IMG/VR virus record: IMGVR_UViG_3300045988_122718
Span: 64,001-128,000 of that record
Length of the DNA stretch: 64,000 nucleotides
Source of the DNA: a virus
Reading direction: 5' to 3' (one strand)
In this document: piece after piece, positions 1 to 64,000 of the stretch
Layout of the letters: the number at the start of each line of letters is the position of its first letter
Numbering within the stretch: the first letter of the stretch is position 1
Made by a program: the position numbers and the translations under genes
The notes under the pieces: model-generated
The model's database searches: none
What the model saw: the letters and a program-made list of their open reading frames with translations, nothing else
What the model was told of the DNA's origin: nothing

Positions 1-701
1 GGTCTAATATAGTTGGCGATAGGTTTGGAAATCTTGTTGTTAAAGAAATGTTATATAACTATAGGAATGGAAAAACATATTGTTTATGCGATTGTGATTG
101 TGGCAAAGAACATATTTGTTCCTTATCTAATTTATCTACTGGTCATACGACTTCATGTGGTTGCATGAAATCTGAAAAAAATTGGAATGGTAGACGTACA
201 AATTTAGTGGGGAATAGATTTGGTATGTTAGTTGTTGATGAGATGTTGTATGGATATATAAACAAGCAAACATGTTGTAAATGTACTTGTGATTGTGGGA
301 ATACATCAATTGTATATATGAGTAATTTGTTGCAAGGCTTTACTCATTCATGCGGATGTAGCGAACATAATTCTGTTGGAGAGCAATTAATTAAAAGTAT
401 ATTGGATAAAAATGAAATTAAATATATTTATAATTATAGGTTTGATGATTGTAGAAATGTTCTTCCACTTCCATTTGACTTTTATCTTCATGAATATAAT
501 ACTTGTATAGAATATGATGGTATTCAACATTTTGAGCCAATTGAATATTTTGGTGGAGAATATGCACTTCAACAACGACAAATGAATGATAATATTAAAA
601 CACAGTATTGTATTGATAATGATATCAAATTAATACGATTGCCATATACATTGTCAGAAGATGAAATAATAAATATAATTTTAAATATTTGGAATCCGTA
701 A
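1..701 (+). CDS. homing-endonuclease-like protein, 5' partial (Zn-ribbon repeats + Vsr/DUF559-type PD-(D/E)XK nuclease domain)
   Basis: The frame is open from the window edge (SNIVGDRFGNLVVKEM...). There are three copies of G-x-RFG-x-LVV...C-x-C-DCG...SCGC. The C-terminus FDFYLHEYNTCIEYDGIQHF resembles Vsr/DUF559 endonuclease cores. It sits just upstream of, and in the same orientation as, an N-terminally truncated tape-measure ORF. Confidence 0.6.
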   Translation, partial: SNIVGDRFGNLVVKEMLYNYRNGKTYCLCDCDCGKEHICSLSNLSTGHTTSCGCMKSEKNWNGRRTNLVGNRFGMLVVDEMLYGYINKQTCCKCTCDCGNTSIVYMSNLLQGFTHSCGCSEHNSVGEQLIKSILDKNEIKYIYNYRFDDCRNVLPLPFDFYLHEYNTCIEYDGIQHFEPIEYFGGEYALQQRQMNDNIKTQYCIDNDIKLIRLPYTLSEDEIINIILNIWNP

Positions 702-866
702 CGAGTAAGTGTTTTATATGGTGACATATAATTCCACGCCAACCACCCTATTATATAGGGTGATGATGTACTCTGTTCTGCACATATAATCTAAAAATGA
801 AAGTGCAGAGGCAAGGAGAAATCACTTGCCCCTTTTACTTTATGTAAAAGAGTAACAAATAGATAG
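1..866 (+). mobile_element. putative group I intron (3' portion, carries the endonuclease ORF) interrupting the tape-measure gene
   Basis: After the ORF stop (701), four consecutive hairpins follow: ACCCTAT/ATAGGGT 745-761, CTGCAC/GTGCAG 778-808, GGCAAG/CTTGCC 811-830, CTTTTAC/GTAAAAG 832-850. A GTGCAGAG string resembles the P7 region of T4 td-type introns. The tape-measure frame reopens at 856 without a start codon or RBS. The 3' splice site is only approximate (G862 or G866). Confidence 0.5.
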
Positions 867-906
867 TATTGAAGAGGCCGGTGAACTCGCTAAGAGTACA
901 GCGGTC

Positions 907-3900
907 TTGCTGAATGTTTCAGAATTCGAGAGTGCTGATGAAGCGTCAGAAGCGTTAATCAGTACCATGCAAGCTTATGGATACGCTGCAGAAGATAGTA
1001 TGCATGTTGTTGATATACTTAACGAAATAGGAAACAATTTTGCGATTTCTAGTGACGGATTGGCAACAGCTCTACAAGATTCAGCAAGTTCCTTAATGGC
1101 TGCGGGGAATTCGTTAGAACAAAGTGTAGCAATGGTAGCAGCTGCCAACAAAGTGCTTCAGGATCCTAATTCCGTAGGAAGTGCGTTGCGTACAATTTCG
1201 CTAAGAATTAGAGGAACTAGCGTAAAAGTTTTAGAAGAAATGGGTGAGGAAACTGATGGCGTTATCGAGAGCGTCAGTAAACTCCAAGCCAAAGTCAAAG
1301 GTCTAAGTGGAGTCGATATCCTAACCGACACTGGTGCTTATAAAGATACATACACAATTATCAAAGAAATTGGTCAAGTATGGGAGCAAATGAACGACAT
1401 TGACCGTGCTGCGTTACTTGAGTTGTTAGCAGGTAAGAATCGTTCGAATGCAATGGCAGCCCTACTAACTAACATGGAAGACCTTGAGGGTGCATACGAA
1501 AGTGCAATGGAAGCACAAGGTTCAGCAGAGGCCGAGAACAAAAAGTACATGAATAGTATTCAAGGTAGAATTGATCAATTTACTAATGCTTTGCAAACTA
1601 TGTGGAAAAATGCAATTGATTCTAATTTTGTAAAGTTTATTGTTAGTGTAGGTACTGGATTAGTAAAAGTTGTTAATTGGCTCGGAATGATACCAACCAT
1701 ACTTGGCACAATAGCCGGAGCTATGTCTGCAATTAAAGGACAGAATCTTTTTGTTAACTTAACTGGAAATGGAAAGTCTGGGATTATAACTGAGTTAATT
1801 CAAAAGGTTAAAGAAGGCATACCCGCTATAAGAGAATTTAATTCAATTCAAGGCGTAGATAATCAAGCCAAATTTTTAAATAGTTTAAAAGAAACTAATC
1901 CCGAACTTTCAAATTATATTACAAAGGTTATGTCGGCCTCTGCTGTAACAACCGAAAATGGAGTTGCTACAAATATAGCAAGTGTATCTCAAAAGAGATA
2001 TATAGGAAGTTTAGTTGCAGCGAAAGTGGCTTCAATAGGGTTAAAGGTTGCAACAGTTGCACTAAATGCCGCACTAACAATTGGCATTAGTTTATTGATT
2101 TCTGGAGCTATATCCGCTATATCTAAAGTAATCAATGGTGTTAAAGAGGCAAAAGAAGAAACAAAGAGGTTGACAGAAGAATTGAAGCAGCAACAAGCCG
2201 AAATAAAATCTAATATTTCTTCGTTGGAGTCATTAAAAGATGAATTTGATAAATTATCAAAGGGTGTAGACGAGTATGGCAATAATATTTCTTTGTCAAC
2301 AGAAGAATATGCAAAGTATAAATCAATAGTTGAGCAAATATTTGGGTATACTCCTACTTTAATTAGTGGATATGATAAAGAAGGAAATGCTATTGCTAAT
2401 AAAAATAGCCTCATTGAAAAATCTATAGAGCTACTAAAGGAAGAAAGAAAACAAAAGCTTTTAGAACTTGTTACAGATGATAAGCTTAAGGTGGCGTATG
2501 ACTCAGCAAAGGAAAATCATGATAAGGCAAAAAAAAAGCTTAAAAATGTAAATGTCCCATCTACATTAGCATATAGCGGTGTTAAGATTGATGATAATGG
2601 CAAAGAACATAGTGGATATGTAAATCAAATTGATAAGTATATTGAAGATGTAATTGGCGTAGAAAAAAGTGTGTGGGAGTCTCTTACTGAATATATAGCT
2701 AGAAATTCTGATGCCGTAAGAAAGAATATAGGGAAGATTATTGAGCGCTCTGGCCAAACAAAAGATGGATGGAAGGGTTTGAACGATAAACAACAAGCAG
2801 AACTTTTAAACTATTTGAACAATGTTTTATCTGGTGTGAGAGAAACAGATGCTGCGTGGGATAGTTTTATTCAGACATTGCAGCTTGTTCCACAAATATC
2901 TACTTATTATGATAAATTATCAGATTCACAGAAGAGCTTCATATCATCCTATATTAATGGGCTTGGTGATTTGAGTAATAAAACAGAAGCAGAAATTAAT
3001 AATATAAAAACCAGTATTTTATCTTTAACAAATGCAATCGGAAGTGACAAAGAGGCACAGTCTTTAATTGACCAATTATTTTCTATTGATTCAAATCTTT
3101 CTGCAAAAGAATATTCTGACAAAATATCTGAAATTTTTAATAAGCTTGTTGAAAAAGGAATAATTTCAAACGACAACAAACAAAAGTTTATAGAACAACT
3201 GTTCCCAGATTTGAAAGATATCGAAACTATGCAAGAAGATGTCAAAAAGAAAATAAAAGATGATCAACAAGATTTAGTAAATAGCTTAAATGTTCAAGAT
3301 TTAAAAATTGCATATTCAATAGATGCCAGTGATCTTTCATTTGATGAATTAAAGAAAAAAATTCAAGAAGTAAAAGTTGCTACTATTGGCGATTTTGATA
3401 TTTCTAACTATTCTGATTCAATTTCGAGTCTAAGTGAAAATATTGGTGTTCTCCAAGCCGCCCTTGAAAAATTGAATAGTGGCTCGTTTACTATGGACGA
3501 TTATGTCAAACTAATTAAGGACTTCCCAAAACTTGCAAAAGGTGTTGATGTTAGTTCTAAGAGTTTCAAGGGGTTAACTTCTAATCTAGTAAGAGCAATA
3601 AAGGCATCCCCAAAGAGCATGGTTAAGGACTTAAAAGCGTTAAAGTTACAATTAATGCAAACTGGTAGGTCTACTTCTGATATTGACCAGCTTATTTATT
3701 CCTTGGAACATATGCCAGAAAATGCTCTTGATAGTATGATTACCAAATATGCTACACTTGCAGATAATATAACTGAAGCTACTGAGGCTCAAAATGAACT
3801 AAAAGCCGCTATGGAAGAAAATCCAAATGAGGGATTTGAAACACGTGGCGAAGCTATGGATTATATGAAAGAGGCTATGAGTCGTGGAGAAATTGGTAGT

Positions 3901-6900
3901 GAATCTAACCTTTGGAATGTCGCAGAAAAATATGGATTTACTTTTGATTCTGCAAAATCAATAAATGAAAATGCTGATGCATTAGCTAAGTTCATTGCAA
4001 CACGTGAAAAGTGGTTTAAGCAGGATGATGATGGTAATTATACATATGAAGGAACAGAGGACTTCATCAAAAAAGTAGATGCGGCTGTTGCTTCTATGCC
4101 AGAGCTTCAAGAACTTATGAAGTGGGATTATAACGAAAGTACTGGGGTTCTTGATTTTGACTTTAAGAATAAAGATTGGGATCAAATTGTTAAGTATTTA
4201 AGTACATGTGAAGGCTTAATCGGATTGACATCTGATGAATGGGCGGACATGCTAGTTCAGGTCGGTCAGTATTTTAATATTGATTGGTCAAATTATAATG
4301 ATGAATTAGAATACTTAAAGAAAATAACAACTGAAGATATGGATAATAAGACCAAAGTAGAAAAATATGGTTCTGCTATGCAGGAATATTTTGGCAAGGA
4401 TTCTTCTATAGACTTGGCTAATCGCCCAATGATTAGCAGTTCAAAGATGAATACAAAGGGATGGGATATAGAAGACGGTAGTTATGCAACTGTACTTTCT
4501 AGTGCTTATTCTAATGAAGGGGGAACTGTTGCCATAACTGTAACACCAATTCTTCCAGATGGAGAAGTTTTAACAGAGGATGAACTAACAAAATATGCTA
4601 CAGAAATTGTAAACGGCGCAGACCCAGTAACATATGAATTCGAAGTCAATGGTAAGACTTATACTGGAGAAGACATTATTCTAGCAAAGCATAATGGTAA
4701 GAACCCAATAGAGGAAGCAAAAGAATATGGTAAAGCACTGCATGAAGCACAAGAAGAATATGATAAACTAAGAGACACTCTCAACATCAACACTACAATT
4801 GACGAAAAGGGTATTAATGGTCTATCTGAAATTAAAGAAATTCAAGGTGCAATCCAGAAGAATGCAGATGGTACTACTATAATTGACGAGCAGGCATTCA
4901 GAAAAGCACTAACGAGTGCCGAATACACAGAAGATCAAATTGATTTAATTATTGATAAAATTAAATACTTAAATAAAGAAGCTTTTGCTTCTGACACATT
5001 TAATATTGGCAAGATACTTGACAAAGAAACTGGCTCTGGAATTGATGGATTGTTAGAAATTAAGGAACTACAAGACGCAATTGAAAAAGATGCAAATACC
5101 GGGTTTACAGTTATTGATACGGACATGTTTACTTCTGTTCTTTCTGAGGCTGGATATACAAAAGCTCAAATTGATGAACTTATCCAAAAAATTCAAGAAT
5201 ATGAAAATGTTGTTTCTGTGGCTGGGAATACAGATCCACTTGGACTTAGTGGTGCAAATTTAAGTATTGATACATTAAAAGCATCTCTTAGTACTTTAGG
5301 TGTGTTTTTTGAAGACACTCTTGGTGACTGGTTTGATGGAAAAAGAGATCTTGTAATTAATGTTCCAAATTTAGTTTCTACACTTAAAGAAAAGGGTTGG
5401 TCTGAAGAAGCAATAAGAAGTTATTGTGAACAGCTATCTAAAGCCAACATTGAAGGATTCAATATTAAAGTCAATTCTCAAGAAATAGATGAAGCATTGG
5501 CAAAATCAGATGATGTTCCTGAAGAAAAAACGACAAACTATGAAGTAACCGGAAATGGTGCTACTACTCTTGATGGAATAGAAGATACATGGTCAAATGT
5601 TACAAAGGATAAAACAACGAATTATACCATTAATGAGACAACGGTAAAGAAAACTGTAGATGATAGTCCTAAGTGGTATAAACCATGGACCTGGTTTGCA
5701 GATGGAACTGCAAATGCTCAAGGGAATTGGGGTGCAGAACGAACAGAAACATCTCTTGTTGGTGAGTTAGGCCCAGAACTTCGTGTACGTGGAAGTCGTT
5801 GGGAAATGCTCGGTGAAAACGGGGCAGAATTTACTGATGTTAAAAAGGGCGATATTATATTCAACCATAAACAAACAGAAGAATTGTTGAAGAATGGGCA
5901 TATTACTGGTCGTGGTAAAGCGTATGCCAATGGAACAGCTTATGCTGCTGGTGACGGCACTTTTTCTAGATATAATTTTAGTGGCAATGGTGGATATACG
6001 AAGTACGATGTAAATAATAGCATAGTTGATTCGTTTGGTAATGCTGCTAGTTCAGTATCTGACGCTGCCGATGATATTTCTGATGCCGCTGATAAATTCG
6101 AAGAAGTATTCGACTGGTTTGAAGTTCTTCTAGAAGAAATCGAAGACAATATCAGCTTAATGAATGCCAAGCTAGAAAATGCAGTTGGTATAAGTGCAAA
6201 GAAAGGTATTTATTCTGAAATTCTAAATACAGAACAATTCAAGTTACAAGAATTATATGAGGGTGTCAAACTATATTCCGATTATGCCAATAAGCTTCTT
6301 GCTAAAGTTCCAGACCAGTATAAAGAAATGGCTAAAAATGGCGCGGTCGCTATCACAGACTTCCTTGGTGAAGCAAACGAAGAAGTTGTAGACTCAATTA
6401 ACAACTATCGTGAGTGGGCAAAGAAGGTATCCGACCTTAATCAGCAATTAGAAGAAACAAAGAAGACTATTGCCGATACTCATGTAGAAATACAGAATAT
6501 GCTTAAAGATGAATATGATAATCGTATATCTTTAATTACTTCTGTAAACGACCGTATACAAGATACAATAGACTTACTCGATGAAGAAGGCAAACGTTCT
6601 TCTGCTGTAATGTATGAAGAAATGATAAAAAATAGTACAAAACAATTATCAGAACTTCAAAGCAAACGTGCAGAAATGCAGAGAGCATTAGACGAAGCCG
6701 TGAGAAGCGGAGACGTAGCTAGAGAAAGCTCACAATGGTACGAGATGGTCAATGCAATCAATGATGTCGATAGTGAAATTAATGATTGTAGAATTGACCT
6801 TGAAAGTTTCCAAAACTCTATCAACCAGCTTCATTGGGATAACTTTGAAAAGTTCATTGATGCCATTGACAATGTTGGCAACGAAATTTCCAATCTAGGA

Positions 6901-8490
6901 GACCTAATCGACGAAGAAGACATTGTTGATGAAGTCGGTAATTGGACAGATAAAGGTATCACTGCACTTGGTTTGTATGCTCAAGAGATGGAACGTGCCA
7001 AATACAGAGCAGAACAGTATGGCAAAGAGATTGAGTATCTAAACCAAGAATATGCCGCTGGAAAGTATAGCGAAGATGAATATCTTGAGAAACTACAAGA
7101 ATTACGAGACGGCCAATGGGATAGCATTAAATCTTATGAGGCTGCAAAAAAGGCTATTGTTGATTTAAATAAAACTCGTATTGAGGCTATAAAAAATGGT
7201 ATTCAGAAAGAAATAGACGCTTATTCGGAACTTATTGACAAGAAGAAGGAAGAACTTAGCTTACAGAAAGAGTCACATGACTTCCAGAAGCAAGTAGCTG
7301 AACAGCAAAAAAATATTGCAAATATTCAAAAACAATTGGCTGCAATGGCCGGAGATAATTCTGCGTCTGCAATTGCTAGGAAAAAACAATTAGAAGCAGA
7401 ACTTGCCGCAGCACAAGAAGAACTCGATGAACTATATTATAATCATAGTGTTGAGAAGCAGCAAGAAGCACTTGATAAATCCTTAGAGAATTATCAGGAC
7501 AATAAGCAAGACGAAATGGACGCTCTTGACGAGTCTCTCAAGAACGAAGAACAAATCATTGCCGATAGTTATGCCACTATTACGGCAAATACGGAATCTG
7601 TAGCACAAACATTATCTGATATAGCAAGTCAGTATGGGATTACCCTATCTGATTCTGTTATGCAGCCTTGGCTAGATGGTGCTAACGCCATTGGTACTTA
7701 TCAAGAGCAGTTAGACACCTCTATGAGTTCTTTCACTCAGCAACTAGAGGCTCTTAAGCAGATGTATGCCGACTTACAAAATCAGGCTGATAGTGCTGGT
7801 AAGAGTATGGTTGATGCGATAAATGGTAGCAAGTCTAAAACAGAAGGTGCAACATATACGCCACCAATTCCATCACAACCAAGTACCCCATCAAAGCCAT
7901 CAAAACCATCTGCTCCATCTACTGGTTCGTCCGTTACAGTGAAAAAATCTGCAACACGCTTTTCAAGAGATGGTGGTAATGGTACTAGAATGCAGTCATG
8001 GGTCCCTGGTTCAACATTTACTGTTTATCAGGTTAGTGGTTCAGAAGTTCTAATTGGAAGAAATGGTCAATATACTGGATGGGTGCGTCTATCTGATATT
8101 GAAGGATATGCAAAGGGTACTAAAGAAATTCAAAATAACCAATTAGCAATGCTAGACGAACTTGGAGACGAGTTGGTTTTACATGCCGGTAAGAATGGCA
8201 GGTTAGAATATCTAACTAAGGGTACATCTGTTGTTCCAGCAGATATTACAAGCAACTTAATGAAGCTTGGCTCCTTAGACCCGAAGGATATTCTTGAAAG
8301 AAATAGACCTTCTATTGGTGCTCCACATGTTATTGATAATAGTATAGAGTTAAAAATGGAATTTGGCAGTCTTGTACATGTTGATACTGTTTCAAACGAT
8401 ACATTGCCATACTTGCAAAAGATGGTCAGAAATGAGTTTGATAATTGCATGAAACACGTAAATCAAGGGCTAAAGAAATTTGTTCGTTAA
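907..8490 (+). CDS. tail tape measure protein (C-terminal exon; frame is open back to 856)
   Basis: The N-terminus (ALISTMQAYGY...DILNEIGNNFAISSDGLATALQDSASSL...SALRTISLRIRG) matches the TP901-type TMP core. The body is long coiled-coil and TM segments are present. It is followed by Dit/Tal genes. The called TTG start lies inside the conserved domain, and in-frame upstream residues IEEAGELAKSTAV continue the domain. Confidence 0.9.
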   Translation: MLNVSEFESADEASEALISTMQAYGYAAEDSMHVVDILNEIGNNFAISSDGLATALQDSASSLMAAGNSLEQSVAMVAAANKVLQDPNSVGSALRTISLRIRGTSVKVLEEMGEETDGVIESVSKLQAKVKGLSGVDILTDTGAYKDTYTIIKEIGQVWEQMNDIDRAALLELLAGKNRSNAMAALLTNMEDLEGAYESAMEAQGSAEAENKKYMNSIQGRIDQFTNALQTMWKNAIDSNFVKFIVSVGTGLVKVVNWLGMIPTILGTIAGAMSAIKGQNLFVNLTGNGKSGIITELIQKVKEGIPAIREFNSIQGVDNQAKFLNSLKETNPELSNYITKVMSASAVTTENGVATNIASVSQKRYIGSLVAAKVASIGLKVATVALNAALTIGISLLISGAISAISKVINGVKEAKEETKRLTEELKQQQAEIKSNISSLESLKDEFDKLSKGVDEYGNNISLSTEEYAKYKSIVEQIFGYTPTLISGYDKEGNAIANKNSLIEKSIELLKEERKQKLLELVTDDKLKVAYDSAKENHDKAKKKLKNVNVPSTLAYSGVKIDDNGKEHSGYVNQIDKYIEDVIGVEKSVWESLTEYIARNSDAVRKNIGKIIERSGQTKDGWKGLNDKQQAELLNYLNNVLSGVRETDAAWDSFIQTLQLVPQISTYYDKLSDSQKSFISSYINGLGDLSNKTEAEINNIKTSILSLTNAIGSDKEAQSLIDQLFSIDSNLSAKEYSDKISEIFNKLVEKGIISNDNKQKFIEQLFPDLKDIETMQEDVKKKIKDDQQDLVNSLNVQDLKIAYSIDASDLSFDELKKKIQEVKVATIGDFDISNYSDSISSLSENIGVLQAALEKLNSGSFTMDDYVKLIKDFPKLAKGVDVSSKSFKGLTSNLVRAIKASPKSMVKDLKALKLQLMQTGRSTSDIDQLIYSLEHMPENALDSMITKYATLADNITEATEAQNELKAAMEENPNEGFETRGEAMDYMKEAMSRGEIGSESNLWNVAEKYGFTFDSAKSINENADALAKFIATREKWFKQDDDGNYTYEGTEDFIKKVDAAVASMPELQELMKWDYNESTGVLDFDFKNKDWDQIVKYLSTCEGLIGLTSDEWADMLVQVGQYFNIDWSNYNDELEYLKKITTEDMDNKTKVEKYGSAMQEYFGKDSSIDLANRPMISSSKMNTKGWDIEDGSYATVLSSAYSNEGGTVAITVTPILPDGEVLTEDELTKYATEIVNGADPVTYEFEVNGKTYTGEDIILAKHNGKNPIEEAKEYGKALHEAQEEYDKLRDTLNINTTIDEKGINGLSEIKEIQGAIQKNADGTTIIDEQAFRKALTSAEYTEDQIDLIIDKIKYLNKEAFASDTFNIGKILDKETGSGIDGLLEIKELQDAIEKDANTGFTVIDTDMFTSVLSEAGYTKAQIDELIQKIQEYENVVSVAGNTDPLGLSGANLSIDTLKASLSTLGVFFEDTLGDWFDGKRDLVINVPNLVSTLKEKGWSEEAIRSYCEQLSKANIEGFNIKVNSQEIDEALAKSDDVPEEKTTNYEVTGNGATTLDGIEDTWSNVTKDKTTNYTINETTVKKTVDDSPKWYKPWTWFADGTANAQGNWGAERTETSLVGELGPELRVRGSRWEMLGENGAEFTDVKKGDIIFNHKQTEELLKNGHITGRGKAYANGTAYAAGDGTFSRYNFSGNGGYTKYDVNNSIVDSFGNAASSVSDAADDISDAADKFEEVFDWFEVLLEEIEDNISLMNAKLENAVGISAKKGIYSEILNTEQFKLQELYEGVKLYSDYANKLLAKVPDQYKEMAKNGAVAITDFLGEANEEVVDSINNYREWAKKVSDLNQQLEETKKTIADTHVEIQNMLKDEYDNRISLITSVNDRIQDTIDLLDEEGKRSSAVMYEEMIKNSTKQLSELQSKRAEMQRALDEAVRSGDVARESSQWYEMVNAINDVDSEINDCRIDLESFQNSINQLHWDNFEKFIDAIDNVGNEISNLGDLIDEEDIVDEVGNWTDKGITALGLYAQEMERAKYRAEQYGKEIEYLNQEYAAGKYSEDEYLEKLQELRDGQWDSIKSYEAAKKAIVDLNKTRIEAIKNGIQKEIDAYSELIDKKKEELSLQKESHDFQKQVAEQQKNIANIQKQLAAMAGDNSASAIARKKQLEAELAAAQEELDELYYNHSVEKQQEALDKSLENYQDNKQDEMDALDESLKNEEQIIADSYATITANTESVAQTLSDIASQYGITLSDSVMQPWLDGANAIGTYQEQLDTSMSSFTQQLEALKQMYADLQNQADSAGKSMVDAINGSKSKTEGATYTPPIPSQPSTPSKPSKPSAPSTGSSVTVKKSATRFSRDGGNGTRMQSWVPGSTFTVYQVSGSEVLIGRNGQYTGWVRLSDIEGYAKGTKEIQNNQLAMLDELGDELVLHAGKNGRLEYLTKGTSVVPADITSNLMKLGSLDPKDILERNRPSIGAPHVIDNSIELKMEFGSLVHVDTVSNDTLPYLQKMVRNEFDNCMKHVNQGLKKFVR

Positions 8491-8497
8491 ATGATAT

Positions 8498-8528
8498 GGA
8501 GGGGTGCTTCGGCACCTCTCCTTTAATT
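8498..8528 (+). terminator. hairpin after the tape-measure gene (possible attenuator or weak terminator)
   Basis: GGAGGGGTGC-TTCG-GCACCTCTCC followed by TTTAATT. The T-run is short. Confidence 0.35.
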
Positions 8529-8558
8529 ACATAAAGTAGTTATAGGAGGTGTGGTCTG

Positions 8559-9662
8559 TTGATTTATCACCCTAAAATTAGATTTAGAGAAAGAAGTAAT
8601 TACGATGAAAGACTCGTGGTTTCTACATTTGAACCAGATTCTGGAGAGACCGATTCATATTTAACTATGGAACCAGTTTATACAGATAACTATGATGGTG
8701 CGATTCGTACAGATTATGGAGCCAAGTATAGCGATGTTGCAAGACCATCTGTTACTCTTATAGATGTTGATGGAGAGGATATCATACCATCTAAAGTTAG
8801 GTCGGTTTTGAGATGGCTTACTGGTTCAAGACAAAATTCCTGGATGGATGTTTATAATGTAGATGATGAGATTGTTTGTTCTTATCTTGGCAGATTTACA
8901 GATGTTAAGTTACAAAAAATGGATTCAAGGGTTATTGGTATCAGAGCTGAATTTACCTCTGTTAGTCCTTGGGCTTATTCAGAAGTGAAAGAAGTAGAAA
9001 TGGAGATAGATGGGAAAACGGATTTCAGTATAGATAATGATAGTGATGATTTATATTCTTGTGTTTATCCGCAAATGACATTTACGAACAATCAAAATGG
9101 AGCAGGACTTTCTGTTAAGAATAATACGATTGGAGAAGAAACGAAGTTTAGTGGTCTTCAGCAAGAAGAAATTGTGACGATAGATAACAATTTTGTTGTA
9201 TATTCCGATAATAAATCACGAATTTTCAACAATGATTTCAATTTCATATTTCCTGCGCTATCTTCTGGAACAAACAGTTTTGAAGCAAATGGAAATGGTA
9301 CTTTGATAATGAGGTTTCGTTATCCTATGAAAGTATCAGATGGCTTATTGGATGAATATGAAACAAGGAATAGGGTCGTTGTTTATGTCAAAGAGAAAAC
9401 TGTCAAAATTAAGGGAGACACAAGTAAGAATCCACCAAGTGGTGTAAATATTAAAGTTGATGGTACGACTATGTTTATAAGAGGAGAACTAAAAGGCGTG
9501 AGTAAGGTTTCAAGTGAAAACTCCGTATTCAGCGAGAGTAATGGTACATTGACAATTGATGATAGCAACAATGTATGCCCGTTCGATGAGTTTAATGCAG
9601 AAGTAAGAAACGGAATATTGATTATAAAAAAAGATTTTAAAGATGCAGAGATTAAAGAATAG
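8559..9662 (+). CDS. distal tail protein (Dit)
   Basis: Immediately downstream of the TMP and upstream of Tal. The size and position are typical of siphovirus Dit. GGAGG RBS. Confidence 0.7.
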   Translation: MIYHPKIRFRERSNYDERLVVSTFEPDSGETDSYLTMEPVYTDNYDGAIRTDYGAKYSDVARPSVTLIDVDGEDIIPSKVRSVLRWLTGSRQNSWMDVYNVDDEIVCSYLGRFTDVKLQKMDSRVIGIRAEFTSVSPWAYSEVKEVEMEIDGKTDFSIDNDSDDLYSCVYPQMTFTNNQNGAGLSVKNNTIGEETKFSGLQQEEIVTIDNNFVVYSDNKSRIFNNDFNFIFPALSSGTNSFEANGNGTLIMRFRYPMKVSDGLLDEYETRNRVVVYVKEKTVKIKGDTSKNPPSGVNIKVDGTTMFIRGELKGVSKVSSENSVFSESNGTLTIDDSNNVCPFDEFNAEVRNGILIIKKDFKDAEIKE

Positions 9663-9676
9663 GGAGGTGGCATAAA

Positions 9677-12600
9677 ATGATATTACCTAAAGACTTATTG
9701 TCAGAGAGTTATAGAAAACCAAAGGTTATATTGTGTCAAACAAACAAGGATAAAATTTGTCAATTAGATGCAACAGGACTGACTGGAACCTTTAAGTTTA
9801 ATAGCTATAGTGAAATTTCATTTAATGTTGCCTCTATTTATCATGATTTAATTACTGGTGAACAAAAGCGTACTCCATATTATGATTATATTGAAGGGCT
9901 TAGATTAGTTTATCTTGAAGGCTTTGGATACTTTCAGCTTCAGAATCCAGAGTTATATAGTGATGGTATTCAGGAATATAAACAAATAAATGCTTATTCT
10001 TTGGAGTATACACTATCTCAAAAATATCTAGAAACATTTATTATAAATAAGGGAGATGTAGGAGATACAATCGGCAGTATTGATGGAGCTGTTTTATATA
10101 ACCCATTAGATGTTGACCATAGTTTGCTTCATCTTGTATTACAAAAGGCATACGGTTGGACTATTGGACATGTTGATGATGAATTAGCATCACAAAGCCG
10201 TAGTTTCGAAGTTGATAGAGAGTCTATTTATGATTTTATCATGAATGATATGTGCGATACATTTAAATGTTATGTTGAATTTGATACTATCAACAATACA
10301 GTAAATGTGTATTCTGAAAATGAAATTGAGCGCTTTATCGGAGATGGAGAAACAGATACGTTTAAATTATCAAATGGGATTTCTGAAACTACTACTGTTA
10401 CCATCAATGGTCATGTAGTTACACAGTATAAATACAATGAAGATACAAAAGAGCTAATACTTACTCCTGCTCCGGCTCAAGGAGATATTGTAGAGGTTAC
10501 GGATGAATTCAAGCACAAATATGACACAGATATAATTATTGCATTTGAAAATCTGTCAAATGAAATGAAAGTAAACTATTCTTCAGATGATATAAAGACA
10601 GTTCTTACGGTAAAAGGCGCAGACGACTTAGACATTCGTAATGTTAATTTTGGATTGCCTACAATTATGAATCTTGACTACTATTGTACTCCAGAATGGA
10701 TGGGCGAGAAGCTTTATAATGAATACCTTTCATATGTTGACAAACAAGATAAATATATGAGCGGATTCTATAGTAGAGACATTGCAGGTTCTACAGAGGA
10801 AACATTTAATGTTGAAACAACTAAAGAAAGTTTTGTTGTTGGTAACACGCAAGAATTTATAGCAAAAGGATCACAAGAATCTTTTAACGCAAATGGTGAT
10901 GTGTCATATTTTAATATAGATAAAGCACAAGTAACTTATCAGATAAATAGTGTAGTTGAAAAATTAGATGTCAAGGCAGAATCAATGGTATTTGTTCAGC
11001 CAAAACTTTTATCAGAGAAGCATACTGTTGAGCTTGATGAAAAAACATTTATTCTTAAAAATAAAATTATTGTTCCAAAAGATACGAAGGTTTATGTTAA
11101 TGACGAAGAAATAAACGAAAATCAGTATGAATATGATGCTAATAAAAAAGAGTTGACAATTGTTGATGATTCACTTCAATTATCGACGGGAGATATAATT
11201 AAGATAGAAACACCAGAAAATAGCATTCAAACTAATTTTATCTTTGACAATCCTGATAACAAAAATATAGTCGTTAAAGTTAACGGAGAAGAAACTGAAA
11301 AATATGAAACTAACACAACCGGATTAAAAATTGCTGACGATGCAATTTTAAACTATGGAGACACTGTTATTGTAGAATTGATTGATAACAAGTTCAATTT
11401 AAGTAGTACAAAAGATAGAATTATTTCTGTAACTGTAAACGATAGAGATGTGGAGAAATATATTAGGAACGGAAACGTCTTATCTATAACCGACAATAGT
11501 TTGCGTAGTGGTAATATAGTTTCTGTAAAGTCTGTTGGCACAGAAAATACTATTGATTTGTCTCAACATAAAGATAAGGTTGTTGTATCTGTTAGTGTTG
11601 GTGAGAATGAAATTGATTCATATACATTAGAAAATTATAGGCTAACAGTTAATTATGAAGTCAGCCCTGGTGATGAAATAGTTGTTAAGTTGGTCAACAA
11701 CAAATTCGCTGTGCCTCAAGTAAAAGACAGAATATTGTCAGCCGAGATTGATTCTAATAACATCCAAGATTATTCTTTTTCTTTTATTAATGACGTACTA
11801 ACCATCAATGAATTGAAAGCTCTATACAATGGCACACAAGTTATATTGAAGTCTGTTGACGAATACTTTATTTTAAATAAAGAAGGCAGGGCTACATCTG
11901 TTTTTATTGATGGTATAGAAATTGGTGATAGTGAGTTTGATTATGATGATAATAAGTTAACTATCACATCAAATGTAATAACACCAGAAAGCAATATAAT
12001 AGTAGAGTTTGTAGGCACCTCTTTTCATTTAACCATAAGTGGAAGAATTAGTTCTGTTAGTATCAATGGAAAGAAAATAGAAAATTATAGCTTTGATGAA
12101 TCAAAAAGAATGTTAATTATTGATGATGAAAGTTTAATTTCGAATTGTAAAGTTAGTGTAGAAATAATTAACAATATGTTTTATTTATCAAATGTTCAGG
12201 AAAATGTGTCGTTATATGTTTATATTAATGGAATAGAAACGAAAAATTATGAACTTAAAAATAATGAATTAACTATAAAAGACACTCTGAAAATAAAAGA
12301 TACTGTGTCTGCTGAATATACAGACAACCATTTCCAAATATCGGGAGATATTGGATTAAGGCATGTAGTCGAAAAAGAATCGTCAGATGGTTCTTCCGAA
12401 AGTATTCAAGAAGGAACCGGATATGAATATGATGATACTACTAAAATATTAACAATCAATATTCCTCTTAAAAATGGAGAAAAAATAGTAGTTAAAAACA
12501 TTGATACTACAAACGCTTTAAGAGTCGTTCAATCAAATGCAAAAGAAGGAGAAATCCTGCTTGAAGATGTAACCCCAACATTGAAGTCATATGAACCAAA

Positions 12601-14569
12601 GGTCGGAGACTATGTTATAAAAATAGAAAGCTATACAACTATTTTGAAACAACTGTACGAGTTGATAGATAAACAGTTAACAGAAGAAAACTCTGTACCA
12701 GATGATTATGAAATTATAGAAATAAAACTAAACCCAGATAACTTCAATGAGGTCAATAAGTTTTTACCAGAAGCTGACATAGAGCATCTTGGAAATGTTT
12801 ATAAGATTACTAACCAAGAGAAAATCGTTGATGAAAGTGGTGGCGTTTCATATAACGACATAGCTTATAAGTATTATGTCTGTGAAATGAAGATGTCAAC
12901 ATATGTAGATGATGATGGAAAAGAGCAGCAACAGTATAAGTATGTTTGGAATGAAAGAGAATTAGTGTTTGGTGGAGATGGTATAAACTCTCTTAAGGAA
13001 AGAATAGATATTTATTCCGCCATTAATGATATACAAATTGCTGCAGAATGGGATCAAAAGCCACAAGGTAGCGATGAATATCAAAGCTATTCTGATAACT
13101 TGAAGAAGCTACAAGATACCAAAAAGGAATTAGAAGAGAAACAAAAAGCAGTTGATAGTATAGAAGAAGAAATAAAAAGTGCTCAAGACGAAATCAGAAT
13201 GATATCAGAAGATATCAATGTTGATAAAAACTTTTCGCCAGAGAGCTTAGATAGGCTTTCTTTATTCTTACGTGAAGATGAATATTCTGATGATTGTTTC
13301 TGTACTACAGACATTGATACGGATTTAGACATAATCAACACACAGAAAGAGCTATTAGTTGCTGGATATAAAAAGTTAAAGACCATTTCAAGACCAACAT
13401 TATCATTCTCTGCTTCTATGAAAAACATTTATGCAATCCCAGAGTTTGAGCCAATATTACATCAATTCAAACTTGGAAATTTTATAAAAGTTAGAATCAG
13501 AAAAGATTTTATTAAGAAGGCAAGATTACTTGAGGTGCAATTAGATTTTGACGACTTAAGCAATTTCTCATGTACATTTGGAGATTTACTGTCTGCAAAA
13601 GACCAAGGAGATATTCACGCTGATTTGTTGGCGCAAGCAATTAATGCCGGAAAAGCAGTGGCAAGTGGCTCTGCAAACTGGCAAAAGGGCTATAATGTTG
13701 CTACTGCGATTGATGAAAAAATTAAGCAAGGATTGATTGATGCAACGACTTCTATAAAATCAAATTCTGCCGGTCAGGACATTTCATGGGACAATTATGG
13801 TATTCATTTACGCAAAGTTGTTGATGGTATTCTAGACAAACATGAAGGATGGATTACGAACAACAAGTTCTTATATTCTGATGATAATTTCCAAACTACA
13901 AAATCTGTATTCGGTAATTATACTATTGAAGGAGAAACATATTGGGGCATTCTTGCTGGATGCGTTAGTGCTGGTCTTATTGAAGGTAGCCATATTATCG
14001 GTGGAGAAATATGTATTGGCTTACAAGAAGATGGAACTTATGCGTTTAAAGTAGACAAAGACGGAACGGTAACGATGAATAAAGGTGACGCAGCAGAAAA
14101 GTTATCCTACTTTAGTTTTGATGGAGATAATGGTTTGATTGTTGGTGAAAATAAAGAGGGAGATTATTTCTCAAGAGTTTCTGCGCAAAAAATTGAATTT
14201 TGTCGCAAAGCAAGAATTATTGTTGTAACATCTGAACCAACACATAAATACGATAATTATGATTATGTTCTATATCAACACACAGAAGGTTCGACTACTT
14301 ATTTTGATTATTATAAGAATCCAGACTTCGTATATAAAAATGAAGAACCATTATATGAGGCACGTGCCATTGGAGAAAATTTTGAAGACCCTGAAATAAA
14401 ATTCGGCATCCCAATTACTTATTTTGCAAATAATACAGCATATATGAAACAGGCAGAAATAGAAGGAAGTTTAAAGGTTGGTACAGAAGAACAAACCCCA
14501 TCTATTTCTTTGAAGAATTTCAGAATACAAATAGAGAGCAATGGTAGTTTGTCTATTGTAGCAACATAA
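9677..14569 (+). CDS. tail-associated protein Tal (minor structural protein / tail endopeptidase family N-terminus) with an internal domain array
   Basis: Position after Dit. The N-terminal ~380 aa resemble prophage tail endopeptidase / minor structural protein N-terminal regions. A long repeat-containing extension follows. GGAGG RBS. Confidence 0.75.
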   Translation: MILPKDLLSESYRKPKVILCQTNKDKICQLDATGLTGTFKFNSYSEISFNVASIYHDLITGEQKRTPYYDYIEGLRLVYLEGFGYFQLQNPELYSDGIQEYKQINAYSLEYTLSQKYLETFIINKGDVGDTIGSIDGAVLYNPLDVDHSLLHLVLQKAYGWTIGHVDDELASQSRSFEVDRESIYDFIMNDMCDTFKCYVEFDTINNTVNVYSENEIERFIGDGETDTFKLSNGISETTTVTINGHVVTQYKYNEDTKELILTPAPAQGDIVEVTDEFKHKYDTDIIIAFENLSNEMKVNYSSDDIKTVLTVKGADDLDIRNVNFGLPTIMNLDYYCTPEWMGEKLYNEYLSYVDKQDKYMSGFYSRDIAGSTEETFNVETTKESFVVGNTQEFIAKGSQESFNANGDVSYFNIDKAQVTYQINSVVEKLDVKAESMVFVQPKLLSEKHTVELDEKTFILKNKIIVPKDTKVYVNDEEINENQYEYDANKKELTIVDDSLQLSTGDIIKIETPENSIQTNFIFDNPDNKNIVVKVNGEETEKYETNTTGLKIADDAILNYGDTVIVELIDNKFNLSSTKDRIISVTVNDRDVEKYIRNGNVLSITDNSLRSGNIVSVKSVGTENTIDLSQHKDKVVVSVSVGENEIDSYTLENYRLTVNYEVSPGDEIVVKLVNNKFAVPQVKDRILSAEIDSNNIQDYSFSFINDVLTINELKALYNGTQVILKSVDEYFILNKEGRATSVFIDGIEIGDSEFDYDDNKLTITSNVITPESNIIVEFVGTSFHLTISGRISSVSINGKKIENYSFDESKRMLIIDDESLISNCKVSVEIINNMFYLSNVQENVSLYVYINGIETKNYELKNNELTIKDTLKIKDTVSAEYTDNHFQISGDIGLRHVVEKESSDGSSESIQEGTGYEYDDTTKILTINIPLKNGEKIVVKNIDTTNALRVVQSNAKEGEILLEDVTPTLKSYEPKVGDYVIKIESYTTILKQLYELIDKQLTEENSVPDDYEIIEIKLNPDNFNEVNKFLPEADIEHLGNVYKITNQEKIVDESGGVSYNDIAYKYYVCEMKMSTYVDDDGKEQQQYKYVWNERELVFGGDGINSLKERIDIYSAINDIQIAAEWDQKPQGSDEYQSYSDNLKKLQDTKKELEEKQKAVDSIEEEIKSAQDEIRMISEDINVDKNFSPESLDRLSLFLREDEYSDDCFCTTDIDTDLDIINTQKELLVAGYKKLKTISRPTLSFSASMKNIYAIPEFEPILHQFKLGNFIKVRIRKDFIKKARLLEVQLDFDDLSNFSCTFGDLLSAKDQGDIHADLLAQAINAGKAVASGSANWQKGYNVATAIDEKIKQGLIDATTSIKSNSAGQDISWDNYGIHLRKVVDGILDKHEGWITNNKFLYSDDNFQTTKSVFGNYTIEGETYWGILAGCVSAGLIEGSHIIGGEICIGLQEDGTYAFKVDKDGTVTMNKGDAAEKLSYFSFDGDNGLIVGENKEGDYFSRVSAQKIEFCRKARIIVVTSEPTHKYDNYDYVLYQHTEGSTTYFDYYKNPDFVYKNEEPLYEARAIGENFEDPEIKFGIPITYFANNTAYMKQAEIEGSLKVGTEEQTPSISLKNFRIQIESNGSLSIVAT
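11060..12520 (+). repeat. about 8-9 tandem copies of a 52-61 aa domain inside Tal
   Basis: The recurring pattern is (V/I)-N/D-G-x-E/x-x-x-x-Y-x(5-10)-L-x-I-x(6-10)-G-D/N-x-I/V-x-V-x. Examples are VKVNGEETEKYE..., VTVNDRDVEKYI..., VSVGENEIDSYT..., SINGKKIENYSF... and YINGIETKNYEL.... An isolated copy lies at about 10395-10500. Confidence 0.8.
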
Positions 14570-14584
14570 TGGAGGTGAAATAGA

Positions 14585-16345
14585 ATGGGAGTATCAAGCG
14601 GAGCATTTGAAACAAGTGTATATAGTATTGGTGATCAATATCCAAATAGAATAAGAGTAGAATGGTCTTCTTCTCAAAGTGTTGCAAATAATACATCAAC
14701 TATTTATTGGAAAGCAGTAGCTGCTGGTGGGTACGGAAATTGGTTTGTAACAACAGGGCCAGTAATTATTAATATTGCAGGTGTAGAAGTTTTACGTAGG
14801 TCAAGTCGATTTGATATGACACCAGGTATGCAGATTGGTTCAGGTAGTTTTACTTTAACACACGATTCTCAAGGAAACAAAACATTAACAGCGTGGGCAG
14901 AAGCTGCAATTTATACATATGCAATTAGTAGCACAAGATATGGCTACTCTGTTGATTTGCCACAGATTCCAAGGTCGTCTAGTTTTAGTATAAGTGGAAG
15001 TACAATGGGTTCACCATTAACTATTCAGATTTCGAAAGCAGTATCTTCTTTTACACATACATTAACTTGGCAATTTGGAAATAAAAAAGGCACAATAGCG
15101 ACCCAAACTTCTAATTCATCTGTAACATGGACCCCTCCATTAGATTTGGCAGACCAAATTCCAAATGCAACATCTGGCTATGGAACTATTTGGTGTACGA
15201 CTTATAATGGAGGAAGTAATGTTGGACAAAAATCTGCTAATTTTACTTTAAATATTCCATCAAATATAATTCCTTCGATTAATAGTTTTACATCATCTAT
15301 TGCTAGTACTAAACCATCTGGATGTGGAATGTATGTTAAAAATAATTCAACAGTAAGGTGGAACGCATCGGTTTCTGGAATTTATGGGTCAACTATTAAG
15401 AAATGTGTTATTAATGGTCCCAATTTGTATTATGAAACTACAAACTCTTCTAGTTCATATAGTGCAACGAGTTCTACATTAACAACTTATGGTAGAAAAG
15501 AATATACAATTACAATTACAGATAGTCGTGGAAGAACGACAAGTAGAACACAAGGAATTGATGTAGTAGATTATAATGCTCCATTAATTACTTCATGTAC
15601 TTCATTTAGAAGTGATTCATCTGGTAATATTAATGGATCTGGAACATATGTAACTCATAAAATTACAGCATCGTTCTATACATTAAGTGGTAAAAATAAT
15701 ATAAAAATTATTGCATATAGCAAAGAGGGGAAATCTAATACGTATGGCAATAATGTAACTATTAAAAATGATACAAACAATACAATAAGTTATGTGCGTA
15801 CATTTAGTTCTTTTGATGTATCAAAAACATATGATTTTAAATTTGTAATTTCTGATAGCGTTGGTGGTTCTTATACATCTTATACACATGTTGGTACTAA
15901 AAATTTGCCAATAAATATTGCAAATGACAACAATTCTATAGCAATCGGTGGATTTGCACAAACATCTAAAAATAATACAGGTAGATTTGATTGCTTTTGG
16001 GAAACACATTTGCCATCAGAACCTATAATCGGCTCGGATAGAAAACTAAAGACAGATATTGAAGATGTTGATATTGATATAATAGACCTTCTTCATCCAG
16101 TGAAATATAGGCTAATCAATGAATCTTCTGGAACTATTCATTACGGACTTATTGCACAAGATGTAGAAGATACTCTTTCTAGTGTTGGAGTAAATTATAA
16201 AACTGGAATTGTTCATTATGATGAAGACGACAAAACAAATGAACGTTCAAATTATGCATTGGCATATGGCGAAATCATCCCCCTGTTAGTAAAGAAGTGT
16301 CAGGAGCTTCAACAGGAAATAAATGAGTTGAAGAAAAAACAATAA
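14585..16345 (+). CDS. tail fibre / receptor-binding protein with C-terminal intramolecular chaperone (peptidase S74) domain
   Basis: The C-terminus SDRKLKTDIEDV...YGLIAQDVEDTL...YALAYGEIIPLLVKKCQELQQEINELK is the S74 auto-cleaving chaperone signature. The N-terminus resembles the DUF859 siphovirus tail proteins. Confidence 0.8.
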   Translation: MGVSSGAFETSVYSIGDQYPNRIRVEWSSSQSVANNTSTIYWKAVAAGGYGNWFVTTGPVIINIAGVEVLRRSSRFDMTPGMQIGSGSFTLTHDSQGNKTLTAWAEAAIYTYAISSTRYGYSVDLPQIPRSSSFSISGSTMGSPLTIQISKAVSSFTHTLTWQFGNKKGTIATQTSNSSVTWTPPLDLADQIPNATSGYGTIWCTTYNGGSNVGQKSANFTLNIPSNIIPSINSFTSSIASTKPSGCGMYVKNNSTVRWNASVSGIYGSTIKKCVINGPNLYYETTNSSSSYSATSSTLTTYGRKEYTITITDSRGRTTSRTQGIDVVDYNAPLITSCTSFRSDSSGNINGSGTYVTHKITASFYTLSGKNNIKIIAYSKEGKSNTYGNNVTIKNDTNNTISYVRTFSSFDVSKTYDFKFVISDSVGGSYTSYTHVGTKNLPINIANDNNSIAIGGFAQTSKNNTGRFDCFWETHLPSEPIIGSDRKLKTDIEDVDIDIIDLLHPVKYRLINESSGTIHYGLIAQDVEDTLSSVGVNYKTGIVHYDEDDKTNERSNYALAYGEIIPLLVKKCQELQQEINELKKKQ

Positions 16346-16381
16346 AAAATGGATTAAAAGGAGATAATTTATTATGAATGG

Positions 16382-16852
16382 GTGATTTTTATGGAATTGA
16401 TAAAAGATATCGCGGCTGTTATTGGCTGTATATCTGCTTTTATCGCACTTATTACTACAATTTTTAAACCAGTTAGAAAAAAGATTATCAATTGGATTAA
16501 ACATACATCTGAGGCAAGTGAGACTTCTGCGGCAATTAAAGATATTAATGCTAATATTACGGCACTTGAAAGTAATGTAGGGGCGATTCTTGAGCGTTTA
16601 GATAAAATAGATAATCGTATTAAAACATTAGACGAGAGAGTGTTTGAGAATGAGCGTGATAGGATTAAAGCAGAATTATCAGAGTGCGCATCTCGTTGTG
16701 CCCGTAGTATAAAACTTTATCCAGAAGAAAAGCTTCATATTGATGAAATTTATTCTAAATACAGCAACAAACTTCACTGTAATTCTACTGGATCTGAGGC
16801 GTACCATGAAATAGTAAAGTATTATGAAAATCAAGATTGGCTAAATGTATAA
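16382..16852 (+). CDS. membrane-anchored coiled-coil protein (possible holin-like or lysis-associated; function unknown)
   Basis: One N-terminal TM segment (IAAVIGCISAFIALITTIF) followed by coiled coil. It is the last + strand gene before a strong terminator. The start could be GTG 16382 or ATG 16391. Confidence 0.5.
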   Translation: MIFMELIKDIAAVIGCISAFIALITTIFKPVRKKIINWIKHTSEASETSAAIKDINANITALESNVGAILERLDKIDNRIKTLDERVFENERDRIKAELSECASRCARSIKLYPEEKLHIDEIYSKYSNKLHCNSTGSEAYHEIVKYYENQDWLNV

Positions 16853-16861
16853 TAAATATTT

Positions 16862-16896
16862 AAGGACTGAGATTAATTTCTCAGTCCTTATTTTTT
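16862..16896 (+). terminator. rho-independent terminator of the tail operon
   Basis: AAGGACTGAGA-TTAATT-TCTCAGTCCTT followed by ATTTTTT. Confidence 0.85.
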
Positions 16897-17107
16897 GCGT
16901 TATTATAATTATCTATATATTCTTTTAGCACCATATTAATTAAATTAGTTACTGTTCTACTCTCTTTCATTGCAATTTGCTCCAATTGAAAGCGCTGTGA
17001 AGCCGGCATTCTTAATGTGAAATTTACACTATCTTTAGCTTTTATTTCCAAATTTATCACTCCCCTCTCATATAATTTTACTTCATTCTCGTGTCATTTG
17101 CAATGCA

Positions 17108-17136
17108 AAAATAGAAAGAGTGGTTGAAACCACTCT
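17108..17136 (-). terminator. rho-independent terminator after int
   Basis: In - sense: AGAGTGG-TTTCAA-CCACTCT followed by TTCTATTTTT. Confidence 0.7.
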
Positions 17137-18288
17137 TTACTTAAGATTTTTTATAACAGATATAGATTCATTTTGTGTTTCTTGCAACAAATGAGAATAT
17201 ACTGTCATTGTAACGTCAATTTTTGCGTGTCCAACTATTTTCGAAATCATTGTTATCGGAACACCTTGGTCAATAAGCGTACTTACGAATGTGTGCCTCA
17301 ATGAGTGTGGCCCACACTGTTTTATGTTTGCTTGTTTTAATATACGCTGAAATACCTTATACGCATCAGCAGGGCGAACTATTGTATTATATCTTGAGCG
17401 TACAATGTACTGTTCTGGATCATATCCTTTTTCTTTTTTCAAATCGTTAAGAGCCTCTATTGCCATGTCTGATAAAAACACGGTTCTCCCTCTTCCTACC
17501 TTTGTAGTTGATTGATCAATAAGAATTTTGCTTCCATCATTTTTTGTTCGGTCTTTTACATATACTATGGTTCTTGATACATAGACTGTTCTTTTTTCAA
17601 AGTCAATATATTTCCACTTAAGTGCGAGCCCTTCGCCAAGTCTAAGCCCAGTATACATTAAGAAAACATAAAATGCACCATATTTAAATCTTCTTTCCCC
17701 GTTACTATATTTCATATAGCAGGCGTTTACCAACCTAGCTCTTTCCTCTTCTGAAAAGAATCTTTGCTCTTTTTCTTCAAATAGTTCTCGTTTTGGCATC
17801 ACTACATTGTCTATTGGGTTTTTGTTTACTTTTCCTCTGGCTATAGCATAATCAAAAATTTGCCCCAATGTTCCATAAGCTTTGCGAATTGTTGAACGTG
17901 AATACCCGTCTGTTTTAAACTTATTTATTATCATAGTTTGAATTAAACTATCATCTATTTGCTGCAATGCCAAATCCCCTAACTGTTTAATTAAAAAATT
18001 TTCTGTTATGTCTGCAAGTCTATCATATGAGGCTGGTTTAATAGATGGCTGTTTAATATTTTTAAGCCATGAACGAGCAAAATCCTTAAATAAAACGTCT
18101 TTCTCTCCAACAATACCTGTTGACAATAACGCTTCAAATTCTTGCTTTTTATTTAAGCACTCTTGCTTGGTGCCATAGAAATATTTCCTGCCAAATCCCT
18201 TGTATGATACAGATAACTTCCATTTACCATTATCGCGCTGCGTCCAAGATCCTTCTCCGTTCATTCTCTTCTTTGCCACAATAACCAC
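17137..18288 (-). CDS. int: tyrosine site-specific integrase
   Basis: C-terminal catalytic region with ...GLRLGE...HSLRHTFVSTLIDQGV...GHAKIDVTMTVYSHL (R..H-x-x-R..Y). The likely true start is GTG at 18279, behind AAAGGAG. Confidence 0.9.
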   Translation of the reverse strand: MVIVAKKRMNGEGSWTQRDNGKWKLSVSYKGFGRKYFYGTKQECLNKKQEFEALLSTGIVGEKDVLFKDFARSWLKNIKQPSIKPASYDRLADITENFLIKQLGDLALQQIDDSLIQTMIINKFKTDGYSRSTIRKAYGTLGQIFDYAIARGKVNKNPIDNVVMPKRELFEEKEQRFFSEEERARLVNACYMKYSNGERRFKYGAFYVFLMYTGLRLGEGLALKWKYIDFEKRTVYVSRTIVYVKDRTKNDGSKILIDQSTTKVGRGRTVFLSDMAIEALNDLKKEKGYDPEQYIVRSRYNTIVRPADAYKVFQRILKQANIKQCGPHSLRHTFVSTLIDQGVPITMISKIVGHAKIDVTMTVYSHLLQETQNESISVIKNLK

Positions 18289-18320
18289 TCCTTTAACAAT
18301 ACAAAATTAATTGTACTACT

Positions 18321-18350
18321 ATTATAATTTATGTTAACTGATGTGGTCAA
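18321..18350 (-). promoter_or_regulatory. sigma-A-type promoter for int
   Basis: In - sense: TTGACC (18345-18350), 18 nt spacer, TATAAT (18321-18326), then the AAAGGAG RBS. Confidence 0.5.
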
Positions 18351-18650
18351 GTTGTAAATTTCGTACCACATTTATACCACAATTATGGTATTAAATATGG
18401 TGAAAAAACATCAAAAACAATGAATGTTAGTGAAATGCTTATAATTTATATATTAGGGCTAATCCATTGAAAATACTAGACTTGTTAATTCTATAATGAT
18501 AATATTTATTGCACTAATATTTATTCAAATGGATATACTAAACCTACCTAGGTAAGAACTTCAAAGTATTGATTCGACTAGTGTTTGTGTGAATGTGTTT
18601 TGTATTTGACCACATCATTTACCACAATTTGATTGTACCACAATTTGCAA
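18341..18650. other. attP-like region with integrase arm-type repeats
   Basis: Five direct copies of (T/G)ACCACA(A/T)(T/C) lie in two clusters: 18364-18381 and 18608-18646. An inverted ATGTGGTC copy lies at 18341-18348. The clusters flank an AT-rich ~230-bp core between int and xis. Confidence 0.5.
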
Positions 18651-18670
18651 TGCATAGCAAGGCTTAATAA

Positions 18671-18865
18671 TTATTTTTTATATGCCAATGTCTTTTTCTC
18701 GAACCATGCATCAACTTTATCTTCAATGATAAGAAATTTGTTACCGATTCTTACCGAAGGGAAATCTTTTCTTTTGACAAGATCATACACAGAATTGATT
18801 CCTATTATTCCTGGATGTTGTGTATTTAGTTTTTTATATAATTGTTTTACCGTTATATACTTCAT
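18671..18865 (-). CDS. xis: excisionase / MerR-like HTH DNA-binding protein
   Basis: MKYITVKQLYKKL...SVYDLVKRKDFPSVRIGNKFLI matches the excisionase-family HTH pattern. AAGGAG RBS before the internal ATG. It lies next to int. Confidence 0.7.
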   Translation of the reverse strand: MKYITVKQLYKKLNTQHPGIIGINSVYDLVKRKDFPSVRIGNKFLIIEDKVDAWFEKKTLAYKK

Positions 18866-18948
18866 TATATCATCTCCTTGAATATTTTTAATCAAATATG
18901 GAAAATATTAAAATAGTTGCATTGTTATATATAAATTTACGGGGCTAC

Positions 18949-18980
18949 TGGTTTTATTCCAGCAGTCCCGTATTTTTTAT
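18949..18980. terminator. strong hairpin with T-run (module boundary, possibly bidirectional)
   Basis: ACGGGGCTACTGG-TTTTATT-CCAGCAGTCCCGT followed by ATTTTTTATTT on the + strand. It lies between dut and xis. Confidence 0.5.
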
Positions 18981-18987
18981 TTAATTG

Positions 18988-19434
18988 TTATACACCGGTA
19001 GAACCAAACCCACCATTTCTAGTAGATGTAGCATCGTCATCGTCTGTCATTAAATATTTAATAAACATACCCTGTCCAATGCGATCACCTGTATGGATTG
19101 TATAAATGGTTTTACCAAGATTGAATAGTCTAATTCCGATATTTCCATCGTTATCAGGATTGTTTGCATAGTCACTTTCAATCCACCCTTGGGTATTTGC
19201 AATCATTACCGGCTGTTTGCCCATAGAACTACGAACATTGATAAGCAAAGCCTCGTCATTCTCAAAAATTGCTTTGACATCTGTCCAAATCATCTGAGAA
19301 CACATTGGCTCAATGTCCACACTAATTGGACTATAGAAGTCGTATGCAATACTATTCTTTGTAGCACGAGTGGGGAGTTTAATGTCCCCGCTATTTTTTC
19401 TGTGTTCATCTTTAACTACTTCAAAGTGTCTCAT
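18988..19434 (-). CDS. dut: dUTP diphosphatase (trimeric dUTPase)
   Basis: Motifs RSSMG, GDRIGQ and C-terminal GGFGSTG. The ATG overlaps the upstream stop (TAATG). Confidence 0.85.
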   Translation of the reverse strand: MRHFEVVKDEHRKNSGDIKLPTRATKNSIAYDFYSPISVDIEPMCSQMIWTDVKAIFENDEALLINVRSSMGKQPVMIANTQGWIESDYANNPDNDGNIGIRLFNLGKTIYTIHTGDRIGQGMFIKYLMTDDDDATSTRNGGFGSTGV

Positions 19435-19790
19435 TAGAACCACCCACCAAGTAGCTTAGATAGAGCAGGAAAATCATCGAAATAATGAGATTCTCCAAGC
19501 TGTATGGAACCATAATCCTTACAATAGTTGTTTATAAGTTCTACTAGTTCCTTATATTTCTTTTCAATTTCAGCCTTGTTAGCAGCCTTCTTTCTTTCTT
19601 TGATTTCCTTCTCTAGCTTTTCCTGAGCCTTCTTTTTCTCTGCAAGACACTTAGTTTCACAAGCTGCACGTTCACCAACTGTCTTATAAGACTTTCCACA
19701 GATACCACAACGATATAGTGTTTTATCAGATAAATTCTTATCACCATAATTTGAAGTAAAAGTCTTGTTAATGCTATCGTTATTATTCAT
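19434..19790 (-). CDS. hypothetical protein (CxxC...C Zn-ribbon + lysine-rich coiled coil)
   Basis: ORF with a GGAGG RBS preceded by the leader box. No domain recognised. Confidence 0.55.
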   Translation of the reverse strand: MNNNDSINKTFTSNYGDKNLSDKTLYRCGICGKSYKTVGERAACETKCLAEKKKAQEKLEKEIKERKKAANKAEIEKKYKELVELINNYCKDYGSIQLGESHYFDDFPALSKLLGGWF

Positions 19791-19819
19791 AGTATCAATC
19801 CTCCATTAATTTTGTATTA

Positions 19820-22800
19820 TTAACCACAGTGACTATACCCACATGATTTACAAATGTCACATCCCCCTTCGTGCTCAAGTAGCTCCCCACACTCTGGGCA
19901 TCTTCCGTTCTTTTCAGTAACAATCTTAATATCATTAGGAACTCTAGATTCATCATATTCTTCCTCGGAATCTGTGTCATAAGTATCTCCGATTTCATCT
20001 TGCATTTCCTTCCACATGTCTACAAGCGCATTTCCAATAGCCATAGGACAACAAGAACCCTTTGATGTGTCATGCTTTGTGGCTGTTCTTGCTGCGTAGC
20101 TTGGGCATACACCGGTTGAATCTAGCTGGTCTTTAATTGTAGCAATATCAACACCTGCTCTACATAGAAGAGATACTGTACGACTTAAACCAGTCATAAA
20201 ATTAGCACAACCACCAGTGCTACCTTTGTTGAAATATACTTCCTGCAAGTCACCATTGTATGGATCAAAGAAAGCCAATACATGAAGACTTCCACATCCA
20301 GTAGTCAGTTTGCGCTTTTTACCAATAAGGTCATCGGAACAGTTCATGATTGCACCACGTGGAATAGATTCTTCCGTCTGAATTTCTTCTTTGTTTTTAT
20401 CTTCTACAATCAATACACCTTCACGCTTACAGCCAGAACGATAAATTGTAATACCCTTTAGGCCATTCTTCCAAGCTGACATATAGATATTTTTAACATC
20501 ATCAATCGTAGCCTCATTTGGTAGATTTACTGTAGAGCTAATGCTCGCGTCAATCCCCTTTTGCCAAGCAGCCTGCATAGCTACACGTTTGTTATAGTCA
20601 ATTTCGGAAGAATCAACAAACCAATCAGGGAATTTATCGTTGACAGTAAGTCCGTGTTCGTCTGCATACTTTTGATAAATAGGGGTAAGCACATCATAGT
20701 ACTGAGTTGTTTCGTGCAGAGATTCTGTCTTACGCTTGTAGCTCTTTGCGAAAATAGGCTCAATACCACCACTGATTCCAAGCATTGTTGAGATGGTTCC
20801 GGTTGGAGCAATGGTTAGAAGTTGACTATTGCGTAGACCATAATTATCAACCATGTTTCTTGTTATGGTGTCTGCATTTGCTCTAAAGAATGGGGTATCA
20901 ATTGTTGCATTTGTATATTTAGGATATATACCCTTTTCACAAGCTAAGTGAGAAGAAACATAAATTGCGTGGTTAGCCATTGCCATAGAAATATCACGGC
21001 AGTGTTCGATTGCCTCGTCACTATCATAACGTAAATGCATCTTGATGAGCATATCAGCAACGCCGCATACCCCTAGTCCAACTTGACGCCAATCTCTTAC
21101 GCTATCTCTTTGCTCTTGTAGAGGATGAAGAGGAAGACCTTCGTCAAGAACCTCGTTTAAGTATCTAATACCAATATCTACTGTATCATAGAAATCATCA
21201 TACATAAAATTGCCATAATCATCTACAAAGGCAGACAGATTAATGGAACCGAGTAGGCATGACCCACCAGCGGGAAGAGGTTCTTCTGCACAAGGATTGG
21301 TTCCAGCATATTCGAAGTCTGGATTATTACTTAACAGATTATATTCTTCAATATTATCCCAGAATAGAATTCCTGGCTCTGCCCAGTTCCAATTGTTCTC
21401 ACATAGCTTATCAAAAATATCTCTTGCTTTTGCAGTCTTTGTGATTGTTTCACCAGTTTCTGGACGAGTAAAAGACATTACCCAATCGGTATCATCTTCG
21501 ACCGCTTGCATAAAATCATCTGTTACACGAACAGATATATTAGCTTTAGTAACGCTATTTTCTTTGGTCTTGATGTCAATAAAGTCTAGTAGGTCTGGAT
21601 GATGACAATCAAGACTAATCATTAAAGCGCCTCTGCGGCCATTCTGACCGATTTCCTCGGTTGTCTGACTATAGCCCTGCATGAAACTTACGGCGCCACT
21701 AGTCTTTTCTGCTTGATTATGGACCTTTGCACCAGCAGGGGCAAGTTTAGAAATGTCAATTCCGCAGCCTCCACCATACGAATATGTTCTTGCTAGCTTC
21801 TTACGACTTTCAAAAATAGACTCAATGTTGTCTTCTGGAGGTGCAATTACATAGCAATTATGAACAATAACACCATTTACATTATATGTATGCGTGTCTT
21901 CTACAGATAAGTTGTATACTTTGCAGTGGCAATCTTCAGAGATGCTAATTGAACTTAGAGCCGCATACTCAAAATCGCCACGTACATCAAGGCTATTTCT
22001 TCCGTCACTATATTGTTTAGACAATAGTGGATTTAAAAATTTATTAGAAATAGATACCCCAACACGAAATTCATATGTATCGGCTTGACGCTCTACGGAA
22101 TGAATAGGAGATGCGTTAATGCCATTCATCCACATTGTATAATGTAGCCAATCAATTAATTTACGATTTTTTAGCACAATACGAAATGCACCGTGTGTGT
22201 CTAACGTACCATCTGCGTCACATAGTCCGACCATCATTGGAACACAACCAAGATATTCATCAGGAACAAATTTATCGTTGCATTTTTCTCCAAAATGGTT
22301 AATAAACCAAGATGCTACAATTTCACTTTCAAACCTTAAAGCAATAACATTCTGATTGGTTTCACGATAAGATGCATGAATACCAAAAACACTTTCACCA
22401 ATAGATTTACAACGTTCAAACGCATCACGCTCTGTGGTTGCGTTGAATACGATTTGTAGAATAGATGGATTTTTATAACCACGGCGTGCCGTTATACTAC
22501 CATCACCCAACCAACGACCAATAAAATATGCAAAATCATCATCAAATACCCACTCAGCACGTACAGAGTTACCTCTATGCTGATAGGTTGTAGTTCCACG
22601 GTCATTTACAAGCGTATAAATTTGAGCCATTCCGTCTTTTACTTCAACCTTGCTATTGTCTCTAGCCTTAAATCCATCAAGAGCGGATACAATCTTTGGC
22701 GTAAGCTTAATCATATGGCGTTGTGCCATCTTGATTTTATCTTGTGCTTTAATTTGCTCAGAACAAGCAAGTATACGGTCTGCTCGTTTCCAACCGTGGT

Positions 22801-23236
22801 TTGTCAAAAATTTATGATTTGGAGTACATTTGATTGGTTCCATAAAATTTATACTTTTAAGACAATAAATATCTCCAGTATATTCACGACACATAATGTC
22901 ATTTACACGATGAAACTGTTCATCATGAGACAGTACCATGTCTCCAATAGCAATATCTTCAATATTTTTAAATCCGTCAATCGTAAGCACTTTGGAACCA
23001 GCCATAAAACAATTTGAGTAAGTGACTCTAGTGTCCTTTACACCTCGGTTGCTAAGAATACGACCACCAGGAACAAACTTCTTATTGATAATTGCTTTCT
23101 TTGCTCTCTTATTACCGCCACTTACTCTGTCTAGCCATTCATCAAATGACTCTTCGCCCTTACGATATTTTCTCATCCAAATATCAATTCCAAGTTTATT
23201 GTCTTTCCCTAACCACTGTTCTACTGTCATAGGCAT
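19820..23236 (-). CDS. nrdJ: class II (adenosylcobalamin-dependent) ribonucleotide reductase, intein-containing precursor
   Basis: The extein reads ...TYSN|CYVIAPPEDNIES.... Large RNR core motifs are present (NPCAEEPLP..GSCLLGS). The C-terminal Cys-rich tail is CPECGELLEHEGGCDICKSCG. Length is 753 aa without the intein. Confidence 0.85.
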   Translation of the reverse strand: MPMTVEQWLGKDNKLGIDIWMRKYRKGEESFDEWLDRVSGGNKRAKKAIINKKFVPGGRILSNRGVKDTRVTYSNCFMAGSKVLTIDGFKNIEDIAIGDMVLSHDEQFHRVNDIMCREYTGDIYCLKSINFMEPIKCTPNHKFLTNHGWKRADRILACSEQIKAQDKIKMAQRHMIKLTPKIVSALDGFKARDNSKVEVKDGMAQIYTLVNDRGTTTYQHRGNSVRAEWVFDDDFAYFIGRWLGDGSITARRGYKNPSILQIVFNATTERDAFERCKSIGESVFGIHASYRETNQNVIALRFESEIVASWFINHFGEKCNDKFVPDEYLGCVPMMVGLCDADGTLDTHGAFRIVLKNRKLIDWLHYTMWMNGINASPIHSVERQADTYEFRVGVSISNKFLNPLLSKQYSDGRNSLDVRGDFEYAALSSISISEDCHCKVYNLSVEDTHTYNVNGVIVHNCYVIAPPEDNIESIFESRKKLARTYSYGGGCGIDISKLAPAGAKVHNQAEKTSGAVSFMQGYSQTTEEIGQNGRRGALMISLDCHHPDLLDFIDIKTKENSVTKANISVRVTDDFMQAVEDDTDWVMSFTRPETGETITKTAKARDIFDKLCENNWNWAEPGILFWDNIEEYNLLSNNPDFEYAGTNPCAEEPLPAGGSCLLGSINLSAFVDDYGNFMYDDFYDTVDIGIRYLNEVLDEGLPLHPLQEQRDSVRDWRQVGLGVCGVADMLIKMHLRYDSDEAIEHCRDISMAMANHAIYVSSHLACEKGIYPKYTNATIDTPFFRANADTITRNMVDNYGLRNSQLLTIAPTGTISTMLGISGGIEPIFAKSYKRKTESLHETTQYYDVLTPIYQKYADEHGLTVNDKFPDWFVDSSEIDYNKRVAMQAAWQKGIDASISSTVNLPNEATIDDVKNIYMSAWKNGLKGITIYRSGCKREGVLIVEDKNKEEIQTEESIPRGAIMNCSDDLIGKKRKLTTGCGSLHVLAFFDPYNGDLQEVYFNKGSTGGCANFMTGLSRTVSLLCRAGVDIATIKDQLDSTGVCPSYAARTATKHDTSKGSCCPMAIGNALVDMWKEMQDEIGDTYDTDSEEEYDESRVPNDIKIVTEKNGRCPECGELLEHEGGCDICKSCGYSHCG
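21857..23011 (-). mobile_element. intein (385 aa) with LAGLIDADG homing endonuclease domain
   Basis: It begins CFMAGSKVLTIDG (Cys1), ends ...GVIVHN, and is followed by extein Cys+1. The two LAGLIDADG motifs are FAYFIGRWLGDGS and MMVGLCDADGT. Confidence 0.9.
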
Positions 23237-23298
23237 CTCTCCTTATCTAAATAACTTTTTATATCTACTAAGAACGGACACTTGCCGTACTTTTCGAG

Positions 23299-23454
23299 CT
23301 AACAATCCATGAGCGTATCAAATCCTTCTTGGCTAAGAAGACATTCAACAGACCCATCATCAAAAAATCTTGCAAAATGACAACCACAAGCTGCCGTTGG
23401 TTCTTTTGTAACTAAAATGCTTGTCGGACATTTATGAATTTCAAAATGCTCCAT
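23299..23454 (-). CDS. small Cys-rich hypothetical protein (51 aa)
   Basis: MEHFEIHKCPTSILVTKEPTAACGCHF... fills the gap between thyX and nrdJ. It is below the ORF-track cutoff. Confidence 0.35.
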   Translation of the reverse strand: MEHFEIHKCPTSILVTKEPTAACGCHFARFFDDGSVECLLSQEGFDTLMDC

Positions 23455-23455
23455 T

Positions 23456-24166
23456 TTAGTTTCCTCCATTATTGTTTAAAATTTCTTTAAGCCGTTTCTT
23501 AGTTGGATATGCACCACAAGATTTTTTGCCCTCTGGACACCATAGCAAATACTGACACTCTGGCACTAGTTTGGATTCAAGGTTTGGCAAAATCTTAACA
23601 ACCTCTTTCTTCATTTCTACTGCTAGCTGACGAATAATATCTTCCGCCCGAGAACATAGTCTTTTGTGCATAAAGTGGATAATACCTTCCACAGTAAAGC
23701 CAATTACAAAAGCAGTATGTGTTGAAATAGGCAGTACATATCTCGCCTGTTCGTTTGCTCTTTCTTGTGTCTTGCCCTTAGATAAAACATAAGACTGAAT
23801 ATATTCATATAGGTTCGTGACATCTTGCATATGCTTATCATACTTTGCTAGTAGTTCAGGATTATCAGTAATTTCTACTGGCACCTCATATGCAAAATGA
23901 TCCTTCCCTACATATCGAAACGACTGAACGTTCTTAAACACCCCAACCTCATGTCGCACTGCTTGGTCAACAGTGAAGCGAGGAATGTCTGTAACTAAAA
24001 ACTTGATAAAGTCACCGCGACTACCACTAAAATGCCCATTTGCCATACAACCCTTACCAATTGGGATTGGATCGTCAGTATGAGTATCGTAACAAATCGC
24101 ACTTGTTTCACCCCAATTAGTGAACAGTTTTGATACTGCATCTGGATTTAAAATTTTTACATTCAA
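23456..24166 (-). CDS. thyX: flavin-dependent thymidylate synthase
   Basis: GHFSGSRGDFIKF....SRFTVDQAVRHEVGVFKNVQSFRYV approximates the ThyX motif (RH-x(7-8)-S-x-RY). Confidence 0.75.
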   Translation of the reverse strand: MNVKILNPDAVSKLFTNWGETSAICYDTHTDDPIPIGKGCMANGHFSGSRGDFIKFLVTDIPRFTVDQAVRHEVGVFKNVQSFRYVGKDHFAYEVPVEITDNPELLAKYDKHMQDVTNLYEYIQSYVLSKGKTQERANEQARYVLPISTHTAFVIGFTVEGIIHFMHKRLCSRAEDIIRQLAVEMKKEVVKILPNLESKLVPECQYLLWCPEGKKSCGAYPTKKRLKEILNNNGGN

Positions 24167-24738
24167 TTCGACATCAGCTCCTCATCCTGCTTATAAAACT
24201 CCTCTACTGCCGCAACAATTTCATCCCAATTTGTGCAACGCTTAATACTATAAGCTTCATCATGCACATTCTTGTTCCAAGGTTTTTCTAAGACTACCCT
24301 ATTGCATCGAATATTTCCAATAAGATTGTCTAGATTATCATCAATCATTACATCTACGGCTAGAAGGCTCTTGTCTCTGATGCAGATAATATGAGATTCA
24401 TCAATAAACGGGAAATAGCTTTGCAGCCACTCAACCTTCCAAGGAAAGTTCTCCCAATGTGTTGCAGTTGTAATATACACATCATAGCCGTTATCAATCA
24501 GCTTTTTTGTTCCCCATTGAGAATGATATACAGGAGTAAGAGAACGCCAAACGTCCTCTCTTCTCCATAGAGCAGTGTACTTTTCTGCATCTTCAAATGG
24601 TAAGCATTTATAGATATCATACGAAGTAAATGTGTCTTCTGTAATGTCCGTACCATTCTCTTCATTGAATACTTTACATACAGCTTCGTTAAGATTATTC
24701 AGAACATCATCACAATCCAAAGCAATTCTATATCTCAT
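24163..24738 (-). CDS. 5'(3')-deoxyribonucleotidase (HAD/NT5C family)
   Basis: N-terminal IALDCDDVLNNL (DxDxV motif). The size and C-terminal pattern are typical of NT5C-type phage nucleotidases. Confidence 0.7.
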   Translation of the reverse strand: MRYRIALDCDDVLNNLNEAVCKVFNEENGTDITEDTFTSYDIYKCLPFEDAEKYTALWRREDVWRSLTPVYHSQWGTKKLIDNGYDVYITTATHWENFPWKVEWLQSYFPFIDESHIICIRDKSLLAVDVMIDDNLDNLIGNIRCNRVVLEKPWNKNVHDEAYSIKRCTNWDEIVAAVEEFYKQDEELMSN

Positions 24739-25856
24739 ACATTTCCTCCATTAATTTTGTACTGTACAATATAATCAGACCAATTAGTACCATTATCGTT
24801 GAATAGCAGAGAATAGAAGATGGCCACCAAACAGGATGTTACGATAGAATTACCAGCCTGTTTATAAAGGGCAGAGTCACTTACGTACTTAGATGCACGA
24901 TTGCAGTCTTCATCGGAGAAGCTCATCAGCCTCCAGCATTCTTTTGGTGTTAGTTTTCTAATCCTCCATTTAATATTATCCACTACAAGCGGCTGTCTAT
25001 TGCCACCTTGTGCAGTCATAATAGTAGGAGAAACAGAATCCTGATCCCACACATTTCCAGCATATCCAGTACCAAACTGTTCACCGTAGATATTACCAAT
25101 TCTAACTGGGTTGATATCTTCTGACTCAATAACTCTCTTATCACCACAAGCATCAATAGTACGAAGTGTACCAACGACATCATCCTTGAAGAATCTTAGT
25201 CCTTCATCGCAACGCTGCTCACAAACGACGGGTTCCATTACATAATTATCCTTGGCAACAGTAGTAATAGTATTGGTAGTTCCGTTCATATTGGCTTCAA
25301 GTCTCTGCTCCGTAGGAGAACCCGTAGTTCTGTCTGATGAATTCTCTGGATTTCGACCACGAGAAGCTACAATGAAATATTCATCAACAAGAATCTTATG
25401 TGAAGTATATTCACCAGATGTTGAACCATGAGAATTTGACATAACAGTATGTGCAATACATTCTGCACTATATACTCTGCCACTCTGGTCAAAACTAGAA
25501 TCTAGCTGATCGACTTTGATAATGCTAGGCTCAATAACACCAGTCATAGACTGATTACCAAAGCCCTTATAATCTCTAGCCATAAGAGTATGTGCAACAT
25601 TTGTTAGACCATCGAATGTCGTTTCCTGATTTTTTAGATTAATACCACTAGCTTCGTTTTGTCTTGCAATAAAGTTTGCAAGAATGCTTTCTACTTTATC
25701 ACCAGAGAGGTAGTATTTCTCATCTACGGTCTTCTCTAGAATATCCTTTAGACGAGTTGTTAGAGGAATCTGCTCTGGCCAAGTAAAATCTTTCCATAGC
25801 TTGATATTTGGGTTTTTCTCAATTTCTTTCATTATTTCTTGAACTTTATTATTCAT
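24735..25856 (-). CDS. DNA (cytosine-5) methyltransferase, C-terminal fragment (TRD + motifs IX-X)
   Basis: FTWPEQIPLTTRLKDILE..., RKLTPKECWRLMSF and LYKQAGNSIV (motif X). The ATG at 25856 has an AGGTGGG RBS and overlaps the HNH stop. Confidence 0.8.
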   Translation of the reverse strand: MNNKVQEIMKEIEKNPNIKLWKDFTWPEQIPLTTRLKDILEKTVDEKYYLSGDKVESILANFIARQNEASGINLKNQETTFDGLTNVAHTLMARDYKGFGNQSMTGVIEPSIIKVDQLDSSFDQSGRVYSAECIAHTVMSNSHGSTSGEYTSHKILVDEYFIVASRGRNPENSSDRTTGSPTEQRLEANMNGTTNTITTVAKDNYVMEPVVCEQRCDEGLRFFKDDVVGTLRTIDACGDKRVIESEDINPVRIGNIYGEQFGTGYAGNVWDQDSVSPTIMTAQGGNRQPLVVDNIKWRIRKLTPKECWRLMSFSDEDCNRASKYVSDSALYKQAGNSIVTSCLVAIFYSLLFNDNGTNWSDYIVQYKINGGNV

Positions 25857-26379
25857 ATTCCCACCTATATCCTTTATATAATTTATGCAATCTACATGCT
25901 CTTGCAATTCCACTATTGTCATATCCTAAAATACGTCCTGCTTCACGAGTTGATGCGAATTTTGCTATAAAGTTCATATTTGAATCATATTGCAATATTG
26001 GTTTACTCCAATAATTTTTTGCCATTGTTCCACATTGTTCTTTGTTCTTTTTAGAGGCTCTACCTTTGGCATTATTTTCTTCCCATGTTAACAATTGCAT
26101 ATTATCAAAAGTATAATCCCTATAATCATCAATACGATCTATAGATGGACATAAATTTTTATTATAATTACTGTCTTTATAATTTTGTAATAATGATAAA
26201 ATCTTTTCTTTATAATTTGACAAAATCCAATCATTAAATTGATTTCTTGTAAATGATAATTCAGATGAAAATTTATTCTTTTCATCTCTTTTCATTCTTC
26301 CGTATTGCTTTGTTACCCAGTAATGCAAATCACCTTTATGTGTCTGGTCATACCATTTTTTATACTCATTTTTCGTCAT
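25849..26379 (-). CDS. HNH homing endonuclease (with NUMOD/IENR-like DNA-binding C-terminus)
   Basis: PSIDRIDDYRDYTFDNMQLLTWEENNAKG (HNH core) and a C-terminal ...TREAGRILG...GYRWEY. It is inserted between the two halves of the C5-MTase. Confidence 0.8.
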   Translation of the reverse strand: MTKNEYKKWYDQTHKGDLHYWVTKQYGRMKRDEKNKFSSELSFTRNQFNDWILSNYKEKILSLLQNYKDSNYNKNLCPSIDRIDDYRDYTFDNMQLLTWEENNAKGRASKKNKEQCGTMAKNYWSKPILQYDSNMNFIAKFASTREAGRILGYDNSGIARACRLHKLYKGYRWEYE

Positions 26380-27061
26380 TTATATCAATCCTTTTGCTAA
26401 TACAAAAAATACGAAGCCTGTTTTGTGGAACACCGTAATTCTTGCTATTCAATAAGTCAAATGTACTCTCGTACCCAATCTCAGTAAGTTTTTCCAGATA
26501 CTTAATAAAATTATGTTTGTGCTTATCACTCAATACGGCTGCAACATTTTCCCAAATTACATATTTAGGCTTTGATGTTCCAATTAGACGCAGAGATTCC
26601 CACATAAGAGAACTAGTTGTACCACTACCTTCGTCTCCACCAGCACCGAGTCCGGCCTGTGAAAAACTTTGACAAGGGCTACTATGAAAAACGATGTCTA
26701 CGTAAGGAAGACTTTCACAAAGACTTACATCACCAAGATTTTTTGCCAACTTATCCGCTAGATAATATTGCTTGACTTTATTTTCATTAGTTCTCATTGT
26801 GATGGTGTGCTTCGATTTGGCGAAGTCAAAGCCCACATTTTTCTTCTGTAGTTCAGATACCATGGTTTCTTTAGATGGAAATGTATAATTGTTAAATTCC
26901 TTCTCAAAGTCATACCTCATTGCTGCGTAACTTAAAATAGCATCTTTTTCAACATCCATCGTTGCAACAACTTCACAATTGATAGGCAACTGTCTAAGTG
27001 CCCTTTCTTGGGCACCAATACCCGAAAAAATCTCTATCAGCTTAATTTTATTATTGCCCAT
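26366..27061 (-). CDS. DNA (cytosine-5) methyltransferase, N-terminal fragment (motifs I-VIII)
   Basis: IEIFSGIGA (motif I), SSPCQSFSQAG (IV), VIWENV (VI), QNRLRIF (VIII). It ends 10 codons after motif VIII. Confidence 0.85.
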   Translation of the reverse strand: MGNNKIKLIEIFSGIGAQERALRQLPINCEVVATMDVEKDAILSYAAMRYDFEKEFNNYTFPSKETMVSELQKKNVGFDFAKSKHTITMRTNENKVKQYYLADKLAKNLGDVSLCESLPYVDIVFHSSPCQSFSQAGLGAGGDEGSGTTSSLMWESLRLIGTSKPKYVIWENVAAVLSDKHKHNFIKYLEKLTEIGYESTFDLLNSKNYGVPQNRLRIFCISKRIDINDEK

Positions 27062-27075
27062 AAACTTACCTCAAA

Positions 27076-27621
27076 TTAATTTTGTACTGTTTCTACTTCA
27101 ACAATATGTTTCAGCACAGAATACGCTTTATCCTCGTTTAGATTACTAATAGCGTAATCAAACCCACCATGTGCTTTCATATGAATAAACTGTTTCATCT
27201 CTGCCCTATTTCTAGCAAAGAAATCTTCCACAGAATCTCCACGATACAAAGCACGGTCTAGACGAACTTCTGTAGGTACATTGATATAAATAGAACATAG
27301 GTCAATATCTTCAAGTCCCAGACTTTCTAGTGTTTCAAGCCCTGCTGGGTCGATGATATAAATATCATTATTATAAATTTGCTCAATTGTCGTCCAATAG
27401 TGGGACCCGTTAATTTCAGTATAAGCAGCCAAATTATCCTTCATTTGCTCATAAAAGGCATCGTCTACAAAAATATGCGTGTCTCCTTCATTTGCACGAC
27501 GAGGGCGAGTTGTATAGCTGATAATCTTTTTTAGACTAGTATCTTCACATAGTCTATTCACCAAAGTATCTTTACCAGCACCAGTTTCAGCCATAATGCA
27601 AAACAACTTATGATTACTCAT
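27076..27621 (-). CDS. guanylate-kinase-like nucleoside monophosphate kinase
   Basis: P-loop AETGAGKDT and SYTTRPRRANEGDTHIFV (GMP-kinase-type motif). GAGGAG RBS before the internal ATG. Confidence 0.6.
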   Translation of the reverse strand: MSNHKLFCIMAETGAGKDTLVNRLCEDTSLKKIISYTTRPRRANEGDTHIFVDDAFYEQMKDNLAAYTEINGSHYWTTIEQIYNNDIYIIDPAGLETLESLGLEDIDLCSIYINVPTEVRLDRALYRGDSVEDFFARNRAEMKQFIHMKAHGGFDYAISNLNEDKAYSVLKHIVEVETVQN

Positions 27622-27937
27622 ATGTCTTCTCCTCTTCTTCTCCAAACTTCGGTGTCTCTACCTCATGGTCAATAGCCTTCTGACAGAAGTCAAGAACCTT
27701 CTTTACGGTTCTGCGCATATCGGCCATAGTGCGCTTACCAGGCTTATTCAGTTCCGCATTGATAATGTTAGCAATAGTTACCGCCATAGTACGTGCGCCA
27801 AGCAAAAGTGCCTGTGTACGAATCTTTTCTACAACGTCTGTTACCTTATCCTTGAACTCATCCTTCTTCCCATCGGCAATATCGTTATCTACAATGACAT
27901 CCTCATTTTCATTTACGACATTAATGTTTTCGTCCAT
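27614..27937 (-). CDS. hypothetical protein
   Basis: ORF behind promoter + leader box + GGAGG RBS. No domain recognised. Confidence 0.5.
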   Translation of the reverse strand: MDENINVVNENEDVIVDNDIADGKKDEFKDKVTDVVEKIRTQALLLGARTMAVTIANIINAELNKPGKRTMADMRRTVKKVLDFCQKAIDHEVETPKFGEEEEKTYE

Positions 27938-27953
27938 TACTTTTCCTCCTTCA

Positions 27954-27998
27954 TTAATTTTGTACTGTAAGTATAACACCACTTGCAATATTTGTCAA
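27954..27998 (-). promoter_or_regulatory. sigma-A promoter + leader box
   Basis: In - sense: TTGACA (27993-27998, overlapping the ligA TGA), 17 nt spacer, TGTTATACT (-10 at 27970-27975), then ACAGTACAAAATTAA (27954-27968). Confidence 0.65.
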
Positions 27999-29944
27999 GA
28001 GGGATTTTTAATCATATTTAAGAAATCTTCTTCGTTGATGATAGGGATTCTTAAATCTATTGCCTTCTTGTTTTTGCCACTTGTACTATTCTTATCGTTG
28101 TTGATTAGGTAGTCTGTCTTCTTGCTTACACTAGACACATACTTGCCGCCATTATATTCAATAACTTTAACAAGCGTATCTCTATTGGCATAATGAATAA
28201 GGTTGCCAGTAATACAAAAACTTTTACCGTCAAGACTAGCACTAGAAATTGCACCATCATCAACAATAAAGTTTACTTCCATAGGCAACAATTCTACCAT
28301 TGAGTCTTTACTATGCCACCAATCGTGCAATGACTTATTAGTAATCTCGCCGAAATCATCAATCTGAGAAAAATCATAGTTATCATTAGCTAATGCCATT
28401 ATAAAATCATAGTGATTACCATTAAATTTTTTGCTAATAGCCTTTGCTGCAGATAGACCAATATTAGGAATACCTAATGCTGCAATAAAATTCTCTAGCT
28501 TTACATCTCTACTTTTTTCTATACTATTTAATAGATTTTCAACGGACTTTTTGCCCATTCCATCTAAGGTGCACAGTTTACCCACATGCTCCTTTAAATG
28601 ATAAATATCGCGGAAATTCTTTACTAAATTATTAGAAATTAGGAGCGATAATGTCTTCTCCGATAGCCCATCAATATTCATGCATTTACGACTTACAAAG
28701 TGAGTGAATCGAGCCAACTTCTTTGCGGGACAATCTGGATTAGTACACATTAGCACCTTACTATTATCTGTATACTTAACCTCTGTAGGATAGCCACAAC
28801 ATTGGCAGGTAGTAGGAATCTTTAACGTATTGCTGCGAGTTAGATTATCGTCAATTTTAGGAATAACCATGTTTGAACGATACACCGTAATATTATCTCC
28901 AATACCAAGCTCAAGTTGCTCAATAATGGAAAGGTTGTGAAGTGTAGCTCTTGTAGTCAAGGCTCCGTCTAGGTCAACCTCATCGAAAACGGCTACTGGA
29001 GCAATAATTCCGGTTCTTGTCGTATTCCACTCAACATCTCTTAGTACCGTTTCATAAGTTTCATCACCGAACTTAAATGCGTAAGCTGCATTGCTATGAT
29101 GTGATGTTGTCCCAAGGCTTTCGCCATACTTAATATCATCAAAACGTCCAACCAACCCATCAATTGGATATCCAAGCTTTTTAGCCTTATTGACCAAAAA
29201 CTCCTTTGCATCCCAATCAAAAGAACTAGTCCACGGAACAACAGTAAAACCTAACTCATCAATAAGTACTAACTTACGCAAGAAGCTATTTTCATTATCA
29301 AAACCTTTGATTGCATTCCAAGCCACAAAAGTTAGAGGTCTCTTTGCGCATTCATTTGAATCAAGTAATCTGATACTTCCAGAGGCAAAGTTTCTCGGAT
29401 TCTTATACTCTGTAGAGAATGGCTCAAAGTCATCATATGTGCAGATAATCTCACCATCAATAATGAGTTCATCCTTATATGGAATCTTATGTGGAACTGT
29501 TTTTACAGTTTTAATGTTGTGAAAAATATCTTCTCCAATTTCTCCATTACCACGAGTTTCTGCTGATATTAGTTCGCCGTCAATGTATCTTATACTGCAA
29601 GTAAGGCCATCCATCTTTAGCATTCCTATAACATCTTTACTACCAAAGTATCTAATAAATTCATTCCAATCTTTAGTCTTTGCCAAAGATAGCATGGGGT
29701 GGTTATGAGTGACCTTCTGTAGTTCAGACTTTACTTCATACCCAACTTTATGCGTAGGCGATGCCATCATAACAAATCCAGTCTCCTGCTCTAGAGAACG
29801 AAGTTCTTCTAGAAGTGCATCAAACTCATAATCCTCCATAATTGTATTACCAGTATTATAATAAGCATCCGCTGCCTTATTAAGCAATTCTGTTAATTCT
29901 TTAATTCTACCAATTTTCTCCAATACTTGATCCCTCCCATTCAA
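27995..29944 (-). CDS. ligA: NAD+-dependent DNA ligase
   Basis: Adenylation motif LKMDGL, OB domain, Cys4 zinc finger (CQCCGYP...CTNPDCPAK), HhH region and C-terminal BRCT-like domain. 649 aa. Confidence 0.9.
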   Translation of the reverse strand: MNGRDQVLEKIGRIKELTELLNKAADAYYNTGNTIMEDYEFDALLEELRSLEQETGFVMMASPTHKVGYEVKSELQKVTHNHPMLSLAKTKDWNEFIRYFGSKDVIGMLKMDGLTCSIRYIDGELISAETRGNGEIGEDIFHNIKTVKTVPHKIPYKDELIIDGEIICTYDDFEPFSTEYKNPRNFASGSIRLLDSNECAKRPLTFVAWNAIKGFDNENSFLRKLVLIDELGFTVVPWTSSFDWDAKEFLVNKAKKLGYPIDGLVGRFDDIKYGESLGTTSHHSNAAYAFKFGDETYETVLRDVEWNTTRTGIIAPVAVFDEVDLDGALTTRATLHNLSIIEQLELGIGDNITVYRSNMVIPKIDDNLTRSNTLKIPTTCQCCGYPTEVKYTDNSKVLMCTNPDCPAKKLARFTHFVSRKCMNIDGLSEKTLSLLISNNLVKNFRDIYHLKEHVGKLCTLDGMGKKSVENLLNSIEKSRDVKLENFIAALGIPNIGLSAAKAISKKFNGNHYDFIMALANDNYDFSQIDDFGEITNKSLHDWWHSKDSMVELLPMEVNFIVDDGAISSASLDGKSFCITGNLIHYANRDTLVKVIEYNGGKYVSSVSKKTDYLINNDKNSTSGKNKKAIDLRIPIINEEDFLNMIKNPS

Positions 29945-29978
29945 TTTTTGTCATATATCCACATCTTAAAGTATATTT

Positions 29979-39066: not shown

Positions 39067-39843
39067 TTATAGTTCATCGTCTTCTTCTGCAAGCTTCTTC
39101 TTAATAGCCTTAATTGCGGCTTGTACGTCTGGACGAGTAATATTTTCCTCCATCCAAATTACATAATCGTCACCAGAACGATATAGGTCGATTAACTTCT
39201 CGCCCTTATGCTTACCAAATGTCAGCACGTATTCCTCTGGCTTAGATTCTACTCTTGGAGCTTCAATGTTCTCGAAATCCATCATAATAGTTTTACGAGA
39301 TGCAAGGTAGTCTGCAAGATGTACTAGCTCTTGATATGTGTCTTCTGGTTTCGGCAAACATTCTCCGGTTTTTCTATCCACATTCCATTGGCCCATATGC
39401 GATTCAATACAATGAGCAATTAGTTCAATTTCATCGTGATTTAGATACTTGCCATCATAACTACGAATAACCGTTGCCATTTGTAGAGGGTGGTCGAATT
39501 TAGTATACTTACTTCTTTCATAATCTGATTGGGACCCACTCTTACGGCCATCATGAATCAGTCCTGCCACACGTAGCAAGTCTCTTTCTCTACTAGGAAT
39601 TATTTTGTTGTATTGTTCAAGTTCAAGAAAGAAATTTAGGAATCTTACAACTGCAATCTGATGACGCATCAATCCAAGTTCTCCAAGTGAATAGGCCGGA
39701 TGGTACTTTCCAGTAGACGATGCTCCAACATGCCAGATATATTCTGGAAGATTGTCTAGCAACACAATTGCAAAATCTTTAATATCATTATTTTCAAATG
39801 TATTTAGTACTGGTTCTACTATATTTAGTCTTTCAGGCGTCAT
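39067..39843 (-). CDS. HD-domain phosphohydrolase with C-terminal DUF3820/ExoX-C-like module
   Basis: H-x(n)-HDGRK motif. The C-terminus is VLTFGKHKGEKLIDLYRSGDDYVIWMEEN. Confidence 0.6.
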   Translation of the reverse strand: MTPERLNIVEPVLNTFENNDIKDFAIVLLDNLPEYIWHVGASSTGKYHPAYSLGELGLMRHQIAVVRFLNFFLELEQYNKIIPSRERDLLRVAGLIHDGRKSGSQSDYERSKYTKFDHPLQMATVIRSYDGKYLNHDEIELIAHCIESHMGQWNVDRKTGECLPKPEDTYQELVHLADYLASRKTIMMDFENIEAPRVESKPEEYVLTFGKHKGEKLIDLYRSGDDYVIWMEENITRPDVQAAIKAIKKKLAEEDDEL

Positions 39844-39844
39844 A

Positions 39845-40093
39845 TTAATCCTCCGTAGTGTAATACTCTAGTTCATCAAACATATTCGATAGGGTGATGA
39901 CCGCATCTCTGCTATGATTATGTACTGCATCAGTTGGATTCTCATCTTCATAGTTCTCTACAAACCACAGGATATTGCTTAGTACGGTCTTTGCAAAATC
40001 AACAACCTCTACTACATCGTCTGCCTGGACATTTATAATACCATTTTCTGAAATGTTATTACATACATTGAATAGGTCGTTAAAAGCCTTCAT
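39845..40093 (-). CDS. hypothetical acidic protein
   Basis: Packed ORF. Confidence 0.45.
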   Translation of the reverse strand: MKAFNDLFNVCNNISENGIINVQADDVVEVVDFAKTVLSNILWFVENYEDENPTDAVHNHSRDAVITLSNMFDELEYYTTED

Positions 40094-40257
40094 TCGTCAT
40101 CCTCCTTAATATCATCTACAAGCTTTTCAATCTTTCCACAACAGGCACATGCTTCCATATAAGGTGTAAACACAATTCTATCAATATTCTTCTTTGATAA
40201 TTTGTGTTTCTTTAGGAAACATTTCCGGCAATAAATTCCATAATCAGTCTCGTTCAT
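40090..40257 (-). CDS. small Zn-ribbon protein (55 aa)
   Basis: MNETDYGIYCRKCF...CACCGK. ATGA overlap with the next gene. Below the ORF-track cutoff. Confidence 0.4.
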   Translation of the reverse strand: MNETDYGIYCRKCFLKKHKLSKKNIDRIVFTPYMEACACCGKIEKLVDDIKEDDE

Positions 40258-40272
40258 TTCTTTAATCCTTTC

Positions 40273-40680
40273 TTAATCAAATGTCTCTTGAATATATCCA
40301 TTATCCGTTGTATAGTTAATCTTTTTAATGCCAAGGCTCTTGATAAGTTTTTGACATCCAGGACATGGTTTACTCAATGCTTTTGTGCCATTTTTCCACT
40401 CTCTATATATGTAAATCTGTACATCTTTCCAGTTGATGTCTTTGCGATTCATAAGTGGTAAAAGCGCAGACGTTTCTGCGTGAAGAAAATGATTCGTATC
40501 TCCGTCAAAACGTTCTTTATTGAGTTCTTTCTGAAGTGGGTGTGTTTTCATAATATTACAACCGCTTGATATAATACGGTGGCCACACACTATGACACAT
40601 CCTATATGATGCTTTTCAAAATCACTCAATTCAGAAACTGCTCTGGCTGCATTAAAATATGTTCTATCCTTTTTCGTCAT
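40273..40680 (-). CDS. dCMP deaminase
   Basis: HAETSAL (H-A-E) and PCPGCQKLI (PC-x-x-C) zinc motifs. Confidence 0.85.
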   Translation of the reverse strand: MTKKDRTYFNAARAVSELSDFEKHHIGCVIVCGHRIISSGCNIMKTHPLQKELNKERFDGDTNHFLHAETSALLPLMNRKDINWKDVQIYIYREWKNGTKALSKPCPGCQKLIKSLGIKKINYTTDNGYIQETFD

Positions 40681-40697
40681 AAATTAATTTTGTACTG

Positions 40698-41204
40698 TTA
40701 ATCCTTTTTAATAATTGCCCACACGTCATTATATGTAACACTTTTACTTAGTGCCTCATCGTGTGTCTTAACCAAAACATCAATATGATTGCCGTTTACG
40801 GCACCACCTCTATCTTGAGCCGTTCTATATCCAATTCCATCAATATAAACTTTTGTGCCATATGGGATTACACTTGGATCAACTGCAATTGTTGTTCCAA
40901 CATCTGTAGGTGCTCCAGATGCGGTTACTCCAGACCCTCCACAAATATGTTCCCTCCTTTCATCACAATAGTAAGTAATTTTATATGATCCGAGGTACAT
41001 AAATTCAACACCAGGAGATTTTAGGTCCTCAATTTCTTGCTTCAATCGAGAATTTTCATCATCCTTTACAGAAATCACCTCGTTCAATCCATCAATAGAA
41101 CTACTCATCATAGAGATTTCGTTATTTTTCAAATGGATTGTCATTACAAGCAAAACAATCACCGTAGCCAAAATAAGATAAGATATGTATTTCTTTCTAA
41201 TCAT
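40698..41204 (-). CDS. membrane-anchored 3D-domain protein (cell-wall-active, MltA/Sps-like)
   Basis: N-terminal TM, coiled coil, then the 3D domain GVTASGAPT...VDPSVIPYGTKVYIDG...DRGGAV.GNHIDV. Confidence 0.75.
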   Translation of the reverse strand: MIRKKYISYLILATVIVLLVMTIHLKNNEISMMSSSIDGLNEVISVKDDENSRLKQEIEDLKSPGVEFMYLGSYKITYYCDERREHICGGSGVTASGAPTDVGTTIAVDPSVIPYGTKVYIDGIGYRTAQDRGGAVNGNHIDVLVKTHDEALSKSVTYNDVWAIIKKD

Positions 41205-41223
41205 TCTTAATGTCCTTCCTAAA

Positions 41224-41267
41224 TTAATTTTGTACTGTAATTATAACAGATATTTTCTATTTGTCAA
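41224..41267 (-). promoter_or_regulatory. sigma-A promoter + leader box
   Basis: TTGACA (41262-41267, overlapping the TGA of the upstream gene), 16 nt spacer, TGTTATAAT (-10 at 41240-41245), then ACAGTACAAAATTAA (41224-41238). Confidence 0.65.
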
Positions 41268-42388
41268 GATGTTCTTAACCTTTCAATAAGTTTTTTTAGA
41301 ATTTTAGCAATATCAGAAATATCGTGCTGATTCAATGTTTCGTCCAATGTAATACGAATTGTGTTTAAAGCTTCTGTGTCTGTAAGTCCGATAGCTTTTA
41401 ATGTACTACTTGGCACAGCCTCCCCACTACTACAAGCAGAACCTGCAGAGATATAAATCCCATACATACTTGCTAGAGTCACAAGGTCACTAGCTTTTAC
41501 TCCATCAATACGAACAGAAATATTATTGCACAGACGATTAGTATCAAGTTCTGGACCATTTAGATGTACTCCAGGAATTTCAAGAATTTTCTTTGCAAGT
41601 TCATCCCTATTAAATCTAGTACAAATGTTTGTATAGTCGTGTAACGTTCCTCTATTAATCTCTAGCGCTTTACCCATAGCTGCTATTGCAGGAGTATTTT
41701 CAGTTCCTCCTCGTTTGTGTAATTCTTGACTTCCATAAATAATCGGTGATAAATCAATTGTATCTTTGCAGTATAAAAATCCTGCACCTCTTCCACCTCT
41801 AAATTTCTGTGCTGAAATACTCATCATATCTATTCTAAGCTTATCAACATCAATTCTTGATTCAGGGAAATATTGAACGGCATCCACATGTAATATACAA
41901 TTATATTTATGCGTAATATATGAAATAGATTTAATATCTTGGAGTGTTCCAATTTCAGAGTTTGCATACTGAATACTAACAATAGAATTATTATGTTCTT
42001 TTATTGTATCTTCTAAAATATTTGCATCAATATTTCCAAATTCATCTACTGGAATATAATGTACATTAGTAAATTTATGATGATTTAAAATTTCACTAAT
42101 AGATTTATGCTCTAATTGTGTCGTTATAATAGTGTCAAAATTTGTTCCACAAAGTGCTAAAGTGTTTGCCTCTACTCCCCCACTTGTGAAAATTATTTCT
42201 TTAGGTTCACAATTAATGTCTGCTGCAATTTGATCTCTTACATTTTCAATTATATTTTTAGCATCTTGCCCCATCTCATGAGTCGAAGATGGGTTGCCAT
42301 AATGATTATACATTACATCGGCAACCACATCTACAACTTCTTTGTATGGCTGAGTAGTAGATGCGCAATCTAAAAAGTATTTCTTCAT
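41264..42388 (-). CDS. cysteine desulfurase (class V aminotransferase, NifS/IscS-like)
   Basis: The PLP-lysine region SAQKFRGGRGAGFLY corresponds to S-x-HK..GPKG.G. The active-site loop is SAGSACSSG. Confidence 0.8.
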   Translation of the reverse strand: MKKYFLDCASTTQPYKEVVDVVADVMYNHYGNPSSTHEMGQDAKNIIENVRDQIAADINCEPKEIIFTSGGVEANTLALCGTNFDTIITTQLEHKSISEILNHHKFTNVHYIPVDEFGNIDANILEDTIKEHNNSIVSIQYANSEIGTLQDIKSISYITHKYNCILHVDAVQYFPESRIDVDKLRIDMMSISAQKFRGGRGAGFLYCKDTIDLSPIIYGSQELHKRGGTENTPAIAAMGKALEINRGTLHDYTNICTRFNRDELAKKILEIPGVHLNGPELDTNRLCNNISVRIDGVKASDLVTLASMYGIYISAGSACSSGEAVPSSTLKAIGLTDTEALNTIRITLDETLNQHDISDIAKILKKLIERLRTS

Positions 42389-42391
42389 TGT

Positions 42392-42820
42392 CTACTCCTC
42401 AAATTCAATTTTCTCCTGGTGCCCATTACGAACCTCTGTGTACAGATACTTACTAGCAGCATAATCATTGTGAAAGTGCGCCCACTTATAAGCATCAAAC
42501 ATTGAATCGAAATCTACATCGTATCCGTAATAAATTGTATAGAAAGATGTGTCGTCTCTATATCTTCCAATCATTACAAGTACATTATCCTCGTTCTGCA
42601 AAACGTTTCCAAGATACTTATGTGGGATTTCATAGATATTGTTAAGAACATCCTCCACAATATCATAATCTACTGTAGTAACATTCTTTGTGATAAGAAC
42701 TGTATTATTGTTACATTTGCAAACTGCGTGGTAATACTTTAACCCCTTTATCTTATTCTCTGTGAACTCAGCAGATACTACCTCAAGCATTGCCCCTGAA
42801 ACATCATATAATGTGCTCAT
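42392..42820 (-). CDS. hypothetical protein
   Basis: ORF behind promoter + leader + GAGGAGG RBS (ATG at 42820). Confidence 0.5.
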   Translation of the reverse strand: MSTLYDVSGAMLEVVSAEFTENKIKGLKYYHAVCKCNNNTVLITKNVTTVDYDIVEDVLNNIYEIPHKYLGNVLQNEDNVLVMIGRYRDDTSFYTIYYGYDVDFDSMFDAYKWAHFHNDYAASKYLYTEVRNGHQEKIEFEE

Positions 42821-42835
42821 GTCTAACCTCCTCAA

Positions 42836-42879
42836 TTAATTTTGTATTATAATTATAACGCAAATTTCTCATTTGTCAA
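42836..42879 (-). promoter_or_regulatory. sigma-A promoter + leader-box variant
   Basis: TTGACA (42874-42879), 16 nt spacer, TATAAT (42852-42857), then ATAATACAAAATTAA (42836-42850). Confidence 0.6.
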
Positions 42880-42887
42880 GTGCATTT

Positions 42888-42926
42888 TAGAAAAATAGCC
42901 ACCTTTTTACAGGCGGCTTATTTTTT
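42888..42926. terminator. hairpin terminator after glyA (T-runs on both sides)
   Basis: AGCCACC-TTTTTACA-GGCGGCT, flanked by GAAAAAT (a T-run in - sense) and TATTTTTT. Confidence 0.6.
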
Positions 42927-44163
42927 ACATATAAATTGGATGTAGTTCGCATAGTTGACGAGCTATATCGGAGATATATTTCTTATTGCCATCGAAGTCT
43001 TTGATGGCCAACGAAATAAGTCCCGCCACATTTCTTGCGTCAAACTTATCAAAGCCACGTGTAGTAATTGCGGGAGTCCCAATACGAAGACCACTAGTTA
43101 CAAATGTGGATAGAGGGTCGTTAGGAATTGAATTTTTATTCGTTGTAATGTTTACACTATCGAGCTTCTCCTGTAATTCTTTGCCAGTAATTCCTGTGTC
43201 TCTAAGGTCTAGAATCATTAGATGATTATCTGTTCCCCCAGAAATAAGCTTAATGCCATTTGTGTTAAATACACTTGCCATAGCCTTTGCATTATTAATA
43301 ACATTATTCTGATATTCTGCAAATTCTGTCTTCAACGCTTCTCCAAAACATACTGCCTTTGCTGCAATTATATGTTCTAGAGGACCTCCCTGAGTACCAG
43401 GAAATACCGCCGAATCAATCTTCTTTGCAAGTTTACTCTTGCACAAAATAACTGCACCACGAGGGCCTCTCATGGATTTATGAGTCGTAAATGTGCAAAC
43501 ATCAGCATAAGGGACAGGACTTGGATGTACGCCTCCTGCTACAAGGCCAGCAATATGTGCCATGTCTACAAAGAGATAAGCACCGACTTCATCTGCAATT
43601 TCACGGAACTTTGTAAAATCAATGATACGCGGATATGCAGAAGCTCCTGCCAAAATCATCTTAGGCTTGTTCTTTAGTGCAAGGTCTCTCACATTGTCAT
43701 AGTCAATAAAGCCATCTTCTCCTACGCCATAATGAACGACATTAAAATATTTTCCAGAGATATTGAACGATGCTCCGTGACTGAGATGTCCACCGGCAGA
43801 AAGATCCATGGACAGAACGGTATCACCAGGAGATAATAGTGCATAAAATACTGCCAAATTTGCGCTTGCTCCTGAATGCGGCTGCACGTTTGCATGTTCT
43901 GCTCCAAATAGCTTTTTACAACGTTCAATTGCAAGAAGTTCTACTTCATCAATATACTGACATCCACCATAGTATCTCGCATGAGGCTTTCCTTCTGCGT
44001 ATTTATTAGTTAGAACAGATGACATTGCGTCAAGAACTGCTGGAGATACAATGTTTTCTGATGCAATAAGTTCAATTGTACCACGTTGCCTGTTAAGTTC
44101 TTTCAAACAAATATCGTATACTTCTACATCTTGCTTTTTTAGATTGTCTAGCATTATATTCAC
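42925..44163 (-). CDS. glyA: serine hydroxymethyltransferase
   Basis: The PLP site is [12 protein letters not shown], and SHMT-like sequence runs throughout ([10 protein letters not shown]..., GGHLSHG). Confidence 0.9.
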
Positions 44164-44172
44164 TCCTTACTT

Positions 44173-44199
44173 AAAAATAGGGGAGACTTTCGTCTCCCC
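44173..44199 (-). terminator. rho-independent terminator between the tRNA island and the glyA RBS
   Basis: In - sense: GGGGAGAC-GAAA-GTCTCCCC followed by TATTTTT, then AAGGAG and the glyA ATG. Confidence 0.7.
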
Positions 44200-44202
44200 T
44201 TA

Positions 44203-44278
44203 TGGAGCACGTGACGAGGCTCGAACTCGCAACAGCCAGATTGGAAATCTGGAACTCTACCAATTGAGCTACACGTGC
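44203..44278 (-). tRNA. tRNA-Gly(UCC)
   Basis: Cloverleaf GCACGTG..CCAGA-TTTCCAA-TCTGG..GCGAG-TTCGAGC-CTCGT-CACGTGC-T-CCA. The CCA is encoded. Confidence 0.9.
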
Positions 44279-44284
44279 ATATAA

Positions 44285-44356
44285 TATTCCACACAGGAGT
44301 CGAACCTGTCTCTCTACGTTCGCGGCGTAGTGTTCTATCCGATGAACTAGTGGAAT
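44285..44356 (-). tRNA. tRNA-Arg(GCG)-like with C33
   Basis: ATTCCAC..CTACG-CCGCGAA-CGTAG..ACAGG-TTCGACT-CCTGT-GTGGAAT. The anticodon loop has C at position 33. No CCA is encoded. Confidence 0.6.
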
Positions 44357-44364
44357 TTGACTTA

Positions 44365-45120
44365 CTATATATCAAATTCTTTGTGTCTACCACAATCTCT
44401 TGATAACCACGTTATATTTCTTTTACCATTACCTTTGTTTGCTCCTCTATATGTAGGAGTTAATGAATGACAATTAGGGCATAACAATGTTAAATTTTCT
44501 TCTTTATTATTTGTTGCATCTCCATCAATATGTTCTATTTCAAGTGGCAAAGTTCCAGTATATGGATTAATTTCACTCCACCCACATTTTGCACATTTAT
44601 TTTCGTATTTATCAAAAATATATTTTTTAATAGACGAAGATAGGTCTATCCATTTATCACCTGTTAATCCATCCCATTCTCCATCTTTCCATTGTTTTAT
44701 TTTTTGTTTATATCTATATTCATTAAAACATTTTGCAGAACAATATTTATTTTTCTTAGGTATTTCTTTATTACAATTAATACAATAATGATGTCCTACT
44801 TTCTTTTTTCTATGTTGGTTGCTATATGTCACAGAGCATGAACGGGAACAAAACTCAATTCTTTTAAAATCACTATTTTTTTGATTATATTTTTGCGAGA
44901 TTTCTTTCCCACAATTTTTACAAAACTTAATATCTAATTCTTCTTTAATGTGCGGACATTTTTCAATCATACAATATTTTATTGTAGATAATTGCTTTTC
45001 AAATGTTTTATGACACCCATCACATTCTACAATATATATAGTATGATTGTCTTTTGTTCTTTTGTCAGATATCCCTATTATTGTATAACATCCATATTTT
45101 TCTCCTATGTGTTTATCCAT
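44365..45120 (-). CDS. HNH endonuclease (multi-Zn-ribbon N-terminus)
   Basis: The C-terminus LEIEHIDGDATNNKEENLTLLCPNCHS is an HNH core. It is embedded in the tRNA array. Confidence 0.8.
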   Translation of the reverse strand: MDKHIGEKYGCYTIIGISDKRTKDNHTIYIVECDGCHKTFEKQLSTIKYCMIEKCPHIKEELDIKFCKNCGKEISQKYNQKNSDFKRIEFCSRSCSVTYSNQHRKKKVGHHYCINCNKEIPKKNKYCSAKCFNEYRYKQKIKQWKDGEWDGLTGDKWIDLSSSIKKYIFDKYENKCAKCGWSEINPYTGTLPLEIEHIDGDATNNKEENLTLLCPNCHSLTPTYRGANKGNGKRNITWLSRDCGRHKEFDI

Positions 45121-45152
45121 TATGTATCACCACGATGTCTATTATTTTAAGA

Positions 45153-45284
45153 TGGTGGGCCTGGAGGAACTCGAATCCTCGACCAATAGCTTAATGGTGG
45201 GAATGGCAGGTGCTGCCCCTACTTGCAAAAGCTTTTCTGAATACACCCCCAAGGCTACTGCTCTACCTACTGAGCTACAGACCC
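45153..45284 (-). tRNA. tRNA-Lys(UUU) interrupted by a 56-nt tRNA-like minihelix
   Basis: GGGTCTG-TA-GCTC..GAGC-A-GTAGC-CTT[56 nt]TTAA-GCTAT-TGGTC-GAGGA-TTCGAGT-TCCTC-CAGGCCC-A-CCA. The length is 76 nt after removal, and the body resembles bacterial tRNA-Lys. Confidence 0.8.
45195..45250 (-). ncRNA. nested tRNA-like minihelix (intron candidate) in tRNA-Lys
   Basis: GGGGGTG-(21 nt)-GTAGG-GGCAGCA-CCTGC-CATTCCC-A-CCA: a 7-bp acceptor-like helix (2 G-U), a 5-bp stem, a 7-nt GGCAGNA loop, a discriminator and CCA. Confidence 0.7.
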
Positions 45285-45287
45285 ATA

Positions 45288-45363
45288 TGGTCTGAGTGGT
45301 GAGTCCCGCCCTCACGGCCTCGTGGTCCCAGGCCACGCGCTCTGCTAACTGAGCTACACCCAG
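45288..45363 (-). tRNA. free-standing tRNA-like gene: Pro(UGG)-type anticodon loop with C33 and non-canonical T-loop GGCGGGA
   Basis: CTGGGTG-TA-GCTC-AGTTAGCA-GAGC-G-CGTGG-CCTGGGA-CCACG-AGGCC-GTGAG-GGCGGGA-CTCAC-CACTCAG-A-CCA. The D-loop lacks GG. Confidence 0.6.
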
Positions 45364-45368
45364 AAATA

Positions 45369-45445
45369 TGGCACCCCGTGTTGGACTCAAACCAACGACA
45401 CATGGCTTAGAAGGCCATTGCTCTGTTCAACTGAGCTAACGGGGC
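45369..45445 (-). tRNA. tRNA-Arg(UCU)
   Basis: GCCCCGT..ATGGC-CTTCTAA-GCCAT..GTTGG-TTTGAGT-CCAAC-ACGGGGT-G-CCA. Confidence 0.85.
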
Positions 45446-45450
45446 ATATA

Positions 45451-45539
45451 TGGCGCGGCGCTGAGGTGTCGATCCCCATTCCTTTCACAGAACCACTAGT
45501 TTTCAAGACTAGGTTGCAAGCCGTTGCAATTAACGCCGC
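45451..45539 (-). tRNA. tRNA-Ser(UGA), class II
   Basis: GCGGCGT..CTAGT-CTTGAAA-ACTAG, a long variable arm, TGGGG-ATCGACA-CCTCA-GCGCCGC-G-CCA. Confidence 0.8.
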
Positions 45540-45649
45540 ATATTTTTGTAATCTCAAACTCCTCCACACAGATTACTGGGCACCCCTTACCTCGAATGCT
45601 AGTTAGTAGCAACAAACGTTTGTGCCGTTTCCACAAATAAAGATACACT

Positions 45650-45844
45650 TTACTGCGTATTAACCTCTGTATATTCAGTACTAGATAAGGTAATCATTCT
45701 TTCGCATCCGTCCTGTGGACAAAAAATATTTGCAACCCCAAGATTATTTATTCCGTCAGACGGATTAAATGCAAATTCACAACCACAATAAGGGCAGATT
45801 GCCTTATAGGTCTTAACTTTGCCTCCCTTGATAATATACTTCAT
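45650..45844 (-). CDS. small Zn-ribbon protein
   Basis: CPYCGC...CPQDGC. ORF with RBS inside the tRNA island. Confidence 0.5.
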   Translation of the reverse strand: MKYIIKGGKVKTYKAICPYCGCEFAFNPSDGINNLGVANIFCPQDGCERMITLSSTEYTEVNTQ

Positions 45845-45855
45845 AGTAACACCTC

Positions 45856-45975
45856 TTAATTAAACTTGCTTAACTGCCGCTTAACCTTACGGATAAGACC
45901 TTCGTTCATAGTCTCGCCTCGTGCCAGAAGCTTTGCTAAACGATTTTCATAATGTTCCTTAGTGCGAAAATTCAT
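45856..45975 (-). CDS. small basic ORF (39 aa)
   Basis: MNFRTKEHYENRLAKLLARGE... with an AGGAGG RBS. Below the ORF-track cutoff. Confidence 0.35.
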   Translation of the reverse strand: MNFRTKEHYENRLAKLLARGETMNEGLIRKVKRQLSKFN

Positions 45976-46001
45976 AATATGTACCTCCTAAAATTTTTGT
46001 A

Positions 46002-46124
46002 TGGCAGGGGTAGCAGGGTTCGAACCTACGATGCGGGAGTCTGGTCAAGGTAGTTGGTACTGCCCCAACTAAATTCACTTGAATACCTTGAAAGTCCCGT
46101 GCCTTACCACTTGGCTATACCCCT
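46002..46124 (-). tRNA. tRNA-Gln(UUG) interrupted by a 49-nt tRNA-like minihelix
   Basis: AGGGGTA-TA-GCC-AAGTGGTAA-GGC-A-CGGGA-CTTT[49 nt]GAC-TCCCG-CATC-GTAGG-TTCGAAC-CCTGC-TACCCCT-G-CCA. The body resembles bacterial tRNA-Gln (GCCAAG.GGUAAGGCA, weak 1-72 pair, G73). Confidence 0.8.
46042..46090 (-). ncRNA. nested tRNA-like minihelix (intron candidate) in tRNA-Gln
   Basis: CAAGGTA-TTCAAGTGAATTTA-GTTGG-GGCAGTA-CCAAC-TACCTTG-A-CCA. Confidence 0.7.
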
Positions 46125-46127
46125 ATA

Positions 46128-46202
46128 TGGTGGATCTGACGTGACTCGAACACGCAACCTCTTCCTTGCAAGGGAAGCTTTCTCCCATTGAAATACAGAC
46201 CC
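46128..46202 (-). tRNA. tRNA-Ala(UGC)
   Basis: GGGTCTG..CTTCC-CTTGCAA-GGAAG..GCGTG-TTCGAGT-CACGT-CAGATCC-A-CCA. G3:U70 is present. Confidence 0.9.
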
Positions 46203-46363
46203 TTATTTTGTGAGGTAACTACACTATGTATACCTAATGTAGCTACTGGCTTTCAAACTCCCCACCTCAAACCATTTTTATCTGTCTCTCCTCTTGGCCA
46301 ACCAGATTTGAGTGATTTGAACGGCGCGCCGTCCTCACATTGATAAAATAGTAAAATCAACAA
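46203..46363 (-). ncRNA. unassigned structured RNA candidate (~135 nt closed by TGTGAGG/CCTCACA)
   Basis: In - sense there is a 7-bp closing helix and the palindrome ACGGCGCGCCGT. Nested helices are TTCAAAT/GTTTGAA and CTCAAAT/GTTTGAG. A 9-bp hairpin is GTAGCTACA/TGTAGTTAC. There is no ORF. It does not fit a tRNA. Confidence 0.35.
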
Positions 46364-46454
46364 TGGCGCGATAGGAAGGCTTCGAACCTTCGCACGGCTT
46401 TCACCGCCTAGCAGATTAGCAATCTACCCTCTTCAACCACTTGAGTACTACCGC
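46364..46454 (-). tRNA. tRNA-Ser(GCU), class II
   Basis: GCGGTAG..GTAGA-TTGCTAA-TCTGC, a long variable arm, GAAGG-TTCGAAG-CCTTC-CTATCGC-G-CCA. Confidence 0.85.
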
Positions 46455-46457
46455 ATA

Positions 46458-46661
46458 TTAATCTAATGTTTTTCCAGTTGCTAATTCAAAAATTAAATTA
46501 TCAACACAAGGAATGTGCATTACCTCTCTCTCATATTGAGTACGATGTTCAATATCATTAATATAGATAGGACAATCTTTACATTCTACATTTTCACAAA
46601 AACGAACAGCTTTTTCTACTACTTTAGAATTCGCAAATTTTATATATTCTTCCCAACGCAT
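46458..46661 (-). CDS. hypothetical Cys-containing protein
   Basis: ORF with a GGAGG RBS (ATG at 46661) directly downstream of a pseudoknot motif. Confidence 0.5.
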   Translation of the reverse strand: MRWEEYIKFANSKVVEKAVRFCENVECKDCPIYINDIEHRTQYEREVMHIPCVDNLIFELATGKTLD

Positions 46662-46678
46662 AAAATCCTCCATAAAAC

Positions 46679-46709
46679 GAGCAGTTTATACAGTGATACT
46701 CAGCACTAT
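46679..46709 (-). ncRNA. H-type pseudoknot motif, copy 1
   Basis: In - sense: ATAGTG-CT-GAGTA-T-CACTGT-ATAAAC-TGCTC. Both stems pair, with G-U pairs valid only in - sense. Confidence 0.55.
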
Positions 46710-46762
46710 CCGTCTGGGTTCCAATATTAGAACCGTCCACAATTGAGTTTTGACCACCATAG

Positions 46763-46837
46763 TGGAGCTGATGGAGAATTTCGAAATCTCGACCTAGTGA
46801 TTACAAATCACTCGCTCTGCCTCTGAGCTACACCAGC
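46763..46837 (-). tRNA. tRNA-Thr(UGU)
   Basis: GCTGGTG..AGTGA-TTTGTAA-TCACT..T-arm GAGAT-TTCGAAA-TTCTC (one mismatch)-CATCAGC-T-CCA. Confidence 0.8.
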
Positions 46838-46891
46838 AGATCTCCTCGTCTTTCCGAGGTGTCAATCACACTTTTACATTAATAATCTTAA

Positions 46892-46920
46892 ATTATTCTT
46901 TAATAGGAAGATGACGTCAA
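46892..46920 (-). promoter_or_regulatory. candidate sigma-A promoter inside the tRNA island
   Basis: TTGACG (46915-46920), 17 nt spacer, AATAAT (46892-46897). It is enclosed by the inverted repeat AATCACAC/GTGTGATT. Confidence 0.4.
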
Positions 46921-46943
46921 TCTGTGTGATTACCTTTTATGTG

Positions 46944-47012
46944 AGGTCTTAATTGGAATCGAACCAACACCTGCCCTACCATAGGGCCGATCTACCATTG
47001 AACTATAAGACC
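46944..47012 (-). tRNA. aberrant tRNA-like gene (anticodon arm GCCCT-ATGGT-AGGGC, 5-nt loop); identity undetermined
   Basis: The acceptor (GGTCTTA/TAAGACC), D-arm and T-arm (GTTGG-TTCGATT-CCAAT) are canonical. The anticodon loop is 2 nt short. Confidence 0.45.
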
Positions 47013-47015
47013 TAT

Positions 47016-47092
47016 GGTGACGCTACCGGGGATCGAACCCGGACACTCCACGGTGAAAGCGTGGTAACTCTACCAATTCGTCCATAGCGCCA
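47016..47092 (-). tRNA. tRNA-Glu(UUC)
   Basis: GGCGCTA..CCACG-CTTTCAC-CGTGG..CCGGG-TTCGATC-CCCGG-TAGCGTC-A-CCA. Confidence 0.85.
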
Positions 47093-47099
47093 TATCTTT

Positions 47100-47130
47100 G
47101 GACAGTTTATACAGTGATGTCCAGCACTGT
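47100..47130 (-). ncRNA. H-type pseudoknot motif, copy 2
   Basis: In - sense: ACAGTG-CT-GGACA-T-CACTGT-ATAAAC-TGTCC. It ends 8 nt before the tRNA-Glu 5' end. Confidence 0.6.
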
Positions 47131-47142
47131 CACTTTTGGGAG

Positions 47143-47227
47143 TGGTAGCGGTGGTGGGCTACGATCCCACACGTCATAAGACATTGGTTTTTGAGACCAA
47201 CCTGTCTACCTGTTCCAGCACACCGCC
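47143..47227 (-). tRNA. tRNA-Leu(CAA), class II
   Basis: GGCGGTG..TTGGT-CTCAAAA-ACCAA, a long variable arm, GTGGG-ATCGTAG-CCCAC-CACCGCT-A-CCA. Confidence 0.8.
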
Positions 47228-47434
47228 ATATTAAGCACAACCTACACTGAGCTAGCCTCGCTCACACTTGCTTTCCCGAACACGTCCCACCCTCGGTTAT
47301 GCTTTGATATTGTTTATCCTATTTTCACAATAACATATGCCTCGTTCTCTTCTTGTTACTGTGGGTCAGTAACTTAGTAGCTTTTCTCTTGTGGATAGCA
47401 CTTATCAATACACCGAGAACCCCAATAGGCGGCA
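47228..47434 (-). ncRNA. unassigned structured non-coding block (207 nt)
   Basis: No ORF. Long-range pairs are GCCT...AGGC and GTTCTC...GAGAAC. Hairpins are GTTACTG-ACCCA-CAGTAAC and TGAGC-GAGGCTA-GCTCA. A D-arm-like TAGCTCAGTGTAGG lies at the 3' end. Confidence 0.3.
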
Positions 47435-47511
47435 TGGTTGCGTGAGGTTAGATTTGAACTAACGATCTTCAGCTTATGGGGCTGACGAGATGACCACTTC
47501 TCTACTCCGCA
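47435..47511 (-). tRNA. tRNA-Met/Ile2(CAU) with C33 and a bulged acceptor stem
   Basis: TGCGGAG-TA-GAGA-AGTGGTCA-TCTC-G-TCAGC-CCCATAA-GCTGA-AGATC-GTTAG-TTCAAAT-CTAAC-CTC(A)CGCA-A-CCA. Confidence 0.6.
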
Positions 47512-47515
47512 GTAT

Positions 47516-47546
47516 CTAGCAGACTATAATGCCGTCTGCTATGGCA
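47516..47546 (-). ncRNA. spacer pseudoknot between tRNA-Ile and tRNA-Met
   Basis: In - sense: ATGCC-A-TAGCAGAC-GGCAT-TATA-GTCTGCTA. It has two interleaved perfect stems. Confidence 0.45.
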
Positions 47547-47566
47547 TCAGAAAGAGGTGTTGCATG

Positions 47567-47719
47567 TGGTCCCCTACCGGTGGATTGAACACCGAACCTC
47601 CCGATTATTGGCCTCCTCAGTAAGTCCTGCCCTTACATCTCTAAATCCTGCTGTTTAGTAGTTCTACTATTAAACTATGAGGAGAAGTCGGGTGCTCTAG
47701 CCAGTTGAGCTAGCAGGGG
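47567..47719 (-). tRNA. tRNA-Ile(UAU) interrupted by a 76-nt tRNA-like element
   Basis: CCCCTGC-TA-GCTC..GAGC-A-CCCGA-CTT[76 nt]ATAA-TCGGG-AGGTT-CGGTG-TTCAATC-CACCG-GTAGGGG-A-CCA. The length is 77 nt after removal. Confidence 0.75.
47609..47684 (-). ncRNA. nested full-length tRNA-like element (intron candidate) in tRNA-Ile
   Basis: CTCCTCA-TA-GTT-TAATAGTAG-AAC-TA-CTAAA-CAGCAGGA-TTTAG-AGAT-GTAAG-GGCAGGA-CTTAC-TGAGGAG-G-CCA. It is cloverleaf-sized, with an 8-nt anticodon-like loop and a GGCAGGA T-loop. Confidence 0.65.
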
Positions 47720-48133
47720 ATATATAATCCGGCTTTTACGGTACGACCAGTAAGATGGACGCGCTTGAATTTCACAATTGCCTAGCGTTTCAGGTACTTT
47801 TTAGGAGTTTGGATGTAATACCTTATCCATTCACGCATAGTCCATTAGTACCATGGGCTATAGGACTCACTCCAAGTGGCCGGATTCAACTCCCCTGTAA
47901 ATTCAGGTCTTCCTATCCCCTACCCTTGAAGGATGTTTACCATACTTTTATACCGCTGGCACACATCAGGCGGCTGTGGTAATGATAGCAAGCGGAGCCG
48001 TGCATGACTCCATTTCATAGTGTTTCGTCAATTGCCTTCAGCTCATCCAAGTAATATCAACAGTTAGCAAATTCTGTCGAGAGCTTATTCTCATCGGTAA
48101 TCACTTATGAAATTTGCACTACTCACTATCATC
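47720..48133 (-). ncRNA. large unassigned structured non-coding block (414 nt)
   Basis: It is visibly GC-richer than the flanks, has no credible ORF or RBS, and lies between tRNA-Asn and tRNA-Ile. Its 3' ~55 nt are repeated at 48291-48345. Confidence 0.35.
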
Positions 48134-48210
48134 TGGCGGGAGTAGAAGGACTTGAACCTACGACATCTTGCTTAACAGGCAAGCGCTCTAACCAACTGAG
48201 CTATACTCCC
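48134..48210 (-). tRNA. tRNA-Asn(GUU)
   Basis: GGGAGTA..CTTGC-CTGTTAA-GCAAG..GTAGG-TTCAAGT-CCTTC-TACTCCC-G-CCA. Confidence 0.85.
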
Positions 48211-48213
48211 AAA

Positions 48214-48290
48214 TGGCGACCCATACCAGACTTGAACTGGTGTCCTCTTGCGTGACAGGCAAGCGTGATACTCTTCTTCACCAATGGGCC
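48214..48290 (-). tRNA. tRNA-Asp(GUC)
   Basis: GGCCCAT..CTTGC-CTGTCAC-GCAAG..ACCAG-TTCAAGT-CTGGT-ATGGGTC-G-CCA. Confidence 0.85.
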
Positions 48291-48408
48291 ATATTATGCC
48301 GGCTTTTACGGCATATTTAGCTAGAATATGCTTGAATTCCACAAAAGATGTTTTCTCTATATTAGACACAGTTATTCCCCGGTAGAAAATCTAACACCCG
48401 CTGCGTCT

Positions 48409-48493
48409 TGGTGGGCCAGGTTGGTGTCAATCCAACTACTCTCGAAGGAAACGGATTTACAATCCGCCGCGTTTGCCGATTCGCTACTGACCC
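48409..48493 (-). tRNA. tRNA-Tyr(GUA), class II
   Basis: GGGTCAG..GCGGA-TTGTAAA-TCCGT, a long variable arm, GTTGG-ATTGACA-CCAAC-CTGGCCC-A-CCA. Confidence 0.85.
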
Positions 48494-48550
48494 ATATAAC
48501 TATACTTTAGTATTTTGTTTTAATGTTTGAGAATTACTTGCCAAGGTCAA

Positions 48551-48683
48551 TGGTGCGGGTAGCGAGACTCGAACTCGCACGGATATTTCACCGAGGGATT
48601 TTTGGTGGATATTGTAGGTACTGCCCCTACCAAAGCACTTGCTATACCCAAGTCCCTTATGTCTGCCATTCCATCATACCCGC
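48551..48683 (-). tRNA. tRNA-Leu(UAA), class II, interrupted by a 47-nt tRNA-like minihelix
   Basis: GCGGGTA..A-AGGGA-CTT[47 nt]AAAA-TCCCT-CGGTGAAATATCCGT-GCGAG-TTCGAGT-CTCGC-TACCCGC-A-CCA. The length is 86 nt after removal. AAGGGA.UUAAAAUCCCUCGG matches bacterial tRNA-Leu(UAA). Confidence 0.8.
48603..48649 (-). ncRNA. nested tRNA-like minihelix (intron candidate) in tRNA-Leu
   Basis: GGGTATA-GCAAGTGCTTTG-GTAGG-GGCAGTA-CCTAC-AATATCC-A-CCA. Confidence 0.7.
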
Positions 48684-48691
48684 ATATCACA

Positions 48692-48721
48692 GGGCAGCTT
48701 TAAGGTGATGCCCAGCACCAT
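48692..48721 (-). ncRNA. H-type pseudoknot motif, copy 3
   Basis: In - sense: ATGGTG-CT-GGGCA-T-CACCTT-AAAGC-TGCCC. It ends 8 nt before the tRNA-Leu(UAA) 5' end and lies just after the stop of the TROVE-like gene. Confidence 0.55.
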
Positions 48722-48731
48722 ACTTAACTCC

Positions 48732-50285
48732 TTAAGAGTTCTTCAATGCGGCTTCCACCGCATCATATCTATCACTCATAAGCGTCTCAACTAGACACTC
48801 ATAAGGATCGGGTTTACCACTCATAACCATCTTGCAAACATTAGTGGAGAATCCGCTAACAAGAGCAACACCAAGGTCATTCTCCTTTACATGAATAGTT
48901 CCAGTGCGAGAATTTACATTCCAGAAGACTAGTCTAGGCATCTTATACCCAGCATACTCGAAACGCTTTTTGATCACATTAAAAAGTCTTGCATTAGGTC
49001 TATTAATACCATATCTAGCGGAACCATCACATGTTGCACAAGAGTCAAACTCCATGTCTGAAATAATGAGTACATTCTTAGGCATATCCTCTTGCTTCAT
49101 ACGACCATTTACCGCAGTAGTAAGAATCAAATCAAACACCTTTTCAATGTTTGTATTCGAACACTCGTCATGACCATACGCAACACATAACTTATCTCTC
49201 AGAGAATCGCACTGACTAAAATCAACCAACTGAGGTCTGCTAGAGAAAGTAATATATTTATCTTTAAAGTCTCCAGAAGAATGTTCTGCAAAGTAAATTG
49301 CAAGTGCATTTGCAACTTCAAGTGCAGTAACACGGCTACTTTCACCAACGTTACAACACATAGAAGCAGAACCATCTGCAACTACAATGGTGTTTCCACA
49401 CTCATTTACTGTATCAGGCAAAGCCCTCCAAAGAGATTCAAGAGTTGCATCATACTTGTTGACATAATTATTCCATCCAATTGTGTTAGAATACTTATGT
49501 ACAATGTCGTGAGGGAACAAAGTTCTAGCATTAATCTTAGTTTCACCATTTTCAAGCTTACTTAGATACTCTCTGCGACGCTCCTTATCATTACGAAGGA
49601 AAGCTCCGTTATAAATGAGATTTGCACGAGAAGGAACCGTTTCGTACTTAATGTCTCCCCATTTCTTTGCAGACATCTTACTTTCTACAATGTCAATGTA
49701 AGAACGCAGAGAAGAAAGAATCTTACGATACTTACGCTCTGTCATTCCAAGATTCTTGCAAATGTATCTTGCATCCATCTTAGTTTTTGCAGAAGAAGCA
49801 TTCACAGAAGGAAGCCACTTTGCAAGAAGAGATACGGGCTTATTATCAGCCATATTTGCAATGTCATCGGTGAGCTGCTTTTTGATGATGTCAAGAATAA
49901 CACCATCTACATCTGTTCCAAACAGACACCATAGGTCATCATAACGACCATACTCACTCACTAGAGGAGCAAGATGCTTAACAATGTCAACGTCATCCTT
50001 TACCATATTCTTAAGAATCACTCTGAACAAATGTCTCTCACCAAGACCACCATGAACATCTCTGGCGAAGAACAGCCAACGTAGAGCCATCATTTTATCT
50101 TCAAAATAAGCCTTAGTAAACTTATTATAGATATTCTCCTCACTCATACCACGCATAGAAGAAACTGCAAAGTTTAGGTCAACCAGTTCCTTACCAGAGG
50201 TACGATACCCAAGAGCGCCATTCTCAGTTACTGAATAGTTGAAATCCTCGTTCAGAGTATTCTTTACTGCATTCATAAAAGACAT
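48732..50285 (-). CDS. TROVE/DUF2828-like + vWA domain protein (Ro60-related candidate)
   Basis: The N-terminus VTENGALGYRTSGKELVDLNF...RWLFFARDVHGGLGER resembles DUF2828/TROVE. The C-terminal half has the vWA MIDAS motif VVADGSASM (D-x-S-x-S). A GGAGG RBS precedes the ATG at 50285. The size is Ro60-like. Confidence 0.6.
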   Translation of the reverse strand: MSFMNAVKNTLNEDFNYSVTENGALGYRTSGKELVDLNFAVSSMRGMSEENIYNKFTKAYFEDKMMALRWLFFARDVHGGLGERHLFRVILKNMVKDDVDIVKHLAPLVSEYGRYDDLWCLFGTDVDGVILDIIKKQLTDDIANMADNKPVSLLAKWLPSVNASSAKTKMDARYICKNLGMTERKYRKILSSLRSYIDIVESKMSAKKWGDIKYETVPSRANLIYNGAFLRNDKERRREYLSKLENGETKINARTLFPHDIVHKYSNTIGWNNYVNKYDATLESLWRALPDTVNECGNTIVVADGSASMCCNVGESSRVTALEVANALAIYFAEHSSGDFKDKYITFSSRPQLVDFSQCDSLRDKLCVAYGHDECSNTNIEKVFDLILTTAVNGRMKQEDMPKNVLIISDMEFDSCATCDGSARYGINRPNARLFNVIKKRFEYAGYKMPRLVFWNVNSRTGTIHVKENDLGVALVSGFSTNVCKMVMSGKPDPYECLVETLMSDRYDAVEAALKNS

Positions 50286-50530
50286 TTTCTTTCCTCCATT
50301 TTTTTGATTTATTTCTAAATCCCAAGACACATTATTATGTACAATCTCCACATTAAAAATTTGCTGTTAGTGTCTTTGGAGTTTATTCAACGAGACGCCA
50401 AAATAAAACCATTAGTAAAAATATCATTTTCATCTTTTTAAATTACTGTAAGCGTCTCTATGTAAGGCAAGGCACCATCAATACAAATCCATATCATATT
50501 ATGTAAAGTTGCTGTTAGTGCCTTTTTAAA

Positions 50531-50648
50531 GTCTCCTGACAGGACTTGAACCTGCGACCTCTGGTTTAACAGACCAATTAGAAACTTGCTATTTAAGGCT
50601 TTTACAAGTCTCGTTATTAAGCGCTCTATCCGACTGAGCTACAGGAGA
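50531..50648 (-). tRNA. tRNA-Asn(GUU) copy with a 44-nt insertion between the D-arm and anticodon stem
   Basis: TCTCCTG-TA-GCTC-AGTCGGATA-GAGC-G-[44 nt]-TTGGT-CTGTTAA-ACCAG-AGGTC-GCAGG-TTCAAGT-CCTGT-CAGGAGA-C. No CCA is encoded. Confidence 0.55.
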
Positions 50649-50657
50649 CATATTTAT

Positions 50658-50685
50658 GAGCAGTTTAACGAGGTGCTCGGCTCAC
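50658..50685 (-). ncRNA. H-type pseudoknot motif, copy 4 (in the 5' leader of the tRNA-Asn transcript)
   Basis: In - sense: AGTGAG-CC-GAGCA-C-CTCGTT-AAAC-TGCTC. Stem 2 uses two G-U pairs that are valid only in - sense. Confidence 0.5.
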
Positions 50686-50686
50686 T

Positions 50687-50731
50687 TTAATTTTGTACTG
50701 TGATTATACCACAGATTACTTATTTTGTCAA
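50687..50731 (-). promoter_or_regulatory. sigma-A promoter + leader box driving the tRNA-Asn copy
   Basis: TTGACA (50726-50731), 17 nt spacer, TGGTATAAT (-10 at 50703-50708), then ACAGTACAAAATTAA (50687-50701). Confidence 0.65.
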
Positions 50732-50739
50732 ATACTTTT

Positions 50740-50805
50740 TTACTTTTTATTCCAGAGAAGCCATCCACAAGCAACTCCGAACAAGAAACATACAATTTGT
50801 TTCAT
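50740..50805 (-). CDS. micro-ORF encoding a 21-aa hydrophobic peptide
   Basis: MKQIVCFLFGVACGWLLWNKK, with an AAGGAAGAAG RBS, lying between two promoters. Confidence 0.3.
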   Translation of the reverse strand: MKQIVCFLFGVACGWLLWNKK

Positions 50806-50820
50806 CTTTACTTCTTCCTT

Positions 50821-50849
50821 ATTATACCATATTCTGCATCATTTGTCAA
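50821..50849 (-). promoter_or_regulatory. sigma-A promoter
   Basis: TTGACA (50844-50849), 17 nt spacer, TGGTATAAT (-10 at 50821-50826). Confidence 0.6.
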
Positions 50850-51196
50850 GCATTTTCTCGATTTTTTCTTGTGCAACTTACTCGATTGCAGAACTCAAAC
50901 TGCACCGCATTCAAATCCTCTGCAAACTCGTCACACTTGGCATCCAGTGCTGTATAGTACCGATCCAGAAGCTTTGCCTTTGCCATCTTCATGCCGACAG
51001 CAGGATTATACTCATCATCAGGATGGCATACGACAACCGCACGATAAGAACTACTCATCAGGTACTTGCTAGGATTGAAACACAGAGATTTGGTTTGTCC
51101 CATAATCTTTGCAATCTTATGAATAGCGTCATACTTCGTATTTTCAAGAATCGCGATAGTCTTGTTTTGCTCCGGCACATGTACAAACTTAATCAT
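50846..51196 (-). CDS. hypothetical protein
   Basis: ORF behind promoter + leader box. Confidence 0.5.
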   Translation of the reverse strand: MIKFVHVPEQNKTIAILENTKYDAIHKIAKIMGQTKSLCFNPSKYLMSSSYRAVVVCHPDDEYNPAVGMKMAKAKLLDRYYTALDAKCDEFAEDLNAVQFEFCNRVSCTRKNRENA

Positions 51197-51217
51197 TTTT
51201 TGTTATCCTTTCTTGTT

Positions 51218-51262
51218 TTAATTTTGTATTGTGATTATAACATACTTTCTTGAACTTGTCAA
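51218..51262 (-). promoter_or_regulatory. sigma-A promoter + leader-box variant
   Basis: TTGACA (51257-51262), 17 nt spacer, TGTTATAAT (-10 at 51234-51239), then ACAATACAAAATTAA (51218-51232). Confidence 0.65.
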
Positions 51263-51311
51263 GCACCTTTTTAACCATCCCGGTAAAGGTTCTTGCCTCA
51301 TTCATTGTTTG

Positions 51312-51340
51312 TATTATAGCACATTAATTTTGTTTTGTCA
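51312..51340 (-). promoter_or_regulatory. sigma-A promoter (tandem, upstream of the previous one)
   Basis: TTGACA (51335-51340, overlapping the TGA of the PurA-like gene), 17 nt spacer, TGCTATAAT (-10 at 51312-51317). Confidence 0.6.
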
Positions 51341-52486
51341 AGTATCTTTTTTAAATAATTTTCTAGTTTCTTCATAAGACAGGTACTTAATATTAATGCC
51401 CGTCAAATTCAGCAGTTTTTCATTTTTAAACTCGTTAACATGAGTTACTGCCAGAGACACCTCATAGGCAATATCCCCAATATCTTCCTTAATTCTTTGC
51501 ATAAGCTCACCAACATCAAGATGCCCATACCGAATAGACCCCTGATACTGGTTTGTAATATTGGTCTTGTCATCAATGTTAATGTTAATCTCCGACTTGT
51601 CACATTCACATTCAAAATCACCAGCACCATGCTTCGTCATATATGTTCTAGTAACATAGCACACTTCAACGTTTGCATTAGGTAAATACTTTTCAATGAT
51701 TATATGAGGATTTGCAATGCCAGTATTGCTAGGAGTCGTATTATCATAATACTGAACATGACGCTGATCCAACAGCAATCCTTGCCCATTTTCAAATATA
51801 ACGTTATCAAACTTTTGCAAAATCCTACTATAATCAAATACTACATGAGAATGTATAAACTGCACATCGTCAATAAAGTTATAAATCAAATTGTCGGATG
51901 CCAAAATATCTTCCCATTCCTGCAAAACTTCAGGACTAGCCTTTAGCAGCCTCTTAGACGTATATTCATCCCTGACACGCTTAAGAAATGCGACCTGCTC
52001 GTCCTTAGTCATATTATAAAACTGCTGGAAAGACGGACTTGTAGTATTCCTATATCTAAGAACAGTTTCCCAAATACCCATACCACAAGAGCCATACCGA
52101 TTTTTGCCACGACTATCCTCAAGGATTTGATTTGTAATCATATCATATGGAGTAGACCATCTGCAATTCCAATGACTATAAACACGAGGTGCATAGCCTA
52201 ATGCCTTCAGTTCCTCGTACTCTTTTCTAAAAGTCATAGGATTTAGAATATACTCTTCCCCAAAATAAGTATCTGCTCCCGCAAAGGTTCCTGAACCAAA
52301 ATGGTGGAACACATGTCTAATGTCATCTGGAGTAACTACAGTATGTCCTCTTTGTGCGCCGCCATTGCATAGAGCAACGATACAAGATTCATTCCGCTTA
52401 CTTGCTTCGGCACAAAAGTAATCGGTCATCAGACCTTTTCCCTCGTCGCCAAAATTGCTGCCAATTACTACCTTAACATTAGACAT
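51338..52486 (-). CDS. adenylosuccinate-synthetase-like (PurA family) enzyme, divergent
   Basis: P-loop VVIGSNFGDEGKGLMTDYF, GGAQRGHTV and YGSCGMGIWET parallel the PurA motifs (GDEGKG, N-A-GHT, TTG-GIGP). The ATG at 52486 follows AAAGGA. Confidence 0.65.
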   Translation of the reverse strand: MSNVKVVIGSNFGDEGKGLMTDYFCAEASKRNESCIVALCNGGAQRGHTVVTPDDIRHVFHHFGSGTFAGADTYFGEEYILNPMTFRKEYEELKALGYAPRVYSHWNCRWSTPYDMITNQILEDSRGKNRYGSCGMGIWETVLRYRNTTSPSFQQFYNMTKDEQVAFLKRVRDEYTSKRLLKASPEVLQEWEDILASDNLIYNFIDDVQFIHSHVVFDYSRILQKFDNVIFENGQGLLLDQRHVQYYDNTTPSNTGIANPHIIIEKYLPNANVEVCYVTRTYMTKHGAGDFECECDKSEININIDDKTNITNQYQGSIRYGHLDVGELMQRIKEDIGDIAYEVSLAVTHVNEFKNEKLLNLTGINIKYLSYEETRKLFKKDT

Positions 52487-52500
52487 GTGTTTATCCTTTC

Positions 52501-53355
52501 TTACCAAGAAATACCTTCACTAGATGTTGCTACATTGCCACCAGAAAACGCATTGGTGACAATATCAATGATGTCGTCTGCAATCTTATCAACAGATGTA
52601 TCCTTCAGATGATTCTCGTCCAGAAGCTGTCCGAAAGTCTTATGAACATCCTCCTGATAACGACCATAACCATGCTTGACATACAGGTGATAGATATCAA
52701 ACTTCTCGGATGCATCAATGTAAAGCTGCGTCGTTTCAATATCATTCTGTAGGTCATCACCAGTCACTGCAGATAGAGCCTTCTTCGGCAGATATGGATT
52801 CATAGGCTCATCACCCATAGTGATAATGACACCCTTCTGTCCACGATTCCAGCAGTCTAGCTTCGTGTGGTTAAGGCCGAAATACCATGCGGCGCTATAA
52901 GACTCATAAGCATTACCTCCGCCGCCGCCCTCAAAATAAATCTTATCAAGCTGTTCTGCGATACGGATATCAGACTCAAACTGGGATGCCTGAATTGGAG
53001 CGCAATCGTAAGCAAGGTCCCCAATGCCCATAACCATAAACTCTACGTCTGCGATATTCTCGTATAGTTTGGTCATTACTACGTTGATCTGCTTTGCAAC
53101 TTCCATAGCCGCCTTGCCCATGCTACCAGTTACATCGAGTGCTAGAATAACAGGCTTGGTATTAGGATGCTCCACAGAATCAACACACTCACGCATTACA
53201 TTCTTGGGATCAAGGTCTGCTACTAGCATTCTAGATCTGAAATTGTCCTGCACATTAGAGGACATTCCAGTGACTACACCGTCCATTGACACGTTGTACC
53301 CCTTGGTAGTCGTATAAGAGGTAAAAGCGCTTCTAGTCCAACTGCCACCGCCCAT
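52501..53355 (-). CDS. von Willebrand factor A (vWA) domain protein
   Basis: The MIDAS motif is LALDVTGSMG (D-x-T/S-x-S), with a beta-alpha pattern typical of vWA. Confidence 0.7.
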   Translation of the reverse strand: MGGGSWTRSAFTSYTTTKGYNVSMDGVVTGMSSNVQDNFRSRMLVADLDPKNVMRECVDSVEHPNTKPVILALDVTGSMGKAAMEVAKQINVVMTKLYENIADVEFMVMGIGDLAYDCAPIQASQFESDIRIAEQLDKIYFEGGGGGNAYESYSAAWYFGLNHTKLDCWNRGQKGVIITMGDEPMNPYLPKKALSAVTGDDLQNDIETTQLYIDASEKFDIYHLYVKHGYGRYQEDVHKTFGQLLDENHLKDTSVDKIADDIIDIVTNAFSGGNVATSSEGISW

Positions 53356-53357
53356 TC

Positions 53358-53933
53358 TTACTCAGCCTCACTTTCATCATCAATATCAAAATCAAACATG
53401 CCACTAAACATGTCGGATACATTGTTGCCGTTCATAAGCATCATCATAGGAAGCATAGAATTCATACCATTGCCGGTGCCACTGTTGCCCTTCATCATCT
53501 CGGACATAATCATATAAGACATCATCTTGTCCATACCCTTCTTGCCCTTCATGAAGTTGTTGCCGAACATGGATACAATCTTGCCGTAGAAATAAGTGCT
53601 ACCCATAAAGACATGGCGCTCAGGAAGAATAGTTTCTACAGTAGAGTCCTCGTAGTTGATTACGGTGATAGTGTCCTTCTCAGCCTTAATCACACACTTG
53701 GGCTTACCAGAAACCAGAATGATGTCGCCAACCTCAACCTTGTTCGTAGGCATAACAAAGAAGAACTCTTCACCAATGTCAAAAACAAAGCTGTCACAAT
53801 TCGTCAGACGACCATTCTTTACATTGTAGCTCTTGTAACCATTAGAAGTCTTGACCGCGATACCACCGTTCATAGAAAGTCTGCACATACCAGGTGCAAT
53901 CTTGCCGAACATACCATTAAATACGTTTGTCAT
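53358..53933 (-). CDS. hypothetical protein with Met/Gly/Asn-rich C-terminal tail
   Basis: The ATG at 53933 follows AAAAGGAG and the leader box. The C-terminus is MMSYMIMSEMMKGNSGTGNGMNSMLPMMMLMNGNN. Confidence 0.55.
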   Translation of the reverse strand: MTNVFNGMFGKIAPGMCRLSMNGGIAVKTSNGYKSYNVKNGRLTNCDSFVFDIGEEFFFVMPTNKVEVGDIILVSGKPKCVIKAEKDTITVINYEDSTVETILPERHVFMGSTYFYGKIVSMFGNNFMKGKKGMDKMMSYMIMSEMMKGNSGTGNGMNSMLPMMMLMNGNNVSDMFSGMFDFDIDDESEAE

Positions 53934-53955
53934 AATGTTTCTCCTTTTTTGAACT

Positions 53956-54013
53956 TTAATTTTGTACTGTCTTTTGATGATTGAATAATACCACATCAAC
54001 TTCATTTTGTCAA
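53956..54013 (-). promoter_or_regulatory. sigma-A promoter + leader box (box displaced 14 nt from the -10)
   Basis: TTGACA (54008-54013), 17 nt spacer, TGGTATTAT (-10 at 53985-53990), then ACAGTACAAAATTAA (53956-53970). Confidence 0.6.
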
Positions 54014-54088
54014 ATGGTTTCTTCAAGTTTTTTTGAGAGGTGGCTCGGCAGTATGTGTAAGTTTGAACCACCTCTCAACTGTATCTGG

Positions 54089-54117
54089 ATTATAGCACCA
54101 GATGTTTTATTTATCAA
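54089..54117 (-). promoter_or_regulatory. sigma-A promoter (tandem)
   Basis: TTGATA (54112-54117, overlapping the dnaE TGA), 17 nt spacer, TGCTATAAT (-10 at 54089-54094). Confidence 0.55.
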
Positions 54118-57100
54118 GAGGGTAATTGCACGTTTATCAAGTAGTTCGTCAGCCATTTCTCCGTGACAGAATAATTCTTTTGCCACTGGCCATCGACCAA
54201 CTTTGACTTCGGTCGCTGCTCCCAATGGAAATTCAAAAAGCACCCCTTATCAAAAGGATTTTTCTCATATGCCCTTTTTTGCACTTTATATGTCACGATC
54301 TTTCCGTCCCAGAGTTGATAAATCTGTATCTTTGGAGAATATCGGCAATTCACATCCATGACATAACCAATATCCTTTTTGCTTTCATCCTTATAACAAA
54401 TATAACCTAAATACTCTGACTGCCATGTAAATATGCTTTGCATAGGTACGGTGCAATTGCTCGGAATCATACAACAAAGTTCTGTGATAAAGCCGTTTGT
54501 GTCCTGTACTCGCCACTGCTTCTCTGTCTCCGTACAATACTTGGTTAAAATCTCCATAGGAAGTTTACACTTATCCTTCTTGATAATTTTCTTTCCGCCA
54601 TATGCATTATACATTTCAACTGTACGTAGTAAAGTACCTATAGTTCCGAACTCAGAAAAATAATCGAGCTTAATCAAAATGTCTAACATTCTACTGTTTC
54701 CAGGAAACGCCCTAATGATATCTACGAATGAGTCAAAATGCTCATCTTTCATCGCATAAAGTTTATCCGATGTTTCTGCGTTAATAAATTTGACCGAAGA
54801 CATGCCTTTATAGATCGTATTTTCTGTCTTATCACAGTTATAATCAGACTTAGAGTGTCTAAACTTTATGTCCTTCAATGTAATACCGAAGTACGGAAGT
54901 TCATCAATAAGCTTTGCCGTTCTATCCATATCGCCACTATACATAGTAAGTACTACAGTAAAGTATTCAAGAGGATAATGCGACTTCAAATACGCTCCGT
55001 ACATTGAGTCTATTGCCACACTAAGACTATGTGATGCATTGAACGAGTAGTGTGCAGCATCATTAACAACTTGCCATGTTTCTGCGAAGCCTTTTTCTGT
55101 ACCAACATTTTTAATCCAACCTTGTAGAAGCTCTGATTCAAGTTTCTTCAACTCATCCTCTTTGAATTTCTTCTTTGCAATCTTCTTGATGGTATCATAG
55201 GTGCCCTTTTCTTCCATACCTAACCACACAAGATAGCTCATGATATTCTCTTGGTACATAAGAAAATGGAATGAGTCTTCTAGAATATCATCAAGCTCTT
55301 TGACGCCTGTAGTATATGGCTTCCTCTCTACAAATGTATTTAACAATGAAGCAAAGCCAGGGCGAATAGCGGCTACATATGCAGACATCTCTGCTAAGTT
55401 TCTAGGTTTATACCTCTTAAGAATCTGCTTATCATAATCACTATCGGCCTGATTTATTGTCGTAGTAAGACCTTTAGCATAAATATCCCACACCTTATCA
55501 TCGCAGTTTTTGATAAGTGTCGTAATATTGTCAATCGGTCTACCAATCATTTCATATACATCATGAATAATCTGATATACAGAAACAGTTAAATAATCGT
55601 TCTTTAGATACTTATAAACATCACAATTATAACCATCAAGACAGCAACAAGTTACGTCTCCGACCTTAATTAGACCTATCATTTCAGATATTTTATCGTT
55701 GGACAGAAGAAAACTACAAGGACTTGGTGCAACACTTTCTACTACTCCACGGAAAATCTTGCTACCCTCTATCAAATCCTTCCACTTAGGGTCATCCAAA
55801 TGATTTTCCAAATTTTTCGCCACATCATCATACTCTGAAATGTTAAGGCCATTAGCTTTACACCAAAGACGGAACGCAGAAGATTCCTGTAGTGGCTTAT
55901 ACGCAACCATATAATAGATTCCGTCTTCGCCAAGAATATCCTTACTCGCTTGAATAACAGGTGTTACATCCGCAAAGTTAAGATCAATATCTGGGATGCT
56001 GCGACTAGAAAGAATACGCTCTGCCGACATAAATCTCGTAGGATAGAGTTTGATAGGGGCACTAATACGGTCTACCTCGGTAAGCCCTAACAACTTGTTG
56101 ATATAAAAAGACACTGCCGATCCACGCCCGCTACGAGTTAAAATGGCATCATAATCCTTGACTGCCTTTTCTACAACGTAATGGTCTAGAATAAAATAGT
56201 CTGCCATACCACAGTCTTCAATAATCTTATATTCGTACTTGATTTGCTCGATATATTCCTTGTGACGTTCTTTAGGCACATTGACCTTTTCTCTGCGCCA
56301 TCCTTCATTGATAAGCTTTCGCAAAATAGCATTGCTATCGCCTTCAACTACTTTAGGAATTTTAAACTCCTTATCAATATAAATACCTTCGGCATTATCG
56401 AATACAAGGGTATTATTTAGGGCTTCTTCCACTTCTCCTCTTGTGAGTATCCCCTGTTTCTCATAGCGTTCAAAGATAGTATCAGAATCAGGATAGTCAA
56501 GACAGAATCCTGATTCTTCTTCATATACAATGCCTTTAGCCTTTAAGAATAAGTCACGATACTTGGCATCTTCTGGTAAAATATAGTGAGAGTCATTGGC
56601 ATGGATAATAGGCACACCAGTCTCTCTATGCAAAGCAATAATCTTTTTATTATACTCTATCTGGTGAATATCATTATGATTTTGCACCTCAAGATAAAAA
56701 TTTTTCCCAAAATGTTTATAAAGAGGTTCAAAAAAGTTAGCGCTCCAATAATCTGGTTCAATCGGTATCTTTTCGTAAATTGGCTTTTTAACAATCCGAT
56801 CTCCCACATGATAACTGGGGCCAGAATCATTAACCACTACGTCTCTATATCCGATAATATTTCTTGTTTCTTCATAATATTTTGGTTTAAACATTCTCCC
56901 AGCAATACAAGCAGTCGTTACAACAACTTCTTCTGCCGGTAGACTAAGGAGGAGTTTGAGATCAATTCTTGGCTTATAATAATACCCTTCAGTATTGGCC
57001 ACAGACATAATCCTGTTGATTTCTCTACGAGCATTTTCTGTTAAAGCCACAAGCATTATATGATAATTTGTTCGACTTGTTTTATCATTGATGTCGTCAA

Positions 57101-57317
57101 CGTAATACGCCTCAACTGCATAAATACACTTCAAATCATTCTGCTGACAAAGAGTATAAGCTTCAAAAATGTTACCTTGAAACCCATGCTCTGTAGTGAA
57201 ATATGTAGTATGACCAAGCTCCTTAGCACGATTGATGTAGTCAATTGGTTTCACCACACAATCCAATGTGCGCAAATTACTATACATCGTATGTTTATGG
57301 TAGTTGTTATATCTCAC
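54114..57317 (-). CDS. dnaE: DNA polymerase III alpha subunit (DnaE-type, N-terminal PHP domain)
   Basis: The PHP motif is HKHTMYSNLRTLDCV...ELGHTTYFTTEHG. The 1067-aa length and polymerase core pattern fit. Confidence 0.85.
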   Translation of the reverse strand: MRYNNYHKHTMYSNLRTLDCVVKPIDYINRAKELGHTTYFTTEHGFQGNIFEAYTLCQQNDLKCIYAVEAYYVDDINDKTSRTNYHIMLVALTENARREINRIMSVANTEGYYYKPRIDLKLLLSLPAEEVVVTTACIAGRMFKPKYYEETRNIIGYRDVVVNDSGPSYHVGDRIVKKPIYEKIPIEPDYWSANFFEPLYKHFGKNFYLEVQNHNDIHQIEYNKKIIALHRETGVPIIHANDSHYILPEDAKYRDLFLKAKGIVYEEESGFCLDYPDSDTIFERYEKQGILTRGEVEEALNNTLVFDNAEGIYIDKEFKIPKVVEGDSNAILRKLINEGWRREKVNVPKERHKEYIEQIKYEYKIIEDCGMADYFILDHYVVEKAVKDYDAILTRSGRGSAVSFYINKLLGLTEVDRISAPIKLYPTRFMSAERILSSRSIPDIDLNFADVTPVIQASKDILGEDGIYYMVAYKPLQESSAFRLWCKANGLNISEYDDVAKNLENHLDDPKWKDLIEGSKIFRGVVESVAPSPCSFLLSNDKISEMIGLIKVGDVTCCCLDGYNCDVYKYLKNDYLTVSVYQIIHDVYEMIGRPIDNITTLIKNCDDKVWDIYAKGLTTTINQADSDYDKQILKRYKPRNLAEMSAYVAAIRPGFASLLNTFVERKPYTTGVKELDDILEDSFHFLMYQENIMSYLVWLGMEEKGTYDTIKKIAKKKFKEDELKKLESELLQGWIKNVGTEKGFAETWQVVNDAAHYSFNASHSLSVAIDSMYGAYLKSHYPLEYFTVVLTMYSGDMDRTAKLIDELPYFGITLKDIKFRHSKSDYNCDKTENTIYKGMSSVKFINAETSDKLYAMKDEHFDSFVDIIRAFPGNSRMLDILIKLDYFSEFGTIGTLLRTVEMYNAYGGKKIIKKDKCKLPMEILTKYCTETEKQWRVQDTNGFITELCCMIPSNCTVPMQSIFTWQSEYLGYICYKDESKKDIGYVMDVNCRYSPKIQIYQLWDGKIVTYKVQKRAYEKNPFDKGCFLNFHWEQRPKSKLVDGQWQKNYSVTEKWLTNYLINVQLPS

Positions 57318-57529
57318 TATGCCACCTCATATCCTAGAAATTTTATCTTTACATAATACGTCCACTTAGGCTTCCAAATCTGCCACCACTTGCGCTTATA
57401 CTTGTCAAATCCTACAATGCAAAATGGTGCAGCCCAAAGGCTACTTTCTGACATAAAAACATCTAACCCAACAGAAAAGATATCTCCATCGTGTAATTCA
57501 TAAACTCTTACTTCGTCCATCACTCGCAC
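57317..57529 (-). CDS. hypothetical protein
   Basis: ORF behind the promoter at 57541-57582. Its stop overlaps the dnaE start. Confidence 0.5.
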   Translation of the reverse strand: MRVMDEVRVYELHDGDIFSVGLDVFMSESSLWAAPFCIVGFDKYKRKWWQIWKPKWTYYVKIKFLGYEVA

Positions 57530-57540
57530 CTCCCCCTACT

Positions 57541-57582
57541 TTAATTTTGTACTGTTATATCATACTTCTTCTTCTTTGTCAA
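57541..57582 (-). promoter_or_regulatory. sigma-A promoter + leader box
   Basis: TTGACA (57577-57582), 17 nt spacer, TGATATAAC (-10 at 57554-57559), overlapping ACAGTACAAAATTAA (57541-57555). Confidence 0.6.
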
Positions 57583-59164
57583 GTTTAACATAATCATTCA
57601 TTGTAAGCTGAAAAAACTTATTGCGACCATAATACGGGGCTGCCAAAGTGCCAATCCCAACAAACTCTCCGTTATTATCCATAGTTTTCCACGACATATC
57701 GTTCCACTTGACTAGAATAACTCCACTCTCATCAATAATTTTTAAATGTTTCTTAGTAGAGAATGTACTCACTTCATAGTTATCGGTTCTAATAAGCACT
57801 GTAACCGCTGGGGAATCTTTCCCACTGATACGATTAAAAGCGTTAAGCTGCTTAATGAGTTGTTCATTTACCTGTTCTGCTGTGATTTCAATATCAGCCT
57901 CAATATCGACACTAAATTCAATATCTGCTAGTTCATCTTCTATGACATTTCTAAACTGTTCAAATTTATCTGTATCACAAGTAAACCCAGCCGCCGACTC
58001 ATGTCCGTCACAACGAGCTAGACCAGTATTGTTTACTATACCCATGAAATCTGGGATTCCTATGGCCCTCATGCTGCCAGATATTGTGTCACCATAATCT
58101 CTAACTACTATAAGGGGGCGCTGGAATTCTGATAGCAAACGGTTCCCGACCAAGCCCGTTATATCCGCATCTGTTTCGTCAATGAAAAACACCATAAACT
58201 TTTTATCCAATTGCTCTTCACCTTGCTTCATAAGGTCTGGTAATATTCCATTGACAATCTCATTCTGCTCTTCACGACACGCTTTAAGTTTTGGATAAAT
58301 TTCAGCAATTTCATCCTCATCTTCTGCCAAAAACATTTGTGCGGACAAATCATTATGCCTTGTTCTAATTGCAGCATTAACTAGTGGGGCAATACTAAAT
58401 TGAATAGCTTCTGTATTAAACTGATAAGTGCCGATCATTTTTTTAACAATTGGATTTTGATATTGGTTTAATCCCTTGCTAACGATATACCGATTTTCTG
58501 GCTCTGCAAGTGAGCAGACATCTGCAACGATTCCAACTGCTCCATACCACCATAAATCATCTGCATAATCAGTAAGATTCATTTCATCACAATATAAGCA
58601 GCACTTAAGCACAACACCAGCACCTGACAGTTGGCTATTCGGGTAATCTACTGCGCTACTTACAAGAACAAACGGAACATTACTATTTAATAATTCTTGG
58701 CTCGGAATATGATGATCCATCACAATCAAAGAAATTCCAGAGTCTGTAATTTTTTTATATATACTAGGGTCATTATTAAGACTGTCTACTACAATAATAA
58801 TATCTACTCCATCAAAAACTTCCAAATCTATGTTCTGTACGCCATGTTCCTTCTTGTCGTGTACAAAATATGAGACATCTGCGCCGGCTCTTTGTAGGTA
58901 TTTGGTCATAATTGCTCCAGCAGCATGGCCATCTTGGTCTTCGTCCCACACTACGCAAAATTTATATCCCATTGCTATTCCATCGTCAATAATTTCATAC
59001 GCCTTGTCTATGTTTTTTAACTTCTCAAATGGGATTAAGGAGTCCTCACTTGGGTGCAAGAACTCCTGAATATCTTCAATTTCTCTATCATCAAGTATGG
59101 TTTCTATAATTTCACCATTATCCATACCACGACAATCATATTTTGCCTTTAATACTTTCTTCAT
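57560..59164 (-). CDS. DHH-family phosphoesterase (RecJ-like single-strand exonuclease)
   Basis: Motifs DEDQDGHAAGA, VVDS, MDHH and GHESAAGF (DHHA1). Confidence 0.75.
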   Translation of the reverse strand: MKKVLKAKYDCRGMDNGEIIETILDDREIEDIQEFLHPSEDSLIPFEKLKNIDKAYEIIDDGIAMGYKFCVVWDEDQDGHAAGAIMTKYLQRAGADVSYFVHDKKEHGVQNIDLEVFDGVDIIIVVDSLNNDPSIYKKITDSGISLIVMDHHIPSQELLNSNVPFVLVSSAVDYPNSQLSGAGVVLKCCLYCDEMNLTDYADDLWWYGAVGIVADVCSLAEPENRYIVSKGLNQYQNPIVKKMIGTYQFNTEAIQFSIAPLVNAAIRTRHNDLSAQMFLAEDEDEIAEIYPKLKACREEQNEIVNGILPDLMKQGEEQLDKKFMVFFIDETDADITGLVGNRLLSEFQRPLIVVRDYGDTISGSMRAIGIPDFMGIVNNTGLARCDGHESAAGFTCDTDKFEQFRNVIEDELADIEFSVDIEADIEITAEQVNEQLIKQLNAFNRISGKDSPAVTVLIRTDNYEVSTFSTKKHLKIIDESGVILVKWNDMSWKTMDNNGEFVGIGTLAAPYYGRNKFFQLTMNDYVKLDKEEEV

Positions 59165-59173
59165 TCACATCAC

Positions 59174-59353
59174 CTATCCAAAAATACACCCAGACTCAAA
59201 GCAGCACCCATCTAAATCTTCTCTGGTCTCATTTATTTCCACACAAGCAAGAACACATACTCCTTCATAACGATAATTATTATCTTTGTCCATAAACGAA
59301 ACAAGTACTGTTTTGCCAATGGACGGCAGCTCATTCATCTTATGCCAAATCAT
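59174..59353 (-). CDS. DUF551-like small protein
   Basis: MIWHKMNELPSIGKTVLVSF pattern. The RBS is GAAAGAAGG. Confidence 0.45.
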   Translation of the reverse strand: MIWHKMNELPSIGKTVLVSFMDKDNNYRYEGVCVLACVEINETREDLDGCCFESGCIFG

Positions 59354-59511
59354 CAAATACCTTCTTTCTAAACAAATCAAACTTTCGGAAGAACTTTCCC
59401 CATGGTAAGCAACACCAATATGTTACTCTATACCTACCATTTAAAGTAGTCTCGTAATAATGCCAAAAGCCGAAAAACGAATAAATCTTTTGCCATAGTG
59501 TCTTTTTCATA

Positions 59512-59742
59512 TTAGTCCTCCTTAACCAAATCTACTGCAATAATAAACTTATCAGCATCCATACACCAAAAGTCCTTGCAATAGCCGCACCCTCTCGCTA
59601 ATTGTGTATGCTCTTTATCCAAGTGTAATGCACAAAAAATAGGGGCACCTAAAACTTTATCATTTTCGCATTCAATCACTTTGTGAACTACATATTTACA
59701 ATAATCGCAACAAGGGATACATTCTTCACTACATTTCCTCAT
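59512..59742 (-). CDS. hypothetical Cys-rich protein
   Basis: CSEECIPCCDYCKY...CGYCKDFWC. Confidence 0.5.
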   Translation of the reverse strand: MRKCSEECIPCCDYCKYVVHKVIECENDKVLGAPIFCALHLDKEHTQLARGCGYCKDFWCMDADKFIIAVDLVKED

Positions 59743-60233
59743 AGTCTCCTCCCAATTTCATTCGTAATCTTTTCGGCTTCTCTAATTTCTTTCTCTGCTT
59801 GTTTACAAATGCTGTCAATGTCCTTTTGAACAAGTTCGAGCATCCCTCTCATATCTTCGTTGTGCTTGTACTTCTTCTTTATATTTTGTTTATGTTTATC
59901 CCAATAATAGAATCTGATGTATGAGAATAATTTAAATTTGACTTTATATTTGTTTCTAAACTTTACACTAAGTCTACGATACATATCATATCCATCATAT
60001 TCTTCTTTAATATTTAAAGAACATAGTTTCCCATCATAATCGTATCCTATTTCATATCTGTCTGGATTTAAATTATAAAAATCTATAAAATCTTTGAAGG
60101 ATAAAAATATTTCACTTTTGCCATCATCATAACCACTCTGATTGAAATACTCTTGCTTTATAGCAAACACCGCTACAAAAATAGGAACACCAATAATTGT
60201 ACAAAATATCAAACATCCAATCGGAAATATCAT
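59739..60233 (-). CDS. hypothetical membrane-anchored protein
   Basis: N-terminal TM (IGCLIFCTIIGVPIFVAVFAI). Confidence 0.5.
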   Translation of the reverse strand: MIFPIGCLIFCTIIGVPIFVAVFAIKQEYFNQSGYDDGKSEIFLSFKDFIDFYNLNPDRYEIGYDYDGKLCSLNIKEEYDGYDMYRRLSVKFRNKYKVKFKLFSYIRFYYWDKHKQNIKKKYKHNEDMRGMLELVQKDIDSICKQAEKEIREAEKITNEIGRRL

Positions 60234-61261
60234 AACTCCTCCTCCAACTCCGTTTCGTCTTTTATGTTTTCTGCCAATATATATTCAAGAACTTCCTTAC
60301 CTTCGTCAGAGGCCGAAGCCTTGGCTGGAAGATCTAAACATTCTTCCCAATCAAAATAACTTATTTGTAAATCTCTCATAGTTGCTACACTACGCAACAT
60401 ATCTATATTTCTTTTAGTATTATTCAATGGTAAATCATTATCAAGCATAAAAATTACTTTCTGTGGGTTTAGCGATAGAATCATCTTTGCCTGATATTCT
60501 GATAGGCTATTGCTGCCAAGTGCTACCGCATTGTGGTAGCCATAACTTGCACATTGTAACACGGACTTTTCACTCTCGAATATCATTACTGTACCACCAT
60601 ACATTAAACTATAGTTAGTGCTATAGCCGAAGAGTGTTTTGCTCGTTTGACATGGAACTAAATAAAGGTACTTTGGGTCATCATCATTGTCAGTTTCGTA
60701 GTTGCGTCGCCCCTTCAAGCCCATCAAGCTCCCATATTGATCACGAATAGGTATTACAATTCTATCTGTATTTACATCATATGAGATACCAAATTCCATT
60801 TGTGTTTCAAGTGATATATGGTCGCGCTGGAATCTTACATTTGGGACCTTTAGATATGCATCTAAGATTAATTCGTCATATGTTTTTGGAGGAGCATCTA
60901 CTTTATGTATTATATTTTCATAAACACCTCCAAAAATGAGACGACGGCTTTGAGGTCGCCAGTCATCTGATAGGTGGAGAATACGTTTGATTGTTGTAAG
61001 TATAGTTCTAAAGTCTGTATGCTTTTCTTTAATAATATATGAAACAATATCGCAATGCTCAGACCTTGCGTAGTCTGTTACATTGAGATAGTCATTATTC
61101 TCAAGCCTTATACGAATGTTCTGTCCGCCTTCACTGTTTCTAGCAAAGCGAATCTCGTTTCTTTTGATGGTTATATGCTCAAACTCGAACTCCTCAAGGA
61201 GGGTGCAAATGTTTTCTGGGTCTTCTAATAGCTGTTTTTTTAGTTCTGAAATCACATTCAC
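60230..61261 (-). CDS. dnaG: DNA primase (TOPRIM domain, DnaG-like)
   Basis: TOPRIM: MIFESEKSVL...VIFMLDNDLP (E...D-x-D). Confidence 0.75.
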   Translation of the reverse strand: MNVISELKKQLLEDPENICTLLEEFEFEHITIKRNEIRFARNSEGGQNIRIRLENNDYLNVTDYARSEHCDIVSYIIKEKHTDFRTILTTIKRILHLSDDWRPQSRRLIFGGVYENIIHKVDAPPKTYDELILDAYLKVPNVRFQRDHISLETQMEFGISYDVNTDRIVIPIRDQYGSLMGLKGRRNYETDNDDDPKYLYLVPCQTSKTLFGYSTNYSLMYGGTVMIFESEKSVLQCASYGYHNAVALGSNSLSEYQAKMILSLNPQKVIFMLDNDLPLNNTKRNIDMLRSVATMRDLQISYFDWEECLDLPAKASASDEGKEVLEYILAENIKDETELEEEL

Positions 61262-61274
61262 ACCACTCCTTTCG

Positions 61275-61318
61275 TTAATTTTGTACGGTTATTATATCAT
61301 AAAATTTGGATTTGTCAA
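61275..61318 (-). promoter_or_regulatory. sigma-A promoter + leader-box variant
   Basis: TTGACA (61313-61318), 16 nt spacer, TGATATAAT (-10 at 61291-61296), then ACCGTACAAAATTAA (61275-61289). Confidence 0.65.
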
Positions 61319-61360
61319 GAGGGAGATGCTTCTTTATATTTTATTTATTCACTAGGTCTA

Positions 61361-62929
61361 TTAATTTGAACCAATAAACCCATGTTTCGGTTTGCCCCAG
61401 CAACATTCACTAAATGTAGCATATCTACCGTTAAACCTAAACATCAATGCCGAACCAGAAGATGTAGAGTTTTCTGAATTTCTACTTTTTGCCAAGAAGC
61501 AAAATTTCCATGGATACTTTGGGTCGCACAAATAATCTTTCATTACAGAATTTCCATTTTCATCTCTTACAATTTGATATGGATGACAAAAATATTTTGA
61601 AGATTGGTCAAGCTCATCTTTATACACATCTCTAATGCAAAGCAATGTATCAAGCTGCTCTACCATCCCCTTTGCTCCTGATAGCATATTAGAATCTAGA
61701 AACAAAGCTCCCTTTTGGCTTTGTGCTAACTGGACAGAAGCACACATAATCAGGTTAAATTTCTTTGCCAAGATGTCAAGGTCACGGCTATACTGTACAA
61801 GTTCTTCCCATGCTGCCAAATTGCCATCTCTCTTATTGCTATCAGAGATCTTTAGCGTGTCGAAAATAACCATAGAATACCCATACTGTAATGCATAGAA
61901 TCTGATCTTTGACTTTACTACATCAAATGAATTTTCCGAGAGCTGAATAAAATGCATCCTTCCTTTATAATGCTCGTTGAAATAATCCTTTGCCTTTTGA
62001 AGCATCTTTTTATTTTCGTCTGTTAACTTACCAGCCATAAGACTCGACTTTGTGATACCATACTCCTTAAAATGTTTGTATAGAATGAACAGTATCATGT
62101 TAATCTTCCAAACTTTTGATGATTGCTCATTACACAAAATTAATATCTTTTCTTGAAGTGCCATAGACATGGCAATTGAACACCACATTGCAGTTTTACC
62201 ACTTGACGAAAATCCGGCAATATAGTGTGACGCTTGTCGAGTGAATCCCAATGTCAAAGAGGAAAGGTAAGGAAAAACGTTCATATTATCTCCGTTTATA
62301 TCTTTTCCTGCATATGCGTATGGAGTTCCGTACTCTTCTGCATTTTCCAACGACTCTAGAAACTCATCTGTAATTTCAATATCTGTATCTTCAAGTAGCT
62401 TTACATCATATCCGCCAACATACATCTTATTAAGCTGAGTTTCATACCACTCCACAAGTTCTGTTGACGTAAGATTTTTAGAAAACTCAAGGGGTGTCAT
62501 TTCCTTTTTACCGATCTGAACTTTCTTTGTAAGGTTAAAACCAGCATCATATAGGCGTAAAATCGTATTATATCTATAAAGTTCATCTAGAATGCTATCT
62601 CTATTCTTCAACGAAACAACACTTGCCATATTATCAATTGCCTTATACCCTCCACGCTCATTGAACTTTTCTAGTGTTTCTTCGGATAAGTTACTGATTA
62701 CTGCAACTTCATCAAACTCGTTCAAATTTTTCGAACGAAGATGTTTTTCTACACCGAAATAAAAGCGTCCATCTTTGCTGAGAAAGTCCGCCGATGATAA
62801 TGAAATTTCATCTAGAATAAGTGGGTCTTGCCATAGGATACCAATTACAGATGCTTCTGCATTGATACGCCCTTCTAGTAGCTCTTTTGGATATTTATCT
62901 TCTACACCTCTTAGCCAAACATCATTCAT
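61361..62929 (-). CDS. dnaB: replicative DNA helicase (DnaB-like)
   Basis: N-terminal DnaB-like helical domain, Walker A GFSSSGKTAM, and a RecA-like C-terminal domain. Confidence 0.75.
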   Translation of the reverse strand: MNDVWLRGVEDKYPKELLEGRINAEASVIGILWQDPLILDEISLSSADFLSKDGRFYFGVEKHLRSKNLNEFDEVAVISNLSEETLEKFNERGGYKAIDNMASVVSLKNRDSILDELYRYNTILRLYDAGFNLTKKVQIGKKEMTPLEFSKNLTSTELVEWYETQLNKMYVGGYDVKLLEDTDIEITDEFLESLENAEEYGTPYAYAGKDINGDNMNVFPYLSSLTLGFTRQASHYIAGFSSSGKTAMWCSIAMSMALQEKILILCNEQSSKVWKINMILFILYKHFKEYGITKSSLMAGKLTDENKKMLQKAKDYFNEHYKGRMHFIQLSENSFDVVKSKIRFYALQYGYSMVIFDTLKISDSNKRDGNLAAWEELVQYSRDLDILAKKFNLIMCASVQLAQSQKGALFLDSNMLSGAKGMVEQLDTLLCIRDVYKDELDQSSKYFCHPYQIVRDENGNSVMKDYLCDPKYPWKFCFLAKSRNSENSTSSGSALMFRFNGRYATFSECCWGKPKHGFIGSN

Positions 62930-63486
62930 AGATCATCCTCCAATTCCGCAAATGATTTTCGTATCTTTTTATTTTCCCTTACTGGTTCGAATAATACAAA
63001 AGAAGATTCCTTTGGTATAGCATTGTCAACAACTGGAAGTTGTCCTCTATAGTCATGTAGCTTCGATGACACGATAACACTATAGTAGCGCACACGGTTA
63101 AAGTCGTTTGCAAATTCCTTTCGTGCTAATGTGGAAGATAAGAAATCTTCATTCTCTTTGAGATAGCTTAGAATCTTCTTTCTGTCCGCAAGCTTCTCCC
63201 AATTCTTTACTTCTCTTTTCAGTATGCCATAGCCTTGAAATTCGTACCCGAAGATAGCTTTTGTTTCTTCAAAAATTTCATCGTACTCTGCCTTTTCTTT
63301 CACATACTCTTCATTCTCTTGTTTCTTTGCCAGCCTCTCAATTTCTTTCGCTTTCTTTTCTGCGTTTGCTTTGTCATAGCATTCTTGATTACAATAATAT
63401 GTATTATATTTCTCTCCTGGAATTTGAAGAGCATCTTTCTTTTCTATTTTAGACTTGCAGTATCTGCAAGTTACTCTCATTCCCAT
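62926..63486 (-). CDS. hypothetical protein (N-terminal Zn-ribbon; possible helicase-loading accessory)
   Basis: CRYCKS...YYCNQEC. It is translationally coupled to the helicase gene. Confidence 0.45.
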   Translation of the reverse strand: MGMRVTCRYCKSKIEKKDALQIPGEKYNTYYCNQECYDKANAEKKAKEIERLAKKQENEEYVKEKAEYDEIFEETKAIFGYEFQGYGILKREVKNWEKLADRKKILSYLKENEDFLSSTLARKEFANDFNRVRYYSVIVSSKLHDYRGQLPVVDNAIPKESSFVLFEPVRENKKIRKSFAELEDDL

Positions 63487-63497
63487 AGTCTACCTCC

Positions 63498-63526
63498 AAA
63501 AAAATAAGGGGAAGGTTGCCCTCCCC
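63498..63526 (-). terminator. rho-independent terminator
   Basis: In - sense: GGGGAGGG-CAA-CCTTCCCC followed by TTATTTTTTT. Confidence 0.7.
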
Positions 63527-63533
63527 CTGTTTG

Positions 63534-64000
63534 TTAAGCTAGGGCTTCTAGAATTGCCTTTAGAGTGTTTTCATCATGTACGTCTGCAAGCTTTGCACCG
63601 TTTAGAATTCCCTTAATACCCTTCTTAGTTTCCGCATCCGCATTCTTAAATGCAGGTCTGATAGCTGCCTTTGCTGCATCCTCATCAAAAGGCTCCACAT
63701 CCTCCTCGTTGTCTTCATCGAAAAAATCCGTATCATCCTCGTCCCAAGAAGCAGTTTCTACTTCATTTACATCATCTGACTGAACTGGAGTAGCATCAAT
63801 CTCTTCGTCTTCCTCAACGACAGGCTCCTCAACCTTTGCCTTCTTGGTAATCTTCTTAGCAGTCTTCTTGACCGAAGTCTCTACATCACCAGAAGAAGCG
63901 TTGCAAGTCTTACTCTTTTCCATACCGTCCTCGATCACTTTGATAAAATCCTTTGCCATATTTGGCTTATCAAATACTAGATACTCAGGGACTGCACCGA
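63534..64000 (-). CDS. acidic protein, probably 5' partial (frame open to the window edge)
   Basis: No stop lies upstream of the listed ATG (63959) in frame (..GAVPEYLVFDKPNMAKD..), and no RBS precedes that ATG. The central region is very acidic. Confidence 0.45.
   Translation of the reverse strand, partial: GAVPEYLVFDKPNMAKDFIKVIEDGMEKSKTCNASSGDVETSVKKTAKKITKKAKVEEPVVEEDEEIDATPVQSDDVNEVETASWDEDDTDFFDEDNEEDVEPFDEDAAKAAIRPAFKNADAETKKGIKGILNGAKLADVHDENTLKAILEALA

Follow-up and report, generated by a model that had tools for sequence, protein, structure and literature searches.

The window analysed here, a stretch of viral DNA of 64,000 nucleotides, carries a tRNA-Gln(UUG) gene on its minus strand that is interrupted inside the anticodon. 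Two exons flank an insert of 49 nt with the sequence CAAGGUA-UUCAAGUGAAUUUA-GUUGG-GGCAGUA-CCAAC-UACCUUG-A-CCA, which is predicted to fold as a small tRNA-like structure of its own. The parts of the gene and of the insert are as follows.

46002-46124, minus strand: interrupted tRNA-Gln(UUG) gene, 123 nt (46124 to 46002), read from the sequence
46091..46124, minus strand: 5' exon, 34 nt, ending in CUUU; acceptor 5' strand, D arm, anticodon-stem 5' strand and C32 U33 U34 U35 (Rfam tRNA alignment; equal to the uninterrupted L123 and L128 orthologues)
46042..46090, minus strand: nested tRNA-like minihelix, the putative intervening sequence, 49 nt from its own +1 to CCA (exact indel, MFE fold, covariation)
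46084..46090, minus strand: acceptor-like 5' strand CAAGGUA, pairing with 46046-46052 (compensatory A-U to G-C change in L127)
46073..46083, minus strand: small D-like hairpin UUC-AAGU-GAA within the linker (MFE structure; weakly supported)
46053..46069, minus strand: T-like arm GUUGG-GGCAGUA-CCAAC with its loop at 46058-46064 (conserved core; the stem covaries, G-C to A-U in L032)
46046..46052, minus strand: acceptor-like 3' strand UACCUUG (MFE fold, covariation)
46042..46045, minus strand: discriminator A and CCA, directly abutting the 3' exon (read from the sequence)
46002..46041, minus strand: 3' exon, 40 nt (GAC...GCCA); G36 A37 C38, anticodon-stem 3' strand, variable loop, T arm, acceptor 3' strand, G73 and CCA (Rfam tRNA alignment; uninterrupted L123 and L128 orthologues)

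The interrupted gene is missed by ARAGORN in its default mode. The Rfam tRNA model (RF00005) matches 46005-46124 with 54.2 bits (gathering score 29, E 7.5e-10), a cloverleaf score above the family threshold; the alignment spans the model over its whole length (1-71) and places 51 inserted nt in the anticodon loop. In intron mode, ARAGORN finds the gene at 46002-46124 and names it tRNA-Glu(ttc), which is exactly the mimicry that the first-pass annotation had expected of a naive reading. When the insert was removed in silico, a detectable tRNA-Gln of 74 nt was obtained, with the 7-nt loop CUUUGAC, the anticodon UUG and an exon-exon junction in which GGCACGGGACTTT is followed directly by GACTCCCGCATCG. 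This spliced sequence was found to be 80–90% identical to annotated tRNA-Gln genes of E. coli and phages, and it matches cellular tRNA-Gln(UUG) genes at 68–69 of 74 positions (93% identical). A further copy, in the related locus L122, differs from the window gene in one T-stem base and was called Gln(ttg) once spliced.

Uninterrupted orthologues were found in two related loci (L123 and L128). These are called Gln(ttg) and share the same body and the loop CTTTGAC, so that the indel is exactly 49 nt without sliding ambiguity; their alignment places the insert precisely between U35 and G36. The comparison upholds the first-pass annotation on the Gln rather than Glu identity of the gene, its Gln-type body, the nested helix at 46042-46090, the junction at 35/36 and the loop left after excision. 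A normal tRNA-Glu(UUC), which had been placed at 47016-47092, is likewise present in the window, one base away at 47015-47091. By sequence comparison, the gene structure with a 49-nt insert in the tRNA-Gln anticodon is thus confirmed as real.

The nested element and its relatives

The nested element consists of a 7-bp acceptor-like stem, a small D-like hairpin and a 5-bp T-like stem with the loop GGCAGUA, followed by ACCA, and has no anticodon arm. The MFE fold of the locus is a nested three-way structure, and a short hairpin with an AGU triplet is also seen in other Gln copies and in most Leu copies. The window contains three copies of the core GGGGCAGYACC, where 0.34 would be expected, and all three lie within interrupted tRNAs. 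Across 17 distinct homologues, which sit in tRNA-Leu(UAA), Lys(UUU), Gln(UUG) and a CUA suppressor of diverse uncultured phages, the 12 nested helix pairs are 96.6% paired; since this set was chosen for good pairing and, in most members, for ACCA, the percentage and the invariance of ACCA are partly built in. Changes on both sides were observed in nine of the 12 pairs, and the observed score was reached by none of 500 shuffles, in agreement with the nested helix proposed earlier. The single-sequence folding energy was modestly better than that of shuffled sequences (z -1.6 to -1.8). The case for the nested structure rests on the comparative data, the thermodynamic z-scores being unimpressive. 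Judged from these substitution patterns, the nested helices are real and under purifying selection as RNA structure.

Features of substrates for RNase P and tRNA 3'-end processing are present in the element, namely a 12-bp acceptor/T coaxial helix (7+5 bp), a 7-nt T loop and a 3' NCCA. In addition, the same T arm was found in full-length phage tRNAs that stand alone and in permuted tmRNAs, and these too must be matured at such ends. The element of one relative (L032) matches that of the window at 47 of 49 positions, whereas the host tRNA bodies differ at many positions.

Three further tRNA genes of the window are interrupted in a similar manner:

45153..45284, minus strand: tRNA-Lys(UUU) with a 56-nt nested minihelix (45195-45250), junction 34/35 (Rfam tRNA 56.8 bits, split analysis)
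47567..47719, minus strand: tRNA-Ile(UAU) with a 76-nt nested full-size tRNA-like element (47609-47684), junction 34/35 (ARAGORN intron mode, split analysis)
48551..48683, minus strand: tRNA-Leu(UAA) with a 47-nt nested minihelix (48603-48649), junction 34/35 (Rfam tRNA 39.7 bits; exact 47-nt indel)

Within the window, tRNA-Gln(UUG), Lys(UUU), Leu(UAA) and Ile(UAU) are represented by interrupted copies only, and CAA, AAA, UUA and AUA are common codons in this phage. Intron-mode ARAGORN miscalls the anticodons, with Lys read as Thr and Leu as Pro in addition to Gln as Glu. In-silico splicing of the Lys case (identical element in L195) gave Lys(ttt), and that of the Ile case gave Ile(tat). The element nested in tRNA-Ile(UAU) folds with acceptor, D-like and T arms, has the T loop GGCAGGA and ends in GCCA. 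For Leu, uninterrupted orthologues in three loci (L123, L127 and L128) fix the exact 47-nt indel, and the inserts are polymorphic, present or absent, among phages that are about 90% identical.

The position of the junction in the host tRNA was found to vary among homologous nested cases (34/35, 35/36 and 36/37). The limits of the nested element are constant: in all nested cases examined in the window and the related loci, it starts at its own +1 and stops at CCA, or at CAA in one variant. NCCA ends all nested elements of this phage group, with an Ile variant in ACAA as the sole exception. These observations agree with the rule, put forward in the first-pass annotation, that the junction is set by the nested helix and not by a fixed host position. 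After excision in silico, ARAGORN recognised a tRNA with the anticodon expected for it in 22 of the 23 nested cases, whereas without splicing it detected none of the 23 host tRNAs. Furthermore, the spliced Leu(UAA) genes of seven divergent phages retain a type II cloverleaf in which 19 of the 25 pairs show compensatory changes. Nearly all interrupted tRNAs here and in the related loci carry U34 (Lys, Gln, Leu-UAA, Ile-UAU and Glu).

Real tRNAs are nested in the same manner in related phages, with tRNA-Asn(GUU) inside Lys(UUU) and tRNA(CUA) inside Ile(UAU). A graded series therefore exists at the same site and under the same boundary rule, from real tRNAs through degenerate full-size tRNA-like elements to minihelices. 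A nested real tRNA can be functional only if end processing frees it, and its release necessarily cuts the host anticodon loop. Altogether, these patterns suggest that the host tRNA matters and that the interrupted genes are functional, and the conservation of intact, covarying exons points to splicing of the interrupted tRNA.

Neighbouring genes and searches beyond the window

The tRNA array is accompanied by genes for RNA repair, by a Ro60-like gene and by mobile elements, of which the following bear on the interpretation of the insert.

17137-18288: tyrosine integrase (Pfam)
33833..34381, minus strand: calcineurin-like metallophosphoesterase, possibly a 2',3'-phosphate healing enzyme (Pfam Metallophos_2, E 1.6e-8)
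35284..36195, minus strand: polynucleotide 5'-kinase-like protein for end healing (Pfam AAA_33 and KTI12; C. thermocellum Pnkp kinase domain 4gp7, E 3e-13)
36386..37195, minus strand: RlaP-family nucleotidyltransferase, a weak match (Pfam PF10127, E 3.5e-4, 20.8 bits against a curated cut-off of 23)
37473..38636, minus strand: ATP-dependent RNA ligase of the Rnl5 type, Naegleria/Deinococcus family (Pfam PHA02142 OB-fold and RNA_ligase; PDB NgrRnl 5cot, E 1.5e-39; TIGR02306 DRB0094)
39067..39843, minus strand: HD-domain phosphohydrolase adjoining the ligase (Pfam HD, E 3e-7; syntenic with the tRNA array in related phages)
44365-45120: HNH gene inside the tRNA array
48732-50351, minus strand: Ro60/Rsr-like gene, recognised by fold, directly upstream of the tRNA array and 2.6 kb from tRNA-Gln
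50531-50648: Y-RNA candidate (homologue), separate from the nested element

The repair cassette, comprising the ligase, the kinase, the RlaP match, the metallophosphoesterase and the HD protein, lies 6–12 kb from the tRNA-Gln gene. The ligase, at a distance of about 7 kb, is a candidate for the exon-sealing enzyme, and the RlaP family is described as an RNA-ligase-associated 3'-end repair enzyme (PMC12776372). In 12 related loci the HD gene is found at an equivalent place, and two loci each show the ligase or RlaP at their edge, the loci compared being short and from close relatives only. Many small ORFs without recognised function surround the cassette. Pfam scans of 41 window ORFs, a set without the five 5' ORFs (48-16852) and several smaller ones in a genome of ~155 kb, revealed no RNase Z, EndA/TSEN-like enzyme or other RNA endonuclease. 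The Ro60-like gene lies on the same strand as the nested element and less than 4 kb from it, the arrangement known for Y RNAs, but the whole tRNA array shares this proximity.

Selfish elements are abundant in this genome and include an intein in ribonucleotide reductase, the HNH gene of the tRNA array and a NUMOD1 ORF that splits a methylase gene. The HNH endonuclease was considered as a driver of the inserts and rejected, being absent from relatives that carry the same inserts.

Samples that contain this phage include JGI 3300056084 and the runs ERR11504117 and SRR7751837. Outside the related uncultured phages, the element was not found in any of 50,697 GenBank phage records at BLAST sensitivity. 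A search of cellular genomes (596 Gb) returned 11 pattern matches, all on contigs of MAGs or single-cell genomes; none of the 11 is nested in a tRNA, most being free-standing odd tRNAs and a few chance-like. A scan of metagenome contigs for the exon-exon junction gave 12 matches, all of them cellular tRNA-Gln(UUG) genes, mostly in tRNA clusters of the Arg-His-Gln type. Exon bases particular to the phage gene are A1, U16 and the T loop TTCGAAC. At the sequence level, these junction matches confirm the Gln identity and say nothing on splicing; they also give a hint of a Firmicute-like host.

Possible processing routes

The reading to which we give an even chance is that the 49-nt insert is an intervening sequence, a stripped-down tRNA within a functional phage tRNA-Gln(UUG), which would be excised by RNase P and an endonuclease acting after CCA, with the Rnl5-type ligase sealing the exons. 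We infer both the splicing itself and its enzymatic steps, which could run as follows. The tRNA array would be transcribed, and the outer tRNA and the nested element would fold independently. Host RNase P would take the nested element for a pre-tRNA and cut between U35 and C+1, leaving the 5' exon with a 3'-OH, while a 3'-end-maturation endonuclease would cut right after the CCA of the element, an activity that RNase Z/BN has in some bacteria, and would thereby free a 3' exon that starts at G36 with a 5'-phosphate. Held by the anticodon stem and the tRNA body, the exons would then form a nicked anticodon loop that the phage Rnl5-type ligase could seal; if the 3' nuclease left a 5'-OH and a cyclic phosphate, the neighbouring kinase and phosphoesterases would heal these ends before sealing. 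The predicted product is a 74-nt tRNA-Gln with the loop CUUUGAC. As both cuts would be set by the ends of the nested element, the host junction may fall anywhere in the anticodon (34/35 to 36/37).

Several points count against this model. RNase Z of the Bacillus type is inhibited by CCA, in most bacteria precursors that encode CCA are trimmed by exonucleases, to which the 3' exon would be lost, and Rnl5-type ligases favour nicks in duplexes over nicks in loops. The repair cassette is also not specific to nested tRNAs, because such cassettes are common in large phages without them (PMC7824862). Moreover, the tRNA introns of Lak phages contain an extra 5' hairpin segment that a simple RNase P and after-CCA model would not remove. 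A precedent for the model is provided by YrlA of M. smegmatis, a larger RNA with a tRNA-like module: RNase P cleaves it at the 7-bp acceptor stem, and CCA is added (PMC4201824).

In a broader and more tentative form, for which we would claim somewhat less than an even chance, these genes would represent a third, previously undescribed route of phage tRNA splicing: either a tRNA or a reduced form of one would serve as the intron, ordinary maturation enzymes would cut at its two ends and a phage repair ligase would seal the exons. Such introns could have arisen when a repair ligase accidentally joined a mature tRNA (5'-phosphate...CCA-OH) into an anticodon loop opened by a defence nuclease, the product then being copied back into DNA. 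An origin of this kind would explain the mature-tRNA ends of the element and the nearly exclusive use of U34 hosts; tRNAs with U34 are the class attacked by anticodon nucleases such as PrrC. Nesting may shield the anticodon loop from anticodon nucleases or modifying enzymes of the host, it may tie tRNA supply to the phage ligase, and the released minihelix may additionally serve the neighbouring Ro60-like protein.

Competing explanations differ in which enzyme cuts and in whether the host tRNA is restored at all. The insert could be a true intervening sequence that a dedicated endonuclease of phage or host recognises by its GGCAGYA arm or by the junction and cuts on both sides, the resulting cyclic phosphate and 5'-OH ends being healed and ligated in the manner of T4 Pnkp/Rnl1. 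The full healing kit near the ligase (kinase, metallophosphoesterase and HD protein) speaks for such a nuclease, as it would be superfluous for ends of the RNase P/Z type, and the invariance of the GGCAGYA loop in this element class suggests a specific reader; the cassette is also surrounded by many small ORFs of no known function. On the other side, Pfam recognised no candidate endonuclease among the 41 window ORFs, and such phages would be expected to carry healing enzymes in any case, to counter anticodon nucleases. The boundary rule is also obeyed by elements whose T loop is ordinary (TTCGAGT, TTCAAGT) or of another kind (type B, GTCATCA), so GGCAGYA cannot be a universal signal, and we consider a dedicated nuclease unlikely. 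The nested element might instead itself be the point, with the freed ACCA-bearing minihelix acting as a small RNA, either as a partner or decoy of the Ro60-like protein of the phage, in the manner of a Y RNA, or on tRNA-binding defence or processing proteins; the host tRNA would then be mainly a scaffold and its re-ligation optional. This would fit the Ro60-like gene directly upstream of the array and the partnership of Ro proteins, in bacteria and phages alike, with tRNA-like Y RNAs whose genes lie within 4 kb of them on one strand (PMC4201824), as well as the better conservation of the element than of its host. A Ro-like gene also flanks 11 of 186 loci fetched by DNA pattern alone, and all 11 are nested-minihelix loci, including the distant L177 and L190. 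However, Ro-like genes adjoin arrays of uninterrupted annotated tRNAs too (e.g., in EFDG1), so that this co-occurrence may reflect only adjacency to the array. The intact, covarying exons indicate that the host tRNA matters, the element has no match to Rfam YrlA (RF02553) and lacks the CTTGT/ACAGCAA helix of the Y-RNA homologues of these phages, and a better Y-RNA candidate exists at 50531-50648, which makes a role of the element as small RNA alone quite improbable.

A selfish or accidental insertion is also conceivable, in which nothing is spliced and the resulting tRNA pseudogenes are tolerated as the host supplies the tRNAs. The richness of the genome in selfish elements (intein, HNH, NUMOD1) and the presence/absence polymorphism among phages about 90% identical are in line with this. 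It has little probability in our view, since the exons rebuild a perfect tRNA in 22 of 23 cases, the Leu genes of divergent lineages show compensatory changes in 19 of 25 pairs, a dead gene would offer no reason for purifying selection on the nested helices, and four tRNAs for common A-ending codons would be dead at once. Finally, the segment resembling a tRNA 3' end might be a feature of the DNA, namely an attachment or recombination site of the phage integrase, or its scar. The window does encode a tyrosine integrase, and integrases often target the part of tRNA genes from the T arm to CCA. Against this stand the 5'/3' strand covariation in both helices, which denotes selection on RNA structure, the occurrence of four different elements per genome, boundaries that equal mature tRNA ends and not a recombination core, and the lack of the HNH gene of the array in insert-carrying relatives; a role as attachment site is therefore scarcely credible.

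In bacteria and their viruses, tRNA genes are not known to carry introns other than self-splicing ones, and tRNA splicing by enzymes counts as a distinguishing feature of archaea and eukaryotes. If excision by maturation enzymes and sealing by the phage ligase are true, they would constitute a new splicing pathway that pairs a short tRNA-like intron with cuts of the RNase P type and with a ligase for RNA repair. Phage RNA ligases would then have a housekeeping task besides mending damage, and there would be a definite path by which accidents of tRNA repair could give birth to introns. ARAGORN in default mode is blind to these genes and to a wider class of phage tRNAs with a GGCAGYA T loop, the GGCAGYA class tested here being missed entirely. 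Because such tRNAs are invisible to it, the tRNA sets listed for many uncultured phages, their inventories of suppressor tRNAs and the arguments built on their codon usage are probably misread.

Comparison with known introns and tRNA-like modules

Among catalytic RNAs, small self-cleaving ribozymes (hammerhead, twister, pistol, hatchet and HDV-like) gave no match at E up to 10 on 45990-46127. The insert resembles the group I introns of bacterial and phage tRNAs in its anticodon-loop site, in the preceding U and in its behaviour as a mobile insertion. The catalytic core P3-P9 of group I introns usually exceeds 200 nt and the intron 3' end carries a terminal G. Here, the insert measures 49 nt and ends in ...ACCA, with A instead of a terminal G as its last base, and Intron_gpI gave no match at E up to 10 at the locus or at the gathering score over the whole window; a group I intron was accordingly rejected.

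Archaeal and eukaryotic bulge-helix-bulge introns, which are spliced by proteins (EndA/TSEN with RtcB or Trl1) and whose exons are rejoined by a ligase, are similar as short inserts in or near the anticodon loop, and some of them carry a functional small RNA. Their splice sites sit in two bulges of 3 nt, one on each strand, with a helix of 4 bp between them. In the present element, the two junctions lie opposite one another at the foot of a single nested helix (sequence, MFE and centroid structures), with a 4-nt ACCA tail on one side only, and this class was likewise rejected. The variable position inside the anticodon, as opposed to 37/38, and the context of a bacterial virus are further differences. 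In MALAT1 mascRNA, mitochondrial tRNA punctuation and plant t-elements, RNase P and RNase Z cut at an embedded tRNA-like fold and so define the ends of the flanking RNAs. Those flanking RNAs are not re-ligated, unlike what is proposed here.

Rejoining is known from the repair of tRNA-Lys by T4 Pnkp/Rnl1 after cleavage by an anticodon nuclease, and from phage RNA-repair cassettes, in which phage enzymes reseal a break in the anticodon loop and whose gene kinds (ligase, kinase, phosphoesterase and RlaP) are present in the window (Burroughs and Aravind, 2016; PMC7824862). In T4, the break is damage inflicted by the host, whereas here it would be programmed by the structure of the gene, and the ligase is of the Rnl5 and not the Rnl1 type. 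YrlA-type Y RNAs (Chen et al., 2014, RNA; PMC4201824) and permuted two-piece tmRNAs share with the present element a tRNA-like module (acceptor-like stem, D arm and T arm) inside a larger RNA and the vicinity of a Ro60-type gene; permuted tmRNA genes also have an internal ...ACCA end, and their phage examples share the GGCAGUA loop. In these RNAs, a disposable loop closes the acceptor stem and nothing is rejoined, whereas the present element is set into an essential anticodon, whose bases adjoin it directly on both sides.

The closest parallel is found in the "enigmatic" tRNA introns of Lak megaphages, described as a short, highly conserved anticodon-loop insert that "may encode a tRNA", for which no mechanism was proposed (Devoto et al., 2019, Nat Microbiol; PMC6784885). 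In the full-text literature searched, this observation was the only related report, and no description of the element or its mechanism was found. As in Lak phages, a tRNA-like fold sits in the anticodon-loop insert of a phage tRNA, the insert is present or absent between related genomes, Rfam gives no match, and standard tools misplace the splice site, an error that is corrected by aligning alleles with and without the insert. The Lak inserts are 79–114 nt long, begin with a 5' hairpin and an A/U-rich linker, have T loops of the TTCGAAT type and no encoded CCA, and lie near 37/38. Here, the insert is the tRNA-like element only, from +1 to CCA, down to 47 nt in length, with the loop GGCAGYA and junctions from 34/35 to 36/37. 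Nested-tRNA interruption in bacterial viruses has been glimpsed before and never explained, and the 49-nt insert would be an intervening sequence of a kind not previously characterised.

The interrupted tRNA-Gln(UUG) gene and its boundaries

The tRNA-Gln gene spans 123 nt of the minus strand, running 5' to 3' from 46124 down to 46002, and is divided by a nested insert:

46091-46124 (-), tRNA-Gln 5' exon
46042-46090 (-), nested insert, 49 nt
46002-46041 (-), tRNA-Gln 3' exon

With the insert in square brackets, the gene reads AGGGGUA-UA-GCCA-AGUGGUA-AGGC-A-CGGGA-CUUU [CAAGGUA UUCAAGUGAAUUUA GUUGG GGCAGUA CCAAC UACCUUG A CCA] GAC-UCCCG-CAUC-GUAGG-UUCGAAC-CCUGC-UACCCCU-G-CCA. By default, ARAGORN reports 13 tRNAs in the window, and tRNA-Gln 46002-46124 is not among them; the same mode places an ordinary tRNA-Glu(UUC) at 47015-47091. 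The Rfam tRNA model matches the gene at full length (46005-46124, 54.2 bits), treating the insert as a 51-nt loop insertion. In intron mode, ARAGORN detects the gene, guesses the splice site and calls tRNA-Glu(ttc), the naive misreading that the first-pass annotation had foreseen.

For comparison, 44 related phage loci were retrieved from IMG/VR contigs (~65-170 kb, most >100 kb) with the protein encoded beside the tRNA array as query. In the close relatives L123 and L128, the tRNA-Gln gene is uninterrupted and nearly identical in its body to the window copy, with the loop CTTTGAC and an ARAGORN call of Gln(ttg). In the alignment, the gap coincides exactly with the 49-nt insert and cannot be slid along the flanking bases. 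Spliced in silico, the tRNA gives 80-90% matches to tRNA-Gln genes annotated in E. coli and in many phages, and shares 68-69 of 74 positions with cellular tRNA-Gln(UUG) genes (92-93% identity) on metagenome contigs L376-L387, where these lie mostly within Arg-His-Gln-type tRNA clusters. The exact gap and the Gln matches therefore place the junction at U35|G36, as had been claimed from the sequence, and the proposed Gln(UUG) identity is borne out by the orthologue loop, the Gln(ttg) calls and the matches of the spliced form. The similarity to L376-L387 hints at possible capture of the phage tRNA-Gln from a Firmicute-like host lineage.

Nested elements in sister genes and related phages

Three further tRNA genes in the window are interrupted:

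45153-45284 (-), tRNA-Lys(UUU), 56-nt insert at 45195-45250, junction 34/35
48551-48683 (-), tRNA-Leu(UAA), 47-nt insert at 48603-48649, junction 34/35
47567-47719 (-), tRNA-Ile(UAU), 76-nt full-size tRNA-like insert at 47609-47684 with loop GGCAGGA, junction 34/35

None is found by default ARAGORN, and intron mode miscalls Lys as Thr, Ile as Arg and Leu as Pro. Uninterrupted orthologues define the Leu insert as an exact indel from +1 to CCA. A second, unrelated minihelix of 48 nt (GUCAGAC...GGCACCA, loop GUCAUCA), part of which resembles the 3' half of tRNA-Gln (GACUCCC...GGUUCAA), occupies position 34/35 of a paralogous tRNA-Gln(UUG). The copies of this minihelix, and the full-size elements that related phages also carry in anticodon loops, are distributed as follows:

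L124, L125, L126 (14436-14558), L128 (14234-14354): 48-nt minihelix in paralogous tRNA-Gln(UUG)
L301, L303, L304, L129, L130: full-size element, Lys host
L126, L127: full-size element, Ile host
L013 (3330-3481), L302, L299: full-size element, Glu, Arg-UCU and Thr host, respectively

The nested elements in relatives include genuine tRNAs, namely an amber-suppressor-type tRNA(CUA) inside tRNA-Ile(UAU) at 36/37 and an ARAGORN-perfect tRNA-Asn(GUU) inside tRNA-Lys(UUU); other full-size elements are degenerate tRNA-like forms whose anticodon loops are odd or 8 nt long. Over all cases the junction shifts from 34/35 to 36/37, while every element starts with its own first acceptor base and ends in CCA (in one variant, CAA), which upholds the earlier proposal that the rule is set by the nested helix and not by a fixed host position. 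After in-silico removal of the element, ARAGORN recognised a standard tRNA in 22 of the 23 cases; the sole failure is cut off by the locus end.

The fold of the insert comprises an acceptor-like stem of 7 bp, a small hairpin, and a second stem of 5 bp capped by the 7-nt loop GGCAGUA; a 4-nt ACCA tail follows. The full precursor is predicted to form an outer cloverleaf containing a nested three-way structure. The gain in folding energy over shuffles is modest (about 1.6-1.8 SD), and the case for structure therefore draws on comparison. The window contains the core GGGGCAGYACC three times (0.34 expected), each copy within an interrupted tRNA. Pattern scans of IMG/VR located the element in tRNA-Leu(UAA), Lys(UUU), Gln(UUG) and a CUA-suppressor tRNA, in many unrelated, uncultured phages. 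Across 17 distinct copies, 12 helix pairs are 96.6% paired, a percentage that, like the ACCA invariance, is partly built in, as copies were selected for good pairing and mostly for ACCA. The variety of pair types is not a product of these criteria. Of the 12 pairs, 9 are altered on both sides, the observed score was reached by none of 500 shuffles, and pairing drops to 32-51% in slid registers. These sequence comparisons identify the insert as tRNA-like, structured and under selection.

The interrupted genes themselves look functional by comparative criteria. Once spliced, the Leu(UAA) genes of seven divergent phages retain a type II cloverleaf, and 19 of 25 pairs show compensatory changes. 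Furthermore, Gln(UUG), Lys(UUU), Leu(UAA) and Ile(UAU) are present in the window as interrupted copies only, and CAA, AAA, UUA and AUA are frequent codons in it. Each insert is present in some and absent from other phages ~90% identical to one another, and the inserts have therefore been gained or lost cleanly and often.

Proposed processing and alternative explanations

The element retains the features read by tRNA end-maturation enzymes (acceptor/T helix, loop and NCCA) and has lost the anticodon arm. Genuine tRNAs nested in relatives can work only if freed by RNase P and 3' processing, so that their release necessarily cuts the host anticodon. The retained signals, together with real tRNAs at the same position, form the basis of a three-step proposal: RNase P would cut between U35 and C+1 of the element, an endonuclease would cut directly after its CCA, and the nicked anticodon loop would be ligated. 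This is the most likely way in which splicing would work. A precedent is the embedded tRNA-like module of M. smegmatis YrlA, which is cleaved by RNase P (PMC4201824). An RNA-repair cassette (33833-39843, minus strand), with interspersed small ORFs of no known function, lies 6-12 kb from the tRNA-Gln gene:

33833-34381 (-), metallophosphoesterase
35284-36195 (-), Pnkp-like kinase
36386-37195 (-), RlaP nucleotidyltransferase family, weak match below the Pfam cut-off
37473-38636 (-), Rnl5-type RNA ligase (NgrRnl match, E 1.5e-39)
39067-39843 (-), HD protein (phosphohydrolase)

Both RlaP (PMC12776372) and such phage cassettes (PMC7824862) are known RNA-repair equipment. The HD gene keeps its position in 12 related loci; the ligase and RlaP genes are each found at the locus edge in two. 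In a more distant phage group (~60% identity), an Rnl5-like ligase lies immediately downstream of a Ro-like gene.

The precise cut after CCA would be the weakest link of the model. Many bacteria use exonucleases for tRNA 3' maturation at this step. The main rival is excision of the insert by a dedicated nuclease, followed by heal-and-seal repair. Other readings are ruled out: a group I intron by the 49-nt length, the lack of an Rfam group I match and the terminal A; a bulge-helix-bulge intron by the position of both junctions at the base of a single helix; a known small ribozyme by the lack of any Rfam ribozyme match at the locus; and an att site because the covariation is RNA-type. A link to the HNH gene in the array is likewise rejected, since that gene is missing at this position in all related loci.

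This HNH/zinc-ribbon endonuclease gene (44365-45120, minus strand), between tRNA-Arg(GCG) and the interrupted tRNA-Lys, is by the same absence probably a free-standing homing endonuclease. Elsewhere in the window, a ribonucleotide reductase (19820-23236, minus strand) harbours an intein that has a LAGLIDADG-like domain. The gene of a C-5 cytosine DNA methylase (24735-27061, minus strand) is broken into a pair of ORFs (26366-27061 and 24735-25922) around an overlapping NUMOD1-domain ORF (25849-26379), which suggests a mobile-element insertion. A divergent adenylosuccinate-synthetase-like gene (51338-52507, minus strand) near a PolIII-alpha/PHP polymerase and a DHH phosphoesterase (54114-57317 and 57560-59164) could encode a PurZ-type enzyme of 2-aminoadenine genomes; its solved-structure matches are all named adenylosuccinate synthetase, none PurZ.

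Ro-like gene, GGCAGYA class and known systems

Directly upstream of the tRNA array, 48732-50351 (minus strand) encodes a DUF2828/DUF7788 protein that is Ro60/Rsr-like by predicted fold. Human Ro60 (9nen) and D. radiodurans Rsr (2nvo), both matched at full length, are the only PDB fold matches with E <1e-3 to the medium-confidence model (pLDDT 66.5). Among cultured phages, 704 records contain homologues, some labelled 'RNA-binding protein'; in Enterococcus phage EFDG1, the homologue lies after a tRNA array, and YrlA-like Y RNAs precede it. In the window, 180 nt upstream of the Ro-like gene, 50531-50648 (minus strand) matches the tRNA model (42 bits) with a 57-nt block replacing the anticodon arm, and folds as a tRNA plus an extra 9-bp hairpin. 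It aligns with the circularly permuted YrlA-like Y RNA of EFDG1 (73% mean column identity) and, in L134, L043 and L143, with comparable RNAs that lie upstream of Ro-like genes. It seems to be a Y-RNA homologue with the topology of a tRNA, in which the acceptor is open and the Ro-type helix is closed. A weak YrlA-like match also lies between the Ro-like gene and the tRNA array of L177 (5047-5106).

The GGCAGYA T loop also marks phage permuted tmRNAs and free-standing phage tRNAs, the latter a wide class with many different anticodons and D loops lacking GG (e.g., AACAGCA, AAUAGCA):

45291-45363 (-), free-standing tRNA of the class in the window, T loop GGCGGGA
L169, L170, L178, L201, L206, L210, L217, L283, L290: example loci with free-standing GGCAGYA tRNAs
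L018, L024, L054, L069, L103, L118, L002, L004, L005: phage permuted tmRNAs

ARAGORN detected none of 199 GGGGCAGNACC…NCCA pattern fragments, a mix of real GGCAGYA tRNAs, nested elements and chance matches, and the class is therefore probably missing from phage tRNA inventories. It is far rarer in cellular genome contigs (11 matches in 596 Gb) than in viral contigs (57). The permuted tmRNAs (two-piece, alpha-proteobacterial type; 100-123 bits) have a tRNA-like domain with the same GGCAGUA loop, then an internal ...CUCC-ACCA end. Besides its nested Leu minihelix, the distant phage L190 has two further RNA features (204-277 and 13571-13923): an HDV-F-prausnitzii-like ribozyme, just below threshold (43.6 bits) and immediately upstream of a tRNA, and a tmRNA.

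Full-text literature searches found no description of the nested element. The nearest report concerns Lak megaphage tRNAs with 'enigmatic', highly conserved introns, one of which 'may encode a tRNA' (Devoto et al., 2019; PMC6784885). Elements of this kind have thus been sighted before and not characterised; if the proposed mechanism is true, the splicing pathway itself would be new. The Lak introns likewise place a tRNA-like part within a phage tRNA insert; they differ by an extra hairpin ahead of that part, by the lack of CCA and by ordinary T loops.

Follow-up and report, generated by a model that had tools for sequence, protein, structure and literature searches.

What purpose is served by a short RNA pseudoknot that recurs four times within one tRNA-bearing operon of a phage? 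The window, the whole 64,000-nt stretch of viral DNA that was analysed, carries on its minus strand four copies (A to D) of an H-type pseudoknot. All four were found where the initial annotation had placed them, except that copy A is one base longer at its 5' end (50686, not 50685), and the layout proposed there, comprising P1, a CY loop L1, P2 with the 5' strand GRRYA, a 1-nt junction, an A-rich L3 and the 3' strand of P2, was borne out. In copy A (50658-50686, AGUGAG-CC-GAGCA-C-CUCGUU-AAAC-UGCUC), P1 pairs 50686-50681 with 50672-50667 and P2 pairs 50678-50674 with 50662-50658, while L1 (CC) occupies 50680-50679, the junction C is at 50673 and L3 (AAAC) spans 50666-50663. Copy B (48692-48721, AUGGUG-CU-GGGCA-U-CACCUU-AAAGC-UGCCC) has a single U.U mismatch in P1 that is repaired in the L012 ortholog (AAAGUG/CACUUU). 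Copies C (47100-47130, ACAGUG-CU-GGACA-U-CACUGU-AUAAAC-UGUCC) and D (46679-46709, AUAGUG-CU-GAGUA-U-CACUGU-AUAAAC-UGCUC) share the longer L3. Wobble pairs in the copies are G.U in the minus sense only, so the reading of the element as RNA of the tRNA-sense strand is right.

The topology alone is frequent by chance, with ~190 matches in the window. A strict descriptor combining the shared loops and the P2 pattern gave five matches, compared with a mean of 0.085 and a maximum of 2 in 200 dinucleotide-preserving shuffles; the fifth match (30189-30216) has pairing rich in G.U and is taken as chance. A covariance model encoding only P1 retrieved exactly the four copies in the window (38.3, 41.4, 37.3 and 39.9 bits for A to D). 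It did not pick up a further minus-strand candidate at 48520-48551 (AUUGAC-CU-UGGCA-A-GUAAUU...), which is fused to the CCA end of tRNA-Leu(UAA) and has lost the 3' strands of both P1 and P2. Intact counterparts in L002, L045 and L079 read AUUGAC-CU-UGGCA-A-GUCAUU-AAAC-UGCCA, and on sequence grounds the window segment is a probable decayed copy.

The four copies lie in a 6.5-kb operon on the minus strand, bounded by a sigma-70-type consensus promoter (TTGACA at 50731-50726 and TG-TATAAT to 50703, 12/12 matches with a TG extension) and an intrinsic-terminator-like hairpin at 44179-44200. A conserved initial transcribed leader, ACAAAAUUAA (50696-50687), continues into copy A, which lies ~11 nt past the predicted transcription start; ACAGU directly followed by ACAAAAUUAA is also found after many promoters of the window's phage group. 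Three copies had been described as lying 8-9 nt ahead of a tRNA, and the distance is exactly 8 nt in each case (tRNA 5' ends at 50649, 48683 and 47091). The tRNA identities assigned at that time (Glu, Leu-UAA and Asn) are acceptable, the Asn case being called otherwise by ARAGORN. This last tRNA, downstream of copy A (50530-50649, minus strand, 42.3 bits), contains an insertion of ~40 nt and is readable as Asn-GUU with that insertion or, in the ARAGORN call, as Thr-GGU with an intron. At orthologous sites in relatives, the P1 sequence of copy A occurs in four different versions. Copy B lies 10 nt past the UAA stop of a DUF2828/DUF7788 gene (48732-50285, minus strand; PHROG 850, 'RNA-binding protein') and precedes tRNA-Leu(UAA) (48551-48683, minus strand, 39.7 bits), which has a 47-nt anticodon-loop insertion that is absent from its L007 ortholog. 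Copy C is located 12 nt past the 3' end of tRNA-Leu(CAA) and precedes tRNA-Glu(UUC) (47015-47091, minus strand). Copy D, 53 nt past tRNA-Thr, is found 7 nt ahead of the GGAGG (46671-46667) of ORF 46458-46661, in agreement with the earlier placement of one copy before this ribosome-binding site. The minus-strand ORF is small and Cys-rich (67 aa); a family match was sought for it and none was found. The pseudoknot is retained ahead of the homologous ORF in relatives, with a different spacer and Shine-Dalgarno sequence.

The four copies in the window represent a local version of a far larger family, with the consensus A-[NNWC]-CU-GAGCA-Y-[GWNN]-NNAAAC-UGCUC-A, present in at least 120 IMG/VR contigs. 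The core is also seen in a crAss-like phage and in cultured phages whose hosts are Alpha- and Gammaproteobacteria, Actinobacteria, Cyanobacteria or Firmicutes. The motif is absent from Rfam, with no family matching even at E<=10, and occupies intergenic positions in phages of widely differing bacteria. Pairing and covariation of both stems, initially proposed from four copies, proved stronger than four copies allow. Among 39 distinct sequences of the window's phage group, collected with a search model in which P2 was not encoded as pairs, P1 is 91% and P2 95% paired, two-sided changes occur at 9/10 pairs, and the covariation values were equalled by 0/500 shuffles. Among the matches listed for the wide family, comprising 138 distinct sequences, pairing in P2 reaches 98%, and for three of the P1 pairs four to six pair types occur, with unpaired cells numbering 0-15; the L1 cytosine is present in 138/138 and the L1 uridine in 134/138, and the first P2 pair is G-C in 123/138. 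P1 is a variable scaffold helix, 4-6 bp long. Conservation resides in the L1 cytosine, in P2 (5 bp, GAGCA/UGCUC and covarying variants), in the non-G 1-nt junction and in an A-rich L3 ending in AAAC, and we infer that these parts form a rigid stack of ~10-12 bp. The 3' flank is also biased among the matches listed: the base directly 3' of the pseudoknot is A in 100/135, the commonest trinucleotide is ACC (11.5% vs 1.2% background), RYY reaches 40% (10% background) and G at +2 or +3 falls to 11% (40% background). An ACC tail occurs in 6/9 cultured or individually read examples. None of the window copies has an RCC tail, their tails being AAAG, AUAA, UGUG and GUUU.

The placement of the element follows simple rules. 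It is always intergenic, in the same orientation as its genes and never translated, with ORF overlap absent in 101/101 cases among the matches listed. Its 5' end follows a stop codon by 5-6 nt and/or its 3' end precedes a tRNA by 4-8 nt or a Shine-Dalgarno sequence by ~7 nt. Among the matches listed, the distance from the stop peaks at 5-6 nt, and the pseudoknot starts 5-9 nt past the stop in 36/101; the modal distance to a start codon is 20 nt. At 5-6 nt, a structure is about as near to a stop codon as it can be before the terminating ribosome would open it. The 45 nt 3' of the element are unstructured (mean z = -0.07), and the downstream region is pyrimidine/A-rich. Together, the intergenic placement, the spacing from the stop and the unstructured downstream region indicate that the element must stay folded and accessible. 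Copy number ranges from one in phage ICBM1 to eight or more within 14.6 kb of L148, and the flanking genes are functionally unrelated to each other. A tRNA begins within 12 nt downstream in only 8/148 of the wide-set matches listed, with a spacing of 4-8 nt; one arrangement, in Arthrobacter phage Molivia, consists of a stop, 6 nt, the pseudoknot, 3 nt and tRNA-Gly. The tRNA setting originally described is therefore local to the window's phage group, and the family as a whole is a general intergenic element in many unrelated phages.

The open end of P2 resembles the cleavage site of a bacterial tRNA precursor. The last nucleotide of L1 corresponds to a single-stranded U-1, the first P2 pair to G1-C72, the unpaired A to A73 and the G-free, C/U-rich tail to positions 74-75. 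We tentatively favour, at less than even confidence, the reading that the top of P2 imitates this site and that the pseudoknot is a tRNA-like punctuation mark for host RNase P and end-processing enzymes. A compact triplex-type H-type pseudoknot would then act in cis within polycistronic phage transcripts. Host tRNA-processing nucleases would recognise the P2 end as an acceptor arm in miniature, with RNase P cutting between U and G, where L1 meets P2; trailer nucleases may act directly 3' of the A-C-C tail. A universal partner is favoured by the common core across phages of several bacterial phyla, and the 8-nt tRNA spacing of three window copies, the 4-8 nt of the eight wide-set matches listed and the Molivia arrangement associate the element with tRNA processing. 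In vitro, an H-type pseudoknot with the junction C8-N9/G10-A11-G12...C30-U31-C32 is cut exactly at L1/S2 by E. coli, type B and archaeal RNase P RNA, only with a 3' RCC tail and with U preferred at -1 (PMC12710915). The same pseudoknot is a poor substrate, hundreds-fold slower than a hairpin, and in-vivo pseudoknot targets of RNase P are described there as an open question (PMC12710915). Several points weaken this reading. Only a minority of sequences have the RCC tail (ACC 11.5%), the window copies lack it, and the flank has a possible structural explanation: A at +1 might pair with the uridine of L1, and a G at +2/+3 would compete with P1. A simple RCCA minihelix would be a better site than a slow pseudoknot substrate, a second site 8 nt ahead of a genuine tRNA seems redundant, and a cut between U and G would leave the 3' end of the upstream cistron unprotected. 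The invariant L1 cytosine, AAAC and the inner pairs of P2 call for a separate structural argument, as RNase P does not account for them.

The main rival, possible but rather doubtful, is a robust mechanical roadblock that insulates RNA units from directional decay without specific nuclease recognition, whether the decay comes from 3'-to-5' exonucleases that act once the RNA is cut downstream, from RNase J (5'-to-3') or from 5'-end-dependent scanning by RNase E. Where an ORF stop, the pseudoknot and a tRNA follow one another, it would shield the mRNA 3' end created by RNase P, a layout reminiscent of the MALAT1 triple helix upstream of mascRNA. The arrangement of stop, 5-10 nt, pseudoknot, 3-10 nt and tRNA is found independently in copy B, Molivia, L114 and L126. 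The closeness of the pseudoknot to the stop ahead of it (peak 5-6 nt) and/or to the unit that follows (tRNA at 8 nt, start codon at a modal 20 nt) and the promoter-proximal copies ~11 nt from the transcript 5' end are consistent with such a role. Resistance to unwinding is known for the luteovirus-like fold with its A-rich L3, and coremin xrRNA, a similar pseudoknot whose first loop position is C or U only, stalls Xrn1. However, Xrn1 is not stalled by classical frameshifter pseudoknots, and coremin requires a downstream hairpin, whereas the element shows no excess downstream structure. A generic roadblock should drift, yet L1, P2 and AAAC are near-invariant across hosts of several phyla; moreover, ACC-tail enrichment is not predicted, a GC-rich hairpin is a cheaper block to 3' exonucleases, and copies between tRNAs or at transcript starts have no obvious thing to protect. 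It is unlikely that the element binds a conserved macromolecule outside the tRNA-processing nucleases, although a conserved core on a variable scaffold helix is typical of recognition elements. RNA polymerase (through a mini put- or nut-like antitermination or anti-pausing signal re-armed in each intergenic region), 30S/S1 or a widespread phage protein could be the binder. The placement of the element near operon 5' ends and just past stop codons, always untranslated, recalls lambda nut and HK022 put. It is followed by an unstructured pyrimidine/A-rich region and is multi-copy in some phages, as in L148. However, no candidate partner emerged, the single copy in ICBM1 fits oddly with antitermination across whole operons, enhancement of translation would be pointless 8 nt ahead of tRNAs, and a phage-encoded partner would need conservation across very different phages.

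The kinship with preQ1-I or SAM-II style ligand-binding pseudoknots raised initially found no support, and a small-molecule aptamer with its ligand at the conserved P1/P2 junction is improbable. Invariance of P2 and the loops beside a changeable P1 is a pattern seen in aptamers, and the L1/S2 junction matches that of the biotin aptamer (C-N/G-A-G...C-U-C), which we take to share with the element, as PDB 1F27, a 5-2-5-1-5-7-5 layout, a junction pyrimidine and an A-rich L3. These features (L1 C, A-rich L3, pyrimidine junction) are, however, generic in triplex pseudoknots such as BWYV. Rfam riboswitch models give no match, the one-nucleotide junction provides no ligand-binding loop and there is no expression platform, as a tRNA begins just 8 nt further on and the Shine-Dalgarno sequence stays free; neighbouring genes lack a common function, and some phages have as many as one copy per gene, unlike any riboswitch. 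More improbable still is the processing of phage transcripts by a self-cleaving ribozyme of very small size, or by a larger, undelimited one to which the element would belong. The multi-copy, intergenic, cross-phylum pattern independent of gene function recalls phage hammerhead, twister and pistol ribozymes, and P1 with its loop-to-3' pseudoknot forms the front half of the pistol fold; but the element, at 27-31 nt, is below the size of any natural self-cleaving ribozyme, lacks the pistol P2/P3 and cleavage strand and conserved extra helices or sequence in its flanks, and matches no Rfam ribozyme model. Least credible is a recoding or termination-linked signal that acts on the upstream stop through read-through, frameshifting or termination-reinitiation. 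The element shares its architecture with luteoviral frameshifters, and a start 5-9 nt past the stop (36/101 of the matches listed) is recoding spacing, but stop distances have no 3-nt periodicity, no ORF precedes three of the four window copies, and many copies lie ahead of tRNAs or far from any stop codon.

The direction of the evidence thus agrees with the earlier fallback of a processing, stability or protein-binding signal. Under the tentatively preferred RNase P reading, phage transcripts would be cut at defined intergenic points to leave structured, decay-resistant ends, for example a 3' product starting with the P2 hairpin at its 5' terminus. In the window, the element would delimit the units of the tRNA operon, leaving either an 8-nt single-stranded leader (-1 to -8) contacted by the RNase P protein or 7 nt before a Shine-Dalgarno sequence. 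For the family as a whole, the element probably marks points where long phage transcripts are cut or protected.

On the - strand of the window, all four short H-type pseudoknots described in the initial annotation can be read directly in the sequence, at 50658-50686 (copy A), 48692-48721 (copy B), 47100-47130 (copy C) and 46679-46709 (copy D), with copy A better drawn to 50686. Each has the layout proposed for it: a 6-nt P1a strand, a CY first loop (L1), a P2a strand of the form GRRYA, a single junction pyrimidine, P1b, an A-rich linker (L3) and a P2b strand of the form UGYYC. Copies A, B and C had been placed 8-9 nt upstream of tRNAs and in fact each stop exactly 8 nt short of the tRNA 5' ends at 50649, 48683 and 47091, respectively. 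Copy D precedes the ribosome-binding site of ORF 46458-46661, whose GGAGG begins 7 nt past the end of the pseudoknot. On its own, the H-type topology arises often by chance and is matched ~190 times in the window. A descriptor that includes the shared loop and P2 features yields 5 window matches, of which the fifth, at 30189-30216, is weak; 200 dinucleotide-preserving shuffles average 0.085.

The four copies lie within one - strand operon, bounded by a perfect TTGACA-17-TG-TATAAT promoter (50731-50703) and a terminator-like hairpin (44200-44179). Besides ~20 tRNA genes and small ORFs, it encodes an HNH endonuclease and a DUF2828/DUF7788 'RNA-binding protein'. Copy A is located ~11 nt past the predicted transcription start, directly after the leader ACAAAAUUAA, which is found after many consensus promoters of the window's phage group and elsewhere runs into a Shine-Dalgarno sequence. 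Copy B follows the DUF2828 stop codon by 10 nt, copy C is flanked by tRNAs on both sides, and copy D has a tRNA before it and an ORF after it. Abutting the CCA of tRNA-Leu(UAA) is a probable fifth copy (48551-48520, - strand), decayed here but intact in relatives. Leaders near 61284, 57550, 53965, 50696, 35201 and 27963 on the - strand of the window, and in the related phage loci L001-L012, share a start in which ACAGU is joined to ACAAAAUUAA. This start follows many consensus sigma-70-type promoters of the phage group and is succeeded by a Shine-Dalgarno sequence or a pseudoknot; it is also present where no -35/-10 is recognisable, for example near 40693.

Megablast of the operon against cultured phages returned no close relative of the window. 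In IMG/VR, 44 loci were retrieved via the DUF2828 protein and 37 via a DNA pattern; together these form a clade of phages in which the element occupies the same sites, on contigs mostly of 80-170 kb. A covariance model pairing P1 only, which leaves P2 for an independent test, recovered 85 copies, 39 of them distinct. The covariation initially reported for both stems is borne out in these 39 copies: P1 is 91% paired, P2 is 95% paired, and 9 of the 10 pairs have changed on both sides. Neither the paired fraction nor the covariation score seen in this alignment is reached by any of 500 shuffles, and pairing falls to 30-56% once the partners are shifted by 1-3 columns. At the orthologous site A, P1 reads GUGAG/CUCGU, AGUUC/GAACU, AGCUC/GAGUU or AGAG/CUCU depending on the lineage, and the pseudoknot is kept across lineages while the downstream tRNA changes. 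Wobble pairs form only in the - sense, which, as had been argued from the window alone, indicates that the element functions as RNA of the tRNA-sense strand.

The clade with ~60% DUF2828 identity lacks the pseudoknot near DUF2828 and has a different conserved structure after the gene. This apparently structured element lies ~10-80 nt past the DUF2828 stop codon in loci L014-L044 (except L022, L034 and L035). One subclade has the form ACGUGGCA...UGCC...CACGUACAGCAAA and the other ACGGUGACAU...AUGUCCGUG...ACAUACAGCAAA, with changes that look compensatory.

A larger set of copies extends across unrelated phages. An IMG/VR pattern scan with the commonest P2 and loops fixed and P1 free found at least 120 loci, each with one to three matches, across many metagenomes unrelated to one another. 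Three or more contiguous P1 pairs occur in all 139 of the matches listed, where the chance estimate is ~7% of matches. The window-derived model finds 148 copies (138 distinct) in 82 of the wide loci listed. Among these 138 distinct copies from the matches listed, pairing in P2 reaches 98%, between four and six pair types occur at the three inner variable pairs of P1, with 0-15 unpaired cells, and 0 of 500 shuffles reach the observed values. Many of the copies have P2 variants outside the scan pattern, namely AAGCA/UGCUU, GGGCA/UGCCC, GGACA/UGUCC, AGACA/UGUCU, GAACA/UGUUC, UAGCA/UGCUA and GAGUA/UACUC. The scans are limited to their patterns and the family size is thus a lower bound.

A 32-nt BLAST query with one common P1 variant showed that 52 GenBank phage records carry the element. 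It was read directly in eight cultured or named phages, namely Lentibacter phage ICBM1, Mycobacterium phage Labelle, Arthrobacter phage Molivia, Paracoccus phage ParMal1, Vibrio phage D456, Synechococcus phage S-EIVl, an Acutalibacteraceae phage and crAss-like phage cr7_1. The hosts of the carrier phages belong to the Proteobacteria, Actinobacteria, Cyanobacteria and Firmicutes, with one crAss-like phage in addition. A pattern scan of 596 Gb of bacterial genomes gave 29 matches, 28 of which are chance matches in GC-rich coding sequence; the single real match is on a 147-kb contig, taken as phage, that is binned with a Prevotella MAG. No chromosomal copy with the scan pattern was found in these 596 Gb. 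The contig (L082, USJD01000001.1, 147,435 bp, labelled uncultured Prevotella sp.) is presumably a phage with the window-group motif. The phage's TTGACA/TATAAT promoters and GGAGG ribosome-binding sites resemble more closely those of a Firmicutes-type host, so the Prevotella bin may not reflect its true host. Copy number ranges from one per genome (ICBM1, between the RNR and glutaredoxin genes) to at least 8 in 14.6 kb in the contig L148. In L148 (3300-9200), for which blastn returned no relatives, and in the related contigs L112, L120, L168, L184, L185 and L226, the pseudoknot occupies many intergenic gaps, and a AAAAAUUUUCGACCCG-like sequence, possibly a phage-specific promoter or other signal, recurs after some copies.

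The consensus of the wide family is A-[N N W C]-C U-G A G C A-Y-[G W N N]-N N A A A C-U G C U C-A. P1, whose sequence is unconstrained, generally has 4 bp (6 bp in the window), and in most copies a C-G pair closes it. In the 138 distinct copies among the matches listed, the first base of L1 is always C (138/138), the second is U in 134, and the first P2 pair is G-C in 123. Within the matches listed for the wide set, U, A and C all occur at the junction but G never does. A typical L3 has 6 nt with AAAC at its 3' end, and in a subclass it finishes in AAAAG with GCUC next. Directly past the pseudoknot stands A in 100 of 135 matches listed, and the bases beyond it are strongly G-poor and C/U-rich.

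The orientation is always that of the flanking genes. Overlap with an ORF was found in 0 of 101 cases from the wide set among the matches listed and no frame periodicity is seen, which argues against a read-through or frameshift signal. The distance from the upstream stop codon to the pseudoknot peaks at 5-6 nt with a minimum of 2 (wide set, matches listed). The mRNA channel of the ribosome is such that a structure 5-6 nt after a stop codon is about the nearest that a terminating ribosome leaves unopened. On the 3' side, again among the matches listed, a start codon is found at a modal distance of 20 nt, placing the Shine-Dalgarno sequence ~7 nt away, and a tRNA, where present, starts 4-8 nt away. 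Downstream genes in these matches are unrelated to one another. In long intergenic regions, 12 of the copies listed hug the upstream stop codon and 14 the downstream start. This split argues against a functional tie to one flank only, and since either flank is hugged about equally often, the element is an autonomous module. Special enrichment before tRNAs in the wide family was also rejected, as the 5.4% observed among the matches listed is close to the tRNA share of downstream features by a rough estimate; only the tight 4-8-nt spacing is notable. The arrangement of ORF stop, pseudoknot, a few nucleotides and tRNA recurs in window copy B, in Molivia, where gene 61 precedes and tRNA-Gly follows, and in the phage loci L114 and L126.

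Whether the motif belongs to a known family had been left to an Rfam comparison. Scans of Rfam 15 at the gathering score (window and 12 loci) and at E<=10 (window region and three canonical copies) gave no motif match, only tRNAs, one tmRNA and noise, and even at E<=10 the motif is assigned to no known family. The likeness to preQ1-I or SAM-II suggested initially holds for the small H-type fold with an A-rich 3' loop but does not extend to a match with either Rfam model. PreQ1-I riboswitches have a 4-6-nt loop between P2 and P1 with a ligand-pairing C, a 3-4-bp P2 over the Shine-Dalgarno sequence or a terminator, and queuosine-related genes downstream. Membership in this class (RF00522) was rejected: the phage element has a 1-nt junction (U, A or C) in place of the 4-6-nt ligand loop and a 5-bp P2 that ends 7-8 nt before the Shine-Dalgarno sequence or tRNA, leaving the former unsequestered, and its downstream genes are diverse. 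SAM-II/SAM-V, fluoride, guanidine-III and the other Rfam pseudoknot riboswitches gave no covariance-model match, and a riboswitch in general was rejected for want of an expression platform and of a coherent gene set or regulon. A DNA-level signal (promoter, operator, attC-like or N4-type hairpin) is excluded by the interleaved helices, the strand-specific G.U pairs and the orientation fixed with the genes.

Other RNA classes were excluded as well. Type III antitoxin RNAs consist of tandem direct 34-45-nt repeats beside an endoribonuclease toxin gene, whereas the phage units (29-31 nt) are dispersed 400-2000 nt apart with no adjoining toxin gene seen, which argues against a ToxI-like RNA. The pistol ribozyme (RF02679), in which a P1 hairpin and a pseudoknot are accompanied by P2 and P3 with a G-U cleavage strand, gave no Rfam match, and its P2 and P3 are impossible because only 4-9 nt separate P1 from the 3' strand of the pseudoknot. 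The pseudoknot PK1 of tmRNA, which sits within a tmRNA ahead of the resume codon, was rejected for the window, in which neither ARAGORN nor Rfam finds a tmRNA. Elsewhere, the copy in crAss-like phage cr7_1 (contig L234, 1501-1527) falls inside an ARAGORN-predicted permuted tmRNA. In the phage locus L169, a copy at 11363-11391 is followed 95 nt downstream by an Rfam tmRNA match (11486-11558, 47.3 bits). In the locus L077 (914-1010), a T-arm-like GUGGGUUCGAAUCCCAC occurs after one of three clustered copies.

Several viral RNAs share architectural features with the phage element. The -1 frameshifters of luteoviruses (BWYV, PLRV, PEMV) are likewise compact H-type pseudoknots with a 2-nt L1 that begins with C, an extruded junction pyrimidine and an A-rich 6-7-nt loop that crosses the minor groove of stem 1 (4-5 bp). 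They differ in being located inside ORFs, 5-9 nt past a slippery heptamer and with an overlapping -1 frame, and in having a 3-bp P2; the phage element is untranslated, has a 5-bp P2 and, in the window, lies in non-coding spacers. By analogy to the frameshifter architecture, and partly to the 3D structures of BWYV and PDB 1F27, we infer that the invariant loop bases would serve tertiary triples rather than a ligand, with a C+ triple and an A-minor zipper proposed. The coremin exoribonuclease-resistant RNA (xrRNA) of plant viruses has a short hairpin that accepts only C or U as its first loop nucleotide, a conserved spacer with a CUAC-like segment that pairs back to the loop in a BWYV-like H-type fold, a required downstream hairpin (hp2), and an S2 with no more than 3 pairs, in part non-canonical (Dilweg et al. 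2023, PMC10321173). The first loop C of the phage element is invariant and its AAAC-U(G/A)C is spacer-like, but the YGAD/YGNNAD loop consensus and the 3-bp S2 are not reproduced. The coremin spacer reportedly reads UUAAACUAC and resembles window-group copies of the form ...GUCAUUAAACUACCA. A hairpin corresponding to hp2 is absent from the 45 nt downstream of the phage element, which are unstructured (mean z = -0.07, mean dG = -4.5 kcal/mol); with this lack of excess downstream structure and its 5-bp Watson-Crick P2, the element departs from coremin, which is a suggestive relative.

The conserved features that are not needed for folding are all at the open end of P2, and comprise a single-stranded U, a G-C pair, an unpaired A and a C/U-rich, G-free tail. 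Among the matches listed, the first tail base is a purine in 71%, RYY accounts for 40%, and ACC is the commonest tail at 11.5%, an enrichment of about tenfold over background; ACC is present in 6 of 9 individually read examples, and an R-C-C tail is absent from all four window copies. The arrangement resembles the standard context of bacterial RNase P cleavage, in which U-1 precedes the G1-C72 pair, A73, C74 and C75. Kosek et al. (2025, PMC12710915) found that an H-type pseudoknot with the junction C8-N9 before G10-A11-G12...C30-U31-C32 is cleaved precisely between L1 and S2 by RNase P RNA from E. coli, of type B and from archaea, that cleavage needs a 3' RCC tail and prefers U at -1, and that this substrate (pPK, the biotin-aptamer pseudoknot PDB 1F27 with a 3' GCCAC tail) is cut poorly in vitro; in-vivo pseudoknot targets were left as an open question. 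The phage element is like pPK in its H-type fold, its 2-nt L1 with C first, an S2 that starts G-A-G and pairs with a 3' C-U-C, a tendency to a purine 'discriminator' and C-rich tail after S2, and U at -1. The junction pyrimidine, A-rich third loop and 5-2-5-1-5-7-5 layout of PDB 1F27 appear to match as well. Whereas pPK was obtained by in-vitro selection and given an engineered tail, the phage element occurs naturally, inside transcripts; the fourth pair of its P2 has the opposite orientation (C-G, not G-C), its L3 ends in AAAC, and RCC is in the minority. The tRNA-like structures of TYMV-type plant RNA viruses offer a natural precedent for an RNase P substrate of this kind, in that a pseudoknot mimics their acceptor stem, U precedes the RNase P site and the tail is of the A-C-C type. 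They differ as complete, L-shaped, aminoacylated tRNA mimics of ~80 nt at the genome 3' terminus; at 27-31 nt, the phage element is internal and multi-copy and lacks any counterpart of the T or anticodon arm, and neither ARAGORN nor the Rfam tRNA model calls it.

From sequence alone, the tentatively favoured explanation is that the element would serve as a miniature acceptor-arm mimic, a punctuation mark in phage polycistronic RNA beside which host RNase P, and perhaps also the nucleases that trim tRNA trailers, would cut to leave structured RNA ends. The near-invariant core across such hosts implies a partner common to all bacteria, and both this conservation across phyla and the need to remain untranslated with an accessible 3' flank would follow from a universal enzyme. 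Confidence remains below even because only a minority of copies, and none of the four in the window, have the RCC tail, because the A and the lack of G can also be explained in purely structural terms, because the model pseudoknot is a poor substrate in vitro, and because a cut 8 nt before a real tRNA looks redundant. The order of ORF stop, stable triplex structure, a few nucleotides and tRNA has the logic of the 3' end of MALAT1 and MEN-beta, where a triple helix precedes the tRNA-like mascRNA cut by RNase P. In MALAT1-type processing and mitochondrial tRNA punctuation alike, RNase P sets the 3' end of the upstream RNA. These eukaryotic or organellar systems differ in that they are unrelated in sequence and fold, and most phage copies have no tRNA after them.

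The main rival, that the pseudoknot is a passive barrier to RNA decay, seems rather unlikely overall, and is especially apt where an ORF stop, pseudoknot, few nucleotides and tRNA follow one another, as an RNase P cut at the tRNA would make the pseudoknot the mRNA 3' end. Against such a barrier, the downstream hairpin that coremin requires is missing from the phage element, and Xrn1 is not stalled by classical frameshifter pseudoknots. A barrier and an RNase P punctuation mark are mutually compatible. A natural small-molecule aptamer would account for the conservation pattern in the element, a variable scaffold helix with invariant P2 and loops, which is the pattern of an aptamer; the element also shares the L1 cytosine and the GAG...CUC core of the biotin aptamer. 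C-N followed by GAG...CUC is common to both RNAs, and an aptamer function appears very improbable.

The tRNA operon has other features. At least 5 window tRNA genes on the - strand (50530-50649, 48551-48683, 47567-47719, 46002-46124 and 45153-45284) have 38-76-nt insertions in or beside the anticodon loop, which are too short for group I introns. Three of the insertions share the hairpin loop GGGGCAG(U/C)ACC (e.g. GUAGG-GGCAGUA-CCUAC) and end in ...CCACC or ...GACC. The insertion in tRNA-Leu(UAA) is 47 nt, in the anticodon loop beside U34; the ortholog is uninterrupted in the related locus L007, and the insertion is 224 nt in L046 and 762 nt in L001. The 9-mer GUAAAAGCC has three exact occurrences, all on the - strand inside the operon (47731-47739, 48301-48309 and 50597-50605), and may be a second repeated RNA motif. 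Two are in the leaders of tRNA-Arg and tRNA-Asp, which share GUGRAAUUCAAGC...CCGUAAAAGCCGG, and the third is part of the first tRNA's insertion. A different candidate H-type pseudoknot (47517-47548, - strand), GAUGCC-A-UAGCAGAC-GGCAUU-AUA-GUCUGCUA, ends 5 nt before tRNA-Met; it is weakly supported, with two uncompensated mismatches in the L001 ortholog. Several other operon leaders have a hairpin ending 4-12 nt before the tRNA. The HNH endonuclease ORF (44365-45120) and the DUF2828/DUF7788 gene (PHROG 850, 'RNA-binding protein', 48732-50285, - strand) embedded in the operon, together with a phage RNA ligase gene at 37473-38636, suggest a heavy phage investment in tRNA or RNA repair.

Searches by sequence and descriptors found no description of the motif in Rfam 15 or the searchable literature, although it could be hidden among the ~8,500 unnamed bulk candidates of PMC10690425. 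That the family is a new structured RNA is well supported, even if the proposed mechanism is wrong, and its hundreds of natural variants are a resource for studies of structure and function. The resemblance to a cleavage site makes the question of in-vivo RNase P pseudoknots (PMC12710915) directly and cheaply testable. Should the element be an aptamer, many intergenic sites would, in many phages, couple transcript processing or stability to one cellular metabolite. Should it instead be an RNase P punctuation mark, synthetic operons would gain a very short part for processing or insulation that does not depend on the host, and phages would punctuate their operons with a miniature tRNA mimic, in parallel to mitochondrial tRNA punctuation, TYMV and MALAT1.

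Follow-up and report, generated by a model that had tools for sequence, protein, structure and literature searches.

A tRNA-like element nested in the anticodon loop of a phage tRNA-Ile(UAU) gene suggests a route for tRNA intron removal

In textbook accounts, the tRNA introns of bacteria and phages are group I ribozymes, and protein-dependent tRNA splicing is regarded as an archaeal and eukaryal trait. Group I introns are recognized by a catalytic core (P3-P9), a length of at least ~200 nt and a terminal G, and bulge-helix-bulge introns by a pair of 3-nt bulges flanking a 4-bp helix at the splice sites. Eukaryotic tRNA-Ile(UAU) and tRNA-Lys(UUU) carry introns, and in archaea some tRNA introns are the source of a functional small RNA. 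An embedded tRNA shape can also act as a processing signal, for RNase P on its 5' side and RNase Z on its 3' side, as in mascRNA (MALAT1/MEN-beta) and the t-elements of plant mitochondria. In phage T4, a kinase/phosphatase (Pnkp) and an RNA ligase (Rnl1) mend tRNA-Lys that has been cut by an anticodon nuclease. Our literature search returned no mechanism for introns of the kind described here and a single precedent, the tRNA introns of Lak megaphages, described as 'enigmatic'; one of them "may encode a tRNA", and no mechanism was proposed for them (Devoto et al. 2019, Nat Microbiol, PMC6784885).

Here we describe a tRNA-Ile(UAU) gene whose anticodon loop is split, between U34 and A35, by a 76-nt tRNA-like unit, in a 64,000-nucleotide stretch of viral DNA (IMG/VR record IMGVR_UViG_3300045988_122718; the whole stretch is called the window below). 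Three further interrupted tRNA genes and a set of RNA repair genes lie in the same window (Table 1).

Table 1. Coordinates of the interrupted tRNA genes, the parts of the tRNA-Ile insert and the RNA repair genes in the window.
Feature	Position	Strand	Description
Interrupted tRNA-Ile(UAU) gene, encoded CCA	47567..47719	minus	153 nt; sequence reading and ARAGORN intron mode
5' exon of tRNA-Ile	47685..47719	minus	CCCCTGC TA GCTC AACTGGCTA GAGC A CCCGA CTT; acceptor 5' strand, D arm, anticodon stem 5' strand, C32 U33 U34
3' exon of tRNA-Ile	47567..47608	minus	ATAA TCGGG AGGTT CGGTG TTCAATC CACCG GTAGGGG A CCA; A35 U36 A37 A38, anticodon stem 3' strand, variable loop, T arm, acceptor 3' strand, A73, CCA
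tRNA-like insert (intron), own acceptor nt 1 to own CCA	47609..47684	minus	76 nt; covariation and RNAalifold consensus
Insert sequence, first part	47684..	minus	CTCCTCA TA GTTT AATAGTA GAAC TA CTAAA CAGCAGGA TTTAG
Insert sequence, rest	..47609	minus	AGAT GTAAG GGCAGGA CTTAC TGAGGAG G CCA
Insert acceptor 5' strand, CTCCTCA	47678..47684	minus	pairs with 47613-47619; 7-bp stem
Insert D-like arm, GTTT-AATAGTA-GAAC	47661..47675	minus	without G18 G19; 100% paired across Ile-hosted variants
Insert anticodon-like arm, CTAAA-CAGCAGGA-TTTAG	47641..47658	minus	8-nt loop, no U33; 97.5% paired
Insert T-like arm, GTAAG-GGCAGGA-CTTAC	47620..47636	minus	abuts acceptor 3' strand directly; invariant among Ile-hosted copies
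Insert acceptor 3' strand TGAGGAG, G73, CCA	47609..47619	minus	3' junction immediately after CCA
tRNA-Lys(UUU) gene	45153..45284	minus	56-nt minihelix insert 45195-45250 at 34/35
Free-standing tRNA, same odd-elbow lineage	45288..45363	minus	Rfam tRNA, 43.8 bits; missed by ARAGORN
tRNA-Gln(UUG) gene	46002..46124	minus	49-nt minihelix insert 46042-46090 at 35/36
tRNA-Leu(UAA) gene, type II	48551..48683	minus	47-nt minihelix insert 48603-48649 at 34/35
Phosphoesterase	33833-34381	minus	RNA end-healing gene
P-loop polynucleotide kinase	35284-36195	minus	RNA end-healing gene
Nucleotidyltransferase	36386-37195	minus	RNA end-healing gene
RNA ligase, candidate exon-sealing enzyme	37473..38636	minus	Pfam RNA_ligase and PHA02142 OB domain

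The closest likeness is to the Lak introns. Both families interrupt the anticodon loops of phage tRNAs, both have insert-free alleles in related genomes, and the Lak introns that we examined in Table S6 (Tyr, Phe, Thr and Gly) each show an acceptor/T-arm module near the 3' end (PMC6784885); tRNA finders also misplace the boundary of Lak introns by one base, as ARAGORN does in this window. However, Lak introns carry a 5' hairpin and an A-rich spacer ahead of the tRNA-like module, lack CCA, are predicted to start about one base past the anticodon and reside in Tyr, Phe, Thr and Gly genes, whereas each insert of the window family consists solely of the tRNA-like unit, running from +1 to CCA, and lies at sites from 34/35 to 36/37, and its hosts are exclusively U34 tRNAs (Ile UAU, Leu UAA, Lys, Gln and Glu).

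Other systems share parts of this anatomy. As in mascRNA and t-elements, a tRNA-shaped element with a coaxial 12-bp acceptor/T stack, a T loop and a 3' discriminator sits in a longer RNA, and in those systems a small CCA-ended RNA is released; but they mark transcript ends whose flanks are never rejoined, and the CCA of mascRNA is added after cleavage, whereas the flanks here are two halves of another tRNA that need ligation. Archaeal and eukaryal introns spliced by an endonuclease with RtcB or Trl1 are likewise short, lie in the anticodon loop and have their exons ligated, but they are placed at 37/38 and defined by a bulge-helix-bulge, in contrast to the 34/35 site and tRNA-shaped intron of the Ile gene. 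We rejected a bulge-helix-bulge here because the 5' site directly adjoins a helix of 7-8 bp and the 3' site falls within a single-stranded stretch of 7-8 nt. Group I introns share the bacterial and phage setting, an anticodon-loop site (34/35 in tRNA-Leu(UAA)), U at −1 and a sporadic distribution, but the 76-nt insert has neither their length, nor a catalytic core, nor a terminal G; anatomy and Rfam searches also led us to reject known small ribozymes. The T4 Pnkp/Rnl1 pathway rejoins a U34 tRNA that has been broken in its anticodon loop, and the window carries an analogous gene set, but the T4 enzymes repair host-inflicted damage and remove no encoded insert, and their ligase is Rnl1 whereas that of the window is Rnl5-type.

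Default ARAGORN and Rfam both leave the interrupted Ile gene undetected, and the intron mode of ARAGORN detects it with the label Arg(UCU). We rejected this label because the TAT anticodon is uninterrupted in homologous hosts, three of which (in contigs L006, L007 and L050) have an unbroken CTTAT ahead of an insert at 36/37; the window also contains a distinct Arg(tct) gene. Comparison with homologous hosts and insert-free alleles fixes the boundary of the 5' exon. With the insert removed, the exons meet as GAGCACCCGACTT|ATAATCGGGAGG (CTT|ATAA) in a canonical cloverleaf with the loop CUUAUAA, which ARAGORN calls tRNA-Ile(tat). A preliminary description, made from the letters of the window, had named the host as tRNA-Ile(UAU) and predicted this loop; both hold, with CTTATAA carried by insert-free homologues of the gene. 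The UAU anticodon is predicted to read AUA without lysidine.

The same boundary logic resolves the other interrupted genes. ARAGORN labels the Ile, Lys, Gln and Leu genes as Arg, Thr, Glu and Pro; the call for the Lys gene, Thr(tgt), is off by one base, and its calls for the three genes other than Ile each duplicate an uninterrupted gene, which also counts against Arg(UCU). Excision from +1 to CCA yields four anticodons otherwise missing from the window, so that these isoacceptors are present there in interrupted form only, and every spliced host is called as a canonical tRNA.

All features that the preliminary description had listed for the nested element are present at their positions when read on the minus strand. 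Its D-like arm exists as described, although the stem, given there as 3 bp, can be extended to 4 bp (GTTT/GAAC) with one U.G pair. The element has the four-arm cloverleaf, 7-bp acceptor stem, discriminator and CCA of a tRNA, and lacks a 7-nt anticodon loop with U33 and the canonical elbow (a TTCRANY T loop and D-loop G18 G19; its D loop is AATAGTA). No match to Rfam RF00005 was found on 47609-47684 at E<=1. From the 8-nt loop without U33, the non-canonical T loop and the lack of an Rfam tRNA match, we read the 76-nt element as tRNA-like and not as a decoding tRNA. The earlier wording, a tRNA-like gene inside a tRNA gene, is borne out by the covariation-backed cloverleaf and by relatives whose nested elements are normal tRNAs.

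The best explanation of the insert is a degenerate tRNA from a phage lineage with an unusual T loop, GGCAGNA. This loop type recurs in the window's other three inserts and in free-standing phage tRNAs, and full free-standing tRNAs that carry it score 41-50 bits against RF00005. The free-standing tRNA of the window has the T loop GGCGGGA, a D loop without GG and the anticodon loop CCTGGGA, with a homologous acceptor stem in L075 and L158. The 47-56-nt inserts of the Lys, Gln and Leu genes have no anticodon arm; they share the T arm GTARG-GGCAGNA-CYTAC with the 76-nt copy and retain a small hairpin in place of the D arm. It is plausible from this shared arrangement, as the preliminary description had suggested, that the 76-nt copy resembles the ancestor of these minihelices.

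Nested elements of this form far exceed chance. A strict structural scan of the window and 66 related loci returned 56 elements (23 unique) against 1 in shuffled sequence; it superseded an earlier loose scan, whose 135 matches against 77 in shuffles reflected a high false-positive rate. In the 12-bp acceptor/T stack, 98.6% of cells are paired, with compensatory changes at 11 of the 12 pairs, and slid controls reach 34-49%. The geometry is constant: 7 + 5 bp without a spacer, followed by the discriminator and CCA. Acceptor pairs in the inserts of relatives include CACTACA/TGTAGTG, CGCTGCA/TGCAGCG and CATCGTA/TACGATG.

The Ile-hosted cloverleaf was examined across eight distinct variants gathered by host flanks only. 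Pairing reaches 99.4%, and the acceptor, D and anticodon-like stems all contain compensatory pairs; pair 12-22 of the D-like arm, for instance, is GC in five sequences and UA in three, and pair 29-42 of the anticodon-like arm is UA in four, AU in three and GC in one. Relatives thus support all four stems through covariation, and RNAalifold independently predicts the same cloverleaf. Anticodon-like loops in the inserts of relatives include CATCTGGA, CCGCGGA and AGGATAA. The single-sequence minimum free energy fold replaces the D and anticodon-like arms with one long central hairpin, which we rejected because it is only 80.6% paired across relatives and shows zero compensatory change.

Insert boundaries are exact. 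Insert-free orthologues of the Gln gene (L003, 13675) and the Leu gene (L003, 11669) differ from the interrupted forms by exactly the insert, leaving the boundaries unambiguous. For an Ile-hosted cloverleaf, the syntenic contig L268 lacks exactly positions 2198-2269 of L171, and the BLAST alignment of the two breaks at 2197|2270 against 5689|5690. Syntenic insert-free alleles therefore differ by exactly the unit from acceptor nucleotide 1 to CCA, and the inserts are always exact units whose removal restores a 7-nt loop. No insert-free allele of this exact Ile host was found in viral contigs; a metagenome scan found homologous insert-free Ile alleles. A T precedes every insert at all three sites used (34/35, 35/36 and 36/37), which would occur by chance with a probability of ~0.01 (arithmetic from loop composition with 7 independent events); the ordinary tRNA genes of the phage also have T at −1.

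Related phages carry many insert variants. The tRNA-Ile genes of L006, L007 and L050 hold a normal, amber-suppressor-type tRNA(CUA) that default ARAGORN detects, the inserts of L002, L004 and L005 end in A-CAA and not G-CCA, and unrelated inserts with the T loops GTCATCA, TTCGAGT and TTCAAGT occupy the same sites. Relatives carry either the interrupted or the insert-free form, and in L008 a nested Gln gene coexists with an insert-free one. Given presence and absence among closely related phages, differing inserts in one tRNA and differing sites, the nested element behaves as a mobile or turnover-prone insertion. A BLAST search of ~50,000 phage genomes with the 153-nt gene matched only the 5' exon, in Arg-annotated tRNA genes, and the insert was absent from every isolate among them. 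The nearest isolates by DNA polymerase are Clostridium phages. When one genome of each prokaryotic species was scanned for the T-arm 17-mer, the 20 matches were all attributable to chance and none was a prophage copy.

Selection has maintained the interrupted hosts. In seven insert-bearing Ile host alleles every pair is formed (100%), 11 of 21 pairs show compensatory changes and the CTTATAA loop is invariant. Because perfect, compensated cloverleaves have been kept despite the interruption, the hosts are probably live genes that must be spliced; we infer splicing from this conservation of the host tRNA, and we also infer the choice of cutting and joining enzymes set out below.

We tentatively propose, giving the idea slightly less than an even chance, that the tRNA-Ile intron is cut by ordinary tRNA end-trimming enzymes and resealed by an RNA ligase, so that the gene encodes a functional tRNA. 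Because the insert spans exactly its own mature ends, both intron-exon junctions coincide with normal tRNA trimming sites, and the nested tRNA(CUA) of relatives, if functional, would need processing at exactly both junctions. RNase P, which in bacteria prefers U(−1), would recognize the 12-bp acceptor/T stack, the U at −1 and the NCCA tail of the insert and cut the 5' junction (47685|47684), leaving the 5' exon with a 3'-OH. A tRNA 3'-end endonuclease (RNase Z-like) would cut right after the encoded CCA, giving the 3' exon a 5'-phosphate. The exons would be kept together by the stems of the host tRNA itself and then sealed by an RNA ligase, most likely the Rnl5-type enzyme of the phage; the adjoining kinase and phosphoesterase could heal other end types. 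The freed 76-nt CCA-ended RNA would be a by-product or have a role of its own.

The window ligase matches a PHROG RNA ligase family at 1.6e-60 and the Naegleria gruberi RNA ligase (PDB 5cot) at E 1.5e-39, and is of the Rnl5 (Naegleria/Deinococcus) and not the Rnl1 type. It lies, with the kinase and phosphoesterase, ~9 kb from the tRNA-Ile gene and 6-14 kb from the tRNA cluster. Homologues occur in many contigs with nested tRNAs, but this co-occurrence does not favour one model over another, since ligases of this kind also act in tRNA repair. Pfam scans of ~50 window ORFs found no RNase P, RNase Z or splicing-endonuclease gene, so the cutting enzymes would come from the host or from another part of the phage genome. 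For a DUF2828 protein, a PDB sequence search gave no match.

Several observations bear on the individual steps of the RNase P and RNase Z route. Characterized Rnl5 ligases seal duplex nicks and not loops, which counts against the ligase step, and the non-canonical T loop and missing G18/G19 might weaken recognition by RNase P. In bacteria of the kind infected by the nearest isolates, the usual 3' maturation of CCA-encoding genes is exonucleolytic trimming, a process that would degrade the 3' exon. Some RNase Z enzymes cut just past an encoded CCA, require a 5'-matured substrate and accept tRNAs without a D, T or anticodon arm, whereas CCA is a strong inhibitor of the Bacillus subtilis enzyme (1520-fold with Mg2+, 5.8-fold with Co2+) (PMC7479834). 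That inhibition, in view of the relationship to Clostridium phages, speaks against the route, as does the good representation of the A-CAA variant. The extra 5' hairpin of Lak introns is unexplained by a pure RNase P and RNase Z scheme.

Cutting at both junctions by a dedicated endonuclease of phage or host, followed by healing and sealing, is a serious if unlikely alternative. Such an enzyme would recognize the host anticodon stem, an internal loop of 2-3 nt and 7-8 nt, and the insert helix, and would leave 2',3'-cyclic phosphate and 5'-OH ends for the phage kinase, phosphoesterase and ligase to mend, on the model of fungal Trl1 splicing or T4 Pnkp/Rnl1 repair. It would give work to the full healing-and-sealing gene set that adjoins the tRNA cluster, where RNase P and RNase Z products need sealing only, although those healing genes are equally explained as a defence against host anticodon nucleases. 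It would also sidestep the CCA inhibition of RNase Z, tolerate the CAA variant and suit Lak introns, which with their extra 5' segment require more than RNase P. Yet no candidate was found in the window and the junction is not a bulge-helix-bulge; the exact tRNA-shaped unit from +1 to CCA, with its 12 stacked pairs, is left unexplained, and RNase P would cut the 5' junction anyway wherever the nested element is a true tRNA. A rather improbable reading, compatible with the splicing models, makes the released RNA the payload, a decoy or regulator made in quantity, for example to sponge up host toxins or enzymes whose substrates are tRNA acceptor ends, with the host tRNA as its vehicle for expression and processing. 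The T arm is nearly invariant while acceptor stems drift freely, which suggests sequence-specific recognition, four copies occur in a single genome, and tRNA-like elements with the same T loop stand free of any host tRNA in L126, L076, L104 and L174. Against this, insert-free alleles are so common among close relatives that the released RNA would be dispensable, and the same sites are filled by unrelated inserts with other T loops.

We consider it very unlikely that a selfish or accidental tRNA-derived sequence simply inactivated tRNA-Ile, with RNase P now yielding halves and a stray RNA. The presence/absence polymorphism and the several insert types do resemble mobile DNA, and default tRNA finders do not detect the gene; but a dead gene would not be expected to keep complete, compensated pairing and an invariant anticodon loop across divergent alleles, to form a canonical tRNA after splicing in every case, to account for four anticodons that have no other gene in the window, or to accept only exact units that restore a 7-nt loop. 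Self-splicing or self-cleavage, by a miniature group I-like intron or a small ribozyme, is exceedingly improbable. The bacterial tRNA introns described to date are group I introns in anticodon loops with U at −1, and the classic tRNA-Leu(UAA) group I intron is located at 34/35. The inserts, however, measure 47-85 nt, far short of a group I core, and end in A, not G; Rfam gave no intron or ribozyme match at the gathering threshold over the whole window or at E<=1 around the cluster, and the same sites hold unrelated sequences whose only common feature is the tRNA shape.

On the RNase P and RNase Z reading, a broader and more doubtful suggestion is that the inserts form a further intron class, a tRNA mimic with ends set by RNase P and a post-CCA cut and with exons joined by a phage repair ligase, which could also arise and spread via RNA. 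A mature, CCA-ended tRNA-like RNA would be ligated by the repair ligase into an anticodon loop that had been cut on the 3' side of a uridine, for instance by a host anticodon nuclease, and the ligated product would be copied back to DNA. Such an origin would explain why the inserts are exact mature-tRNA units, why they always follow U and why they are confined to U34 tRNAs.

If functional, the interrupted genes would imply that tRNAs can be spliced by a combination of RNase P, a nuclease acting at 3' ends and a ligase of RNA repair, and phage 'RNA repair' ligases would gain a housekeeping substrate. The unexplained Lak tRNA introns would become experimentally approachable, because the substrates in this window are far simpler, the intron being a tRNA-like unit only. 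Standard tRNA finders miss or misassign the interrupted genes and miss the whole GGCAGNA T-loop lineage of phage tRNAs, so that phage tRNA repertoires and the codon-usage inferences drawn from them are biased. The amber-suppressor-type tRNAs nested in the tRNA-Ile genes of relatives tie the phenomenon to stop-codon recoding.

The tRNA cluster of the window lies on the minus strand at roughly 44.2-48.7 kb and includes a tRNA-Ile(UAU) gene whose anticodon loop is interrupted after C32-U33-U34. Default ARAGORN called 13 tRNA genes in this cluster, none at 47567-47719, and the Rfam tRNA model matched three window genes with large internal insertions, this gene not being among them. All parts of the insert itemized in a preliminary description were located in the minus-strand sequence at the coordinates it gave, and the T-like stem runs straight into the acceptor 3′ strand, as it would in a genuine tRNA.

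Features of the window and inserts of the host tRNAs
Feature	Coordinates	Strand	Description
Interrupted tRNA-Ile(UAU)	47719..47567	minus	tRNA with encoded CCA
Insert	47684..47609	minus	76 nt
Insert acceptor stem		minus	CTCCTCA/TGAGGAG (sequence reading)
Insert D-like arm		minus	GTTT-AATAGTA-GAAC, counting U.G pair (sequence reading)
Insert anticodon-like arm		minus	CTAAA-CAGCAGGA-TTTAG (sequence reading)
Insert variable region		minus	AGAT (sequence reading)
Insert T-like arm		minus	GTAAG-GGCAGGA-CTTAC (sequence reading)
Insert 3′ end		minus	G73 + CCA (sequence reading)
Gln-host inserts			49-nt GGCAGTA-loop at 35/36; 48-nt GTCATCA-loop at 34/35; also 71-nt and 85-nt
Lys-host inserts			56-, 61- and 75-nt
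Ile-host inserts			49-nt and 72-77-nt, including normal tRNAs with CUA anticodon
Free-standing odd-elbow tRNA	45288-45363	minus	Rfam tRNA match; T loop GGCGGGA; D loop without G18/G19; anticodon loop CCTGGGA, C at position 33
tRNA cluster	44203-48683	minus	Most genes with ATAT or TAT upstream, T at -1, encoded CCA
Pro(tgg), ARAGORN	46943-47012		Within cluster, without CCA end
Met(cat), ARAGORN	47440-47511		Within cluster, without CCA end
HNH endonuclease gene	44365-45120		Within cluster
tRNA-like gene	50530-50649	minus	Rfam tRNA 42.3 bits; no CCA; extra roughly 44-nt hairpin between D arm and Asn-type anticodon arm
DUF2828/DUF7788 gene	48732-50351		PHROG 'RNA-binding protein'; tRNA-like gene just upstream
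RNA repair cassette	33833-39843	minus	Phosphoesterase, polynucleotide kinase, RlaP-like nucleotidyltransferase, Rnl5-type RNA ligase, small ORF, HD-domain protein
Adenylosuccinate-synthetase homologue	51338-52507	minus	Divergent, 389 aa, Pfam E 7e-33; phage replication module
DNA polymerase III alpha	54114-57317	minus	Adjoins the above homologue
C5 cytosine methyltransferase/NUMOD1 and ribonucleotide reductase intein	24735-27061 and 19820-23236	minus	Methyltransferase in N- and C-terminal ORFs with NUMOD1 (homing-endonuclease-type) ORF between; intein in reductase large subunit

The junction sequence is compatible with both Arg(UCU) and Ile(UAU) readings. We retained Ile(UAU), the identity first proposed, because homologous hosts in related contigs L006, L007 and L050 carry another insert at 36/37 (...CGACTTAT-insert-AA) and keep the TAT anticodon intact, the syntenic position of related contig L008 holds a tRNA-Ile(tat) without interruption, and insert-free metagenome homologues have the anticodon loop CTTATAA. 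On these three observations the ARAGORN intron-mode call of Arg(UCU), with its intron two bases further 3′, was rejected. Under the rule that an insert extends from acceptor nucleotide 1 to CCA, the ARAGORN Thr, Glu and Pro calls in the window become Lys(UUU), Gln(UUG) and Leu(UAA), none duplicating an uninterrupted window gene; the interrupted Leu host shows a long variable arm, as a tRNA-Leu should.

Relatives were gathered by flanking protein (44 loci, on IMG/VR contigs of about 85-170 kb), by host-tRNA flanks only and by T-arm motif. A strict structural scan recovered 56 nested elements (23 unique) versus 1 in shuffled sequence, and in further contigs (L068, L118, L171, L178) 10 matches, 3 of them doubtful, versus 1 in shuffles. 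Across the strict-scan set, which had been selected for pairing, 98.6% of cells in the 12-bp acceptor/T stack are paired and 11 of 12 pairs show compensatory changes (slid controls, 34-49%); the Ile-hosted set, collected through host flanks alone, is therefore the fairer test. All Ile-hosted variants have perfect 7-bp acceptor stems differing in sequence (CTCCTCA, CACTACA, CGCTGCA), and over these eight variants 99.4% of cloverleaf cells pair, with compensatory pairs in each of the acceptor, D and anticodon-like stems. RNAalifold arrives at the cloverleaf unaided, and the results bear out the earlier proposal of a tRNA-like element inside a tRNA gene, at a modest covariation depth of three or four independent lineages with a consistent signal. 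The single-sequence MFE, in which one long hairpin replaces the D and anticodon-like arms, was rejected (only 80.6% paired in relatives, no compensation), and dozens of independent contigs rule out an assembly artefact.

The elbow of these elements, a GGCAGNA T loop with an AAYAGTA D loop (without G18/G19), also occurs outside inserts. A T-arm motif scan of viral contigs gave well-formed acceptor/T stacks at about 48 of 119 sites among the matches listed, many being free-standing full-length tRNAs, in tRNA clusters from unrelated metagenomes; ARAGORN detected none at the 119 motif sites listed, and the free-standing GGCAGNA tRNAs tested score 41-50 bits with the Rfam tRNA model. Phage tRNAs with this elbow constitute a widespread lineage and, since free-standing members share it, the nested elements are degenerate members of that lineage. 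In the short inserts the acceptor stem and the T arm remain and a small hairpin replaces the D arm, which fits the suggestion that they are deletion derivatives but falls short of proving derivation. GGCAGNA-type tRNAs were also seen in contigs L075, L097, L101, L102, L112, L123 and many of L067-L184, and CCA-ended tRNA-like elements with this T loop stand free, with no host tRNA, as a 56-nt minihelix in L126 (~2547-2602, plus strand) and as longer elements in L076, L104 and L174.

Several neighbouring observations concern other RNAs and genes. The tRNAs nested at 36/37 of tRNA-Ile(UAU) in L006 (12179), L007 (12170) and L050 are normal-looking CUA tRNAs of amber-suppressor type (ARAGORN label 'Pyl') whose acceptor stems covary (GGGAATA/TATTCTC versus GTGAGAA/TTCTTAC). 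A 96-nt tRNA-like gene at L009 12485, shared by L010, L011, L012, L022 and L035 and called Ile(tat) by ARAGORN, lacks CCA and combines an 8-bp acceptor stem with a long extra arm and the loop CCTATAC, in which U33 is missing. Around the D arm it is similar to the nested element of the window. Genes like the tRNA-like gene beside DUF2828/DUF7788 form arrays of 4-6, with a conserved hairpin and ACAGCAA motif, at about 8300-9900 in loci L014-L044. This RNA and the adjacent protein are possibly a Y-RNA-like/Ro-like pair in a phage (compare PMC4201824); a PDB sequence search with the DUF2828 protein gave no match. ROOL RNAs (Rfam RF03087) adjoin tRNA clusters in L112 (9153-9754, 348 bits) and, beside nested tRNAs, in L171 (6380-7012, 297 bits); the window has none. 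Near the adenylosuccinate-synthetase homologue lie SHMT, aminotransferase, dCMP deaminase, ThyX and dUTPase genes. Phage PurZ enzymes, makers of 2-aminoadenine genomes, belong to the adenylosuccinate-synthetase family.

Precisely the insert, with a boundary that cannot slide, separates the window's Leu and Gln genes from their insert-free orthologs in close relatives. L268, a contig syntenic with L171, lacks exactly L171 2198-2269, a cloverleaf insert in tRNA-Ile (alignment break 2197/2270 versus 5689/5690). One host tRNA can hold unrelated inserts in different phages; presence/absence and differing inserts together are what an insertion that is mobile or often replaced would produce. The interrupted hosts appear to be under selection as tRNAs, because all spliced forms are called canonical tRNAs, pairing stays at 100% across seven divergent interrupted tRNA-Ile alleles, in which 11 of 21 pairs are compensatory and the anticodon loop never varies, and four isoacceptors (Ile UAU, Lys UUU, Gln UUG, Leu UAA) are present in the window only as interrupted genes. 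Hosts so selected would need the insert removed and the loop resealed, and comparative sequence evidence makes it likely that the tRNA gene is functional and that its tRNA-derived intron is removed; a dead gene, its anticodon loop broken by the insert, is improbable beside such conservation. All hosts found are U34 tRNAs that decode split-box codons ending in A (Ile UAU, Leu UAA, Lys UUU, Gln UUG, Glu UUC); Thr UGU, Arg UCU and Ala UGC of the same clusters also have C-U-U at 32-34, yet never carry an insert. The insert-bearing set overlaps known targets of anticodon nucleases and wobble-uridine modification enzymes, an overlap that may reflect either the sites accessible to insertion or the purpose of the inserts.

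Because the insert is an exact mature-tRNA-shaped unit, its 5′ junction would be a textbook RNase P site. RNase P, recognising the 12-bp stack, T loop, NCCA tail and U at -1, would leave a 3′-OH on the 5′ exon, an RNase Z-like cut right after CCA would leave a 5′-phosphate on the 3′ exon, and a ligase alone would suffice to join them. We advance this specific pathway tentatively, as a plausible candidate. At each of the three sites used, the base just before an insert is always U (chance roughly 0.01 by our arithmetic), the phage's ordinary tRNA genes likewise have T at -1, and a nested real tRNA(CUA) would need cleavage at both junctions to work. Among the weak points, one insert variant ends CAA, not CCA, and ligases of the window ligase's type are known as nick-sealers. 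Some RNase Z enzymes cut just past an encoded CCA, need 5′ maturation first and tolerate a missing D, T or anticodon arm (PMC7479834). Against the pathway, CCA inhibits the RNase Z of B. subtilis (PMC7479834), which we count as a further weak point together with the phage looking Clostridium-like by DNA polymerase.

The candidate ligase, linked to the inserts by proximity alone, is related to Naegleria gruberi RNA ligase (PDB 5cot, E 1.5e-39), and a P-loop polynucleotide kinase, a phosphoesterase and a nucleotidyltransferase lie beside it. With such neighbours, a dedicated endonuclease followed by heal-and-seal is conceivable, if unlikely. That the released RNA is the real product, a reading compatible with splicing, we consider rather doubtful. 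Self-splicing is highly improbable; by its anatomy and by Rfam searches the insert is neither a group I nor a bulge-helix-bulge intron, nor any Rfam ribozyme. Under the RNase P and RNase Z-like pathway, tRNA shape would be the cutting signal, as in mascRNA and t-elements, whereas the flanks of the present inserts must be rejoined.

Our literature search returned the Lak megaphages as the sole precedent and found no follow-up to their introns. Their tRNA genes contain "enigmatic introns", one of which "may encode a tRNA", and no mechanism was proposed (PMC6784885). As here, insert-free alleles exist, with the predicted boundary one base off, and each Table S6 intron examined holds an acceptor/T-arm module; Lak introns differ in a hairpin and A-rich spacer before the module, no CCA and other tRNAs (PMC6784885). 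The present inserts are a stripped-down version of the Lak-type intron, nothing but the tRNA-like unit, and the finding belongs to an already known, unexplained kind, phage tRNA introns, in a new form.

Follow-up and report, generated by a model that had tools for sequence, protein, structure and literature searches.

The window analysed here is a stretch of 64,000 nucleotides corresponding to bases 64001–128000 of IMG/VR virus record IMGVR_UViG_3300045988_122718, which is 155,169 bp long and has direct terminal repeats. A minus-strand tRNA island extends from approximately 50,650 to 44,200 and includes about 20 tRNAs, five of which carry inserts of 38–76 nt near the anticodon. The island appears to be a polycistronic operon, running from two consensus sigma70 promoters at about 50.8 kb to a terminator at 44.18 kb (Table 1); we note that the promoters were identified by consensus matching, which does not prove their use. 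The first gene past the promoters codes for a DUF2828/DUF7788 protein and belongs to the same transcription unit, and no minus-strand terminator-like sites were found within the block at 47720–48133 that is our main subject. The insert-bearing tRNA downstream of this block was named tRNA-Ile in the initial annotation and is called as Arg(tct) with an intron by ARAGORN.

Table 1. Features of the tRNA operon and of the block within it, in window coordinates.
Feature	Position	Strand	Remarks
Two sigma70-type promoters	50849-50821 and 50731-50703	-	TTGACA-17-TATAAT with upstream TG; consensus scan, 12/12 each
DUF2828/DUF7788 protein, 539 aa	48732..50351	-	Pfam; first gene past promoters, same transcription unit
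Second leader C copy	48291..48350	-	5′ of tRNA-Asp; read directly as UUGUGGAAUUCAAGC...AUGCCGUAAAAGCCGGCAU
tRNA-Asn (GUU)	48134..48210	-	74.1 bits; CCA abuts first base of RNA A
RNA A (candidate), 157 nt	47977..48133	-	Begins one base past tRNA-Asn CCA
RNA B (candidate), 197 nt	47779..47975	-	Covariance model R1
Unit C, ~59 nt	47720..47778	-	Putative leader of downstream tRNA
Insert-bearing tRNA	47567..47719	-	76-nt insert in anticodon loop; ARAGORN: Arg(tct) with intron
Intrinsic terminator, strong	44200-44179	-	Directly past last tRNA (Gly)

The block is 414 nt long and lies on the minus strand between tRNA-Asn and the insert-bearing tRNA, as the initial annotation had correctly placed it. 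It is indeed non-coding and richer in GC (0.45–0.47) than nearby coding DNA (0.24–0.40), and the elevated GC is common to the whole tRNA island rather than restricted to the block. ARAGORN identifies no tRNA or tmRNA within it, even with a relaxed score and introns allowed, and a search with the Rfam 15 models, including those for ROOL, GOLLD, YrlA, group I introns, tmRNA and RNase P RNA, gives no match in the block at gathering score or at E≤10, in line with the earlier failure to recognise tmRNA, RNase P RNA or group I core motifs by eye. When 413 nt of the block are folded as one RNA the stability is unremarkable relative to shuffled sequences (z = -1.23), and thus a large structured RNA cannot be demonstrated from this single sequence alone.

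Comparison with relatives provides a different picture. We retrieved 43 related loci by way of the DUF2828 protein and compared the block among them using blastn and nhmmer. Three portions of the block, nucleotides 1–156, 153–412 and 352–412, are found separately and in differing order among the relatives, and we have therefore divided it into the three parts listed in Table 1, which we refer to as A (48133–47977), B (47975–47779) and C (47778–47720). Their distribution shows that these putative units have been gained, lost and recombined independently by phages. We consider it probable that the block as a whole consists of two stand-alone structured RNA genes, A and B, together with a 59-nt tRNA leader, C, all situated within a tRNA operon.

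The ends of RNA A can form a 13-bp terminal stem, P1 (5′ GAUGAUAGUGAGU / 3′ GCUUGCUAUCAUU), with an ACCA tail encoded at the 3′ end. Just inside the 3′ strand of P1 there is a hairpin, GGAGUC-AUGCAC-GGCUCC, whose loop is complementary to the GUGCA of the sequence AGUGCAA that continues the 5′ strand, predicting a pseudoknot. The remainder is a body, which in the window is of the kind we call type I, about 100 nt long and closed by a helix, P2. RNA A on its own is predicted to be unusually stable (z = -3.84 for its minimum free energy, with none of 200 shuffled sequences as stable). Pattern scans identified 43 distinct copies in which the frame is conserved, and each copy that we inspected follows a tRNA CCA by one base; the bodies in contrast are of at least three unrelated types, of about 100 nt, 65 nt and 60 nt, and the copy at locus L378 has almost no body at all. 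Essentially all of the frame pairs are kept, with a U-U at the terminal pair in four of the 43 copies, and there are compensatory changes both in P1 (for example, at pair 8, G-C in 39 copies and A-U in three, with A-U, G-U and G-C all occurring at other pairs) and in the hairpin and three of the five pseudoknot pairs (for example, A-U in 37 copies and G-C in five). Covariation in the helices of the type I body is modest. These copies derive from one clade of related gut phages, such that the covariation evidence is thinner for A than for B; nonetheless the comparison shows putative RNA A to have a conserved tRNA-like frame carrying interchangeable bodies.

RNA B is of a different character. 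On its own it is not unusually stable (z = -0.76), and the evidence for its structure is covariation. In the first homologues aligned, invariant blocks alternate with variable stems and indels, and the predicted fold includes a hairpin, Pa (CCGC/GCGG), whose loop pairs with a downstream ACAUC to form a pseudoknot, PK1; a long arm, Pb, which contains a bulged A, is capped by a GGAU/AUCC stem and in the clade of the window has an additional 18-nt hairpin; a helix H1 (CCUA/UAGG); a hairpin Hx, whose GGUAC loop pairs with a GUACC about 70 nt downstream (helix H2) to form a second pseudoknot, PK2; and a variable hairpin, P8, of 10–150 nt. The strands AUAAAA, UGAG, AUGCGUGAA, UAAAAAG and CUGAAACGCUAGGC are invariant, as is a possible GCGU/ACGC helix, which for this reason gives no covariation signal. 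An AGUCC/GGACU pairing was also considered and was dropped because sequences of the L130 type break it. Likenesses to HDV-like, group I, RNase P, SRP and hammerhead RNAs and to the 11-nt receptor were likewise noted by eye and discarded, being either short or located in the 18-nt insert specific to the window.

A covariance model of B, designated R1, was built on a trimmed alignment. The pseudoknot helices were no part of the model, so that covariation in those helices constitutes an independent test of the fold. The window copy scores 161.6 bits with R1 (E = 1e-40, model positions 1–180) with all of the helices present, and representatives of all 57 sequence clusters score between 91 and 188 bits. 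In the alignment of the 57 clusters 92.4% of the cells at proposed pairs are standard pairs, compared with 32–40% when the partners are slid relative to each other; double-sided changes are seen in 32 of the 45 proposed pairs (418 cells), and none of 500 shuffles reaches the observed pairing measures. The covariation looks the same in a separate MAFFT alignment, which comprises 27 sequences. Among the individual helices, H1 shows UA in 48 clusters and AU in nine, five of the five pairs in H2 and five of the six in Hx covary, and PK1 has one clearly covarying pair (GC in 38, UA in 19). The predicted PK2 is thus supported, since both Hx and H2 covary. Taken as a whole, the alignment shows candidate RNA B to be a family with seven covarying helices and two supported pseudoknots, matching no family in Rfam 15. 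The suggestion that non-coding, structured RNA is present on the transcribed strand inside a phage tRNA island is borne out.

The third unit, C, contains a hairpin, CCG-UAAAAGC-CGG, with the loop UAAAAGC, together with the motif UUGUGAAAUUCAAGC. It is found apart from B at loci L003, L013 and L011, at the last of which a B-C unit is followed by a tRNA-Asp, and the window itself has a second copy. We read unit C as a probable shared tRNA leader. A role for C as a promoter was also considered, and the consensus scan found no promoter-like site there.

Motif scans identified 40 distinct copies of B in viral contigs, and a further 115 metagenome contigs contain it, several of them named as human-gut; the viral and metagenome contigs together provide 111 distinct sequences in 57 clusters at approximately 92% identity, with sizes of 160–320 nt. 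When 185,579 species genomes were scanned for the motifs, a single true B emerged, carried by a 3.4-kb contig that had been binned into a Selenomonadaceae MAG, and R1 found no B in 300 other genomes of the same class. Among 50,697 GenBank phage records, blastn with three B variants produced only chance matches in tail-fibre genes, and the block with its flanking tRNAs matched those phages in the tRNAs only. As far as we have seen, B is confined to uncultured, mostly large phages. A published catalogue of viral candidate structured RNAs has models of up to 151 nt (PMC10690425), and fragments of A or B may overlap some of its entries.

The relationship of B to tRNA genes is close although not constant. 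There is a same-strand tRNA within 400 nt of B in 25 of the 40 viral copies and no ARAGORN tRNA within that distance in the other 15; the separation ranges from -5 to 246 nt upstream and from 5 to 135 nt downstream. At locus L344, for example, B sits between two tRNAs with a gap of 4 nt on each side, and on the short metagenome contigs tRNAs lie all around it. At locus L260 a ROOL RNA (279.6 bits) is located 1.1 kb from a B homologue on the same strand; at E≤1, Rfam searches of 14 other B-bearing contigs reported tRNAs, one ROOL and one tmRNA fragment, and nothing on A or B.

To describe the protein-coding neighbours of B we clustered the ORFs found up to 6 kb away and counted those on its strand among the 38 cluster representatives that have flanks longer than 3 kb. 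The most frequent is the Ro60-like protein discussed below (14 loci), followed by a 146-residue protein of no assigned family (12 loci), an AAA_33 P-loop kinase (11 loci), a protein with a metallophosphoesterase motif, DxH...GD...GNHD, seen by eye and matching no Pfam family (11 loci), a methyltransferase (6 loci) and a weak match to the RlaP-like "RNA repair pathway" nucleotidyltransferases (5 loci). The window contains homologues of the kinase, the phosphoesterase and the RlaP-like protein, together with an RNA ligase, at 34–38.6 kb. The surroundings of B thus seem to be given over to supplying tRNAs and to the repair or quality control of RNA; this may reflect genome layout rather than partnership, and the co-location of tRNA islands and RNA-repair genes in these phages may be sufficient to explain the neighbourhood.

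The DUF2828 protein bears directly on one suggestion of the initial annotation, which had described the adjacent protein as Ro60-like and proposed that the block encodes its Y-RNA-like partner. The first part is well founded at the level of the fold. The AlphaFold model (pLDDT 74) matches Ro60/TROVE structures over its full length, and all of its seven best PDB matches are of this type (E = 5e-8 to 3e-6), among them the Ro60 of Thermus phage phiLo; the PHROG annotation is 'RNA-binding protein', and we found no paper on DUF2828 in phages. The protein is therefore Ro60-like in its predicted fold, and it could be imagined that A, B or both are Y-RNA-like partners linking it to an exonuclease of the host, in the way that Ro60, Y RNA and PNPase are joined in the machines of bacteria and of phage phiLo. 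Bacterial Y RNAs are tRNA mimics encoded within 4 kb of the Ro60 gene on the same strand, and the YrlA class can be cut by RNase P and have CCA added to it (PMC4201824); phiLo has two Yrl RNAs (Yrl1/2) beside its Ro60 gene (PMC12135203). A and B are in the same operon as the DUF2828 gene, 0.6–1 kb downstream and on the same strand, which is well within that distance of about 4 kb (PMC4201824). Furthermore, DUF2828 is present in 22 of 30 B-positive records, and B is found 1–10 kb from DUF2828 genes that are merely 37–40% identical. The context of RNA-repair genes is also shared with the known Y RNAs, and A resembles YrlA in having a terminal stem and tRNA-like ends; it also carries a GACGAA motif.

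The association does not hold up, however, when gene contents are compared across genomes. B is absent from the whole of 25 DUF2828-positive relatives, of which 11 have a completeness of 90% or more; five B-positive genomes that are 93–100% complete have neither a DUF2828 nor a TROVE gene; and DUF2828 is absent from all 18 further A-positive records, 15 of which are at least 90% complete. A and B are common in complete phage genomes without a Ro60-like gene, and relatives with such a gene often lack B, in which they differ from the Y RNAs. Nor does the YrlA model (RF02553; gathering score 69 bits) match either A or B, its only hit in the window being one of 17.9 bits (E = 7.6) at 48154–48269, on the tRNA-Asn/Asp pair. 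Strings resembling the Ro60-binding motif GNCGAAN0-1G, which in YrlA belongs to the 5′ side of the terminal stem, do occur in A, as GACGAAAC in type I (GGUGAAUG or GAUGAAG in variants) and as AACGAAA in type II; those of type I lie in the 3′ half of the body, and B does not have the motif in a terminal stem. The distribution of the predicted genes refutes an obligate Ro60-Y RNA pairing and leaves a facultative one standing; overall we regard a Y RNA role for A or B as unlikely. The presence of a Ro60-like gene beside structured RNAs is evidently not enough to make them Y RNAs.

It is also conceivable that B is a catalytic RNA, self-cleaving or of another sort, and helps in processing the polycistronic tRNA precursor. 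It would then be a bigger counterpart of the HDV-like theta ribozymes, which in gut Caudoviricetes are placed no more than 5 nt from the 3′ ends of phage tRNAs (PMC10879173). B is similarly tRNA-adjacent in gut phages and pseudoknotted, it begins 2–5 nt past the 3′ end of a tRNA or of A in the window and at L132, L058 and L344, and its pseudoknotted core has invariant unpaired purine-rich strands such as are often seen in ribozyme cores. The distance to a tRNA 3′ end is nevertheless not fixed, many copies have no adjacent tRNA, and B exceeds a minimal HDV-like ribozyme several-fold in length. Membership of the HDV-like group, with its nested double pseudoknot P1-P1.1-P2-P3-P4 and a cleavage site at the very 5′ end of the ribozyme, a few nt from the tRNA 3′ end, was considered and rejected by inspection, as the Pa/PK1 pseudoknot at the 5′ end of B has no P3 hairpin, L3 or P1.1; there is no match to the HDV families or to any other ribozyme family in Rfam, and B bears no mark of a cleavage site. 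A catalytic B seems to us quite improbable.

We consider it highly improbable that the whole 414 nt forms one large ornate RNA of the ROOL or GOLLD kind, the classes to which the block had been compared at first. These phage-encoded RNAs of unknown function are often located near tRNA islands (PMC12286853), and the block resembles them in being non-coding and having a GC content above that of coding DNA. However, there is no match in the window to ROOL (RF03087), either at its gathering score of 99.1 bits or at E≤10, even though the same search readily detects the ROOL at L260, and none to GOLLD (RF01998), which is more than 800 nt long compared with 157 and 197 nt for the two units here. The separate occurrence of the parts of the block, its unremarkable stability as one RNA, the tRNA-like ACCA with which A terminates and the bracketing of B by tRNAs in other phages all argue against a single molecule. 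The structured RNA originally proposed for this region therefore survives as two predicted RNA genes and not as a single large RNA.

Finally, the notion that the only ORF of at least 40 codons in the block, a 75-aa plus-strand frame antisense to B (47755–47982), encodes a small protein can be dismissed, as the initial annotation had already supposed: although antisense frames of 60–89 codons are open in many B homologues, as expected from the purine richness of the B sense strand (mean 58%), the frame has no Pfam match, its register shifts, with the invariant 3′ motif translating as CLAFQ in one set of homologues and as PSVS in another, the frame is interrupted in eight or more homologues and lacks a consistent start codon, and the substitutions in B are compensatory in helices.

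We return then to the reading in which the block contributes two RNAs and a leader to the tRNA operon, and we infer the transcription, processing and stability of A and B from this context. RNase P and the CCA-adding enzyme both recognise an acceptor/T-arm minihelix, and because the 13-bp stem and RCCA tail of A resemble such a minihelix, A is likely to be matured in the manner of a tRNA. Both RNAs are probably cut from the tRNA precursor by host tRNA-maturation enzymes. RNase P would generate the 5′ ends of A and of the tRNA that comes next, and trimming from the 3′ side would halt at the ACCA of A and, around B, at the ends of the bracketing tRNAs. Release in this way would not be universal, since 15 of the 40 B copies have no tRNA nearby. 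Once released, A and B would be expected to build up as compact, stable molecules and to act in trans.

As to what they might do, phage tRNA islands are now viewed as counter-defence and translation-takeover modules, and our best guess, to which the gene neighbourhood on its own points weakly, is that A and B serve a phage programme of tRNA supply, repair or quality control, as the surrounding accessory tRNAs may also do. They could bind proteins as decoys or scaffolds, their targets being host or phage factors involved in RNA processing or tRNA targeting, with B perhaps being one of several optional RNA partners of such machinery. A more ambitious proposal, which we offer tentatively and think rather doubtful, is that B represents a new functional class, whether catalytic, an RNA-only assembly, or a regulator of the host tRNA-cleaving or RNA-repair machinery, and that A is a natural 'tRNA scaffold' matured by tRNA-processing enzymes so as to deliver exchangeable bodies as decoys in an arms race between phage and host. 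Whatever their roles, A and B provide testable handles on the contribution of non-tRNA RNAs to tRNA islands, and B, at about 170–200 nt, is of a size suited to structure determination and genetics.

Several known systems share individual features with these RNAs. The tRNA-like domain of tmRNA and the engineered 'tRNA scaffold' used for recombinant RNA are both tRNA-framed designs, and A resembles them in its acceptor-like ends, in the T-arm-like hairpin that is predicted to contact the 5′ strand, and in having an unrelated body emerge where the anticodon arm would be. It differs from tmRNA in that its stem is a continuous 13 bp rather than a 7-bp acceptor plus a T stem, and it has no G3-U70 pair, tag reading frame or ARAGORN tmRNA call. 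A could thus be considered a natural version of the engineered scaffold, and the swapping of its bodies hints at diversifying selection. Phage T4 encodes the stable RNAs species 1 and species 2 (rnaC and rnaD) in its tRNA cluster, their function is unknown, and they are matured along with the tRNAs. As small RNAs encoded among phage tRNA genes they are comparable to A and B, although T4 belongs to another phage group with another host, and the likeness is one of description.

The nearest known kind to B is the ROOL/GOLLD group, whose members are abundant and structurally spectacular, with their function still missing. Like them, B is a phage- or prophage-encoded, pseudoknotted non-coding RNA located in or beside tRNA islands; the context is common to both, whereas sequence, fold and size are not, B being 160–320 nt in comparison with about 580 nt for ROOL and more than 800 nt for GOLLD, with no match in sequence or structure. 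B would take its place beside ROOL and GOLLD as a third, much smaller and very well-conserved candidate family of tRNA-island RNAs.

The Ro60-like DUF2828 gene and the entire tRNA island are flanked by two promoters perfectly matching consensus and one strong terminator, and because of this bracketing we suggest that they form a single operon of ~6.6 kb and that the host uses sigma70-type promoters with a Firmicutes-like extended -10. Five tRNA genes within the island carry anticodon-loop inserts of 38–76 nt, with common sequence among the inserts, and the stretch surrounding a zinc-ribbon/HNH endonuclease ORF, which may be a homing endonuclease insertion, is markedly AT-rich (GC 0.24–0.30).

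Homologues of RNA B, the 197-nt double-pseudoknot RNA, lie in other contigs. A 2.3-kb metagenome contig (L260) encodes one on the same strand as a ROOL RNA, with 1.1 kb between them; in contig L058, the variable hairpin P8 has an insertion of ~150 nt, and the RNA is flanked by two tRNAs at gaps of no more than 5 nt. Among the 38 loci with enough flanking sequence, 12 encode a cysteine-rich protein of ~146 aa, without a match in Pfam, within 6 kb of RNA B and on the same strand. For RNA A, the 157-nt tRNA-framed RNA, we note a copy in contig L378 from which almost the whole body is deleted, directly joining the frame halves; this copy has either degenerated or represents the frame in minimal form.

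Features of the window and of contigs with RNA A or RNA B homologues
Feature	Location	Strand	Remarks
Two promoters	window 50703-50849	-	perfect TTGACA-17-TGnTATAAT match
Strong terminator	window 44179-44200	-	
Insert-bearing tRNA genes (n=5)	window 45156-45284, 46005-46124, 47567-47719, 48554-48683, 50531-50648	-	
Zinc-ribbon/HNH endonuclease ORF	window 44365-45120	-	251 aa; within tRNA island
Metallophosphoesterase homologue	window 34010-34408	-	RNA-repair-like cluster 34010-38636
AAA_33-type kinase	window 35773-36180	-	same cluster
RlaP-like nucleotidyltransferase	window 36629-37090	-	same cluster
RNA ligase	window 37473-38636	-	same cluster; phrog_968
PurZ-like adenylosuccinate synthetase	window 51338-52507	-	PF00709; phrog_1211 '2-aminooxy adenylosuccinate synthetase', E = 2e-62
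SHMT	window 42925-44163		near PurZ-like gene
Class-V aminotransferase	window 41264-42388		near PurZ-like gene
ROOL RNA	L260:1321-1901	-	279.6 bits
RNA B homologue	L260:66-242	-	175.7 bits
RNA B homologue, enlarged P8	L058:2346-2662	+	
~146-aa cysteine-rich protein near RNA B (example)	L329:718-1204		
RNA A copy, nearly bodyless	L378:~5480-5590	+	

The phage of the window encodes a PurZ-like protein, with SHMT and a class-V aminotransferase nearby, and may be able to synthesise modified bases for its DNA, such as 2-aminoadenine or a similar base. It also has a cluster of RNA-repair-like genes. In other phages, homologues of three of these, the metallophosphoesterase, the AAA_33-type kinase and the RlaP-like nucleotidyltransferase, are recurrent neighbours of RNA B, at distances of up to 6 kb.
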